Source: Macrostomum lignano (taxonomy: Eukaryota). Taken from it: DNA of 64,000 nucleotides. The translations under genes were made by a program, and so were the position numbers. Shown in pieces: positions 1-64,000 of the stretch. Position 1 is the stretch's first letter; each line of letters begins with the position of its first letter. The stretch covers positions 124,001 to 188,000 of the forward strand of contig NIVC01000843.1 of NCBI GenBank assembly GCA_002269645.1, written 5' to 3'. The notes under the pieces are model-generated. The model had not been told where the DNA came from and ran no database searches. It saw nothing but the letters and a program-made list of their open reading frames with translations.

Positions 1-3000
1 TGTTGGTTGACCCGCTCCACTTCCGATAGCCGCTCGCGCAGGTAGCGACATTCGTCTGTTAGATTCTGGGAAGGGAAAATGGTTTTGGCATACTACTAGA
101 TAGTAGCAATGATCGAAAGTAGCTGAATAAATATAGTAAAATACACTATTGTGTACAATATGGTACTGTTTTCATTATAAACAGTGAAAGTAAAACAGTA
201 ACTTCTGTACTTAAGCCATACCGTGCACACACCTGCGATCTACTCGTGTACACAAATGTGATCTACTCGTGTACACAACTGTGACCTACTCGTGCACACA
301 CCTGCGATCTACTCGTGTACACAATTGTGATCTACTCGTGTACACACCTGCGATCTACTCGTGTACACAACTGTGACCTACTCGTGCACACACCTGCGAT
401 CTACTCGTGTACACAACTGTGACCTACTCGTGTACACATCATGTTAGTAAACTAGCACTCGTGTACACATCATGTCAGTCAACTAGCACTCGTGTACACA
501 TCACGTTAGTCAACTAGCACTCGTGTACACATCATGTTAGTCAACTAGCACTCGTGTACACATCATGTTAGTCAACTAGCACTCGTGTACATATCATGTT
601 AGTCAACTAGCACTCGTGTACACATCATGTTAGTCAACTAGCACTCGTGTACACATCACGTTAGTCAACTAGCACTCGTGTACACATCATGTTAGTCAAC
701 TAGCACTCGTGTACACATCATGTTAGTCAACTAGCACTCGTGTACACATCATGTTAGTCAACTAGCACTCGTGTACACATCATGTTAGTCAACTAGCACT
801 CGTGTACACACCATGAATGCTCGTACAAACCATGGCAGTGATAATTGCACCAGGCCCCATACCTTCTGAATGAGAGTGTTCTGAATCAGCTGGCTTGCCA
901 GTTCATCCGTGAAGCGGCCAGCCTGCAGCAGTTCCTGCCTGAGCAGAGCGTTCTCCCGCTCAGCCGATTGCAGACGCTGCTCGCACCCGATTCGTTCAAG
1001 ACGATCCAATCGAGTTTTTGCCGTTGCACCGCTCGATGAGGCAACCTGCATGACGTATAAGGAATAAGAATGGGATTTTAGGTAATGGACCCATACCAGA
1101 CCCGATAACAACGTAACCCACACCCCCTGTTACAGTAGCTCACAACCTAAAAAACAGAAACCCACACCCCCTGTTACAGTAGCTCACAACCTAAAAAACA
1201 GAAACCCACACCCTAGAGCGCCGAAACCCACACCCTAGAGCACCAAAACCCACACCCTAGAGCACCGAAACCCACACCCTAGAGCGCCGAAACCCACACC
1301 CTAGAGCACCAAAACCCACACCCTAGAGCACCGAAACCCACACCCTAGAGCGCCGAAACCCACACCCTAGAGCACCAAAACCCACACCCTAGAGCACCGA
1401 AACCCACACCCTAGAGCACCGAAACCCACACCCTAGAGCACCGAAACCCACACCCTAGAGCACCGAAACCCACACCCTAGAGCACCGAAACCCACACCCT
1501 AGAGCACCGAAACCCACACCCTAGAGCGCCGAAACCCACACCCTAGAGCGCCGAAACTCACACTCTAGAGCACCGAAACCCACACTCTAGAGCACCGAAA
1601 CCCACACCCTAGAGCACCAAAACCCACACCCTAGAGCACCGAAACCCACACCCTAGAGCACCGAAACCCACACCCAAGAGCACAGAAACCCACACCCAAG
1701 AGCACAGAAACCCACACCTAAGAACAAGTTAAAGAACATTTGCTGCCTCTATAGTTAATGTAGATCAATATTGAATTGAATATCTGGACTGCCGATGTTT
1801 GTCTCGACACAGACCAGACTCTCTTTTCAAGTTGTCCTTAAATTTGGTTGACTTCGGTCTAGCAGAGGCATGGCCCGCTAATTAGTCATTAACTTCCAGA
1901 GCTTCACCTCGCGGAGGATTGTAAAATTTGTAAAACCTGAAATTCCGAGCAGCGCCGAATCTGCTATCAAAATTCTACTCTGCGTTCGATAAATAAGAAA
2001 ATTTGTTTAAAATCCTTGGTTGCAATAAAAATTTCCCAAATTCCGTGTCCCGTGTCCAGTCCGAGTCCCGAATCCCTTACTTCGAGACCCGAATTCCTTA
2101 GTCCGTGTCCCGAATCCCGTAGTCCCGATTCCTGAATCCCATAGTCCCGTGTCCCGAATCGTTCAGTCCGAGTCTCGAATCCTCCAGTCCGAGTCCCGAA
2201 TCCCACAATCCGAGTCCTGAATCTTCCAGTCTGAGTCCCGAATCCTCCAGTCCGAGTCCCGAATCCCACAATCCGAGTCCTGAATCTTCCAGTCCGAGTC
2301 CCGAATCCCACAATTCGAGTCCTGAATCTTCCAGTCTGAGTCCCGAATCCTCCAGTCCGAGTCCCGAATCCCACAATCCGAGTCCTGAATCTTCCAGTCT
2401 GAGTCCCGAATCCTCCAGTCCGAGTCCCGAATCCCACAATCCGAGTCCTGAATCTTCCAGTCTGAGTCCCGAATCCCACAGTCCGAGTCCCGAATCCCAC
2501 AGTTCAAGTTCCGAATCCTCCAGTCCGAGTCCCGAATCCCACAGTCCGAGTCCCGAATCCCTCAGTCAGAATCCCGAATCCCTCAGTAAGAATCCCGAAT
2601 CCCACAGTCCGAGTCCCGAATCCCTCAGTCAGAATCCCGAATCCCTCAGTCTGAGTGCTGAATCCCACAGTCCGAGTCCCGAATCCCTCAGTCAGAATCC
2701 CGAATCCCTCAGTAAGAATCCCGAATCCCACAGTCCGAGTCCCGAATCCCTCAGTCAGAATCCCGAATCCCTCAGTCTGAGTCCTGAATCCCACAGTCAG
2801 AGTCCCGAATCCCACAGTTCAAGTTCCGAATCCTCCAGTCCGAGTCCCGAATCCCTCAGTCAGAGTCCCGCAGTGCTCACCGCCAGCTCGGAGCGCAGTT
2901 GTTGGCAGTCAATCTCCACTCGCTCCAGGCGACTTACAGCCTCTTCGATTCGACCGCCAAGTCTGCCGGAAGAAGAAGATTAAAGGGGATATAGCGACGG

Positions 3001-6000
3001 CACTGAATGACTGACTGCACTGAGTGAAGCGAAAGCCTCTTCAGTATACTATACAGCCTTATATTAGGATAATCCGATTAATCCCTCTTGCTCAACAGCC
3101 AGCTAATGCATTTCTCTTCCTCATTCTCAAATCCCATTCGTGTCGAGTTTCCGAATTTAGCCCCAGGCGAATAGCTTTTGCTCTCCCAGTGTAGGCTGAG
3201 AAGAAGAAGGGCTCCGTTTTCGAGGGTTGCACTAGTGTGCTAAACGATGCGCAATGGAAATGAGCAATAAGAGCAACACTTAAGGCCACTGGCTCTACTT
3301 TTCTCTCACTCTCGACTCTCGATCTTTCCGATTGTGTAAGTCAATTTCAGTTAAAATAGTAAATTCTGAAATCAATGAGGTCGATCGCAGTTCTCCTCTT
3401 ATTTTTAATGATAGCAGTAGCTTGCATCGCATGCATAATGGCTTACTTTCATCACCTAATTGATGTGTCCTCTCCTCTGTCTGTTATCTCTCTCTCGTGT
3501 CTGTTATCTCTCTCGTGTCTATTATCTCTCTCGTGTCTGTTATCTCTCTCGTGTCTGTTATCTCTCTCGTGTCTGTTATCTCTCTCGTGTCTGTTATCTC
3601 TCTCGTGTTTGTTATCTCTCTCGTCTCTGTTATCCCTCTCTCGTGTCTGTTATCTCTCTCCCATGTCTGTTATCTCTCTTTCGTGTCTGTTATCTCTCTC
3701 GTGTCTGTTATCTCTCCCATGTCTGTTATCTCTCTCCCATGTCCGTTATCTCTCTTTCGTGTCTGTTATCTCTCTCGTGTCTGTTATCTCTCTCGTGTCT
3801 GTTATCTCTCTCGTGTCTGTTATCTCTCTCGTGTCTGTTATCTCTCTCGTGTTTGTTATCTCTCTCGTCTCTGTTATCCCTCTCTCGTGTCTGTTATCTC
3901 TCTCCCATGTCTGTTATCTCTCTCGTCTCTGTTATCCCTCTCTCGTGTCTGTTATCTCTCTCCCATGTCTGTTATCTCTCTCGTGTCTGTTATCTCTCTC
4001 GTGTTTGTTATCTCTCTCGTCTCTGTTATCCCTCTCTCGTGTCTGTTATCTCTCTCCCATGTCTGTTATCTCTCTTTCGTGTCTGTTATCTCTCTCGTGT
4101 CTGTTATCTCTCTCGTGTCTGTTATCTCTCTTTCGTGTCTATTATCTCTCTCGTGTCTGTTATCTCTCTCGTGTCTGTTATCTCTCTCGTGTTTGTTATC
4201 TCTCTCGTCTCTGTTATCCCTCTCTCGTGTCTGTTATCTCTCTCCCATGTCTGTTATCTCTCTCGTCTCTGTTATCCCTCTCTCGTGTCTGTTATCTCTC
4301 TCCCATGTCTGTTATCTCTCTCGTGTCTGTTATCTCTCTCGTGTTTGTTATCTCTCTCGTCTCTGTTATCCCTCTCTCGTGTCTGTTATCTCTCTCCCAT
4401 GTCTGTTATCTCTCTTTCGTGTCTGTTATCTCTCTCGTGTCTGTTATCTCTCTTTCGTGTCTATTATCTCTCTCGTGTCTGTTATCTCTCTCGTGTCTGT
4501 TATCTCTCTCGTGTCTGTTATCTCTCTCGTGTCTGTTATCTCTCTCGTGTTTGTTATCTCTCTCGTCTCTGTTATCCCTCTCTCGTGTCTGTTATCTCTC
4601 TCCCATGTCTGTTATCTCTCTTTCGTGTCTGTTATCTCTCTCGTGTCTGTTATCTCTCTCGTGTCTGTTATCTCTCTTTCGTGTCTATTATCTCTCTCGT
4701 GTCTGTTATCTCTCTCGTGTCTGTTATCTCTCTCGAGTTTGTTATCTCTCTCGTCTCTGTTATCCCTCTCTCGTGTCTGTTATCTCTCTCCCATGTCTGT
4801 TATCTCTCTCGTCTCTGTTATCCCTCTCTCGTGTCTGTTATCTCTCTCCCATGTCCGTTATCTCTCTTTCGTGTCTGTTATCTCTCTCGTGTCTGTTATC
4901 TCTCTCGTGTTTGTTATCTCTCTCGTCTCTGTTATCCCTCTCTCGTGTCTGTTATCTCTCTCCCATGTCTGTTATCTCTCTTTCGTGTCTGTTATCTCTC
5001 TCGTGTCTGTTATCTCTCTCGTGTCTGTTATCTCTCTTTCGTGTCTATTATCTCTCTCTCGTGTCTGTTATCTCTCTCCCATGTCTGTTATCTCTCTCGT
5101 CTCTGTTATCCCTCTCTCGTGTCTGTTATCTCTCTCCCATGTCCATTATCTCTCTTTCGTGTCTGTTATCTCTCTCGTGTCTGTTATCTCTCTCGTGTTT
5201 GTTATCTCTCTCGTCTCTGTTATCCCTCTCTCGTGTCTGTTATCTCTCTCCCATGTCTGTTATCTCTCTCGTGTCTGTTATCTCTCTCGTGTCTGTTATC
5301 TCTCTCGTGTCTGTTATCTCTCTCGTGTCTGTTATCTCTCTCGTGTTTGTTATCTCTCTCGTCTCTGTTATCCCTCTCCCATGTCTGTTATCTCTCTTTC
5401 GTGTTTGTTATCTCTCTCGTGTCTGTTATCTCTCTCGTCTCTGTTATCCCTCTCTCGTGTCTGGTATCTCTCTCGTCTCTGTTATCCCTCTCTCGTGTCT
5501 GTTATCTCTCTCCCATGTCTGTTATCTCTCTTTCGTGTCTGTTATCTCTCTCGTGTCTGTTATCTCTCTCGTCTCTGTTATCCCTCTCTCGTGTCTGTTA
5601 TCTCTCTCCCATGTCTGTTATCTCTCTTTCGTGTCTGTTATCTCTCTTTCGTGTCTATTATCTCTCTCGTGTCTGTTATCTCTCTCGTGTTTGTTATCTC
5701 TCTCGTGTCTGTTATCTCTCTCGTGTCTGTTATCTCTCTCGTGTTTGTTATCTCTCTCGTGTCTGTTATCTCTCTCGTGTTTGTTATCTCTCTCGTCTCT
5801 GTTATCCCTCTCCCATGTCTGTTATCTCTCTTTCGTGTCTGTTATCTCTCTCGTGTCTGTTATCTCTCTCGTGTCTGTAAACTCTCTCGTTTCTGTTATC
5901 TCTCTCGTGTCTGTTATCTCTCTCGTGTCTGTTATCTCTCTCGTGTCTGTTATCTCTCTCGTGTCTGTTATCTCTCTCGTGTCTGTTATCTCTCTCGTTT

Positions 6001-9000
6001 CTGTTATCTCTCTCGTGTCTGTTATCTCTCTCGTGTCTGTTATCTCTCTCGTGTTTGTTATCTCTCTCGTTTCTGTTATCTCTCTCGTGTCTGTTATCTC
6101 TCTCGTGTCTATTATCTCTCTCCCATGTCTGTTATCTCTCTCGTTTCTGTTATCTCTCTCGTGTCTGTTATCTCTCTCGTTTCTGTTATCTCTCTCGTGT
6201 CTGTTATCTCTCTCGTGTCTGTTATCTCTCTCGTGTTTGTTATCTCTCTCGTTTCTGTTATCTCTCTCGTGTCTGTTATCTCTCTCGTGTCTATTATCTC
6301 TCTCCCATGTCTGTTATCTCTCTCGTTTCTGTTATCTCTCTCGTGTCTGTTATCTCTCTCGTTTCTGTTATCTCTCTCGTGTCTGTTATCTCTCTCGTGT
6401 CTGTTATCTCTCTCGTTTCTGTTATCTCTCTTTCGTGTCTATTATCTCTCTCGTGTCTGTTATCTCTCTTTCGTGTCTGTTATCTCTCTCGTGTCTGTTA
6501 TCTCTCTCGTTTCTGTTATCTCTCTCGTGTCTGTTATCTCTCTTTCGTGTCTGTTATCTCTCTCGTTTCTGTTATCTCTCTCGTGTCTGTTATCTCTCTC
6601 GTGTCTGTTATCTCTCTCGTGTCTGTTATCTCTCTCGTTTCTGTTATCTCTCTCGTTTCTGTTATCTCTCTCGTGTCTGTTATCTCTCTCGTGTCTGTTA
6701 TCTCTCTCCCATGTCTGTTATCTCTCTCGTTTCTGTTATCTCTCTCGTGTCTGTTATCTCTCTCGTTTCTGTTATCTCTCTCGTGTCTGTTATCTCTCTC
6801 GTGTCTGTTATCTCTCTCCCATGTCTGTTATCTCTCTCGTTTCTGTTATCTCTCTCGTGTCTGTTATCTCTCTCGTATGTCTGTTATCTCTCTCGTGTCT
6901 GTTATCTCTCTCGTGTCTATTATCTCTCTCGTGTCTATTATCTCTCTCGTTTCTGTTATCTCTCTCGTGTCTGTTATCTCTCTCGTATGTCTGTTATCTC
7001 TCTTTCGTGTCTGTTATCTCTCTCGTGTCTGTTATCTCTCTCGTGTCTGTTATCTCTCTCGTATGTCTGTTATCTCTCTCTCGTGTCTGTTATCTCTCTC
7101 GTATGTCTGTTATCTCTCTTTCGTGTCTGTTATCTCTCTCGTGTCTGTTATCTCTCTCGTGTCTGTTATCTCTCTCGTGTCTGTTATCTCTCTCGTGTCT
7201 GTTATCTCTCTCCCATGTCTGTTATCTCTCTCGTGTCTGTTATCTCTCTCGTGTCTGTTATCTCTCTCGTGTTTGTTATCTCTCTCGTGTCTGTTATCTC
7301 TCTCGTGTCTGTTATCTCTCTCGTGTCTGTTATCTCTCTCTCGTGTCTGTTATCTCTCTCGTGTCTGTTATCTCTCTCGTGTCTGTTATCTCTCTCGTGT
7401 CTGTTATCTCTCTCGTATGTCTGTTATCTCTCTCTCGTGTCTGTTATCTCTCTCGTATGTCTGTTATCTCTCTTTCGTGTCTGTTATCTCTCTCCCATGT
7501 CTGTTATCTCTCTTTCGTGTCTGTTATCTCTCTCGTGTCTGTTATCTCTCTCGTGTCTGTTATCTCTCTCGTGTCTGTTATCTCTCTCGTATGTCTGTTA
7601 TCTCTCTCTCGTGTCTGTTATCTCTCTCGTATGTCTGTTATCTCTCTTTCGTGTCTGTTATCTCTCTCGTGTCTGTTATCTCTCTCGTGTCTGTTATCTC
7701 TCTCGTGTCTGTTATCTCTCTCGTGTCTGTTATCTCTCTCCCATGTCTGTTATCTCTCTCGTGTCTGTTATCTCTCTCGTGTCTGTTATCTCTCTCGTGT
7801 TTGTTATCTCTCTCGTGTCTGTTATCTCTCTCGTGTCTGTTATCTCTCTCGTGTCTGTTATCTCTCTCTCGTGTCTGTTATCTCTCTCGTGTCTGTTATC
7901 TCTCTCGTGTCTGTTATCTCTCTCGTCTCTATTATCTCTCTCGTGTCTGTTATCTCTCTCGTGTCTGTTATCTCTCTCGTGTCTTTTATATCTCTCGTGT
8001 CTGTTATCTCTCTCGTGTCTTTTATTTCTCTCGTGTCTATTATCTCTCTCTCGTGTCTGTTATCTCTCTCGTGTCTTTTATATCTCTCGTGTCTGTTATA
8101 TCTCTCGTGTCTGTTATTTCTCTCGTGTCTGTTATTTCTCTCGTGTCTGTTATTTCTCTCGTGTCTGTTATATCTCTCGTTTCTGTTATCTCTCTCGTGT
8201 CTGTTATCTCTCTCGTGTCTGTTATCTCTCTCGTTTCTGTTATCTCTCTCGTGTCTGTTATCTCTCTCGTGTCTGTTATCTCTCTCGTGTCTGTTATCTC
8301 TCTCGTGTCTGTTATCTCTCTCGTGTCTGTTATCTCTCTCGTTTCTGTTATCTCTCTCGTGTCTGTTATCTCTCTCGTGTCTGTTATCTCTCTCGTGTTT
8401 GTTATCTCTCTCGTTTCTGTTATCTCTCTCGTGTCTGTTATCTCTCTCGTGTCTATTATCTCTCTCCCATGTCTGTTATCTCTCTCGTTTCTGTTATCTC
8501 TCTCGTGTCTGTTATCTCTCTCGTTTCTGTTATCTCTCTCGTGTCTGTTATCTCTCTCGTGTCTGTTATCTCTCTCGTGTTTGTTATCTCTCTCGTTTCT
8601 GTTATCTCTCTCGTGTCTGTTATCTCTCTCGTGTCTATTATCTCTCTCCCATGTCTGTTATCTCTCTCGTTTCTGTTATCTCTCTCGTGTCTGTTATCTC
8701 TCTCGTTTCTGTTATCTCTCTCGTGTCTGTTATCTCTCTCGTGTCTGTTATCTCTCTCGTTTCTGTTATCTCTCTTTCGTGTCTATTATCTCTCTCGTGT
8801 CTGTTATCTCTCTTTCGTGTCTGTTATCTCTCTCGTGTCTGTTATCTCTCTCGTGTCTGTTATCTCTCTCGTGTCTGTTATCTCTCTTTCGTGTCTGTTA
8901 TCTCTCTCGTTTCTGTTATCTCTCTCGTGTCTGTTATCTCTCTCGTGTCTGTTATCTCTCTCGTGTCTGTTATCTCTCTCGTTTCTGTTATCTCTCTCGT

Positions 9001-12000
9001 TTCTGTTATCTCTCTCGTGTCTGTTATCTCTCTCGTGTCTGTTATCTCTCTCCCATGTCTGTTATCTCTCTCGTTTCTGTTATCTCTCTCGTGTCTGTTA
9101 TCTCTCTCGTTTCTGTTATCTCTCTCGTGTCTGTTATCTCTCTCGTGTCTGTTATCTCTCTCCCATGTCTGTTATCTCTCTCGTTTCTGTTATCTCTCTC
9201 GTGTCTGTTATCTCTCTCGTATGTCTGTTATCTCTCTCGTGTCTGTTATCTCTCTCGTGTCTATTATCTCTCTCGTGTCTATTATCTCTCTCGTTTCTGT
9301 TATCTCTCTCGTGTCTGTTATCTCTCTCGTATGTCTGTTATCTCTCTTTCGTGTCTGTTATCTCTCTCGTGTCTGTTATCTCTCTCGTGTCTGTTATCTC
9401 TCTCGTATGTCTGTTATCTCTCTCTCGTGTCTGTTATCTCTCTCGTATGTCTGTTATCTCTCTTTCGTGTCTGTTATCTCTCTCGTGTCTGTTATCTCTC
9501 TCGTGTCTGTTATCTCTCTCGTGTCTGTTATCTCTCTCGTGTCTGTTATCTCTCTCCCATGTCTGTTATCTCTCTCGTGTCTGTTATCTCTCTCGTGTCT
9601 GTTATCTCTCTCGTGTTTGTTATCTCTCTCGTGTCTGTTATCTCTCTCGTGTCTGTTATCTCTCTCGTGTCTGTTATCTCTCTCTCGTGTCTGTTATCTC
9701 TCTCGTGTCTGTTATCTCTCTCGTGTCTGTTATCTCTCTCGTGTCTGTTATCTCTCTCGTATGTCTGTTATCTCTCTCTCGTGTCTGTTATCTCTCTCGT
9801 ATGTCTGTTATCTCTCTTTCGTGTCTGTTATCTCTCTCCCATGTCTGTTATCTCTCTTTCGTGTCTGTTATCTCTCTCGTGTCTGTTATCTCTCTCGTGT
9901 CTGTTATCTCTCTCGTGTCTGTTATCTCTCTCGTATGTCTGTTATCTCTCTCTCGTGTCTGTTATCTCTCTCGTATGTCTGTTATCTCTCTTTCGTGTCT
10001 GTTATCTCTCTCGTGTCTGTTATCTCTCTCGTGTCTGTTATCTCTCTCGTGTCTGTTATCTCTCTCGTGTCTGTTATCTCTCTCCCATGTCTGTTATCTC
10101 TCTCGTGTCTGTTATCTCTCTCGTGTCTGTTATCTCTCTCGTGTTTGTTATCTCTCTCGTGTCTGTTATCTCTCTCGTGTCTGTTATCTCTCTCGTGTCT
10201 GTTATCTCTCTCTCGTGTCTGTTATCTCTCTCGTGTCTGTTATCTCTCTCGTGTCTGTTATCTCTCTCGTCTCTATTATCTCTCTCGTGTCTGTTATCTC
10301 TCTCGTGTCTGTTATCTCTCTCGTGTCTTTTATATCTCTCGTGTCTGTTATCTCTCTCGTGTCTTTTATTTCTCTCGTGTCTATTATCTCTCTCTCGTGT
10401 CTGTTATCTCTCTCGTGTCTTTTATATCTCTCGTGTCTGTTATATCTCTCGTGTCTGTTATTTCTCTCGTGTCTGTTATTTCTCTCGTGTCTGTTATTTC
10501 TCTCGTGTCTGTTATATCTCTCGTGTCTGTTATATCTCTCGTGTCTATTATCTCTCTCTCGTGTCTATTATCTCTCTCGTGTCTGTTATTTCTCTCGTGT
10601 CTGTTATCTCCGCTTTTTGACTCCAATAATATTTCCCAACTATAGTCTCTCAAACTTTCACTCGCTTTTCAACTCAGGTTCCTCGGAGAATCCTTTAGTC
10701 TGGCTCTACCAGCTAGCTAGCTCCAGTGCCTTAAGATATGAGAGAGATCCCCTAGCTAGCTCTATTGACCCTTCTTCCTCCATAAAACCGTCAGTTAACT
10801 AGCCCCTTATTTCATACAGCTAGTTGACTATATAACTTTAGACCTCTTGGGACCTCTTGGTTGCAATTGCACTGTTGCTCTGGTGGTTAGATAGCGGTTC
10901 AGTTTACTACGATCGGCGAGACGAAGTTCAGGGGAGAGAAGGCTGGAGTGCAAAGGCTGGACTCGAGGAAATGAAAAACTCGTTTATACCGAACGGAAGT
11001 GAAGCGGCAGAATTAGTTAAATATAATAATTTGCATTTAGGTCTGGCTCATGAGCCTCCAGCTCATTTCTAAGAAAATCTAGTGTAGCGCTACTACCTCA
11101 GTTGTCCGTGGGTTGGAACTATACTCAACGACATTAAAAAGATGCCACCTTTGAGTAAACTCCAGCTCAGTATTGACTTTTGAGTGATGCAACTTGCGCC
11201 ACGCGATGCAAAGTTGGGCTGGGTGAGGAGGGATTGGGAAGAGCGGAGGGCGAAGACCGGGTGGATTGAAGCTTCCGCCCGGTTTCATTGTTTTTTTTCA
11301 AAAATTTTTTATATCCAAATGGTTGGCCAGGTGATAGACGCTGGTCGAAAGACTGCTCACTTGGGCAAAGGGTGGCGACTTTTCAATGTTGCAGAGTATA
11401 CTTATATAGTATAATTACAACTTATATTGCGTTCCTCCTGGGCCAAATTTTCTTGTCCCAAAACTGTCTATGGTAAAACCTCACTTGGTGCAATGGGAGT
11501 TTCATTGAAAGTCAGAGTTGACATTAAAACATTCGTTTGGAATTAGAGTACACAGAGTACTTGGCTTTTTAAAAAAAATAGATAAACAGCGATTATTTAA
11601 AACACAGACATACAGAGGAAAGTAGGGCTCAAGGCCTACAGGGGCATATTTACCTAGAGTAAAGTAGGGGGTGGGGTAAAGATAAGATAAGATAAAATAA
11701 AATAGGACGAGAATATTAAGAAAGTCTTTATTTAATTGTAATAAGTCCGCGTTTATTTAGTCTTCATAAAAATAGCAAAAAAAGGTTAACATAGAATTTA
11801 GCTCTGGCGCAGCTTAAACAAAACTTAGTTGTACAGGTTAGGACTTAGGAGTAGGAGCAAGAGGCGAGATTGAAGAGCCAATCAGAAGGCAGCGAGAGAG
11901 AGAGAGAGAGAGATAAAAGAATAACAAGACTGAATTGACAGAGAGAGGGACAGAAAAAAGTACACATAGACAAGTGCAGATGAACTAAGAAAGTCACGAC

Positions 12001-12895
12001 ATTTGAAAACTTTTTGATCAGGATTCAGCCTACAATGAAACGACGCCAATATCCAGATTTTATTATCTCGGAAATGTCATTTTAAGCGAGATTTGGCCTT
12101 CAACTTTTTGGGCTATCAAATTCGTCCTTCACTGCATTCTAGCGAGAATATACTGGATTTTACTACCTTTTTAGTGGGTGTTTTTCTTTGGCTCACCACT
12201 TTATTGATTTGTAGTTGTAGCCTGTAAAACACCAAGTACAAAAGAAAGTAACCCAGTAATGCAAATAATGCAAAAGACAAGTTGCAGTTTTGCGCAGTAG
12301 ACTATCTCTTTCCAAAAAAAACTGCTTTTGCGTCGAAGAAGCAGAAAAAAATCTTTGGCGGCTTTCTTCCCTACTATAGCGATTTTACAGACCAATTTTA
12401 TGATTCCTGCCAACCAATTTCATGGGCGGGCTACATTCATACGAGCTATGCACAGTGAGTGTACATGCCTGACGAACTTAGAGACCACCAATCCGCCCTC
12501 GAATCGAAGACAATACTGGTTTGGCCATAGACATCCTTTCTATACTAGCAGCTTTAGGAGTAAATTGGCTCTAGATATAGGGCTAGAATGTCTATGGCCA
12601 AACTAGAATCTTCTACACAGACACAGAGTCACTGTAATATTTTTACATAGAATTTGAGCAAAAAATATTTGAAAATTTCATAGATTTGTTTTTAAACGAA
12701 GCGGCGTTTAGTGTTTTAGAGGCAAAAATATTCAAGCAGGAGCTATCTAAATCTGCATATCAGTTTCAAATTAATGTTCTGATTATGTACTAAATAAACA
12801 AATCTTTTAAAGTATAGATCATAACAGAAACTTACATTCTATTCGACTCCTGAGATTCTGTCAATTGTTGATGCAACTGCTGTTGTTGCTGCTGC

Positions 12896-12953
<58 letters not shown>

Positions 12954-13453
12954 GCAACTGGGACTGCGACACGGCTTCAGCATCGTGCTGATTATGATGC
13001 GATCGTCTTGCTGAAGTTTCTTGTCCCGCAGAATTTGAGTTGGATGGTTGTTGCTGATGTTGTTGCGGCTGCTGTTGTTGATGCTGTTGCTGATTGTGAG
13101 ATTTCTTTCGCTGAATAAATGTGAGAATAAGTAGGGCAACTGATTACAGATCATTAGAACGCTGATTGCAGATCATTAGGACACTGATTACAGTTCATTA
13201 GGACACTGATTACAGTTCATTAGGACACTGATTACAGATCATTAGAACACTAATTACAGATGCATTAGGGTCTCATAATCCTTCAATGGGATCTCATAAT
13301 CCATCAGTTGGATTCAAATGATGCAAACAGACTCTGATTAGGAGCTGAAAAGTTTCATTATCTTACCTGAAATTTTGTAAACATAGTTGCTTGGCCACCA
13401 CGTCTCGATGGTGTTGGCTCTGCTGGTGTCCCCAACTCAACAGACACTGTCAT
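1..13453 (-). CDS. PolyQ-containing coiled-coil protein of unknown family, 5 exons visible, 3' end beyond window: join(13367..13453,12836..13110,2881..2962,863..1045,<1..65)
   Basis: ATG at 13453 preceded by in-frame TAA. All junctions are GT..AG and phase-compatible (0,2,0,0). Translation: MTVSVELGTPAEPTPSRRGGQATMFTKFQ|RKKSHNQQQ..Q26..TESQESNR(I)|LGGRIEEAVSRLERVEIDCQQLRSELA|VASSSGATAKTRLDRLERIGCEQRLQSAERENALLRQELLQ..IQK|NLTDECRYLRERLSEVERVNQ, with heptad-like L/E/R/Q composition. Confidence 0.75.
228..810. repeat. Two adjoining related minisatellites (~23-24 bp CTACTCGTGTACACAACTGTGA-type, then 31 bp CATGTTAGTCAACTAGCACTCGTGTACACAT)
   Basis: Visible tandem periodicity; shared core CTCGTGTACAC; intronic. 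Confidence 0.95.
1118..1720. repeat. 22-bp minisatellite CCCTAGAGCACCGAAACCCACA
   Basis: Visible tandem copies, intronic. Confidence 0.95.
2040..2870. repeat. ~21-bp minisatellite CAGTCCGAGTCCCGAATCCCA
   Basis: Visible tandem copies; source of spurious ORFs 1967-2815; ends ~10 nt from the splice donor at 2880. Confidence 0.95.
3478..10610. repeat. ~7.1-kb intronic satellite, 18-bp unit GTGTCTGTTATCTCTCTC, with higher-order duplication
   Basis: 6-aa periodicity in all three + frames; variant units recur at an offset of 2344 bp (6051/8395, 7981/10325). Confidence 0.98.
11120..11400. mobile_element. Putative MITE-like element with imperfect ~35-bp terminal inverted repeats
   Basis: TATACTCAACGACATTAAAAAGATGCCACCTTTG (11120-11153) vs reverse complement of 11366-11400, TATACTCTGCAACATTGAAAAGTCGCCACCCTTTG. 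Confidence 0.45.
13140..13262. repeat. 22-bp minisatellite CTGATTACAGTTCATTAGGACA
   Basis: Visible tandem copies in intron 1 of the coiled-coil gene. Confidence 0.9.
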
Positions 13454-14194
13454 TTACATTCGCATTTCGCATTTCTCCCTGAGATTTTTATGGTTAGCCC
13501 TACATTGATATTACGAGCTAAAAGTGCTTTAATCTACAGTTTGTTGCAAGAAAATACAGGTCTTACAACGCAATCATATCCAGTAAGGCCGGCTCTATAT
13601 CGTATCTATAGGTTGCCTGGATTACACTTGGGAAGAAGAACATTTATTACAAAGGCACAGCCGGTGTACGAGCTAAAAAGGGAGCAGAAAGGAAGGCAGA
13701 GAGGGACAGAGAACGGAGGGGCTGCACATTGTACAGGAGTGGGCGAGGCAACGGAAATAGGAATGTGCGGCTTTGGTACCCTCCCGGCGAATGGAGAGTG
13801 TACGTCTCATTGGGGTGCTAGTTGCAGGGGAAGGGGGAACGGGTGGCCCAGAGGACTCCCAACTCCCCCATTTCTCTCCTCTCTCCACAACGTTCAGCCT
13901 TGCTCTTGCCTTTCCTTTCGTCCGTCCTATATTTATTGCGCGCTAAGAACTGAAACTGGTTGGGGGTGTGCGTGTTGGCGAATGCATTGGCGGGGTGACG
14001 TCATGCTTCTAGCTGTGTCGCACGCATGAAATGCAACTTTAGCTTACAGCAGCTAAGCTAAGGTTTAGGGTTTCTTAACATTCAAGAATTTGATTTTATT
14101 AGCCATGTTGCGGTGCGGCCATTCCTCTAGGGGCAAACAGAGATAGTCCATTTAGCAGCGCCGACGCCTACAGAAGTTAAGCAATGCCATCTAC

Positions 14195-14522
14195 TGCTGG
14201 CGCCTCTGGTGCTGGCGCCTCTGGTGCTGGCGCCTCTGGTGCTGGCGCCTCTGGTGCTGGCGCCTCTGGTGCTGGCGCCTCTGGTGCTGGCGCCTCTGGT
14301 GCTGGCGCCTCTGGTGCTGGCGCCTCTGGTGCTGGCGCCTCTGGTGCTGGCGCCTCTGTTGCTGGCGCCTCTGGTGCTGGCGCCTCTGGTGCTGGCGCCT
14401 CTGGTGCTGGCGCCTCTGGTGCTGGCGCCTCTGGTGCTGGCGCCTCTGGTGCTGGCGCCTCTGGTGCTGGCGCCTCTGGTGCTGGCGCCTCTGGTGCTGG
14501 CGCCTCTGGTGCTGGCGCCTCT
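14195..14522. repeat. 15-bp near-perfect minisatellite TCTGGTGCTGGCGCC
   Basis: ~21 copies; source of the GASGA/APEAP ORFs. Confidence 0.97.
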
Positions 14523-16224
14523 GTCTTTACCAATGTTGTGAATTGCCAATGCTGTGAATCGCTATTCTAAAATCACTACTCTTTAATCACCAATATTTGC
14601 ATGGAAATCATCATAGATGCTCTGTTTAAAATCAAACTTACCGGGTCAGAGTTAAAGAAATCTTATAAATCTACAGTGTAGAGTGTAAGCAGACTTCTTT
14701 TGTATTTCTCTGTCGGAACACACCGTCGTTCAATTACGTCTTAAGTCTGCTTCTGTCCGTCCCTGTTCCTAGAAATGATTTTTTGGTTCGGTTCTCGTCC
14801 ATATGCGACTGACATGTTTACCGATTGCTGAGTCAAGATAAACTCATCCTTGTCCTGTCACTTCCACAGCCGTGCTTGTTTCTGTTCGGGTTGCTTTTAT
14901 TAAACTTCTTTCAAGAGAAAACCCAGTACTGGAAGAGACGTTTCCGCAAAATCGGTTTTGTTTATGGTAAACAATTTTCACTTACACTCGTGAAGAACTG
15001 TGTTGGGTTGTAGATTTTGTTTAGTGTGCGAATGAAAAAACTACCCAGAATTTCACCATCCTACTTAACAGTAGTCCGAGCAGAGAATTTTGCTAAGATT
15101 TTTGGGTCAATCGGTAGGGGATACCCGTTTTTATTTCACACGTGATGGCCACATTAATTCTTAGCCTTGAGGCCCAACCCTCAAGTCGCAGAGTGTACAT
15201 GCCTGTCGATTAGAAAGTCAGGACCGCTGTACACTCCTGTGTGAGCGCGTGTTTGACTGCTGTGTCTGTGTACTGTATTGACGCGCTTGTATTGCATGTG
15301 CTCAGGAGCCGTAGGCTACAGCTCTCACAATTACAAAGTTTGTCGTATCAGGATGTCAGAAGATATCTGCTTCGATTTGGGAATTCGATCCCATGCTTAA
15401 GCCTTTGCCGCGCAACTCGGCTCCCCTGATCTGTTGAGATACAAAGTGGGCGATCCATTACCAGATTTATGTCTGTTAAATTGATGCATTTAGAGTTTGA
15501 TCAGATCGATTTTTCTGTAAGATGTTCGGCTTTCCTGCAGATAGAAATTCGATCCTGGGTTCGGGATCAACGCCTGCTGGGAGAAATATAGAAATCACTC
15601 TAAGTAGTCATTTTTGCCGGTTTGGATTGTTTCTTAAGCTTCTTAGAGTAAGTGGTGACTGAGTTGATCACTTGAGTGACTCAATGCAGACATCTCTGAG
15701 CATTACTCAACTTCCCTCGAATCAAAGAAACGTTTTCAAGCATTGATAAAATAATGGAAAGCAAAAACTGGCTTGATAATTTCTTTGATCGAATCTGTGC
15801 GACGAAACATGTGAGAAATTTTTTTACTAACATTTTATGGCGATGCAAAAATACGATATACTCGTAAAACTGTTGTCTTACAGAAGCGTATCTTTTTACA
15901 GTTAATACCAAGCGCATTCGAGCGCATGGAGAATACGTGTAGTTTTACAAAACAAAACAATTTATGCCAGGGGGAAATATAGTGACATGCATTTCCAATA
16001 AAATATTGTACATGGTGTTGACCGCAATGACAAGTAAAACTTACATTACACTGATAAGAGTGAACAATTTCATGTGAGCATTTTTTATAAAATGCTGTTT
16101 ACAAAAAATGAGAAATATGCTTCTGTATTAAGAAACACATTTTTCTGAGAAATTTCCAGTAAGTCTATGCCCAAAGAGGAAACACGATCAACTATGGGAA
16201 ATGCGAAATATCCTATAGGAAACA

Positions 16225-16420
16225 CAATAGTCTATGACTATGAGAAACACACAATAGTCTATGAGAAACACAGATTATAGTCTATGAGAAACACAGATTA
16301 TAGTCTATGGGAAACAGATTATAGTCTATGGGAAACAGATTATAGTCTATGGGAAACAGATTATAGTCTATGGGAAACAGATTATAGTCTATGGGAAAAA
16401 CACACAATAGTCTATGGGGA
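16225..16420. repeat. ~21-bp minisatellite ATAGTCTATGGGAAACAGATT
   Basis: Visible tandem copies just downstream of the homeobox gene stop. Confidence 0.85.
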
Positions 16421-16589
16421 AACACTGTAAACACAATAATTGTAGGGAAACACGTTATTCAATGTGAAGTTGGTACACAGATGCATATTGGCTGCACTAA
16501 TTGTCTATGGGAAATTATTAAGCTTCTAGGGGCAACAAAAAAGCACAACTAACAAAAAGCGACAACACAATTCGTCTCATTCCCAGACT

Positions 16590-19500
16590 TCAAATGGCAG
16601 ATGAGGCGGAATTCCACGGCCAGAATCCTGTCGCCGCCATGGCTGCCATCGCAGCTAAGTGATTCTGATGATGAGGCAACTGTGGCTGCTGGTGCTGGTG
16701 ATGCAGCTGCAGATGTGGGAAAGTGCGAAACGCTGACACAGTTGGCTGATGCTGCAGCGCGGCCGGAAGAAATGCCGGATGCAGCTGATGCCGCTTGGAA
16801 TTCACGGATGCAAAGTCGGACGTAGAGGCGACGACGTCTTCATTGCGACGACGTTTTCGCGACGTCCGTCTGGTTGGCGTTGCCGCTGTCGCATCCTCCG
16901 ACGGGAAGTCGCAACCGCTGTCACCTTGTACCTCGGCTCGTTTGCACTTGTAGCGATGGTTCTGAAACCAGATCTTCACCTGGGGTTTGGGGAGGGGGGA
17001 AGATTAAAAAGTTGAAATCATTAAGAGTTTGATATTGTATTTGACTGGAATGCACCATTGACCCATTGATCACAGTCACAACTGTAGCTTTCACCATTGA
17101 CCTGTCGTATTCACCATTTATCCATCGTGTTCACTAATTACCTCATCATTCACCAATGGACCGAATCGTTCACCAATGGCCCTATCATTCACAAATCAAC
17201 CCATCATTCACCAAAGGACCAAATCGTTCACCAATGACCTTAACCGTTCACCAATGACCCCATTCGTTCACCAGTGGCCTTAATCGTTCACCGATGACCA
17301 CATTCGTTCACCAGTGGCCTTAACCGTTCACCAATGACCCCATTCGGTTACTAGTGGCCTCAACCGTTCACCAATGATTCCATTCGTTCACCAGTGATCC
17401 TAACCGTTCACCAATGACCCCATTCGTTCACCAGTGATCCTAACCGTTCACCAATGACCCCATTCGTTCACCAGTGATCCAAAACCATTCACCAATGACC
17501 CCATTCGTTCACCAGTGATCTTAACCGTTCACCAATGACCCCATTCGTTCACCAGTGATCCTAACCGTTCACCAATGACCCCGTTAGTTCACCAATGGCC
17601 CCGTAATTACTTATTCATTTCCTCGGTTAGCAATTCAATCATCACCTTTCATAACATCAGATTATCAAAAAGTGACTAACGCATATTATTCATAAATTAC
17701 ACCGATTCATAAATTTCTCCAACAAAGTGCGATTCAAAACTCTCGCTTAAAGAAAAGGTGAATTATCGCCAAAAATGTCTATTTTGCTGCTAATTTGCTT
17801 TTTTGCTTCGCAGACCGCGGCTTCCCACAGAGCAGCATCGCTAATTGGTCAATTTGTTAACCCACCTGCTGTGCCTCCCCCCCCCAGCTGCTGGTGTCAG
17901 CAGTCAGTCACCCAATGCAATAAAATCTGAAATCTCCCGCCGCGCTTGATAACCAAAGTTTACCAGGCAAAAATGTTCTGAATAAATCACTTGATAAACT
18001 ATTTTATTATACAGAATAATTAACACCCAGTGTCTGAGCAATTACTTTTGGCAGGATAATTTTCTAGAAAATTTAACAGCTCAAAGTGAGGCTAAAATTT
18101 TAATCAATGAAATCTCTCTCAACGTGATCCAAAAAGTTATATTTAAAATATCGTTTCGAAATAGAGCTTTCCAAATATCAATAAATCTGGTAGAATGCCC
18201 ATAGAAATACCATAGCAATATAAACATGTTAAACATCATGGAATTTACATAGTACCACCATAGCAACGGATAAGAAACTTTTAGACTTCCCATAGAAACA
18301 CCATAGTAACGGATTAATGCCTGTTAGAACTCCCATAGCAACACCATAGCAACGGAAAAGAATCTCATGAAATTCCCATAGCAACACCATAGCAACGGAA
18401 AAGAATCTCATGAAATTCCCATAGCAACACCATAGCAACGGAAAAGAATCTCATGAAATTCCCATAGCAACACTTACCTGCGTAGGCGTCAGATCGATGC
18501 GCAGGGCCAGCTGCTCCCGCTCAGCAGCAGACAGATACCTCTGCTGGCGAAACCGGGCTTCCAGCTGCTGGCACTGCTGCTTGGTGAACAGGATGCGCCG
18601 TCTCCTGCGCTTGCTTCCGGCAGCAGCAGCAGAAACAGCCGTAGCAACACCGGCAACAGTCGAAGACGAAGCGGAAGTCTTCCCGGCAACTTTGAACTCC
18701 TCTTCGCCGTCCTCAGAGATGTCTTCGTCATCGAATTCCGCATCGTTGCTGCTGCGGTCTTCGGGGCTGGCTGAAAAAGTAGGGGGTGAATGCAGCGCTT
18801 CGGATTAAGAGAATTCAGTTTTTATTCAGCATACAGAAATGTTCCATTGAAGGTTGAAGCCAAAAAGATAATTAACAAAAAGTGAATGAGAGAGTGAATG
18901 AGAGAGTGAATGAGAGAGTGAACGAGAGTGACTGAGAGTGAATGACAGAGTGAATAACAGAGTGTGAGAGAGTGAATAAGAGTGAATGAGAGTGAATGAG
19001 AGTGAATGACAGAGTGAATAACAGAGTGAATGAGAGAGTGTGAGAGAGTGAATGACAGAGTGAATGACAGAGTGAATGAGAGAGTGTGAGAGAGTGAATG
19101 AGAGAGTGAATGACAGAGTGAATTACAGAGTGAATGACAGAGTGAATGACAGAGTGAATGACAGAGTGAATGAGAGAGTGTGAGAGAGTGAATGACAGAG
19201 TGAATGACAGAGTGAATGACAGAGTGAATGACAGAGTGAATGAGAGAGTGTGAGAGGGTGAATGACAGAGTGAATGACAGAGTGAATGAGAGAGTGTGAG
19301 AGAGTGAATGACAGAGTGAATGACAGAGTGAATGACAGAGTGAATGACAGAGTGAATGACAGAGTGAATGACAGAGTGAATGAGAGAGTGAATGACAGAG
19401 TGAAGACAGAGTGAATGACAGAGTGAATGACAGAGTGAATGACAGAGTGAATGACAGAGTGAATGACAGAGTAAATGAGAGAGTGAGTGAGAGAGTGAAT

Positions 19501-21752
19501 GACAGAGTGGATGACAGAGTGAATGAGAGAGTGAATGACAGAGTGAAGACAGAGTGAATGACAGAGTGAATGACAGAGTGAATGACAGAGTGAATGACAG
19601 AGTGAATGACAGAGTAAATGAGAGAGTGAGTGAGAGAGTGAATGACAGAGTGGATGACAGAGTGAATGAGAGAGTGAATGAGAGAGTGAATGGCAGAGTG
19701 ACTGAGAGAGTGAATGATTGAGACAAAAGCGAGAAGAACTGGAAATCCGATATGAACATGATAAATGACCCATACAGGAAACCAGAAGCTCCGCGCAAGC
19801 AACAGACAATCATATTTTGGTCACAGTTTCGTCCCTAACTGAGGCAGGGAGAGACACCTGTTTTTGTCTATAATTTCTAAGATTTCTTGGTCTCATTAAC
19901 TTATTCTTGAATAATTTTCCATAATTAAGTCAGCCATCTGCTATCGATATTAAGCAACAATTGCGATCACAACCACTGCAGGGGATTTGGTCCTGCAGTT
20001 CCAATTATCTCAACACTAAATTCGCTGAGCGCGGGATTATGCCACAATGGGAAGAATCGAAGGGATGGGTGAAAAAAGTTAAGACTCTAATCTGTTCAGG
20101 AAATCAGAACTCCTCAGGCCGGTAACCAAATCCCAACAAGCATCTGGCGCCCCACAATGCCTCAAATTCAGAGGATTTCTTAAAGAGTCACCGCGTGAAG
20201 GAACAATTACCTATACTGCTCAGCTTTGATTTTGATCTACGAGACCCTTTTTTCGACCGCTATAGATGGGATATAGCTAGGCTGCCTGCCACCTTCTACT
20301 GCGGGTAATTAGGGGGGGGGGGGCTGTCACAGTGTTTAAGCCTTGTGTCCAAGGCGACCGGTCAGGTTCGGTCAGCCGTGAAATACCCCCATGCATGCAG
20401 GCCAACCCTGATATTAAAGAGGATAAGATTTTTTAGGCTTAACTACTTTTCTTCCCTTCCTATTACCTAGAAAAAAAATATCCCATTTCAAGTTGCGGGC
20501 GAGTATCTAAGTGTTAAATATATAAGTAAAAGGTGACAGTTTTTGGATCCTCACACCTCCTGGCATGGCGCGCAACAGTTATAAAAAGAGAACTGGGCAG
20601 AGAGACAGCTATAGAGGGGTCAGACATCCTCAACTTCGCACACTGCTAGGTTGAATTTTTAATTTTTCCAATCGAACGATTTCTTGATGTCCATTGGCGA
20701 GGTTTCAGTTGCTAGGGCGGCCATAGATTGTACAGCATAGGTGACAGTGATTGCGCAACAGCCCTGTTGCTTAATAGCATGCTTTCGATGTCTCTCTGTG
20801 TCTCACTCGAAACGTAAAACGGTTGGTTGAACTTTCTAACAGCTATAATTCGAATACTGAGTTGAATATATTGCATGGGATCAGTGACAGTTTCGGGAAT
20901 TTCCCTGTGTTGCATGGAGCATTGAGAAGAATACTCTGTGACAGGTCTGATGGACCATATAAAACTTGAATAGCCAGACACAGAGTTGCCGTCAAATATT
21001 CCTTTGTAACCGATCTTCTGCCTCTTATATTCATTCATTTGCATATTAAATGTTTCAAACTTTTTGAATTGAGGAAAGGGCCCCTGCTGAGCCCTATGCC
21101 TATTCGTGAACAGCTTCACTGATTTTTCACACACATTGAGAAGATTTGAGGCCTGAGGACATTGGAGGCGTTGTGAAATGAGCAAGTGGAATATACTGTG
21201 AGAAATTGTGGGACTGCCCAATTGAAGAACTATGAGAGATTGTAGCGACTGACTCAGGGATTTCATATGAGATTGTAGCGACTGACTCAGAGATCTCATA
21301 TGAGATTGTAGCGACTGACTCAGGAGTTCCAGGTGAGATTGTGGCTATACTTATACTCAAGAATCCCAGGTGAGATTGTGGCTACTTATACTCAAGGGTC
21401 TCAGGTGAGATTGTGGCTACTTATACTCAAGGGTCTCAGGTGAGATTGTGGCTATACTCATACTCAAGGATCTCAGGTGAGATTGTGGCTATACTCATAC
21501 TCAAGGGTCTAAGGTGAGATTGTGGCTACTCATACTCAAGGGTCTCAGGTGAGATTGTGGCTACTTAGACAGGACAATCACAAACAGCTAGGATTCAAAA
21601 AAGAACTTACCAAGTCGAGTCTCTCCAGATCGCTTAGGATTAACATCTCCAGTTGAGTCTGCTCCATCTGGCAGATTAAGTAAACTTCTCACAGAGAATT
21701 TACTAAAGCTCTGCTGCAAATCAGTTCGACTCGATGCAGTTTCTGTAGCCAT
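16590..21752 (-). CDS. nkx2-2: NK2-class homeobox transcription factor, NKX2-2-like (274 aa): join(21611..21752,18478..18770,16590..16979)
   Basis: Exon 1 has an eh1/TN motif ([10 protein letters not shown]). Homeodomain [43 protein letters not shown]|[14 protein letters not shown] has the NK2-diagnostic Tyr54 and an intron at TQ|VK. Phases 1 and 0 are compatible. C-terminal FWPW. The paralog-level name is inferred from [10 protein letters not shown]. Confidence 0.88.
17090..17600. repeat. ~40-bp (2x~20) minisatellite CGTTCACCAATGACCCCATT/CGTTCACCAGTGATCCTAAC
   Basis: Visible tandem copies in the homeobox intron. Confidence 0.9.
18270..18472. repeat. 43-bp tandem repeat abutting the splice donor at 18477
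   Basis: AATCTCATGAAATTCCCATAGCAACACCATAGCAACGGAAAAG repeated. Confidence 0.85.
18884..19720. repeat. 12-bp satellite GAGTGAATGACA/GAGA
   Basis: Visible; source of the HSVI/SFTL ORFs; same family at 23320-23790. Confidence 0.95.
21205..21567. repeat. ~33-39-bp minisatellite CAGGTGAGATTGTGGCTATACTTATACTCAAGGGTCT
   Basis: Visible tandem copies near the donor of nkx2 exon 1. Confidence 0.85.
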
Positions 21753-22374
21753 TAAGATATTAAGACAGAAAGAAAGCGTAAAACTTCAAATTAGAAAATT
21801 GCTGGCAAGTCAGAGAATTATTATTTAAAAAACTCAGATAGATATTTTTTCAAGCTTATATCTCGGATGACCTTGGTTGAGGAGCTGTGGGTTGTGGGTT
21901 GGGGTTGATTGGTGGGGTTGCTTGGCGTCAACTTGATTCTCATTGGCTGCTGACACTCGAACGGGGCCAATCTGATTCGAACTTGACTGGACCGAGGCTT
22001 GGCCCGCCCGCTGAGCTCTGCTTTTAGGTCAGGCTTTACAGGCTGCTTGATGTCACAATTGTGTCAAACTCAGCACTGGCACAGCGGGTTTCGTCGGTGG
22101 CCGATGGGCCTCCAGCGTCTTCGAGTTGACAGAACAGGGCAGGCACGCCAACCCGGCTCAGCGGGGGATTTCAACTCGATTGACTCACTTCAAGTTTGTA
22201 ACAGCTGGAAGTCTCAGGAATGCTAATATAACCGATAGTGAAATAAATTCTTAGATTGAATTAATTAATTAGCATATGCGCCAAGTTGAAAATTTGTCGA
22301 TTTAATGTATAAGTGTCAAAATAAACTCGAGTCCATTATTTTACGATTTACATATTGACTAGGTATGATAGATA

Positions 22375-22700
22375 GGGTGCAGATGAAGCAGCGTGAAGGA
22401 GATGGGCACCGTTGAAGTGAGGATTGAAGGGGGGATGAAGGGAGCATGAAGGGAGCATGAAGGGAGGATGGAGGGAGCATAAAGAGAGGATGAAGGGCAC
22501 GAAGGGTGCATGAAGAGAGAATGAAGGAGAGATGAAGAGAGAATGAAGGAAATATGAAGGTAGCATGAAGGGAGAATGAAAGGAGGATGAAGGGATCGTG
22601 AAGGGAAGATGAAGGTAGGATAAAGGGAGGATGAAGGGAGCATAAAGGGAGGATGAAGTGAGCATGAATTGGAAGATGAAAGGTGGATAAGGTTGATGAG
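22375..22700. repeat. Degenerate ~11-bp purine-rich repeat ATGAAGGGAGC
   Basis: Visible periodicity. Confidence 0.75.
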
Positions 22701-23319
22701 GGAACTGTTAAGACGAGAAGTTGTGAGATCAGGACAGAATGATGAAGGATGTGAACAAGGTGGTAGGATGCACACCCAATTCAAGATAAACAAAAATTTA
22801 ATTTTATGCAAATAGAATCGAACTGAGTTAAACTTTACGTTGCCATGACAATGTATACATGCGATATCATACACCGGTTGAGTGACTATTGATACAATTA
22901 ATAAACTGTCTGCTTAGGGGGGGGGGCATTCGCCATCATCCAGCATCCTATGGGACAGGAGGCAAGCTGTTTCATTTGTTGATTTGTTTGTTTGGCAATA
23001 TCTTAATATATCGAGCACCCGATCAAGAGATGAGTTGAGCCTACAAAATTCTATGAACAGCCATCTGTCTTGGAGTTTGCACACACACCCTGCGCGCACT
23101 GTGTCCATTGTAATGCAAATTAAGAATTAAGACCAATATAGAGCTTTGTTTTGTAACATTTAGATCGAGATATGAATGATTGGCGATTCATATGCAGCAA
23201 TTTAAAGTTGTCAGGTGTGAAACGGCGTCAATTTTGATGATGATCAAAATAGCAGACTCTATAGGGGATCGATACTGAATGTGTTTGTGATCAAAATATT
23301 AATGAAAGAGAGAATACGT

Positions 23320-23790
23320 TAATGAGAGTGAATGACAGAGTGAATGACAGAGTGAATGGCAGAGCGAATGAGAGAGTGAACGAGAGAATGAATAAGAGAG
23401 TGAATGACAGAGTGAATGACAGAGTGAATGGCAGAGCGAATGAGAGAGTGAACGAGAGAATGAATAAGAGAGTGAATGAGAGAGTGAATGAGAGAGTGAA
23501 TGCGAGAGTGAATGAGAGAGTGAATGAGAGAGTGAATGAGAGAGTGTGAGAGAGTGAATGAGAGAGTGAATGAGAGAGTGAATAAGAGAGTGAATGGCAG
23601 AGTGAATGAGAGAGTGAATAAGAGAGTGAATGACAGAGTGAATAAGAGGGTGAATGACAGAGTGAATGACAGAGTGAATGACAGAGTGAATGACAGAGTG
23701 AATGAGAGAGTGAATGAGAGTGTGAATGAGAGAGTGAATAAGAGAGTGAACGACAGAGTGAATGAGAGAGTGAATGACAGCAGAGTGAAT
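23320..23790. repeat. 12-bp satellite GAGTGAATGAGA
   Basis: Same family as 18884-19720. Confidence 0.95.
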
Positions 23791-24237
23791 GGCAGGATGA
23801 AAGAGGAATCTGATAGTCATTAAAGCTTCGTTACTTGTTGCTTTGATAAGCCGCTATGTAACAATATTGTAGATTTAAACAAGCAGATGTAATTATTGTT
23901 AAATAGCAACACCACCATTAGGCACATTTACCTGTCTGTCTGTTTTAATACCTGCTAGCGGTCTGTGTCAGAAATCTGGGTCCTGCATGCGGAGGGATGC
24001 CAAACGACAAATCTGCGGGGCATTCAATGAGCCATATTGGGGGAATAAAAGTCATAAAAAATCTGCTTCGCGTTGCTTTTAAACTGTCATCAGCAGTTAA
24101 ACTGCGTCAACAATTGATGCCAGGAAGGTGTATCGCCAAACCAGTTTTTATTGCAAATGAGAGAAGGAATTCTCCGTCTGCAATGGGCTGCTTCAGGGAC
24201 TCCTATTAATGGCATGGGTGGACTGGAGGGCGTGGAA

Positions 24238-24740
24238 TGGTGCTGGCGCCCCTTGGTACTGCATGGCACCCCTTGGTGCTGGCGCCCCTTGGTGCTGGCG
24301 CCCCTTGGTGCTGGCGCCCCTTGGTGCTGGCGCCCCTTGGTGCTGGCGCCCCTTGGTGCTGGCGCCCCTTGGTGCTGGCGCCCCTTGGTGCTGGCGCCCC
24401 TTGGTGCTGGCGCCCCTTGGTGCTGGCGCCCCTTGGTGCTGGCGCCCCTTGGTGCTGGCGCCCCTTGGTGCTGGCGCCCCTTGGTGCTGGCGCCCCTTGG
24501 TGCTGGCGCCCCTTGGTGCTGGCGCCCCTTGGTGCTGGCGCCCCTTGGTGCTGGCGCCCCTTGGTGCTGGCGCCCCTTGGTGCTGGCGCCCCTTGGTGCT
24601 GGCGCCCCTTGGTGCTGGCGCCCCTTGGTGCTGGCGCCCCTTGGTGCTGGCGCCCCTTGGTGCTGGCGCCCCTTGGTGCTGGCGCCCCTTGGTGCTGGCG
24701 CCCCTTGGTGCTGGCGCCCCTTGGTGCTGGCGCCCCTTGG
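24238..24740. repeat. 16-bp perfect minisatellite TTGGTGCTGGCGCCCC
   Basis: ~30 copies; 16-aa ORF periodicity equals 3 units. Confidence 0.97.
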
Positions 24741-25124
24741 TAGACTTGAATATTTGTATAGTTTCTAAAGTCATTAAAAATTTTTTGAAGCTGCTTTTGG
24801 TTTCCAATCCAGCAACGCAGATTCTATAAAAGTCCCTGGCTGGCTGTTGTTGGGGGTAGGGGTTGTTCGGCAACTTTATAACCGATAGTCAACAAGGCGC
24901 AATGACGATCATCATGACACGAGCGGTATCAAAATGAAATAGAAAAATGTCGAATGAATCTCCTTGCCTGTATCGAACTGGAACCCTGGCACTTGGCCTT
25001 GAATATGGAAAATCCAGGCAGCGAAAATATTGAATTTGATGGCCCCATTACAGATCGATTGTCAAGAAAATAGGTGATAAATTTAGATGTCCCTGAAGTT
25101 ATAGCTTTGTTATAATTTCTTTCT

Positions 25125-26390
25125 TACAAGTAAACATCTACCAATTGTCTAACAGGTAAACATCTACCTTGTCTAACACGTAAACATCTATCTTGTCTAA
25201 CAGGTAAACATCTACCTTGTCTAACAGGTAAACATCTACCTTATCTAACAGGTAAACATCTATTTGTCTAACAGGTTAAAATCTATCTTGTCTAACACGT
25301 AAACATCTACCTTGTCTAACACGTAAACATCTATCTTGTCTAACAGGTAAACATCTATCTTATCTAACAGGTAAACATCTACCCTGTCCAACAGGTAAAC
25401 ATCTACCTTGTCTAACAGGTATCTTTTTAACGAGCCTTGTTCCCTTATTTAGGTTAAAATTTAAATATTAAAAGGTCGGCAAAATTTTAAATTACGATTA
25501 AAAAAGGAATTTATTTAATTTTACAAACAATAAACCGACACGGAATATATAAAGCGACTTTGTACATCACAAAAGATAGACAGACCGACCTAAAGGGCTG
25601 CAAACGAACGAAAAACAGGAACAGTTTTAATAATATTGGCCCCTAAATAATCTTCTGCAAAGTCAAGAAAAAAAACCTTGAATTTTAATTAGTTTAAATT
25701 AATATTTGAATTAATAAATTGCTTTCACACTACTTATTAGTAGTAAAACACGTACATGTGCTGGTCACTTTGTCTAAGTGAGTGTTAGTTACATTAATTA
25801 GTTTTGCAAAGCGAACATCTGCGCAAAAAGGCTGGAAAATTTAGGCCAATAAAAATCACGATAAAAAATTTATCAGGCGAACGATTTTGAAAAGCTGACA
25901 TCGTCACATCACTAAGAGTAAAAGCGACGGATATATCTCTAGCAGACTACTTAAAGCACGCAGATACGATTTAGTAGTAGCTTGTCTTTCTCTTATCTTG
26001 GCTGAAGTATACTAATAACTCTATTGAAATCTAACAGATGACTTATCCCTGTCTAACCGGTGACTTACACTGTACCCCTGTCTAACAGTTGACTTACCCC
26101 TGTGTAACCGGTGACTTACCCCTGTCTAACCGGTGACTTACCCCTGTCTAACAGGTGACTTACCCCAGTCTAACAGGTGACTTACCCCTGTCTAACCGGT
26201 GACTTACCCAGTCTAACCGGTGACTTACCCCAGACGAACCGGTGACTTACCCCAGTCTAACCGGTGACTTACACTGTACCCCTGTCTAACCGGTGACTTA
26301 CTCCAGTCTAACAGGTGACTTACCCCTGTCTGACCTGTGACTTACCCCTGTCTAACAGGTGACTTACCCTTGTCTAACAGGTGACGTACC
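25125..26390. repeat. Two TGTCTAACAGGT-core minisatellites (24 bp at 25125-25422; ~22 bp at 26032-26390)
   Basis: Visible tandem copies. Confidence 0.9.
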
Positions 26391-26583
26391 CCAATCAACA
26401 CCGCTCCAATTCCCAGTGACTTTTTATTGCAGAAAAAGATTTCACTAGCGGGCAGATAACGGAGACTACTATTAGTAAGCTGACAGAAATTTTACACTCG
26501 CGTGGCCATTTTTGCGCTAACGGCAACTGTAGCAAACAACAAAAGCGAGTAAAATTGAGGCGTTCAACTTTAAGTCAGGGCCT

Positions 26584-29500
26584 TTAGGCTTTGCCGTTAA
26601 GTCCAGCGCCGCCGCCGCCGCCGCCGCCGCCACTGCCGCCGCTACTCATCTCAATGAAGTCGGCAGTTTTGTTGAGAAATGTAGCCGCCTCTCGCAAGCT
26701 GCGCGACATTCGACGAAGCTGCGAAGTTGAGGCGGTTTTTTGGGTAGCGTTTGGTAATTAATTAGAATTGGGGATGCCTGTTACTCCTAGACATCAGATT
26801 TTACATGTTAGAAATGGGTGTTTACCTGTTAGATAAGATATCCTACCCGTTAGATAAGATATCCTACCTGTTAGATAAGATATCCTACCTGTTAGATAAG
26901 ATATCCTACCTGTTAGATAAGATATCCTACCTGTTAGATAAGATATTCCTACCTGTTAGATAAGATATCCTACCTGTTAGATAAGATATCCTACCTGTTA
27001 GATATGATATTCTACCTGTCAAATAAGTTATCCTACCTGTTAGATATGATATTCTACCTGTTAGATAAGATATTTTCCTGTTAGATATGAGAGTTTTCCT
27101 GCTCGACTACTGTACAGGAAAAGATAGACAGGAAAGATTTGTTAGACAGAAACTTGAAGTCATTTTAGTTACCGAGACTAGCTACATGTTAGATACTAAA
27201 GTGACATTTTAGACACGCCAGTGACACGTTAAAAACACTAGTGACATGTTAGATACGCCAGTGACATGTTAAACACTCCAGTGACATATTAGACACATCA
27301 TTGGCATGTTGTTAGACACGCCAGTGACATGTTAGACACGCCAGTGACATGATCGACACGCCAGTGACATGTTAGACACGCCAATGACATGTTAGACATG
27401 CCAATGGCATGTTAGACACGCCAATGGCCTGTTAGACACACCAAAGGCATGTTAGACACGCCAGTGACATGTTAGACACGCCAATGGCATGTTAGACACG
27501 CCAGTGACATGTTAGACACGCCAGTGACATGTTAGACACGCCAGTGACATGTTAGACATGCCAGTGACATGTTAGACACACGAATGGCATGTTAAACACA
27601 CCAGTGACATGTTAGACACGCCAGTGGCATGTTAGACACGCCAGTGACATGTTAGACACGCCAGTGACATGTTAGACACACCAATGACATGTTAGACACG
27701 CTAGTGACATGTTAGACACGCCAGTGACATGTTAGACACGCCAGTGACATGTTAGACACACCAATGACATGTTAGACACGCTAGTGACATGTTAGACACG
27801 CCAGTGACATGTTAGACACGCCAGTGACATGTTAGACATGCCAGTGACATGTTAGACACACCAATGACATGTTAGACACGCCAGTGACATGTTAGACACG
27901 CCAATGGCATGTTAGACACACCAATGACATGTTAGACACGCTAGTGACATGTTAGACACGCCAGTGACATGTTAGACACATTGTGATATTGAACAATGAA
28001 GCTAGAGCATGGATGTCCGAACTATTCGGACACTCACAGCGCCATCCTTGTCCTCAGCAATCTGGTGCCCCATCTGCGCCCTGAACAGAGCTTCGAACGA
28101 CTGCCAGTCAAGCTCGGCAGGTCTCTCGCCACGAGAGCTGGCGGTGCTTGCAGAGGCGGCGGCAGCGGCAGCAGCGGCGGTGGCAACATTGGGGATCGAA
28201 GCCGCCGTCTGCGGGACCAGCTGCGGCGGCGGCAGCGCCTGCGGCAGCGGAGGTTGCGCCGACTGAGCCGGTCGCAGCACCTGCGGAGCGAAGCACCTCA
28301 GCGGCAGGAATGGCGAGGCCAGGGCGGCGGCGAGGCCGGGAGGAAAGGCGAACGGAGGCCCGGTGGCTGATGTCGCCAGAGGAAACTGGGCGGCGGCTGC
28401 CGCGGCGGCTACGGCTGCTGCCGCCTGCTGCTGCTGTCCGTTGGAGACGGACGGCAGAGTGGCGCCGGTCGTTTGGCTCAGCTGAGCAGCGAGAACGGCC
28501 TGATGAGGAATGGCTGCGGTTTGTGGTTGAGCACCTGGCTTCTGTTGCTGCTGCTGCTGCTGCTGCTGCGGTTGCTGCTTGGCTGCAGGCCTGACTCGCT
28601 GCGCCTGCGGCTGTTGAGACTGAGGCATCTGCGGCTCGAACAGCTTGGTCTTGACCACGGCCGGCTGTGGCGACAGTTGCGGCGGCTCGGCTGATGGAGA
28701 CGACTGAGACTGCCGCTTGGCTGGAGTCGGACCGGAGTCGTTCGACGCGGCGCCACAGCCTCGCGCCTGCAGCTCGCGCTCGCTGCTGAGCGCCCGTTCG
28801 AGTATGCCCTCGGCGGTGGCGGAGGTCAGGTGCGACGGGGTTGTGCGCGGCTGCGGATTTGCGGATGGGGGTAGCCTTGATTATTTTGACCAGCGTACTG
28901 AAGGCAAGCAGAGTTACCTGTACCTGAGTGAGTTTCTTCAACACCCATCTCATAGCTACCTGTACCTGAGTGAGTTTCTTCAACACCCATCTCATAGCTA
29001 CCTGTACCTGAGTGAGTTTCTTCAACACCCATCTCATAGCTACCTGTACCTGAGTGAGTTTCTTCAACACCCATCTCATAGCTACCTGTACCTGAGTGAG
29101 TTTCTTCAACACCCATCTCATAGCTACCTGTACCTGAGTGAGTTTCTTCAACACCCATCTCATAGCTACCTGTACCTGAGTGAGTTTCTTCAACACCCAT
29201 CTCATAGCTACCTGTACCTGAGTGAGTTTCTTCAACACCCATCTCATAGCTACCTGTACCTGAGTGAGTTTCTTCAACACCCATCTCATAGCTACCTGTA
29301 CCTGAGTGAGTTTCTTCAACACCCATCTCATAGCTACCTGTACCTGAGTGAGTTTCTTCAACACCCATCTCATAGCTACCTGTACCTGAGTGAGTTTCTT
29401 CAACACCCATCTCATAGCTACCTGTACCTGAGTGAGTTTCTTCAACACCCATCTCATAGCTACCTGTACCTGAGTGAGTTTCTTCAACACCCATCTCATA

Positions 29501-32203
29501 GCTACCTGTACCTGAGTGAGTTTCTTCAACACCCATCTCATAGCTACCTGTACCTGAGTGAGTTTCTTCAACACCCATCTCATAGCTACCTGTACCCGAG
29601 TGAGTTTCTTCAACACCCAATCTCAAAGCTACCTGTACCCGAGTGAGTTTCTTCAACATCCAAAGCAAAGCAACATCTCACAGAACCCTAACTCCCGAAA
29701 CACCCTCTCACAGATGTAATTTCTTCTAATACAGTTCCATACTTTCAACATAATGAGCAGGTGATTTTATAAGCCCGAATCATTGCTCAATCACTCCCTA
29801 TATAAGGTGGCGAGCGTCAGGAGGCCGGGAAAGAAGGCTTTTGAGCAACGCGACACCCCCCCCCCACCTAGGATTCGGCAAGCGGCCCCTCTAGCGAGGC
29901 TCAGCTGAGATTAGCGGACCTCAGGGTTCAGGCATTTCCTGTTTTCCTTTACATAAGAAAATAAAGCATTTTCGCACCTGCAGATGTGGCCAATGATCAG
30001 CACCTCTTCTTTGGCAAAAATTTGCTTCCAAATGAAAAAATATAAAACCGAAAATTGCTCGCAGTAAAAAGCCGAAAAAGCAACGTAAATCGGCGCAATT
30101 TTCTCCACCCTCGATCAGACGGCAGGTGTCGCTCTGCGGACCCCATTTTGTTTGGGAAAGCGTGTGCCAAGGGTAGGCTATTTGATCCTAGGTGCGCCAA
30201 GGGTAGTCTATCTGATCCTGTTACTCGCCCCTGCCAGCAAAATAACTAGCATAATTCCTACCGGCTTGACTGTGCTCTCTGCCGGAAGTCCGCCGTGTTT
30301 CCTGCCGTTTCGTCGGCACGCTTTTAAGTAGGTGCGAACCCGTTTCCTGGCCCGATCGAACAGCTCGGGGAATTGTCTCTCACACGCGTCCAGTATGCCG
30401 TTGAGCTTGTCCTTGGGCTGCTTGGAAATTGGGACCATTCGGTCCATGTTCTCGTCGACGAAAAATCTGACGAATAGCTGCAGTGTGAGAGTAAAAATAG
30501 GAACACTTAGATGGTGCTCGGTGACTTGGATGGTGTTCTGCGACTTGGATGGTGTTCTGTGACTTGGATGGTGTTCTGTGACTTGGATGGTGTTCCGTGA
30601 ACTGGATGGTGTTCTGTGACTTGGATGGCGTTCTGTGACTTGGATGGCGTTTTATGACTTGGATGGTGTTCTGTGACTTGGATGGTGTTCTGTGACTTGG
30701 ATGATGTTCTGTGACTTGGATGGTGTTCTGTGAATTGGATGTTGTTCCGTGAACTGGATGGTGTTCTGTGACTTGGATGTCGTTCTGTGACTTGGATGGC
30801 GTTCTGTGACTTGGATGGCGTTTTATGACTTGGATGGTGTTCTGTGACTTGGATGGTGTTCTGTGACTTGGATGATGTTCTGTGACTTGGATGGTGTTCT
30901 GTGAATTGGATGTTGTTCCGTGAACTGGATGGTGTTCTGTGACTTGGATGTCGTTCTGTGACTTGGATGGCGTTTTATGACTTGGATGGTGTTCTGTGAC
31001 TTGGATGGTGTTCTGTGACTTGGATGGTGTTCTGCGACTTGGATGGTGCTCGGTGACTTGGATGGTGTTCTGCGACTTGGATGGTGTTCTGTGACTTGGA
31101 TGGTGTTCTGTGACTTGGATGGTGTTCCGTGAACTGGATGGTGTTCTGTGACTTGGATGGCGTTCTGTAACTTGGATGGCGTTCTATGACTTGGATGGTG
31201 TTCTGTGACTTGGATGGTGTTCTGTGACTTGGATGGTGCCCTGTGACTTGGATGGTGTTCTGTGACTTGGGATGGTGGTGTTTTGTGACTTGAAAAGTGT
31301 TCTGTGAACTTAGTCAAGTCAAAGGTGTCTGTAATCGCAAGCATCTGTTGGACTCACATTGAACGCTTTCACTCGCTCGTCGTCCAAGACCGAAGCGCTT
31401 TCAACGCTACCGCGCGGCTCCTCCTCGACATCGTCCTCCTCTTCTTCTTCCTCCTCTTCTTCTTCTCCCTCTTCGGGATCTTCTTCCTTAACTGCTGGCT
31501 GGGCGTTCTTGCTCTCGGCTGCGCCGTTTGACGACTGGAAATTGAGACGAAAATTGCGTTGGGAAGATTACGAAGAGCCACGAAGAAATTACCCACTGTA
31601 CGTAAAATTCAAAAGGCATTAAAACGCTCCTAATTGTGCCAAATCGGGTCCGGATGTCACGGGGTGCTCAAATCGGGTCAGGGTGTCTCGGAGTGGTCAA
31701 ATCGGGTCAGGGTGTCACGGAGTGGTAAAACCGGGTCAGGGTGTCACGGGATGCTCAAATCGGGTCAGGGTGTCACTGGTGCTCAAATCGGGTCAGACGA
31801 AACTCACCGTAACATTCGCACCTTCGGCCTCCTCAGCCTCATTTTTTTCGTCGTCTCGATCTGAGCAGCGTCGTTTTCTCTGACGCGTTGCTTCGTCGAC
31901 GTCAGCGCCGGAGCGGCTGAGATCCAGCACCGAAGACGCAGCCACCTGACTCGACTGCTCTTCCTCTCTGTTGTCGGCATTCTGCTCGGCTTTCTCCTCT
32001 TCAATTGCAGCTTCAGCAGATTCTTTAGCCGTCTCGAAGAGAATTTTGTCCAGCGAACTCTCTTTAGTTGGGGCTGCCGAGTCGGCTGTTGAAGTGGCGG
32101 CTGCGGCAGCGGCAGCGGCGGCGGCGGCAGCAGCGGCTGCGTTTCTAGTCCGACAGCGGGCCTGCGTCCGAGTTGCGGCGGCCAGCGAGGAGACGCTTCG
32201 CAT
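26584..32203 (-). CDS. nol4: Nucleolar protein 4 / NOL4L-like protein: join(31808..32203,31358..31534,30262..30477,28038..28850,26584..26718); the first exon may extend to an acceptor at 32223
   Basis: DERVKAFN|[56 protein letters not shown] matches the conserved NOL4 core. [13 protein letters not shown] and the C-terminal [16 protein letters not shown] match NOL4 motifs. All junctions are phase 0 GT..AG. The start codon is uncertain. Confidence 0.85.
26815..27980. repeat. Two GTTAGA-core minisatellites (22 bp CTACCTGTTAGATAAGATATC at 26815-27100; 20 bp GTTAGACACGCCAGTGACAT at 27215-27980)
   Basis: Visible tandem copies in the last NOL4 intron. Confidence 0.93.
28912..29660. repeat. 42-bp near-perfect minisatellite AGCTACCTGTACCTGAGTGAGTTTCTTCAACACCCATCTCAT
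   Basis: ~17 copies; 14-aa ORF periodicity; intronic. Confidence 0.97.
30507..31305. repeat. 19-bp minisatellite GACTTGGATGGTGTTCTGT
   Basis: Visible; fills the NOL4 intron. Confidence 0.95.
31640..31797. repeat. ~29-bp tandem repeat AAATCGGGTCAGGGTGTCACGG
   Basis: ~5 copies abutting the donor at 31807. Confidence 0.8.
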
Positions 32204-32242
32204 GGTTGACTCGGTCGGCGATTCTTTGCAACAAGAAGAAAT

Positions 32243-32470
32243 TCCTCAGCGGGCTAGAAGGGCCTGTCTTAATGTTATATAGCTACCCCTCAGCGGGCTA
32301 GAAGGGCCTGTCTTAATGTTATATAGCTACCCCTCAGCGGGCTAGAAGGGCCTGTCTTAATGTTATATAGCTACCCCTCAGCGGGCTAGAAGGGCCTGTC
32401 TTAATGTTATATAGCTACCCCTCAGCGGGCTAGAAGGGCCTGTCTTAATGTTATATAGCTACCCCTCAGC
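32243..32470. repeat. 44-bp perfect tandem repeat (5 copies)
   Basis: CCTCAGCGGGCTAGAAGGGCCTGTCTTAATGTTATATAGCTACC. Confidence 0.95.
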
Positions 32471-33640
32471 GCGGTCCTAGGGCTGGTGGGCCGATGCGCT
32501 CTGGCGTTTGCCTGGAAAAATGAGGAGCAGCAGCTACAGTAAAGGGGAGGGGCAGAAGGGATTTGGAGCCAGTTGGAGGGGGGGGGTGCAGAGAGTGGGA
32601 GAGGGAGGCCCAGCCGGTTAGGGTGGCGCCCCTCCTTTCTCCCAGCCCCGCGCGTCCCGCCTCTGTCGGTCGCTTTTTCTTGCGTCTCTCCCCAGCCCCT
32701 CCCGCAGACCCTCCTGCCTCTGGCGGGGGGCACCCCGGATTCGCTCTCGAGTGTGTCGCTCCCTCTCCCCTAACTACCCCCTGCCTCTCCCGCCTTGCTA
32801 CCTCGCTGGCAGGGCTACGCACCCCCTCATTCTATCCGCAAGCCTGCCCGACACTCCAGAGGGGAGGGGGGGTAAGAGAGGAAGAGACGCTCAGGGGGGC
32901 CAGTTGGTCCCACCCACAATACTATTGCTGAAGGCAGGCCGCGGCTGGGGGCGCCTTGGGCTGCCCTTACTTCCTCTTTCTCTCTCTTTCTCTGGCTGCC
33001 GACTCCCAATGTCGCCTAAATCCTCATCGACACACACACACGATCCCCCCTACTCATGCCTCCTCTCCCACGGCACGGCTAAAGAGAGAGAGAATGAAGG
33101 GTTTGAAGGGGAAGTAGAGGCATAGGAACCATCGGAGGGACACACGGGCAACTCCGAACCCCCCCCCCCCCCCCCTAGCTACTAGCTAGGCGGCCGCCGC
33201 GTCCCTATCGCCGAGGCACCCGGGGCCTGCAGCTCCACCCACCTCTCTTCTTGGCTGTCCCCATCTCCCTGAAATCTCGGCTGGCTCTGTGGCTGACTCC
33301 CACTTTTTTGTATCCCCGGTCTACGCTACGGTTGCCTGATGGAGAGGCTGAATTACCAGCGGGGAGGCGCACCCTCTTCTCTGGCCTCTCAATCTTCCAA
33401 ACCTAGTAAACTAACGAAACTGCCCCCACCCCCATATTCCTCTTGACATCGCCTCTCCCATACTCGATTTTCGCATACAAACTCCTACATGAGCTACTAT
33501 ACGACATCCTCTAGTCTGTATTGGGAGTTGAAAAGTGCCAGGTGTGTAGTGAGTTGTGTTAAAGCTGGCAAAACGTGTCAGGCTCTTATACAAGAGAATA
33601 TACTATTAACGCCAGATTTAAAATTGTGTGTGACAGGTGT

Positions 33641-34535
<895 letters not shown>

Positions 34536-35090
34536 AACGGCAAGAAAGCCAAACAAAGGCAGGAAGGGATCGCGGCCGCCTCTGACCCCACACGGATTAC
34601 CCAAGGCTCCTCACACTCGTTTTCCTCTCTCTGTTGGTTAGGGGGTGGCAGAGTCGTCCTCGCCCTACCTCCATTATTTCTCAGCGCGAACCCCCTCTCG
34701 CCGGTTAGAAGGCGGGGAAAGGGGAACAGGGGCTGAGAGAAAAAGAGGAAGGGACCAAAAAAGGGGAGGAAAGAGGAGAAAACGGCGCGCTGCCTTTGAG
34801 GCCGGATGAGGCAGGCTAGAGGGGGATGGGTCGCAAGAGTCAGTCGCACGCGGGCAGGGGGTAGGAGGAGAAAGGCTTGAGCATTTCGCTTTCCCACCAG
34901 CAGCGGGGGCCGGCAGGGTAAGGCAGGGGTGCCGGACTAGGGAAAAGGCTGCATGGATCCTGGCGGCTGGGTTTAAGTAAGTCGAGTCGACTCGATATTG
35001 GAAGAAAAGTTGTGGAGGCTGAGCCAACTGCATCGATGTTGTCCCAAAGTTGGGTTCTTGTTGCTCTTCTGAGTGCTGTGGGAAGTTTGC

Positions 35091-35296
35091 TGAAGGATGC
35101 TAGCTGAAGGTTGCTAGCTGAAGGTTGCTAGCTGAAGGTTGCTAGCTGAAGGATGCAAGCTGAAGGTTGCAAGCTGAAGGTTGCTAGCTGAAGTTTGCTA
35201 GCTGAAGGTCACTAGCTGAAGGTCACTAGCTGAAGGTCACTAGCTGAAGGTCACTAGCTTAAGGTCACTAGCTGAAGGTCACTAGCTGAAGGTCAC
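35091..35296. repeat. 14-bp minisatellite GCTGAAGGTTGCTA
   Basis: Visible. Confidence 0.9.
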
Positions 35297-35803
35297 TTTA
35301 TAAAGCCGATTAGTGACTGGGAGACTGTTTATAAAGTAAAGGACTTATTTATTACTAGTGGTCCTTGGCTAAAGTTTGTTCTGTTTGACTTTCAACTATC
35401 AGCCTGGAATGTACTCTCAGCTCATTTTCAAGATCAAAGGAATTTGTATTAAAAAATACGGACGTTTTGGATTGACTTTGTATTTAATAGCTTGTCATAA
35501 AAACAAAAACTCTATCAAAACTAGCGTAGGCGAGCATTTCTAGGATAAACACTCAACGCATTGTATAAGTATCGTTTAAAAGACAAGCGATACTAATACT
35601 AAGTAGTAAGACGTAAGAGTCATGGCAGACAAAATTATCAGGAGCATTTTTAAATTGAAAAAGGCTGCTTAAATATAGCTGACTGAGGAATATAAATAAA
35701 GAATTCGCTCTTGGCACTGGGCATGAATTAAAAGAAAAAAAACAACAACAAAAGAAAAACAGATATTTTTTTAATATTTTTAATATTTTTTCACTTCCTG
35801 ACT

Positions 35804-36283
35804 AGGACCACTGTAGTATAACAGAACGTGAAATTCATAGATCGCATATTTTTTAGACGCCAGTTTCCTAGAAGAAAAGCACTGCGGAGATGAAAAAAAA
35901 ATTTCAAAGCATGGATATTTAAATTTAGCAATATTTTGTAAAGCCCTTTCATAAGTCGAAGCCAAAGTTCTAAATACTCATAAGTGAAATTTATATTTTT
36001 GCTTCTTTCAGTACATAGAAATATAAAATCTAATAGAGTAACATGCTGTGCATGCTAAATTAAAGAAATGGTAATCTTCACCGTCCCAGATCGAATACGA
36101 TTATTGATTTTGTGAAGAAAAAATATTCACTAAATATTTTCGTTTAAAAGACAGGCGATACTCTAGTTGTCTTTTAAACGATTTTTTTCTTACCCCCGCA
36201 AGTGATTTCTTCCCGGGAAATTGGCCTCTAAAAATACACGATCTCTGAGTTTTACGTGCTGTTTGTTATACTACAGTGGTCCT
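35804..36283. mobile_element. Non-autonomous DNA transposon (MITE) with perfect 20-bp TIRs
   Basis: AGGACCACTGTAGTATAACA at 35804-35823 and its exact reverse complement at 36264-36283; AT-rich non-coding interior; related termini near 35358 and 60288-60325; no clear TSD seen. Confidence 0.65.
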
Positions 36284-36662
36284 TGCTTCCGAGTTCCGAA
36301 TTAACCAAATGTGCTTGGTCGAAGTTTATCCAACTATTTTCTTCACGCAATGGTACCGGAAATTGCAGCAGGCAAATTTCTTGCAAAATTTCTGTTGTTC
36401 CTGTCTCTTTTAAGTTTTTTCTCGATTTAATTAGTCTATAGCAAAACTCCATAATTATTTAATAACAATAAATACATGAGTGAATAAATAAACAATAAAT
36501 AATGTGGTTAAAAGTCTATGGTAAAAACCTCCTTTTGATGCTACGTACTCTATGAAAAACGGATGAATCCGATATTTAGAAAGTGCGCAGTACTTTTGTT
36601 TGCTTCTAATCTTCAGGGGAACTTCTTTTACGTCCAACCAGTACCTGTGATCATTGAGTTCT

Positions 36663-39520
36663 CTATTTGGCATCATTCGGATTGAGTGACACTCGTTTAG
36701 TAAGTCTTCCTTGCTTGTCAACCACCGAATGATAGAACACGTTCCTTCTCTGTCCGGGAATTTTCTTCCCGCAAATAATGCGATTTACGTCCAGCACCAT
36801 GCCCTCCAGATCCTCGGTTTCGTACTGATCGCCAATGACGTCGCACAGAGTCTGAATGAACACCGAGCCTTCGTCTGGGTGCCTGTAAGCCGGCGAATCT
36901 TCCGTGTTGGCAAAGCAGATCAGAAAGTCGCTTTCGTTGGGCACAAAGTTTGCGTTCTTGACCGGCACCTCGCCGTCCGTCTCAAACTCGGTCGCCTTTT
37001 TGGCAGGTTGCAGTCGTCGCGACTCCATCGTTGGCTGAGCAACCTGCTCGACGTTACCGCGACAGGCTTGTATGAAGAACAACTTCGGCTTGCCGTCCAA
37101 GCCTTTGCAGATGTTTGGCTTGAACAGTGAGATCAGATCCTTGATCTGATGGAACTGACCATCTCGACCGTAGATGGCGCCCTTCGTGCCGTGAGCCATC
37201 AGGAAGCAGATAAAGGTCCCGTAGTCCGAATGATCAAACTTGGCGATGCGCGACATCTCATGGAAAATTTGCGGAGCAGTCAAGTCGCGTTTCACCGTCA
37301 CTTTGAAGTGCAACGAAGTGAAGAGCGATTCGACTCGCTCCACATCGAGTTCCGAACCGGTGCGGTTGGTGAAATGCGATCCCGGATCGTAGTGCTCGAT
37401 GCTGATTATCAGGCAGTGACCTTGCGGATCTTTGACCGGGTAGTGGCGGAAAGATCTGCCACTGAAAGTTCAGGTGAGTCAGTCTAGGTTCAGGTGGGTC
37501 AAACTGGCTTCAGGTGAGTCAAACTGGGTTCAGGTGAGTCAAACTGGCTTCAGGTGAGTCAGACTGGGTTCAGGTGAGTCAAACTGGGTTCAGGTGAGTC
37601 AAACTGGGTTCAGGTGAGTCAAACTGGGTCCAGGTGAGTCAAACTAGGTTCAGGTGAGTCAAACTGGCTTCAGGTGAGTCAATAATAAAAACCAGAATCA
37701 CTCTACAAGCAAACTGTTGCACTTACACTGGAAGTGACCGATTCATAAAACTGGTTGACGACCGGTACATTTCGGGTCGCTTCAAAGTTCTATAGATTTA
37801 AAAAATGGACAAATGATAGCTGAGAAATAAACAATAGAACGTTTTTATACATTAAAAATTATTGAGGTCAACTGCTCACCCCACAGGTGCCGCTGATTTT
37901 TGTCTCACGAAGTTTCTTTTGGCACTGCTGGCTCTGGATCGATTGCTCTCACTGTGGTCTTCTTCTTCTACTAGGTCATCGTCAGTATCGACGCTATTGT
38001 TATACGAGGGCAAAAAGTTGCGCAAACAGGTAAAACCTTTTGATCGTTTAGTAGCATTAAAGTAGCATTTTGATTTAAATTTTAAAAGTTACTGGTCCTC
38101 ACTGTACCAGTCTCTTCCTGTCTGTTGAGAATTCCTGCGTTTCAATGGAGATTAAAGTTGAAGTTTCTTGTCTCCGCTCTCCTGTCTCCCTCTCTTATCT
38201 CCCCTCTCTTGTCTCCCTCTCTTATCTCCCTCTCTTATCTCCCATCTCATGTCTCCCTCTCTTATCTCCCCTCTCTTGTCTCCCTCTCTTGTCTCCCTCT
38301 CTTATCTCCCATCTCATGTCTCCCCCTCTTATCTCCCCTCTCTTATCTCCCTCTCTTATCTCCTATCTCATGTCTCCCTCTCTTATCTCCCCTCTCTTAT
38401 CTCCCTCTCTTATCTCCCATCTCATGTCTCCCTCTCTTATCTCCCATCTCATGTCTCCCTCTCTTATCTCCCTCTCTTATCTCCCCTCTCTTGTCTCCCT
38501 CTCTTATCTCCCTCTCTTATCTCCCATCTCATGTCTCCCTCTCTTATCTCCCATCTCTTATCTCCCTCTCTTATCTCCCATCTCATGTCTCCCTCTCTTA
38601 TCTCCCTCTCTTATCTCCCCTCTCTTGTCTCCCTCTCTTATCTCCCTCTCTTATCTCCCATCTCATGTCTCCCTCTCATATCTCCCCTCTCTTGCCCCCC
38701 ATCTCATGTCTCCCTCTCTTGTCTCCCCTCTCTTGTCTCCCTATTTACCATACATGTATCTCCCTCACCTCTCCCCTATGTCTGTTAGCCCTCTCTGAAC
38801 TCCCTCTCGAGCTCACCAGTCAGCCAGCAGTCGCACAACATCGCCGTGCTCGTACATCTCAGCCAGCGACGCCGCCGTATCGCCGTCCTTATCCTCGACG
38901 CCGGGATCGCAGCCGAGCCGCAGCAGCTCCCTGGCCGACCGCAGGTGTCCCCGCCAGCTCGCCAACATCAGCGGCGTCAGTCCGCGCTTGTCAGTGGCGT
39001 CCAGCCGGGCCCCGGCGTCAGCCAGCAGCTTCAGCACCGGCAGGTTGTCGGACTCGGCCGACCAGTGCAACGCCGACACTCCGTCGGGGTCTTTGACGTT
39101 GGCGTCAGCGCCGAGCTGGAGCAGCAGGCTGGCGCAGTCCTTGTGACCGGGGTTCGGTCCGGATTCGCCGCCCCAGGCAGCCCGCAGCAGCGGGGTCTGG
39201 CCCCACCGATCGCGCCTGTTCACATTGCCTCTGTTGGCCAGCAGTTGTAGTCGACGAATGTCGCCCATGAGAGCCAAGTTGCTGAGCTTGTCAGCGGGCT
39301 GTTTAGATTTTTAACAATAATATAGTTTGTGTGTAATTAGCTTTGCTAAATGTTTGCTGGTCTGGAGTCTGGGTAAGATCGTAAATTAATAGTGAGGTAG
39401 ATGGTTTATTGTTTATGAGATCATCGCACAACCAGAGCTGACGGCAATTCAATCGATGCCTTAATTAGGACTAAATACGATTGATTTGCACAGTCTGAAA
39501 CTCACCGTCATTGAGTCCAT
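36663..39520 (-). CDS. Ankyrin-repeat/caspase fusion protein, copy 1 (490 aa): join(39506..39520,38817..39298,37880..37993,37727..37789,36663..37461)
   Basis: MDSMT|ANK exon (4 full + 1 partial repeat; GQTPLLRAA, GVSALHWSA, GLTPLMLAS)|acidic linker exons|caspase p20/p10 with NRTGS, LMAHG, QACRG, AYR..GSVFIQ. All four junctions are GT..AG and phase-compatible (0,2,2,2). Confidence 0.85.
37469..37681. repeat. 20-bp minisatellite CAGGTGAGTCAAACTGGGTT
   Basis: Fills the intron immediately upstream of the caspase exon of copy 1. Confidence 0.92.
38165..38770. repeat. CT-rich degenerate minisatellite in the post-ANK intron of copy 1
   Basis: TCTCCCTCTCTTATCTCCC-type units; homologous array at 46320-46860. 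Confidence 0.9.
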
Positions 39521-40059
39521 GGCATGACCAGATAAGTAGAACTGAGCTATTTTTACGCTGTACTCAAAAAATACTTCACTCTGTCTTTTATCATTTATCT
39601 TTTTTAAAATATTATTTGAACTACCTAGTATAACAAAGCAACAATAGTGCAGTTTGTGCTCAAACCAACTCAAAAATTTAGCCTGCTATTCAAAGCTCTC
39701 AGACGCCTTTTAAAAACTCTTAATAGATAAAACCACTAACCCACAAGTACAATGGCGGCTTAAAATAATGCCATTAAAATGCTTCAAGCTGTAGATAGAG
39801 ATAGAAAGTGTGTCTCTTGGCTGCGCCATTGTGCATTGCAGCTCTGATCGGTGTAGACTGTAGTGAGAGCCCCGTGCGTAAAACAGCTCAAGTCCGTGAG
39901 TTTTGTCATAATTGTGTCCGGATCCGCCATTCAATTTCTATAGTTTTACTTAAATGAAATAAATTTACTTAGAAAGACAAAATTTGACCACCTAACAGCG
40001 AAGCGGATATCCAGTACATTCAAGGACATTTTAGGAGGCGCTATTTCATCTAGAGAGGC

Positions 40060-40802
40060 GCCATTTTGCTTGAAGAGGCGCCATATCATTTTAATGTGTG
40101 CGGCTTTATTTAGAGAGGCGCCATTTCATTGGATGAGGCGCCATTTCATTGGATGAGGCGCCATTTCATTGGATGAGGCGCCATTTCATTGGATGAGGCG
40201 CTATTTCATTGGATGAGGCGCCATTTCATTGGATAAGGCGCCATTTCATTGGATGAGGCGCCATTTCATTGGATGAGGCGCCATTTCATTGGATGAGGCT
40301 CCATTTCATTGGATGAGGCGCCATTTCATTGGATGAGGCGCCATTTCATTGGATGAGGCGCCATTTTTTAGATAGGCGCCATTTTTTTAGATGAGGCGCC
40401 ATTTCATTAGATGAGGCGCCATTTCATTGGATGAGGCGTTATTTCATTGGATGAGGCGCCATTTCATTGGATGAGGCGCCAATTCATTGGATGAGGCGCC
40501 ATTTCATTGGATGAGGCGCCATTTTTTTAGATGAGGCGCCATTTTTTTAGATGAGGCGCCATTTCATTAGATGAGGCGCCATTTCATTGGATGAGGCGTT
40601 ATTTGATTGGATGAGGCGCCATTTCATTGGATGAGGCGCCATTTCATTGGATGAGACGCCATTTCATTGGATGAGGCGCCATTTCATTGGATGAGGCGCC
40701 ATTTCATTGGATGAGGCGCCATTTCATTGGATGAGGCGCCATTTCATTGGATGAGGCGTTATTTCATTGGATGAGGCGCCATTTCATTGGATGAGGCGCC
40801 AG
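40060..40802. repeat. 20-bp minisatellite GAGGCGCCATTTCATTGGAT
   Basis: Visible; paralogous array at 42430-42862. Confidence 0.95.
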
Positions 40803-41274
40803 TTTCAGCTTAAGAGTTGCCAGTAGCGATTAGCTGGATAAAAAAAGAAAATTTGATAAAAGCTAAGTAACCAAGCTTTTATTGTCCGAGTATGAGGGCT
40901 GAATGAAATGAAACTTTGCAAAATGAGAAAAGCTGGACGAGACAAAAAAAACTGTTTGATTGCTACAGAGATAGATGTACAGAAAGACAGATGGGCCATT
41001 ACCTTTGAAAGTTCGCAAATAACAAAAGACAAAGTTATTACGTCGTAAGTGCTTGGCATGACAGCAACTAGGGAGGCTGATTCTGCATTCTTATTGATTT
41101 ATGTTGCAGACATGTGCAAATAATATAACGGAGAAGGGCGAAGGAGAAGGATGTCATTGGGTAGTTCCCTATTAGTCATAATCAGTTCAGCTGGGCTAGT
41201 GAGATAGAAAAATGGATGGATGGGTATTTCAGAAAAATCTATAATTCTTTCTGCATATTGGTGCACTCGTACGC

Positions 41275-41800
41275 GACAGTTAGTAAAGTAGGGTTAGAAA
41301 GGGTAGCAGAAAAAATCGATAATTCTTCCCGCACATTGGTGTACGTAACAGTTAGTAAAATAGGGTTAGAAAGGGTAGCTTAAAAATCGATAATTCTTCC
41401 CGCACATTGGTGTACGCAACAGTTAATAAAATAGGGTTAGAAAAGGGCTAGCAGAAAAATCGATAATTCTTCCCGCACATTGGTGTACGCAACAGTTAAT
41501 AAAATAGGGTTAGAAAAGGGCTAGCAGAAAAATCGATAATTCTTCCCGCACATTGGTGTACGCAACAGTTAATAAAATAGGGTTAGAAAAGGGCTAGCAG
41601 AAAAATCGATAATTCTTCCCGCACATTGGTGTACGCAACAGTTAGTAAAATAGGGTTAGAAAAGGGCTAGCTGAAAAATCGATAATTCTTCCCGCACATT
41701 GGTGTACGCAACAGTTAGTAAAATAGGGTTAGAAAAGGGCTAGCAGAAAAATCGATAATTCTTCCCGCACATTGGTGTACGCAACAGTTAATAAAATAAC
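41275..41800. repeat. 73-bp tandem repeat (~7 copies)
   Basis: CGCACATTGG recurs at 41401, 41474, 41547... Confidence 0.92.
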
Positions 41801-42429
41801 CGAAATTCTGTCCATTCCGCTGACTCCTGACCACATACAAGCGCGTAAATACTGTACGCAGTCACGCACTCATGCACACGCTCACCACGGGGTGTACAGC
41901 GGCTCACAGACAGTCTGTTAGTATAGTGCCTTCAAGCTTCAGTCGATATTTAGTTCAACTCAAATACAACTGATTTATAATCTGAAACTCACCGTCATTG
42001 AGTCCATGTCTTGACCAGATAAAACTGAGCTATTTTTGGGAGTTAGTCAGATAAAAAACTTTTCTGAGTCTTTCATAATTCATCTATTTAAATAATTTTT
42101 GTATTCAAGCAGGGAGTGTAACAGGAGAAGGCATGGCTATTTAAAACTCTCTCATGCTGAAACCACTAGCCCACACGTACAATGGTCAGCTTACAATTAT
42201 GCCTTTAAAATGCTCCAATGTGTAAATTAGAGATAGAAAGTGTATTTCTTGGCTGGGCCATTGTGCATTGCAGAGCTCTGATAAAAGGGCCCCGTAAAGC
42301 AGCTCAAGGAATTCATGAATTTTGTTATTATGTCGCGCTATCGACCGCCATTTAGTTTCTACAAGCTACCGTGAGATAGAAAAAAATCTGACCACCCGGC
42401 AGACAGAAAAGCGGATACAGAATTTCGTT

Positions 42430-42862
42430 TAGAGAGGCGCCATTTTATTTAGAGAGGCGCAATTTCATTTAGAGAGGCGCCATTTCATTTGAAGAAGAGC
42501 CATTTCATTTGGAGAGGCGCCATTTCATTTGAAGAAGAGCCATTTCATTTGAAGAGGCGCCATTTCATTTGAAGAGGCGCCACTTCATTTAGAGAGGCGC
42601 CCGTTCATATGAAGAGGTGCCATTTTATTTGAAGAAGAGCCACTTCATTTGAAGAGGCGCCATTTCATTTGAAGAGGCACCATTTCATTTGAAGAGGCGC
42701 CACTTCATATAGAGAGGCGCCATTTCATTTAGGAAGGCGCCAGTTTCTTCAAAAGGCACCATTTCATTTGAAGAGGTGCCATTTCACTTGGGAAGGCGTA
42801 ATTTCCCTTGGGAAGGCGCCATTTCCCTTGGGAAGGCGCCATTTCACTTGAAGAGCGCCAGT
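42430..42862. repeat. 20-bp minisatellite GAGGCGCCATTTCATTTGAA
   Basis: Visible; paralog of 40060-40802. Confidence 0.9.
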
Positions 42863-43856
42863 TCGTCTCAAAAGCGGTCAGCTAGAAAAGAATAATGATT
42901 TAATAAAAATTGAGTAATCAAGCTTTTATTGTCCGATTCTGAGGACCAAATCTGAAATGAAGCAGAGTCTTAACATAACAAAATGAAAATCAAAAGCAGC
43001 TTAACAGGGCGAGACAAAAAACTGTTCAATTGCTACAGAGAAAGAAGTACAGAAAGACGGTAAAAAGGCTTAATTCTAGTGAGGACAAAAAACTTCAAAA
43101 GTTTCGCAAATGACAACAGTTTTTAAGTGCTTGGCAAGACAGCAACTAAAAGGGCTGATTTTGCATTCAAATTATGTTGATGACTTTGGTGCAAATAATA
43201 CAAGCTATAACAGAGAAGGGCGAAGGAGAAGGATGTTTCGTTAGGATGTCCCTGTAGTCAAAATCAGTTACACTGGGCTAGTAGTTAGGGAAATGGAGGG
43301 GTGGGTGTTTGGGAGGGGCGGTATAGAGTCGATAAACCCATAATTCCTCGCGTACAATAATGAAAAACACAACAGTCAATCAAATAGGGTTAGAAAGGGT
43401 AGACAGGAAAATCAATAATTGCTCTCGCACATTAGTGTGCGCAACAGTCAGTAAAATTGGGTTAGAAAGGGTAGACTGGAAAATCGATCATTTCTCTCGC
43501 ACATTGGTGTACAAGACAAAATAGTTAATTAAGCTTTTTAACACCGCTGAATCGATTGAGCTATCAAACCACCGTCGACAGAAAATCATATAGGTGTTGA
43601 AGCCGATGGACAAAAATGTAAAAATACAATCTAAACCGTGCAAATAATTGTCATAAAGCTTAGTTAAAGACCGGAAAAAACCCAAATGTCTAAAGGGATT
43701 TAGCAAAGTTTAGCTTGTTACGCTCTATCAAGTAAGGTTTTACCATCAGACAAAAACAGATCGCGATTTTTTAAAGTAAAACGGGTCTCATTTTACGGGT
43801 CCAATTTTCTAAAATGGGCTGTTTGGTCCCTTGATAGAGAGGCTATCAAAATTGTT

Positions 43857-46800
43857 TCACGAAGCCATATGCGGATTGAACGACACCTTCTTTGATAGAC
43901 GACCGGTTTTCTCCACCACCGCCTGATAGAAGCTGCCGTCTCCGCCTTGAATTGGTCGATTAGTGACCCGATTGTTCACTTCCAGTATCATGTCCTCGAG
44001 GAATTCAGTTTCGTATTGCTCTTCGATAACGTCGCATAGAGTCTGAATAAATATTGACCCGTTGTTGGGATCCCGGTAAGCTGGCGAGTCTTCCGTGTTG
44101 GCGTAGCAAATGAGGAAGTCGCTCTCGTTCGGGCTGTAGAGAGGATTCCTCACCGGTACGTTGCCATCGTGCTGAACCTCCGGTGCGGGCTCGGCGAGGT
44201 GCTCGCCACCGGCTCCGCGACAGGCCTGCGTGAAGAAGATCTTCGGCTTGCGCTCCAGACCGCGACACTTGCTCGGCTGGAACAGCGACACCAGCTCCTT
44301 GAGCGACTGGTACTGCCCGTCGCTTCCGTAGATCGCGCCCTTGGTGCCGTGGGCCATCAGGAAGCAGACGAATGTGCCAAATTGGCTGTGGTCGCCTCGA
44401 GCATAGTTGCTCAACTCCCAGAAGATCTCCTGACCTGCGAATGGTTTCAACGCATTCTAAGAAACCGGAATTTTGACCAAGCGGAAGCATTGTCAATTAG
44501 ATTTGATATCGTTTCACGTGTCACAGCTAACGAAGACAAGGGGTCATGCCCATTCCGTTGATGCCTGAAAATGCACAAGCACGCGGATAAGTACTAGGCA
44601 AGCAAGCACAGGCTCACGCAAGGTGCACAAGCGGCCCCTGGCTTTCAAATGTCTTTTCTCTTCATCAGGCAAACGAACGAACAAACTGGACGAACAGTCT
44701 TAAGGACGTTACTACCGAGCCAATTTGTCCCCTCGATACGAGCGTATGTTTTACTTAATTGAATCAATAAAGGATGCCAAAAGTAAAAATTTGTACCTGT
44801 CACATCCTTTATTATCCACACCTTGAAGCCGAGCGATTTAAACAACATTTTAACTCGACGCAAGTCCAGGTTTGAGCCTTCGCGACGACTGAAGTTGGAC
44901 TCCGGATCGTAGTTCTCGATATTGACAACAACGCAGTGGCCTTGTGAGGCTCTGTTACTGGGTACACGTTGCCTGAGTGACCTCTGTCGGTGGAGGGCAG
45001 TGTCTTAGTGTTGAGAGCAGTGTCTTAGTGTTAAGAGCAGTGTCTTAGTGTTAAGAGCAGTGTCTTAGTGTTAAGAGCAGTGTCTTAGTATTAAGAGCAG
45101 TGTCTTAGTATTAAGAGCAGTGTCTTAGTGTTAAGAGCAGTGTCTTAGTGTTGAGAGCAGTGTCTTAGTGTTAAGAGCAGTGTCTTAGTGTTAAGAGCAG
45201 TGTCTTAGTGTTAAGAGCAGTGTCTTAGTATTAAGAGCAGTGTCTTAGTATTAAGAGCAGTGTCTTAGTGTTAAGAGCAGTGTCTTAGTGTTGAGAGCAG
45301 TGTCTTAGTATTAAGAGTAGTGTCTTGTAATAAGGGCAGTGTCTTAGTGTTAAGAGCAGTGCCTTAGTATTAAGAGCAGTGTCTTAGTATTAAGAGTAGT
45401 GTCTTGTGTTGAGAGCAGTGTCTTAGTGTTAAGAGCAGTCTCTTAATGTTAGGAGCAGTATCTCAGTTTTTAGAGTGTATCAGGGTTGAGAGCAGTATCT
45501 CAGGGTTGAGAGCAGTATCTCAGGGTTGAGTGGGCACCTAGATATGTGGGTTGGCTGTTGAAATCTTAAAGAGATAAATACTATCTCAGGAAAACTTACC
45601 CAAAATCTGAGTGACTGTGCACTGGCGATGGAGAAAGACGCCCAAATCTGCAAAGGACAAAAATACACAAGAATGATTAAATTGAAATGCTAATGAAATA
45701 AATATTTTACCTTCACAAACAGAACCATCATTTATAACCATACCCAATAGGATTCAGCGATCTTGCTTGATCAGTCTGCTGCGGCAGGAACATGTCCATC
45801 TTCATCTGCTCCAGAAAGTGAACGCTGTAAAAGTACATTTAAATCAATTTTTTCGAACACTGAGTAAGTGTCGAGCGATCTAAGTCAGTTTCAAAACAGT
45901 TAGATTTGCATCTCTAGAAGCGGACTCACTCGTCATCGCCATCCATCTGTACTGGCGCTTTGAATTTTGCGGAGGCTCCGTGGGAGTTCTTTGACCTGAA
46001 GATTTTCGAGTTCAGAGACTATTGTCTGAAAGATTATTGTTCTTGAGTTAAAGCCTTTTGTCTATAAAACATCCCTAAGTTTTGGGGATCGTTTCGCCAT
46101 GCGACCCCTGGTTCGATTCCGTGCGCGGTCAAATTCATTGGGGGCTTGTGTGCATGAAAATTGGTCAGGGGGTTGTCGTGCGATTCAGAACGCATGAGGG
46201 CCAGTGCCCAAAGCACAGAGTGTACCGGTACATGCCTGATGATTCGAAAATTAGACGACTACAATTGATTCGCAGACCCATGCCTGCAGATCAGGGCCAC
46301 TGCACTGTACACCCTGTGCTCTCTTGTCTCCCTCTCTTGTCTCCAATCTCTTGTCTCCCCTCTCTTGTCTCTCCTCTCTTGTCTCCCCTCTCTTATCTCT
46401 CCTCTCTTGTCTCCCTTCTCTTATCTCCCCTCTCTTGTCTCCCCTCTCTTGTCTCCCCTCTCTTATCTCTCCTCTCTTGTCTCCCTTCTCTTATCTCCCC
46501 TCTCTTGTCTCCCCTCTCTTATCTCTCCTCTCTTGTCTCCCTTCTCTTATCTCCCCTCTCTTGTCTCCCCTCTCTTGTCTCCCCTCTCTTATCTCTCCTC
46601 TCTTATCTCCCCTCTCTTGTCTCCCCTCTCTTGTCTCCCCTCTCTTATCTCTCCTCTCTTGTCTCCCTTCTCTTATCTCCCCTCTCTTGTCTCCAATCTC
46701 TTATCTCTCCTCTCTTGTCTCCCTTCTCTTATCTCCCCTCTCTTGTCTCCCCTCTCTTGTCTCCCCTCTCTTGTCTCTCCTCTCTTGTCTCCCTATCTAC

Positions 46801-47353
46801 CATATATCCCTCTCCTCTCCCACATGTCACCTCCGCTCTCCCTCCCTTATCTCCAGATGCAGCGAGCTCACCAGTCAGCCAGCAGTCGCACAACATCGCC
46901 GTGCTCGTACATCTCAGCCAGCGACGCCGCCGTGTCGCCGTCCTTATCCTCGACGCCGGGATCGCAGCCGAGCCGCAGCAGCTCCCTGGCCGACCGCAGG
47001 TGTCCCCGCCAGCTCGCCAACATCAGCGGTGTCAGTCCGCGCTTGTCGGTGGCGTCCAGCCGGGCCCCGGCGTCAGCCAACAGCTTTAGCACCGGCAGGT
47101 TGTCGGACTCGGCCGACCAGTGCAACGCCGACACTCCGTCGGGGTCTTTGACGCTGGCGTCGGCGCCGAGCTGAAGCAGCAGGCTGGCGCAGTCGGCGTG
47201 GCCCTGGTTGGGCACGAACTCGCCAGCCCAAGCAGCCCGCAGCAGCGGGGTCTGGCCCCACCGATCGCGCCAGTTAGCGTTCTGCCTGTTGGCCAGCTGT
47301 CTGAGCCTTTGGACGTCGCCCATCAGAGCCAGGTTGCTCATGGATGTGGCTGT
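43857..47353 (-). CDS. Ankyrin-repeat/caspase fusion protein, copy 2: join(?,46872..47353,45930..45995,45744..45824,44797..44981,43857..44434); first exon unresolved
   Basis: 482-nt ANK exon (same length as copy 1), two phase-2 linker exons, and a caspase split by a 362-nt phase-1 intron (IKDVT-G|QEIFW). RREGS, LMAHG, QACRG, AYR..GSIFIQ present. The acceptor at 44982 is a weaker GAG. Confidence 0.8.
44995..45530. repeat. 20-bp minisatellite GTGTCTTAGTGTTAAGAGCA
   Basis: Visible; abuts the caspase exon acceptor of copy 2. Confidence 0.93.
46085..46320 (+). mobile_element. Possible tRNA-derived SINE fragment
   Basis: B-box-like GGTTCGATTCC at ~46109; body motif AGAGTGTAC..ATGCCTG..TGTACAC also near 12457, 15190 and (reverse) 41885. 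Confidence 0.35.
46320..46860. repeat. CT-rich minisatellite in the post-ANK intron of copy 2
   Basis: TCTCCCCTCTCTTGTC-type units. Confidence 0.9.
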
Positions 47354-47484
47354 CTGAATAAAAAGTACATGTGCAAGCATTCACATAGTAGTTTTATAAG
47401 CGTTCGTCTTCTGAAGAGTAGCACACGTGTTCTTTAGAGGCGAGGCTTCAGCTTTGCGGGTGTGACTAAGACGCTAAAGAACGC

Positions 47485-48045
47485 AGAGGGTAAGGAGAGG
47501 ACACCGAAGGACACACAAGGGGTAAGCAGAGGACACAGAGGGACACAGAGGGTAAGGATACATGTAGAACACTGAATGATATACAGGGGAGGACACTGAA
47601 GGACACAGAGGGTAAGGAGAGGATACTAAAGAATGGGGACAGAAGGAGAAGTCACCGAAGGACACACAAGGGGTAAACAGAGGACACTGCAAAGGACACA
47701 CAAGGGGTAGAAGGAGAAGACACCGAAGGACACACAAGGGGTAGAAGGAGAAGTCACCGAAGGACACACAAGGGGTGAACAGAGGACACTGCAAAGGACA
47801 CACAAGGGGTAGAAGGAGAAGACACCGAAGGACACACAAGGGGTAGAAGGAGAAGTCACCGAAGGACACACAAGGGGTAAGCAGAGGACACTGCAAAGGA
47901 CACACAAGGGGTAGAAGGAGAAGACACCGAAGGACAAACAAGGGGTAGAAGGAGAAGACACCGAAGGACACACAAGGGGTAAGCAGAGGACACTGCAAAG
48001 GACACACAAGGGGTAGAAGGAGAAGGCATCGAAGGACACACAGGT
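47485..48045. repeat. ~32-bp purine-rich minisatellite GGACACACAAGGGGTAGAAGGAGAAGACACCGAA
   Basis: Visible. Confidence 0.9.
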
Positions 48046-48914
48046 TGAGTGAAGATACAGCATAATGCTTTGCCTGTCAATTTCACCTCAGTAACATACT
48101 CGTACACATAAATCTAGATCAATCCATGCAGTTAGTATACTGACCTCCTCTTGTTGTTTCGTCATGCCCCACTCATTAGCCATGAGGACGCATGTAAACT
48201 TTGTAATTTCTTCAATGAAACAGTCCAAACTTCATGCAAGAATCACCCTGCACAGCTTCTTACAAGTTCAGCTTGATTTGTTAAGTTGTCCTCTCTTCTC
48301 TCTGCAGGCTTTAGATGCAATAAGCGACAAAATTGTACAGGCAAGATGCAGAATGGCTTCATTTAAGTGTACCTCGTGTATGCAATGTGATTCTCATCTG
48401 TGTCCTTTGAGTACCAGGTTGCATGTGCGTCTATTATAATCTCTTCCCTTAGAATCAATCCACCGCCTCTCTCAGCTCTCGCTCCCATGTGCAGACGGTA
48501 CCTTGTACAGTGCGGCCCATGCGAATAAGACTGGCTGTACTTGCGTTGCCAATGACGACGACAACAAATTGGAACGAATTTGAATAAGTTTCGTGTACCA
48601 TATCGTCTATATAAATTACAATGCATGTGTAAAGACTTGTAAATTAACAAGAAAATACCACAATGAATCAAGATTTTTGGAATGGTTTGAATGGATCAAA
48701 ACAATGAAAATTTTTAGGATCTTTCACGACAGAAACGAATAAATATATCTTTTTTGTTGGTTTATTTTTTATTTGAATAAATAATTAAAAAAAGTATCGA
48801 ACAGTTCGAAACTCCACTAGCTTGTAATTGGACCGATAAAATAGTGAATATAAATGTTTAAATAAAAAATGTCTTAGTGTTAGACGTCAACTTGGGGAAT
48901 CAGATCGAATTCAA

Positions 48915-49079
48915 TCATTTCAGCTGGCAATCTTCGTGCACAGAGCGGCTCACGTGATAGCGCACGTCGTGCGGTTCCTGAGCGGAACCGCCTGAAATTT
49001 TTGACAAAATCGCGAGTTATATGAGCCATTAATTAATATGCTGCACTGCGTTTTGTGTGAGATTGGCTCCGAATTCCTC

Positions 49080-49115
<36 letters not shown>

Positions 49116-49628
49116 GCCTGCCTGCCTGTCTGTCTGTCTGTCTGTCTGTCCGTGTGTTTGTTTGTCTTCTGTCTATCTATCTTTTCTGTCTGTCTGTCTA
49201 GCTGTCCGTCCGTGATTTGTATGTCTTTCTGTTTCTGTCTCGCAGGAAGCGGCCGGATGCAACTCACCGAAGCAGATTTTGTGTTCCAAGTTCCGCCTAA
49301 CATTAATGCTAACCAGGTCAACATGGAAGGCCTTGAACAGCCGTGCGAGCTGAAACATGATCTTCCTGTAGACCGTCTGAGCATCCGGATTCTCAGTGTA
49401 CGGCAGATTATTCACGCCGCTAGCCCAGCCATTGTAGATTTCAATCAGGTCGAAGGCATTGACCGCTTCGTGAGGTCCAAATAGCGGGGCTAAGCTGGCC
49501 AGCTCTGCATTGGCGGGTTCCGCCCACTTCTCGTGGGCATCCGTGGCCAGTGGCTGGGCCAACACCGCAGTGCCGCAGACAAGAAATGCAGCAGCAATTA
49601 CAATGCCGAGTTCGAATAGAGACCCCAT
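48915..49628 (-). CDS. Small secreted protein of unknown function (145 aa): join(49268..49628,48915..48991)
   Basis: Signal-peptide-like MGSLFELGIVIAAAFLVCGTAVLA|QP; strong donor G|GTGAGT and phase-1-compatible acceptor TTTCAG; (GACA)n microsatellite in the intron; two mature-chain cysteines (KICF, EDCQ). Confidence 0.7.
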
Positions 49629-51499
49629 ATCGGATATGCTGTCGAGCGATTGGGTAGTCAAGTCAAAAGGAACCTACACGTAGTTAATCCCCAAATCTCG
49701 CAGATTGCTGTCCTATTTATACACGCCATTATGTATAGAGACTGCGTAAAAACTGTGATAATATTTTCATAAAAAATTGACAGCTGCATTTAAGTTAACC
49801 ATTTTCATGACTAATCGTTGATAAAATTACTCCGAGTTAGTTGACAGAAATCGTTGCAAGTCAATCTATGATTGATATTTGCGCAGAGATATATCTTTTT
49901 GTTTATTAAATTTCATTTTTTAATTGCACGATTTCCTTAACCGATTGTAGTATATGGAATCGCGTGTCCTCGTGGTTAAGCTACTGGTTTTACTGATTTC
50001 TCTTCAGTTGGTTAGTCCGAGCTCGGGAGACTCCGGGCTTGGCCTAAGTTGGAAGATTTTTCTATTTACTTTTAAGTTGGCTAAGTAGTTCCTATGGTCT
50101 AGGATACTTCGCTCTATTAATCTGTTATTACGTACTCTTAATTGGTAGGTTGCTGCCACCAGACTAATGTCCCTTTATAGTTAATATTTTAATTAAAATA
50201 AGTGAGACAAGAGTCAATTTCATGTAAGGTTATTGGAATAAACAAACTGAAAAATGATATTATTGAACCAAAATATGCAAAAGATTAAGCACTACTATTT
50301 CCTATTTTAATAGAACCGGTAGACTCCTGGTTCCTTTAGTTAGACCAAATGGTAGACTCCTTTTAGTCTTTCCCTTAATTTTACTTAATTTATTCCTATT
50401 TTCGGTAGACTCCGTTTAGCTAAGTGGTAGACTCCTCTTAGCTTCCCTATTTCACCCCGAACTTACCTGTATACTTTTTATAATTCTTCTTTTAAAAAAG
50501 GGGAGACTCCCTTGTCTTTACAAATGTTGTCCAACGGACGGTCCTGAACAGGATGCTAGACTGATTGTCCCGAACGGATGCTTTTCCCGAGGCTAAACAG
50601 CCTTTTACTAATGGAGAAACCCACTAAGACTCGAATTCCCATAACTTCAGATATTTCCCCGAGGGTGAACTACTATCAGTAGCGTAAAAGCAAAACTGCT
50701 TATTCTAGACTTTAAGCTACTAAAATAATTCATCTCGACGAATGGCAAACGCCTTAGCAAAACTGCTTGAAATAAACCCCCTACTACATATAGAAATATT
50801 TGTAGAGATCTCCAAATACAGTGCAAGTAAACTACTATAAGTAGTAACGTAAAAATGCGAAAACTTAGAATCTAAAAACACCAAGTGGTCACACTCTATT
50901 TTTAGAAGACCACGAAAACAACGAGTGATCATCTTATGTAACATCTAAAAATAGAACTCCAAATATGGTAGTGATACTACACAAAACATATTGTATTCTA
51001 TTCAGTTTTCGAGAGGTCAAAATTCCAAAAAGCAAATGAATCGCCTTCCCAAAATAACCTGTTTACCCCAAAAATTTACTACATATGCAAGCCAAAATCC
51101 GAGCTAAAAATCTCAGACTCGGAGCAGCCTCCAAAGATCTTAAAGCTTGCTGGAGCAGCTAAGCGAGGCTACATCTCTGAGGGAGAAGTAAACCAATTGG
51201 TGAGCCTCGAGCCTTTGTTATTTGGATTTAGTGAGAGCGATTTATTGCCCGCCGTTACTGATCAGTTGATTTAATTGAGTTAATTGAATTTGAGGTCTCC
51301 CATTTTCCTAAGGGATTGGAAAGGATTTGCGGATCGATTCCGATACCCTTAGAGGATTATGGAGTGATTGATTTTGGATTATCCTAGATTAACCGATAGG
51401 AGCACACGACTCCGATTCCGTTAGTTCTAGAAGACGCCCTTTTTGGAGGACCTCGTGTTGTTATAGAAGTTGATATTGTTATTGGGGCGCATCGTTGAT

Positions 51500-52696
51500 A
51501 TTGATTTCGGCACTCGAGGAATACATTGAATTCTGCACTCGAGGAATACATTGATTCCTGCACTCGAGGAATACATTGATTCCGGAACTCGAGGAATACA
51601 TTGATTCCGGAACTCGAGGAATCCATTGATTTCTGCACTCGAGGAATACATTGATTCCTGCACTCGAGGAATACATTGATTTCTGCACTCGAGGAATACA
51701 TTGATTCCTGCACTCGAGGAATACATTGATTTCTGCACTCGAGGAATACATTGATTCCGGAACTCGAGGAATACATTGATTCCTGCACTCGAGGAATGCA
51801 TTGATTCCTGCACTCGAGGAATACATTGATTTCGACACTCGAGGAATACATTGATTCCGGAACTCGAGGAATACATTTATTTCGGCACTCGAGGAATACA
51901 TTGATTCCTGCACTCGAGGAATACATTGATTTCGGCACTCGAGGAATACATTGATTCCTGCACTCGAGGAATACATTGATTCCGGAACTCGAGGAATACA
52001 TTGATTTCGGCACTCGAGGAATACATTGATTTCGGAACTCGAGGAATACATTGATTCCTGCACTCGAGGAATACATTGATTTCTGCACTCGAGGAATACA
52101 TTGATTCCTGCACTCGAGGAATACATTGATTTCTGCACTCGAGGAATACATTGATTTCGGCACTCGAGGAATACATTGATTTCGGAACTCGAGGAATACA
52201 TTGATTTCGGCACTCGAGGAATACATTGATTTCTGCACTCGAGGAATACATTGATTTCGGCACTCGAGGAATACATTGATTTCGGAACTCGAGGAATAAA
52301 TTGATTTCGGCACTCGAGGAATACATTGATTTCTGCACTCGAGGAATACATTGATTTCGGAACTCGAGGAATACATTTATTTCGGAACTCGAGGAATACA
52401 TTGATTTCGGAACTCGAGGAATACATTTATTTCGGAACTCGAGGAATAAATTGATTTCTGCACTCGAGGAATACATTGATTTCTGCACTCGAGGAATACA
52501 TTGATTCCTGCACTCGAGGAATACATTGATTTCTGCACTCGAGGAATACATTGATTCCGGAACTCGAGGAATACATTGATTCCGGAACTCGAGGAATACA
52601 TTGATTCCTGCACTCGAGGAATACATTGATTTCTGCACTCGAGGAATACATTGATTCCGGAACTCGAGGAATACATTGATTTCGGCACTCGAGGAA
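51500..52696. repeat. 25-bp minisatellite with internal palindrome, ATTCCT-GCACTCG-AGGAAT-ACATTG (~47 copies)
   Basis: Visible; constant CTCGAGGAATACATTGATT with a 5-nt variable patch; no unique spacers. Confidence 0.96.
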
Positions 52697-54169
52697 ATAC
52701 TTCGACGTCGATTTAATTGTTACGCCTCTCACTTTCGGCCGATTCTAGACTTCAAGAAGACCATCCCGGGAGGAACAGATCTGCGAAGACGAGCTCTACA
52801 GACGCGCGCGACAAAAAAAAGGAACCAAAAAACGAGCTCGGAAAACTGTCCGACAAAGAAGAGGAGCTCGCAACAGTAAGTGATCACTAAATTTTGTTCC
52901 CAGGCTTAGGGTCTGGAAGTGGGAGTTCGAGCGTTTGGACACTAGACATAATTCTCTCTCTCTCTCACTCTTCTCTTTCTCTCTCTCTCTCTAGTGTGGT
53001 AAAGCGAACTCTTTATATTTAATGAAGTGCTTGTTTGAGAATGAGACACTGATGAGAATAAGTGAGACAATAATGAGAATGAGTGAGACACTGATGAGAA
53101 TGAGTGAGACACTCTGATGAGAATTAGTGAGACACTGATGAGAATGAGTGAGACACCCACATGGAAAGAGTGCTTAATAGTGCTTAAAAAGAACAACAAA
53201 CTCAAAACAAGCAGAACAGAAATTTTGAATTATAGGCAGTAGGCAAAATCAAAAAGTCTGTATATTGAAAATAAAGACAGTTTATTGCACAATTTATATA
53301 ATTATTGCGAGTAACTACTGCAAATTTAGAAAAAAATTCTGTAGAAATTTTAGGTTTCTTTGAAAACTTCAAAAATAATTAACGCAGCCGATTTCTACAT
53401 AAAGTACATTGTGTTAACAGATTAAACGAGATTTAACTGGGATACAAAAATAAGAGATTTTCATAAGCGATGAAAAAATACACACTATTGTACTAAATAT
53501 TGGCAAAAAATTGTTATTAACACTCGGCGAGATTCAATCATCACTACCTAATCCGCAAAAATGTGAAAACAAAATACTCATTATCAAGTGACCAGAAATG
53601 TTTTTGGCAAAATATTCTATTGACTGAAGGGTTCTTAGCTAATAAAAGTAGAATAATTTAGGCATGCATTGAATAATTTAGATTTTAACTGAAAAAAATG
53701 TAAATGGTAAGCATTCCATACGCATCACCTAAAAAAAGTTGGTTCATTCCTTACGAAAACATTAGCAGAAATTTATTCAACAAGCAATTAATAGCGGATA
53801 ATGATTTGAGTACAGTATTATGACCGATTTATTATTACGATTGAGAAAATTTTAAAAAATTAAAAAAATTGACCAATTTTTTACAAGGCCGGTTTCCCTG
53901 CAAAATTCATTGAAGGAATTTTTCATATTTTTAAGCCCTGAATTAACAATGACTGGCCATCTGGACTTACGAGTTTATGGGTGATTTCTAAACATATTTT
54001 TCAGTTTTTCTAGGAAAATTACACTAAAGAGATAAGGCAAATCCAGTGCGTGTGCATACTGCATAGCCAGCAAGAGAAAAAAGGAATGGCGCCTCAGCTT
54101 CCAGCCAGGCCGATAAACAAGTTCGCTTTCCTTTTGCCTGCTTGTGCCTGACTTTTGACCTCTATCTCC

Positions 54170-54375
54170 TTAGTGCTCTCTCATTGGCTGGGCAAGATTG
54201 GGCCTGCCCCCCCAGACTGTGTTTCGTCCGTCTGACTTTCACCTCTCTCCTTACTGCTCTCTCATTGGCTGGGCAAGATTGGGCCTGCCCCTTCAGACTG
54301 CGTTTCGTCCGTCTGACTTTCACCTCTCTCCTTACTGCTCTCTCATTGGCTGGGAAAGATTGGGCCTGTCTCCTA
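54170..54375. repeat. 81-bp tandem repeat (~2.5 copies)
   Basis: TCATTGGC at 54181, 54262, 54343. Confidence 0.85.
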
Positions 54376-54890
54376 GACTGGATTTTGAAACTGTTTATTC
54401 TCGTTAACTCTATATGCTCCAGAGGCCACAACTCCCCCCCCCCAAGGAAAGGAAAGTTAAGCAGCTACATTGGTAGCATGTAATGGAAAAAATAGCTTGA
54501 TAGAGCACAATACCTGCTTTATTTGTTACGAAAGTCCAGAAGTAAGATATCTGGAAATTTAGTCCAGAAAAATGAAAATGAAAATTTTAATGAATTGACA
54601 ATTTCCTGTCTCGTCTCAAATTTTCCAGCGAAAACTGGTCTCTATCGAAAATTTGCAAGAGTTGAGAGTGTGACGTTCTTCTGTCCACGACTCCGCTAGT
54701 GTCCAGGACAACTCTAGTCTAACGTTAAAGAAAGACACCCCCTCCGATTGGTAGTGGTTTCGATAGCTCCGATTCCACTACTTAGGAAAAAATAATCTGG
54801 AATAAATAAGTTTTCAAAAAAGACACACAATCGGCACTCTCGGTTGTTAAAATTGGTGTTCTGAGCTTCGTTTATAACTGTAAAGCGGTC

Positions 54891-57800
54891 TCACACGCTC
54901 TGGTAGCCGTCTCGAGCAGCTGCCCTTCTTCTTCCAATCAAATAAGCGACAAGCACAATGACTACCAGAGCGGCCAGAGACGCTCCAACCACGATAGGCA
55001 CAATATTGTTCACCTGATCCGACAGGCAGTCCTTCTTAGTGCCAGTAAAAAATCCTGTGCTATTCTTGGAAGTGTCACGAAAGGCTTGCACAATAAACTC
55101 TTTGCCAGTTAGAGCGATAACCGTTTTATCCGAACTGTAAGGAACTGTTGGTCCTGGCAGAGTTAAATTCACCACCTGACAATCATAGTAACCGTTGCTA
55201 GGCACTTTGCTAGGCACTAAATCGCTACTGACATTGGTTTGGAAAATTTTTCCAACATCCGTGGCACCTGGGAACACAGCGGCATCATTAACATTGTAGA
55301 CTAAGCTGAGTCCACTTAGCCCGTAATCGCTGGCCGTCCTTTTGAAAAAGAAAGTCAGAATCCAGTCATTAAAAAAATTCACCATCATTGTCTGCTCTAT
55401 CGGAGCAGTTTTGTTCACGTCGTCGCCGCAATCTCCGGTAACTGTGGCGTCTTTGCGTATGAAAACTGTTGCCATAGCAACCATGCCAGGTCGCAGGTAG
55501 GGTATTTGCAATTGCAGTCTGGACTGCAGACGAATGCAAGGTAGATCTGTGAGAGCGCTGTTCACGGTCAGCGTTAGCAGAGGCGGCTGTGACGGCGGAG
55601 CGCTGTGTGTACGGGGCGAATTGATGCCTTTAGAAAACTTGACTTCACGTTTCCATAATCAATCAGATTTCTAATTTGGGGAGATATATGACTCAAAGGG
55701 GATTTCTAATTTGTGAAGATGGATGACTTAAAGGGGGTTTCTAATTTGTGGAGATATATGACTCAAAGGGGGTTTCTAATTTGTGGAGATGGATGACTCA
55801 AAGGGGATTCTCTAATTTGGGGAGATGGATGATTCAAGAGGATTCTCTAATTTGGGGAGATGGATGATTCAAGGGGATTCTCTAATTTGGGGAGATGGAT
55901 GATTCAAGGGGATTCTCTAATTTGGGGAGATGGATGATTCAAGAGGATTCTCTAATTTGGGGAGATGGATGATTCAAGGGGATTCTCTAATTTGGGGAGA
56001 TGGATGATTCAAGGGGATTCTCTAAGTTGGGGAGATGGATGATGATTCAAGGGGATTCTCTAATTTGGGGAGATGGATGATGATTCAATGGGATTCTCTA
56101 ATTTGGGGGGAGATGGATGATTCAAGGGGATTCTCTAATTTGAGGAGATGGATGATTCAAGGGGATTCTCTAATTTGGGGAGATGGATGATGATTCAAGG
56201 GGATTCTCTAATTTGGGGAGATGGATGATTCAAGGGGATTCTCTAATTTGGGGGGGGGGGATGGATGATTCAAAGGGATTTTCTTATTTTCCAAGCTTAT
56301 TGAGGAAAAAGTTATTTTTACCTTACTACACTAAAGACAAATCTAATCAAACACGGCTATTATTTAATAACTAACACCATCAGTTAATGCTCATTCTAAA
56401 CAAACAAAATAAAAGTGAATAAATTTTTCGCTGTAAATTAAATTTTCACATCCTTAAAACTCATATCCTACAAGTAAGCTCGGGCGCTTTGGCATACGCA
56501 GCACTTGGAAGCACCAAGTGAATTCGATAACTATCTTCTACAGTTACTGTACATCGTTAAGCTTTGCTTTCATTTCAACACTTTCAACAGATTTTCAGTT
56601 GCAAATCTAAACTCTGCGTTCAAGAATGACGCATCAAAACTGCTAGAATTTTCACTTTTTAGTCCGTTTGTTTTAACTTTAACATTTTGCAAAAGTATTA
56701 GGCCCAACATATTGACATTTCTGTATAAACATTTGTATAAACATTTGTACATATTTGGCAATTTGTGCTTAAGACCTTTTAAAATGCAGACAGATATTAT
56801 TGAATAAAATGAAATTTAAACACTCTTTGAATTAACTTATCAGCGAGCCAAATATTAGCAGTTAAATACCCCCTGAGGCAGCTAATCAGTGAGTGCAGGG
56901 TGTGAGTCAGCAGTTAAATACCCCCTAAGGCAGCTAATCAGTGAGTGCAGGGTGTTAGTCAGCAGTTAAATACCCCCTAAGGCAGCTAATCAGTGAGTGC
57001 AGGGTGTGAGTCAGCAGTTAAATACCCCCTAAAGCAGCTAATCAGTGAGTGCAGGGTGTTAGTCAGCAGTTAAATACCCCCTAAGGCAGCTAATCAGTGA
57101 GTACACAATGTTAATCAGCAGTTAAATACCCCCTAAGGCAGCTAATCAGTGAGTGCAGGGTGTTAATCAGCAGTTGAATACCCCCTGATGCAGCTGATCA
57201 GTGAGTACACAATGTTAATCAGCAGTTGAATACCCCCTGATGCAGCTGATCAGAAGGTACAGAGCATTGTTTAGCAACAAAACAAACCTGGTAGTGGTAG
57301 TGATCGGTGCCACAGTAGTAGAATTGGAGTCTTCAGGGCACCTCGCCACTTTGCTGCTTAATGTGCCATTGGTCACATTGAATGCCTTGAATTGATATTA
57401 TATAAAAAGTTTCTAATGCATTAATATGAACAAAAACGAATGAAACATAAATATGCGCTATTTATCTAAAAGAGCTTACCTGAATGAGAGTTCCAGATGT
57501 GAATTTCAGATTTGCAATGCTGCTCAAAGTTTTATTATCAGGCTTAACTGGCAAGTCGAGATCAGATTTGCAGGCAAAGCATTCTGTATTACTCGACAGT
57601 GGCAAATCTGTCTTGGCAACAAAATGCACTGGACCAGGGGTCATTGGGTTCTTAAAATGATTGCCATTGACAATATTAATTGTCAAACTGATATTATCCA
57701 GTGTCACCTGTCCATCTTGATGACTAGAAAATCTAAAGCCAACAAAGGCATCGGTGACATTTATGTAAATCTCAGACCAGTTTCTATTAGGCGATTTTGA

Positions 57801-59857
57801 AGCACAGAGTCCGCTAGTTGCATTTTGACCTGGTTTGCCTAATGTCCAGGATGTTGAAACCTGAAATGTGTTGTTAATATCAGATAACAGTTATTCAGAT
57901 CAGGTCAAATAGATCAACAACAACACTCTTATTTTGTTTCAAAATACAGAAAAAAGCCTAGGGTTGTTGCATACCCAGTGTAAGTACCTGTATTCTTGCA
58001 TGCATCTATGCTTAGGGTTCATAGATAGTTTACATATCTACCAGCCTGGTTAACAATCAAAAATAACATGCAAAACTGTTTATTTTGTACACTGAACTTT
58101 AGCTAGCTAACTAAACTAGATCACATTCTTAATAACAAAGTGTTTCTTATATTGCAGACTTTCATTGTTTAAGGCAGCCAATAGCAAAGCAGTGTAGAAG
58201 GATACAAGTATAAAGTCTCATTTCATAGAGCTCTGTTGTAGCTAGTGTATATGGCAATAGGAAGTTACAACTAGGTTTTTAGGCAAAACATACAGATATG
58301 GAAGTGATCATAGTGAAAGCATATTTTCCATAGCTAGTAGCCATTCAATAACAGAAACTTAATAAACCATTAGGAGCCCTAGATTTTATGGGTGGGGATA
58401 GTGAAAATGATGAATTCTGCCAATTTTAAAGCTCTTGTAAAGGGACATTTAAAATCCTTAGGATTTGATACTCAAACAAAGGAGATCTTTGATGAAAAAA
58501 TATTATAAATTTGGGAGGGTTAGATGCTAAATTTATAAGATAGATATGGCTATAAACTATTCTTTTTATATAATAAATAAATAAGGTATAATAGATTTAG
58601 ATTTTATATATAGATTGTATATAGATTGTATATTATACATTGTATTATATACTAATGGTACCCTATATAAATATGGTATCATATTAACTTACCTAAGGGA
58701 AAAATAAATCTATGCCTAAAACAAACTTGTGCCTATAATTACTACTCTTAACCATTACCTTCTAGCAATGCTTTGCTATTACTATGGCTCCCTATTGTAG
58801 GAACATAGTTGCTGCTATAGACAAAAAATTAACATTAGCATTTAGCAGTCAATACTATTCTATTTTGTAGCATCCTCCTTCGTCTAGCCACTGCTGCATA
58901 GTTGCTGTCTTGTGTCAATGTGAAGCTTTATAATTTTACAATAGCTCTCTTATTAGTAGCAGGTTGTAAGTGAGCTGCTAGTGCTAGGGACTAGCCATAA
59001 TCAAAGACTTATGCAGCTTTGGGTAGCTGGGCATACGCATATGAGCTATTGCAGCTGTGCTATTAGCAGAAAGCACATAGTTAATAGTATAGCTAGCTAC
59101 TTAATGTTAATAGAACAGTGTCACTAGTATTTTAATGGTGCTAAATTTGAAATCTATGAAGCATATATATGCATAGTATAGCATTTTAACTGCAAAAAAT
59201 TAGAATGATTAATATTAATAAATTTTTTTATATATACTGAAGTATATAAAAATATTAAGTTCTTTATATAATTTTTATTTTCATTTTAATCTAATCAATG
59301 ATATAAATTTTTTAATAGCTAAAGTCTCAATTTTTCAACATTTAAAAAACATAATTTCAATTCTAACTCTTCTTTAATTACCTAGCTTTTTAGTGTTGAT
59401 TGACAGTGTCAATAATAAGACAAAAAATAATATTAATAACAGAATAGATTTGAAATATAAGTTACACAGACACTCTTAGGTAATAATTTTCTTACTGTTT
59501 TATTAAGGTTGTTGACATAGTCCACAGACACTCGGAGGGTTGAATTGATGATGATGCAAGTTGTATTGTCTTGTTTTAGCTCGTAAACTGCAGCATAACT
59601 GGCGCCTGCGCCTGAAAAGACAGATGAGTTATTTCTATTTATTTATTAAATGTCGAAAACCAACTTCAAGTTCAAGGAATTATAGACTAAAATATGATTG
59701 CTAATTCAGGAGCAAAAAAGTAACGTTTATCGAAACATTAGAGCATAGCCTGAGGTTGAGGCTAAGTTAAGGTCTGGCAAACTATTCAATGTTCAAATTC
59801 GTACTTACCCAAACTGATGATAAACAGAAGAGACACAGCATAAACAACGAATCGCAT
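54891..59857 (-). CDS. lamp1: Lysosome-associated membrane glycoprotein with two luminal LAMP domains (451 aa): join(59809..59857,59496..59611,57480..57860,57288..57385,54891..55602)
   Basis: Signal peptide MRFVVYAVSLLFIISLG; TCII..., QAF..C-x-x-D domain ends; Thr/Pro hinge; many N-x-S/T sites; TM IVPIVVGASLAALVVIVLVAYLI; C-terminal GYQSV sorting motif; phases 1,0,0,2 compatible. Confidence 0.9.
55670..56280. repeat. ~35-38-bp minisatellite AATTTGGGGAGATGGATGATTCAAGGGGATTCTCT
   Basis: Visible; LAMP intron. Confidence 0.92.
56855..57255. repeat. 52-bp minisatellite CAGCAGTTAAATACCCCCTAAGGCAGCTAATCAGTGAGTGCAGGGTGTTAGT
   Basis: GTTAAATA at 56861, 56913, 56965... Confidence 0.92.
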
Positions 59858-60943
59858 TGTCAGGAATGAATTTTTAGCTCAAAACTCAGTATCTAAACCA
59901 GTAGAAAAACCAGAAAAGATGGGTGCAGTTCAGTTTAAGAGAGAGCAGCAGGAAATAATCTGGGACCGAAGTAAAAATGATTTTGTTTTCTAACAATTTT
60001 CTAAAGTTAAATACAGGCTATTTACTAACCGTTATAACAAAATTTACAATTATCGCTATTGTTAGCGTAAACGTAACGAGAGCTAACTAAATAACCTAAG
60101 TAGTAAATAATACATATTTTCAGCTCTTAAGTTCGAATTGTAAACTAATGAAGTCTGTTTTCTCGCGCTAGTCTTTCTACTAGTTGTTAAAACCGCATGG
60201 ATAGTCAAAGAGCTAGTCTCATACTGCCATCGGATAAGCCAAACTCGTATAATCAAACCGCTTTTATATTTTTTGACAGTGACCACAAAGACCACTGTAG
60301 TATGCAGTTATGAAGTGGTCCTTGCTATGAAAAATTGCTTTTTTTCAGAGCATTGTGAAGAAATATTCAAAGGAATTCGCTTAAAGCGAACGCTTTTTTA
60401 GATGACAGTTTGACCACAGAACCACAGAGCGCTATATTGCATTTATTATTAGCGCTCTATCGACTTATTGCACACGATCCTGCCATTGGGCTAAATTACA
60501 ACTGTAAAATTAAGAACTCGCACATCATTGTAAACGAAACATTTAGCGAGATTATTATCAATAGAACCAATGTTGTCAGAAATAAAAACATCAATTTGTC
60601 GAATTTTCAAATCGAAAGTTATATTTACGACGTTTAGAAAATGCAAATAATAGATTACATAGTAAGCGAACAGTCGCATTTAATCAGATATTCGGTTTTT
60701 GTTTCGCATGCATGTGGATTGTATATTTACACAAAATAAACATAATGTAGGACAAAGAGGGAAAGACAAGAGGTTTCTGGGAGAAATTTAGAAAACTTCC
60801 AGAACTCAACTATAATTTTTAAAACATAATTGGGTATATTTTTGCAACTTATTGCGACTTGTTCGGTAGTTAGTTCCGCAAATTTAAAACTTGGGGTCAT
60901 GCAGCCTTTTTATTTGATTATAACAAACAAAAAAATAACGAAT

Positions 60944-61948
60944 TTATCTAGTAGAACTGCCACCAGCACCGCCACACTTATTACGCAGGTTTACCAGGTA
61001 GAGTAGATCGCTTAAACTCTCTTCAGTCTCGTCGTCACAAATATCATCAAGTCTGGCTTCTGCAGCGGCTGCCTCCGGGGATGCATGTCGTCTTCCTCGT
61101 CTGCCACGCTGTCGACTTGTCGTCGTTCCACCGGCAGCCGCGTCCGAACGCAGCTTGGCCTCGGCTTCGGCTTTGTAAACGGGGCGCCAATAGTATGGCG
61201 ACTTATTCTGATCGAGTCGCTGATTAACTAACAATCTGCAGCCGTCCGCCGCTAACTGCAAAGCTATTTTAGCCACATTAACTGCATCGTCCAGACCGCA
61301 GTGCGGCCTGCCCTCGAATTCCAGGCCAAGAGCGGCCAGCATGCCAGACAAATTGAGCTTCCTTTCTAGTGCATAGTGACGCTGGAATGTGATCCTCAGA
61401 TTCACCCAATAGTGCGCCCAAGCTGGCACTGGAATGCCGTCGAGAGAGCACTGAAGGCGCAGAAATGTTGCCACATCTGCTTGACAGTCGGCAGCCAGAG
61501 CCAGCGGCTCAGTCAATGCGTCAGAATGCTGCAGCCAAGCTTGAACGGCGGCCAGTGCGGCTGGGAAACTCGGCGCCGAGTCCACAACATCCTGCTCAAT
61601 GCCAGTAAACTGACGACAGAACTCAGACAGTTTAGGATGCAGTTTAGGCCGACAATAGGTGTGAAATTTATCTACAACTTTGCCCTCGTGTAGATCTAGT
61701 AATACTAATGGAAATTCGATGATTTCGTGCTGATAATTATCGGGATTTTGACTCTCGCAGGTGGCTTCAAAGTCTACAACTAGCAGGTAGCGATAGGCCT
61801 GTTCAACTCGAGCCTGCTTGTAGCTGCGAATTCTACGACTCAGGATTTCAGCATTGCCTCGACAGTCCAGGCCAGCGTCTGATGCTGCTACGCGGAGTTG
61901 ACGTAACTCGCGCTCCTCAGCTGAGTCATTGTCAGCTGATGAGCTCAT
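60944..61948 (-). CDS. eri1: 3'-5' exoribonuclease ERI1 (SAP-like + DEDDh domain), uninterrupted CDS, 334 aa
   Basis: YLLVVDFEATC, EIIEFP, F..YCRP..HP.LSEFC..FTGI.Q..VD.A, GLEFEGRPHCGLDDA.N; N-terminal SAP-like segment GLDCRGNAEILSRRI. Confidence 0.93.
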   Translation of the reverse strand: MSSSADNDSAEERELRQLRVAASDAGLDCRGNAEILSRRIRSYKQARVEQAYRYLLVVDFEATCESQNPDNYQHEIIEFPLVLLDLHEGKVVDKFHTYCRPKLHPKLSEFCRQFTGIEQDVVDSAPSFPAALAAVQAWLQHSDALTEPLALAADCQADVATFLRLQCSLDGIPVPAWAHYWVNLRITFQRHYALERKLNLSGMLAALGLEFEGRPHCGLDDAVNVAKIALQLAADGCRLLVNQRLDQNKSPYYWRPVYKAEAEAKLRSDAAAGGTTTSRQRGRRGRRHASPEAAAAEARLDDICDDETEESLSDLLYLVNLRNKCGGAGGSSTR

Positions 61949-62530
61949 GGCGCAACCAGTATTGAGTTAATTGACTCTAACTAGTTTTTGGGCTTGGCTG
62001 ACCTGAAAATTGGAAATTTTAAATTATTAAATCATAAAATTTCGATAAAAAAAACAATTCACTTCTAATGCGATTTTACTGCCAACCCTAGCCATAACCT
62101 AACCTTAATTGTCAGCAATTTTAATTTGTGAAAAATAACTAACATAAAAGGTAATTCCATAAATGCTAACTGTTATAATATAACCTATTACTTGTAGTGT
62201 GTTAGTACAATAGATACGTTTTAAAAGCTACAATTGAAATTTTTATTGAATTGTTTTTATTGAAAAGCAGTGCACAGTGGCTATTAAATGGCACATGACT
62301 TGACAGCTTTCTGTGGGACCATGACAATGTCAGTCCACATACCAATGACTGGACACCAGACCAAAATGCATAACACAGCACTGTATCCAGCTGCTGCTAC
62401 ATCCTTATTTGCCCACACCAGAAGTGCTGTGCAACATCTTGTCTAAAAACCTATAGTGATCCTTGTATACTGTCAGATTGAAACTTTAACCTATCATTAT
62501 AGACAATTTTTATTGAACTGAATTAACTTT

Positions 62531-62680
62531 AAGTACCTGGGTCACTGCATCGACATCAATGGAGTGAGATCACTAGCAAAGGCGATTAAGATGGAGAAGT
62601 TGACAGACCTGGACTTCACCCTATTAACAGTTGTACCTACCTGATTGTGGATGCCTTTAGTAAGTGGTTGGAGATTTAGC
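62531..62680 (+). mobile_element. Degenerate Ty3/gypsy LTR-retrotransposon pol remnant (RT end fused to integrase start)
   Basis: KYLGHCIDINGV (RT C-terminal motif), then DLDF and, after a frameshift, YLIVDAFSKWLEI* (integrase core). Confidence 0.7.
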
Positions 62681-63404
62681 AAGGTGCACAGCAGTGTTGC
62701 ATTTGAGACGTGTGTAGTAGCTGTTTAATAACTTGTTGAATAGGCTGGCATCTATTGCATTTATTGCAGATAATACTCTTAGCAAGTGAGGCAGGGTTGT
62801 ATGAACTATCTTCTATATTACTAACAGTAGCTAAACCCGAACATTTTATTGCAACCAATCAGGTAATTTCTCTCCATTTGTTTAAATCCCACAATAAGTC
62901 CATTTTTTGTTATAACTCTATTAATTGTTTAAATGCGGCCCCCTCCCTCAAAAATTTGATGTCCTCATGTCCTCTTAGTAGCTCATGAAAGCATATTTAA
63001 GTCTGCACCCCTCCTTTCCCAGCCAGACTCTCATTTTTGACCACTGTCCCAACCATTGTTAGGACTCTAGCAGACTTTTTTGCAGCCGCATCCCAGACTC
63101 CAAGATACAAAGGGACCCTATGTATAAGCCTAGTCTCCCATCATGACCAGCTCCTTTCTTGACTGACCATCCAATCTATTTTAACTAATAACAATAACAA
63201 CTAATATTCAGTTCTCTGGCCAATTACTAATCCTAGTGAGACAGGTCCCATTTCAAATATTTCTTGTCCTCGCCGGCCAGTGGATGCAAACGGACGCAGC
63301 CCACCCTACCTGCTGGCCGAACCTGAGTCATCCCAGCACCAGCGCAAGACCTGGCACGCAGGCGCCGAAGCCGTTAGGACGAGCATCCGCGTCAAGAACC
63401 TCGG

Positions 63405-64000
63405 ATGGAGGTGCGCCGGTTGGCGCCGCTACAGCCATCTCATCGCGGCGATCCTCTTGCGGTCGCCAGGGAGCGAGCCGCCGCCATCCAGCTCTGGCTA
63501 GATCCGCTGCGAGCAGTCCAGGCTGACTCTCGGCCGCCAGCAGTTGACAAGCTGATTTCGCCAGCCCGACCTGATTCTCCACCGGTGCAGCCACTAGCCG
63601 AGCCTCAGGCGCAGGGCTTGCCCGTTCACCAGCGCCAAGCTGAGGATGTGCTCCAACTGTTCGGGAGTATGTCAAGCTCCTTGCAAGAAGAGCCGGGGGA
63701 AGACCAGCTCCCGGCACTGCAGGACCTGCTGGCTGCCAACACCCCAACTTCGCCAATTGTAGCAGGCTCTCCTGAATTGCTGGACGCAAGAAATGAGGTG
63801 CTGCACACGCCACCTCAGCCACTCTCGCCGCCGCCAGGACATTATTTGGGCATATTAACACCACCGCCTCAGCCTGATGTCATCAATTTGGATGACATCC
63901 TGACACCGCCCACGCCGCCGACTCCTCAATTCTGCCGACCATCACCAGTGCTGTCGCCGCCCCGCTTGTTCAGCAAAACAGAACTAGCAGAGGCGATCAG
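63405..64000 (+). CDS. Pro/Ser-rich ORF of unknown function, open to the window end (>=198 codons)
   Basis: ATG at 63405 after an in-frame TAG; no stop to 64000 (MEVRRLAPLQPSHRGDPLAVARERAAAIQLWLDPL...TPPTPPTPQFCRPSPVLSPPRLFSKTELAEAI); GC-rich; absent from the ORF track because it lacks a stop. Confidence 0.45.
   Translation, partial: MEVRRLAPLQPSHRGDPLAVARERAAAIQLWLDPLRAVQADSRPPAVDKLISPARPDSPPVQPLAEPQAQGLPVHQRQAEDVLQLFGSMSSSLQEEPGEDQLPALQDLLAANTPTSPIVAGSPELLDARNEVLHTPPQPLSPPPGHYLGILTPPPQPDVINLDDILTPPTPPTPQFCRPSPVLSPPRLFSKTELAEAI

What the first reader, a model, noticed from the sequence alone, without database searches (positions are those of the whole stretch)
36663..47353. Tandem pair of ankyrin-repeat-caspase fusion genes
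Seen: in both copies an ANK exon joins through phase-compatible linker exons to a caspase domain. It retains catalytic His (AHG) and Cys (QACRG), both Asp-pocket arginines (R-x-G-S; AYR..GS.F) and a candidate inter-subunit cleavage site (FETD|G; VQHD|G). Known: initiator caspases normally carry CARD or DED prodomains and effectors short ones, so an ankyrin array is not a classical caspase prodomain. Inference: a lineage-specific sensor-protease in which ANK repeats bind a ligand or partner and dimerise the protease, in immunity or cell death. Whether such fusions are already described in some invertebrates could not be checked.
Basis: partly seen in the sequence, partly recalled or inferred. 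Interest (0 to 1): 0.88.

Follow-up and report, generated by a model that had tools for sequence, protein, structure and literature searches.

The report
Tandem ankyrin-prodomain caspase genes, flatworm
Two neighbouring genes of the free-living flatworm Macrostomum lignano each encode a cell-death protease (caspase) with an ankyrin-repeat front end; this type was published in 2014 and 2024 but was reported as confined to parasitic flatworms, so these genes extend the known range and are not a new kind.

Summary
On the minus strand lie two same-orientation genes. Copy A spans 39268-36663 and copy B spans 47323-43857. In each, one exon encodes a 4-repeat ankyrin (ANK) array. Short linker exons with GT-AG introns and compatible phases join it to a complete caspase domain. 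That domain keeps the His/Cys dyad, both S1 arginines and an Asp site in the inter-subunit linker.

The window is Macrostomum lignano: a UniProt gene model is 99% identical and uses the same junctions. The architecture is not new. "ANK caspases" were noted in Schistosoma (Lee 2014) and defined by Horkan et al. 2024, who called them restricted to parasitic flatworms.

M. lignano in fact holds a large ANK-caspase family, including ANK+kinase+caspase and Ras/Roc+caspase forms. One member (Mlig019067) groups with the parasite ANK caspases. The window pair sits in a Macrostomum-specific expansion.

Two further details:
- The 3' two-thirds of the ANK exon is nearly identical between the copies (dS 0.07), while the caspase domains are old (dS about 2.2). 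This points to gene conversion.
- Copy B carries a 2-nt insertion that only a downstream acceptor can bypass.

The function, a recruited initiator-like protease, is inferred and not shown.

The parts
38817..39268 (-). Copy A exon 1: start codon at 39268 and a 4-repeat ankyrin array (150 aa). The donor is GT at 38816-38815. An acceptor-like AG lies at 39300-39299, and the P0001 model begins at 39298, which may be a trans-splice or 5'UTR acceptor.
   Evidence: Pfam Ank_2 1.2e-28. Gene model. The N-terminus of P0001, 'PADKLSNLALMGD', equals the translation from 39298.
38093..38134 (-). Copy A optional 42-nt cassette exon (NSQQTGRDWYSEDH), in frame. Including it gives a 489-aa isoform.
   Evidence: Used in gene model P0388 ('LLADWNSQQTGRDRYSEDHVDTDDD'). 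AG/GT flanks and frame checked.
37880..37993 (-). Copy A linker exon 2. It is acidic and Asp-rich (VDTDDDLVEEED...) and is a candidate prodomain-removal site.
   Evidence: The junctions are identical in P0001 and P0002.
37727..37789 (-). Copy A linker exon 3 (TLKRPEMYRSSTSFMNRSLPV).
36663..37461 (-). Copy A exon 4: the complete caspase domain (p20, inter-subunit linker, p10) and the stop TAG at 36665-36663. Motifs: His MAHG 37199-37188, Cys QACRG 37070-37056, FETD|G 36986-36972. An alternative tandem acceptor lies at 37455.
   Evidence: Pfam Peptidase_C14 2.5e-39. PDB caspase-8 4e-35. The AF2 model matches caspase folds at TM 0.72-0.87. Coordinates.
46872..47323 (-). Copy B exon 1: the ankyrin array. 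ATG at 47323, with alternative in-frame ATGs at 47341 and 47380. Codons 58-150 are nearly identical to copy A.
   Evidence: Pfam Ank_2 2.4e-34. 91% nt identity to copy A; codons 58-150 have dN 0 and dS 0.07.
45930..45995 (-). Copy B linker exon 2 (SKNSHGASAKFKAPVQMDGDD), Asp-rich at its end.
   Evidence: Present in P0388.
45744..45824 (-). Copy B linker exon 3 (VHFLEQMKMDMFLPQQTDQARSLNPIG).
   Evidence: Present in P0388.
45600..45647 (-). Copy B putative 48-nt linker exon 4. It is uncertain: it is phase-neutral and is not used in the P0388 model.
44797..44983 (-). Copy B exon 5: the start of p20. The canonical acceptor at 44983 (used in P0388) is out of frame in this window because of a 2-nt CA insertion at about 44946-44943. 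The acceptor at 44951 restores the frame.
43857..44434 (-). Copy B exon 6: the rest of p20, the linker and p10, with stop TGA at 43859-43857. Motifs: MAHG 44357-44346, QACRG 44228-44214, VQHD|G 44177-44163.
   Evidence: Pfam Peptidase_C14 2.4e-31. Coordinates.
38166..38742 (.). Minisatellite filling intron 1 of copy A. A related array (46319-46793) fills intron 1 of copy B. Both lie within the 87%-identical block 38284-39283 / 46319-47338.

Best explanation
What it is: a tandem pair of paralogous Macrostomum lignano genes on the same strand, B upstream of A. Each encodes an 'ANK caspase': a 4-repeat ankyrin prodomain, an acidic and probably disordered linker, and a catalytically intact caspase domain. 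They belong to a Macrostomum-expanded family of caspases with modular prodomains.

How it most likely works (inferred, not shown):
1. The protein behaves as an initiator-type zymogen.
2. The ANK array binds an unknown partner or platform.
3. The resulting local crowding dimerises the protease domains.
4. The enzyme cuts itself after Asp in the inter-subunit linker (FETD|G in A, VQHD|G in B). It possibly also cuts in the Asp-rich stretch just after the ANK array (VDTDDD in A, MDGDDD in B).
5. The released p20/p10 enzyme cleaves substrates after Asp.

ANK repeats 2-4 have been kept almost identical between the two genes by gene conversion, while the protease domains are only 56% identical. The two proteases therefore probably answer to the same upstream partner but differ in output.

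Copy B in this haplotype may be impaired by a 2-nt insertion unless a downstream acceptor is used.
For: Shown:
- Domain content.
- Full in-frame GT-AG gene models.
- Independent UniProt models with the same junctions.
- The species.
- Conserved Arg/His/Cys/Arg residues and linker Asp sites.
- A caspase fold.
- Purifying selection on the protease domains, dN/dS 0.15.
- No in-frame ATG upstream of the first S1 Arg within caspase exon 4 of copy A. The only nearer in-frame ATGs are two in linker exon 3, which lie upstream of the whole protease domain. So exon 4 depends on upstream exons.
- Paralogues with Ank+Peptidase_C14 in the GenBank BOX15 annotation (P0004, P0229, P0247, P0382, P0389, P0396). 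That annotation was built from RNA-seq-guided transcripts with boundaries set by trans-splice and poly(A) signals (PMC5730564).
- The same exon logic in paralogue P0004: each ANK array is one exon, followed by short linker exons, and the caspase exon starts just before 'FYPV'.
- A mosaic of divergence ages: ANK codons 58-150 dS 0.07, codons 1-57 dS 0.59, caspase dS about 2.2.

Initiator-like character:
- A long prodomain.
- Caspase-8 and caspase-9 are the best solved sequence matches.
Against: - No RNA evidence for this exact locus could be examined.
- The UniProt models are of mixed quality. P0388 merges B and A into one protein, and P0003 is chimeric with a downstream gene.
- No binding partner, activity or phenotype is known for any ANK caspase.
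- The fold search does not separate initiator from effector caspases; the top hits are caspase-3 and caspase-7.
- My NJ tree does not place the window clade with DED caspases with any support.
- With the canonical acceptor, copy B is frameshifted.
Confidence: 0.6

Rival explanations
1. The ANK array is not a recruitment module. It is either an intramolecular regulator that docks on the protease and masks the active site or dimer interface, or a substrate-targeting arm of an effector-like caspase that upstream caspases activate by cleavage at FETD/VQHD.
For: - Ankyrin scaffolds can bind and inhibit caspases. The DARPin work cited in PMC11463336 shows this.
- The ANK domain here resembles consensus and DARPin-type repeats.
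- The Foldseek top hits are effector caspases 3 and 7.
- The Asp-rich linker could allow removal by another caspase.
Against: - The best sequence matches among solved structures are caspase-8 and caspase-9.
- The published phylogeny places ANK caspases next to DED initiators.
- No intramolecular contact was modelled, because the spliced full-length protein could not be submitted.
Confidence: 0.2
2. Only copy A is functional. In this haplotype copy B is a decaying pseudogene, frameshifted by the CA insertion at about 44946-44943, or the insertion is an assembly error in an otherwise intact gene.
For: - With the acceptor used in the near-identical second locus (P0388: 'GHSSNVYPVTEPQGHCVVV'), the window reads 'YPVTEPHKATALL...' and reaches stop codons.
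- The M. lignano assemblies are long-read based, and the genome carries about 180 Mb of >=95% identical duplicated blocks (PMC5730564).
Against: - Everything downstream of the insertion is an intact ORF with all catalytic residues.
- The A-versus-B dN/dS of 0.15 is an average over both lineages since the duplication, so it says little about recent decay in copy B.
- An AG acceptor at 44953-44952 restores the frame exactly.
- The second locus shows an intact B copy.
Confidence: 0.3
3. The ANK exon and the caspase exons belong to separate mRNAs: adjacent genes, or cistrons of a polycistronic precursor resolved by spliced-leader trans-splicing. On this view the fusion is a gene-prediction artefact.
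For: - About 7% of assembled M. lignano transcripts are polycistronic precursors (PMC5730564).
- If intron 1 is retained, the ANK ORF ends immediately in both copies (LADW-stop), giving a possible 151-aa ANK-only product.
- In-frame ATGs in linker exon 3 of copy A could start a caspase-only product.
Against: - The same ANK-to-caspase architecture recurs in at least six independent M. lignano loci whose GenBank models were cut at experimentally mapped trans-splice and poly(A) sites.
- It also occurs in Taenia, Cichlidogyrus, a jellyfish and an intronless metagenomic ORF.
- All junction phases are compatible in both copies.
- Caspase exon 4 has no in-frame ATG of its own upstream of the first S1 Arg.
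Confidence: 0.05

Closest known systems
ANK caspases of parasitic platyhelminths (Horkan et al. 2024, Genome Biol Evol 16:evae204; first noted in Schistosoma by Lee et al. 2014)
   Same: - An N-terminal ankyrin-repeat prodomain on a p20/p10 caspase in a flatworm.
- A QACRG active site.
- Loss of the Trp in the 'GSW[FY]' motif (V or I here; I or V in Taenia, Cichlidogyrus, Sparganum and Schistosoma).
- No DED or CARD domain.
   Different: - The host is free-living, whereas the paper states the class is restricted to parasites.
- The window genes fall in a Macrostomum-specific expansion and not in the neodermatan clade. Monophyly of all flatworm ANK-type caspases was recovered in 0 of 300 NJ bootstraps, although the deep nodes are unresolved.
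- The window genes lack the long insertion in the inter-subunit linker and the 'AQR' motif of the parasite proteins.
- A different M. lignano gene, P0247 (Mlig019067), does group with the parasite proteins (85-87% bootstrap) and shares the 'AQR' motif.
Caspase-8 / DED caspases (initiators of extrinsic apoptosis)
   Same: - The best sequence match among solved structures: human caspase-8, 124.7 bits, E 4e-35.
- A 'xYR' motif before the second S1 Arg.
- A long inter-subunit linker whose Asp sites align with VETD/LEMD.
- A long prodomain, which implies recruitment-driven activation.
   Different: - No DED domains.
- QACRG instead of QACQG.
- The prodomain is an ANK solenoid and not a death-fold, so FADD/DISC-type assembly cannot apply. 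FADD is reported lost in flatworms (PMC11463336).
Other M. lignano caspases with modular prodomains (P0004/Mlig000705, P0229/Mlig009377, P0276/Mlig001045, P0389/Mlig014209, P0396/Mlig000156; P0252/Mlig018903 ANK+kinase+caspase; P0232/Mlig000293 Ras/Roc+caspase)
   Same: - The same caspase subfamily: the 'FLMAHG' motif, 38-45% identity, and clade support of 55-66%.
- The same exon logic, with each ANK array in a single exon followed by linker exons.
   Different: - The window genes have the shortest prodomain, one 4-repeat array, against two or more arrays (600-790 aa) or added kinase or GTPase domains in the others.
- Some paralogues have lost catalytic residues: P0125 has QAGRG, and P0229 and P0276 have QACRT.

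Membership tests
Caspase (peptidase family C14A) | Significant match to the Peptidase_C14 profile covering p20 and p10 | tested here: met
   A 2.5e-39 (profile positions 27-223 of 233 for the ORF part), B 2.4e-31; human caspase-8, -9 and -3 at E 1e-30 to 4e-35.
Caspase (peptidase family C14A) | Catalytic His-Cys dyad (xHG ... QACxG) | tested here: met
   MAHG and QACRG in both copies, aligned to SHG and QACQG of caspase-8.
Caspase (peptidase family C14A) | S1 pocket for Asp: two Arg plus the Gln of QACxG | tested here: met
   The R in NRTGS/RREGS and the R in AYRHP/AYRDP align with the conserved Arg columns in 31 of 32 and 31 of 32 sequences respectively.
Caspase (peptidase family C14A) | Caspase/hemoglobinase fold | tested here: met
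   AF2 model of copy A exon 4: pTM 0.72, core pLDDT 75-95, linker disordered. Foldseek hits in the PDB: caspases 3, 7, 8 and 9, probability 1.00, TM(target) 0.72-0.87.
Caspase (peptidase family C14A) | Cleavage after Asp; autoprocessing | not testable with these tools
   Needs recombinant enzyme and substrates.
ANK caspases (Horkan et al. 2024) | Ankyrin-repeat pro-domain N-terminal to p20/p10 in one polypeptide | tested here: met
   Shown at the level of gene models only: in-frame GT-AG models and independent UniProt models with the same junctions. mRNA of this locus was not examined.
ANK caspases (Horkan et al. 2024) | Membership of the monophyletic ANK-caspase clade (PP 1.00 in the paper) | tested here: inconclusive
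   NJ on 244 columns and 32 sequences. The window pair sits in a Macrostomum clade (55-66%). P0247 plus the neodermatans group at 85-87%. All flatworm ANK-type sequences together: 0 of 300 bootstraps. Deep nodes have support below 30. An ML or Bayesian analysis with wider sampling is needed.
ANK caspases (Horkan et al. 2024) | Reported distribution: parasitic platyhelminths only (plus one annelid) | tested here: not met
   M. lignano is free-living, yet at least seven of its loci encode Ank+Peptidase_C14. This contradicts the stated distribution, not the architecture.
DED caspases (caspase-8/10) | Tandem death effector domains in the prodomain | tested here: not met
   No DED hit in any exon or model. 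The Mytilus control P0128 shows DED at 6e-16.
Effector caspases (3/6/7) | Short prodomain (<30-40 aa) with no interaction module | tested here: not met
   About 210 aa precede the protease domain, including a 150-aa ANK array.

The most novel reading that the evidence does not exclude
ANK caspases did not arise with parasitism. They are an ancestral rhabditophoran, or older, innovation. In the free-living Macrostomum they diversified into a modular family with ANK, ANK+kinase and Ras/Roc prodomains. This family could replace the lost DED/FADD extrinsic pathway as a set of recruitment-activated death or immune proteases. In the window pair, gene conversion keeps one shared ANK binding surface on two divergent protease domains, which would make one input drive two outputs.
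Probability: 0.3. Interest if true: 0.55.

Novelty: new member of a known kind. Interest (0 to 1): 0.35.

Why it matters
The only paper that defines ANK caspases ties their origin to parasitism and states that free-living flatworms lack them. This locus and its paralogues show that a basal, free-living and experimentally tractable flatworm has many. One of them groups with the parasite proteins. Transgenesis is published for M. lignano (PMC5730564), and RNAi is in use there to my knowledge.

This moves the question [quoted passage not shown] into a laboratory model. It also weakens the argument that these proteases are parasite-specific. The gain is incremental: a correction of distribution and an entry point for function, not a new class.

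Tried and rejected
I repeated it with exon-exact sequences.
It is therefore unknown whether GenBank holds a model for this very locus. No BOX15 protein clusters with P0001-P0003.
3. The supplementary tables of Horkan et al. are not held, so their M. lignano sequence list could not be checked.
4. I looked for the parasite ANK caspases among the top hits of the word-indexed searches. Only ANK-less models appeared (Sparganum P0141, Schistosoma P0144). These later proved to belong to the neodermatan ANK-caspase clade, so their N-termini are probably mis-annotated or too divergent.
5. The ANK domain searched against the PDB gives only generic ankyrin and DARPin matches, so it offers no clue to a partner.
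6. Loss of the Trp in 'GSW[FY]' was considered as a synapomorphy of flatworm ANK caspases. I rejected it as decisive because it also occurs in a bird caspase-8, in Mytilus and in Haliotis sequences.
7. Further ANK or caspase exons in the window: none found.
8. A bacterial Ank+caspase-like protein (P0098) has the reverse domain order and is unrelated in detail.
Full report
**What is in the sequence**

The region lies in a repeat-rich eukaryotic window. Four minus-strand ORFs give strong Pfam matches:
- Peptidase_C14 at 36663-37343 (2.5e-39) and at 43857-44450 (2.4e-31).
- Ank_2 and other Ank families at 38813-39277 (1.2e-28) and at 46868-47380 (2.4e-34).

Reading the minus strand and assembling exons gives two gene models.

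Copy A has exons 39268-38817 (ANK), 37993-37880, 37789-37727 and 37461-36663 (caspase). Every intron is GT-AG, the phases are compatible, and the ORF is 475 aa.

Copy B has exons 47323-46872 (ANK), 45995-45930, 45824-45744, a doubtful 45647-45600, 44951-44797 and 44434-43857. The ORF is 459 aa.

No other ANK or caspase exon exists in the window.

**Organism and independent gene models**

A search with the copy A protein found Macrostomum lignano proteins at 99% identity (P0001, UniProt A0A1I8J6A3, annotated with both Ank and Peptidase_C14).

P0001 and P0002 read '...RLLADCVDTDDD...APVGTLKRP...NRSLPVSFRHYPV...'. These are the same three junctions as my model. The last uses a tandem acceptor 6 nt downstream, at 37455.

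P0001 starts with 'PADKLSNLALMGD'. That is the translation from base 39298, immediately after an AG. This pattern is what a trans-splice or 5'UTR acceptor would give.

A third model, P0388 (A0A1I8J1T4, 791 aa), comes from a 95-99% identical second locus and wrongly merges B and A into one protein. It is still informative in three ways:
- The B-then-A tandem order is conserved at that locus.
- A 42-nt in-frame cassette exon exists in copy A (window 38134-38093). Including it gives a 489-aa isoform.
- Copy B there reads 'VYPVTEPQGHCVVV'. In the window a CA insertion (about 44946-44943) shifts the frame if the same acceptor (44983) is used. Only the AG at 44953-44952 rescues it.

Copy B in this haplotype may therefore be impaired, mis-assembled or alternatively spliced. 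I could not decide which.

**Is the fusion real at the RNA level?**

I could not examine reads. The indirect evidence is strong:
- The GenBank annotation of assembly Mlig_3_7 (BOX15 locus tags) derives from RNA-seq-guided transcripts. Their boundaries were cut at mapped trans-splice and poly(A) sites (PMC5730564).
- In that annotation at least six other loci encode Ank+Peptidase_C14 in one gene: P0004 (Mlig000705), P0229 (Mlig009377), P0247 (Mlig019067), P0382 (Mlig001045), P0389 (Mlig014209) and P0396 (Mlig000156).
- The P0004 gene (locus L001) has the same logic: each ANK array is a single exon, short linker exons follow, and a caspase exon begins just before 'FYPV'.
- Caspase exon 4 of copy A has no in-frame ATG upstream of the first S1 arginine. 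Two in-frame ATGs in linker exon 3 lie upstream of the whole protease domain, so a caspase-only isoform starting there cannot be excluded.

A residual alternative remains. If intron 1 is retained, the ANK ORF stops at once (LADW-stop) in both copies, so an ANK-only product is conceivable.

**The protease**

The caspase exon of copy A matches human caspase-8 best among solved structures (124.7 bits, E 4e-35), then caspase-9 and caspase-3. The alignment, and a 32-sequence alignment, show several conserved features:
- The first S1 Arg, the His of MAHG, the Cys of QACRG and the second S1 Arg are all present.
- FETD|G and VQHD|G lie in the inter-subunit linker opposite the caspase-8 cleavage region.
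- The Trp of 'GSW[FY]' is replaced by Val or Ile.

An AlphaFold2 model has a confident core and a disordered linker (pTM 0.72). It matches caspases 3, 7, 8 and 9 at TM 0.72-0.87. The fold does not discriminate effector from initiator. dN/dS between the A and B protease domains is 0.15.

**A mosaic history**

The two ANK exons are 91% identical in DNA, but unevenly so. Codons 1-57 have dS 0.59. Codons 58-150 (repeats 2-4) have 5 synonymous and 0 non-synonymous differences, giving dS 0.07. The caspase domains have dS about 2.2 and 56% amino-acid identity, and the linkers are unrelated.

The similar block runs on into the minisatellite of intron 1 (38284-39283 versus 46319-47338, 87%). The simplest reading is an old tandem duplication followed by recent gene conversion of the 3' part of the ANK exon. 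Both proteases therefore carry the same ANK surface.

**Comparison with what is known**

Horkan et al. 2024 (PMC11463336) define 'ANK caspases':
- They are a platyhelminth clade sister to DED caspases.
- They were first seen in Schistosoma (Lee et al. 2014).
- They are 'restricted to parasitic platyhelminths', with one exception in an annelid.
- For M. lignano the paper reports only a caspase with a kinase-like pro-domain.
- No functional work exists.

A profile of the Macrostomum caspase domains searched against 1.84 billion representatives, followed by ANK detection and Pfam, gave these results:
- There are many M. lignano ANK caspases.
- The 'kinase' caspase is in fact ANK+Pkinase+caspase (P0252).
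- There is a Ras/Roc+caspase (P0232).
- Parasite ANK caspases are present: Taenia solium P0352 and Cichlidogyrus P0304.
- A jellyfish protein (P0238) and an intronless ORF on a groundwater metagenome contig (P0387, L002) also have the architecture.

In an NJ tree of 32 caspase domains:
- A and B are sisters (100%).
- They sit in a Macrostomum-specific clade (55-66%).
- The neodermatan proteins form a clade (100%) whose sister is M. lignano P0247 (85-87%). P0247 also shares their 'AQR' motif.
- Monophyly of all flatworm ANK-type caspases was never recovered, but the deep nodes are unresolved.

**Verdict**

The architecture is already described and already present in public gene models, so this is a new member of a known kind.

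What is worth reporting is that a free-living basal flatworm has a large ANK-caspase family, contrary to the published distribution. One member is apparently orthologous to the parasite proteins. This particular pair also shows concerted evolution of the ANK exon.

The mechanism is inferred from architecture and from the behaviour of other long-prodomain caspases. It consists of ANK-mediated recruitment, proximity-induced dimerisation and autocleavage after Asp. No step of it has been demonstrated.

Noticed in passing
L002:8-1555 (ENA ERZ978523, groundwater metagenome contig, 2526 bp): An intronless 515-aa ORF (P0387) encodes 3-4 ankyrin repeats plus an animal-type caspase (QACRG, GSIF). The organism is unknown. 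This is an ANK-caspase outside flatworms.
   Followed up: partly
P0252 (BOX15_Mlig018903, 1060 aa) and P0232 (BOX15_Mlig000293, 757 aa), not in the window: M. lignano caspases of the same subfamily carry ANK+protein kinase or Ras/Roc GTPase prodomains. The 'kinase pro-domain caspase' of Horkan et al. also has ANK repeats at its N-terminus.
   Followed up: partly
P0247 (BOX15_Mlig019067, 599 aa), not in the window: This M. lignano ANK caspase groups with the Taenia, Cichlidogyrus, Sparganum and Schistosoma proteins (NJ bootstrap 85-87%) and shares their 'AQR' motif. It is a likely orthologue of the 'parasite-specific' ANK caspase.
   Followed up: partly
P0141 (Sparganum proliferum) and P0144 (Schistosoma turkestanicum): These proteins fall inside the neodermatan ANK-caspase clade but show no Pfam Ank hit. 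Their N-termini are low-complexity, so the ANK region is either mis-annotated or highly divergent.
   Followed up: no
P0238 (Sanderia malayensis, EukProt): A jellyfish model has two ANK+caspase units in tandem. The first unit has DACRE instead of QACRG and lacks the first S1 Arg. It could be a fused model or a pseudo-protease.
   Followed up: no
window 37468-37682, 38166-38742, 44997-45520, 46319-46793, 40035-40807, 42422-42864, 41269-41798: Minisatellites with periods of 14-73 nt occupy several introns of both genes and the intergenic spacer. The acceptor of caspase exon 4 of copy A (37461) lies at the edge of a 20-nt repeat array whose units each contain an acceptor-like 'cag'.
   Followed up: partly
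window 3375-10802 and many other stretches (e.g. 18822-19813, 28108-29668, 33578-34897, 51384-52638): Very long tandem-repeat arrays produce spurious ORFs of up to 2475 aa. This is consistent with the repeat-rich M. lignano genome.
   Followed up: no
window 60944-61948 (-): A 334-aa ORF with an RNase_T/DEDDh exonuclease domain (5.6e-25), apparently a single-exon gene.
   Followed up: partly
window 54891-55565 (-): An ORF with LAMP-like luminal and transmembrane segments (Lamp2_2nd 9e-12).
   Followed up: partly
window 16590-16979 (-): The ORF begins with '[13 protein letters not shown]', the end of a homeodomain helix 3. It is probably the last exon of an NK-type homeobox gene. There is no Pfam hit for the fragment.
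   Followed up: no
window 31793-32203 (-): This ORF matches the C-terminal part of the chimeric UniProt model P0003 ('[32 protein letters not shown]'). P0003 fuses a degraded copy-A-like sequence with this downstream gene.
   Followed up: no
P0125, P0229, P0276 (M. lignano paralogues): Some paralogues have lost active-site residues. P0125 has QAGRG, and P0229 and P0276 have QACRT. This suggests pseudo-caspases within the family.
   Followed up: no
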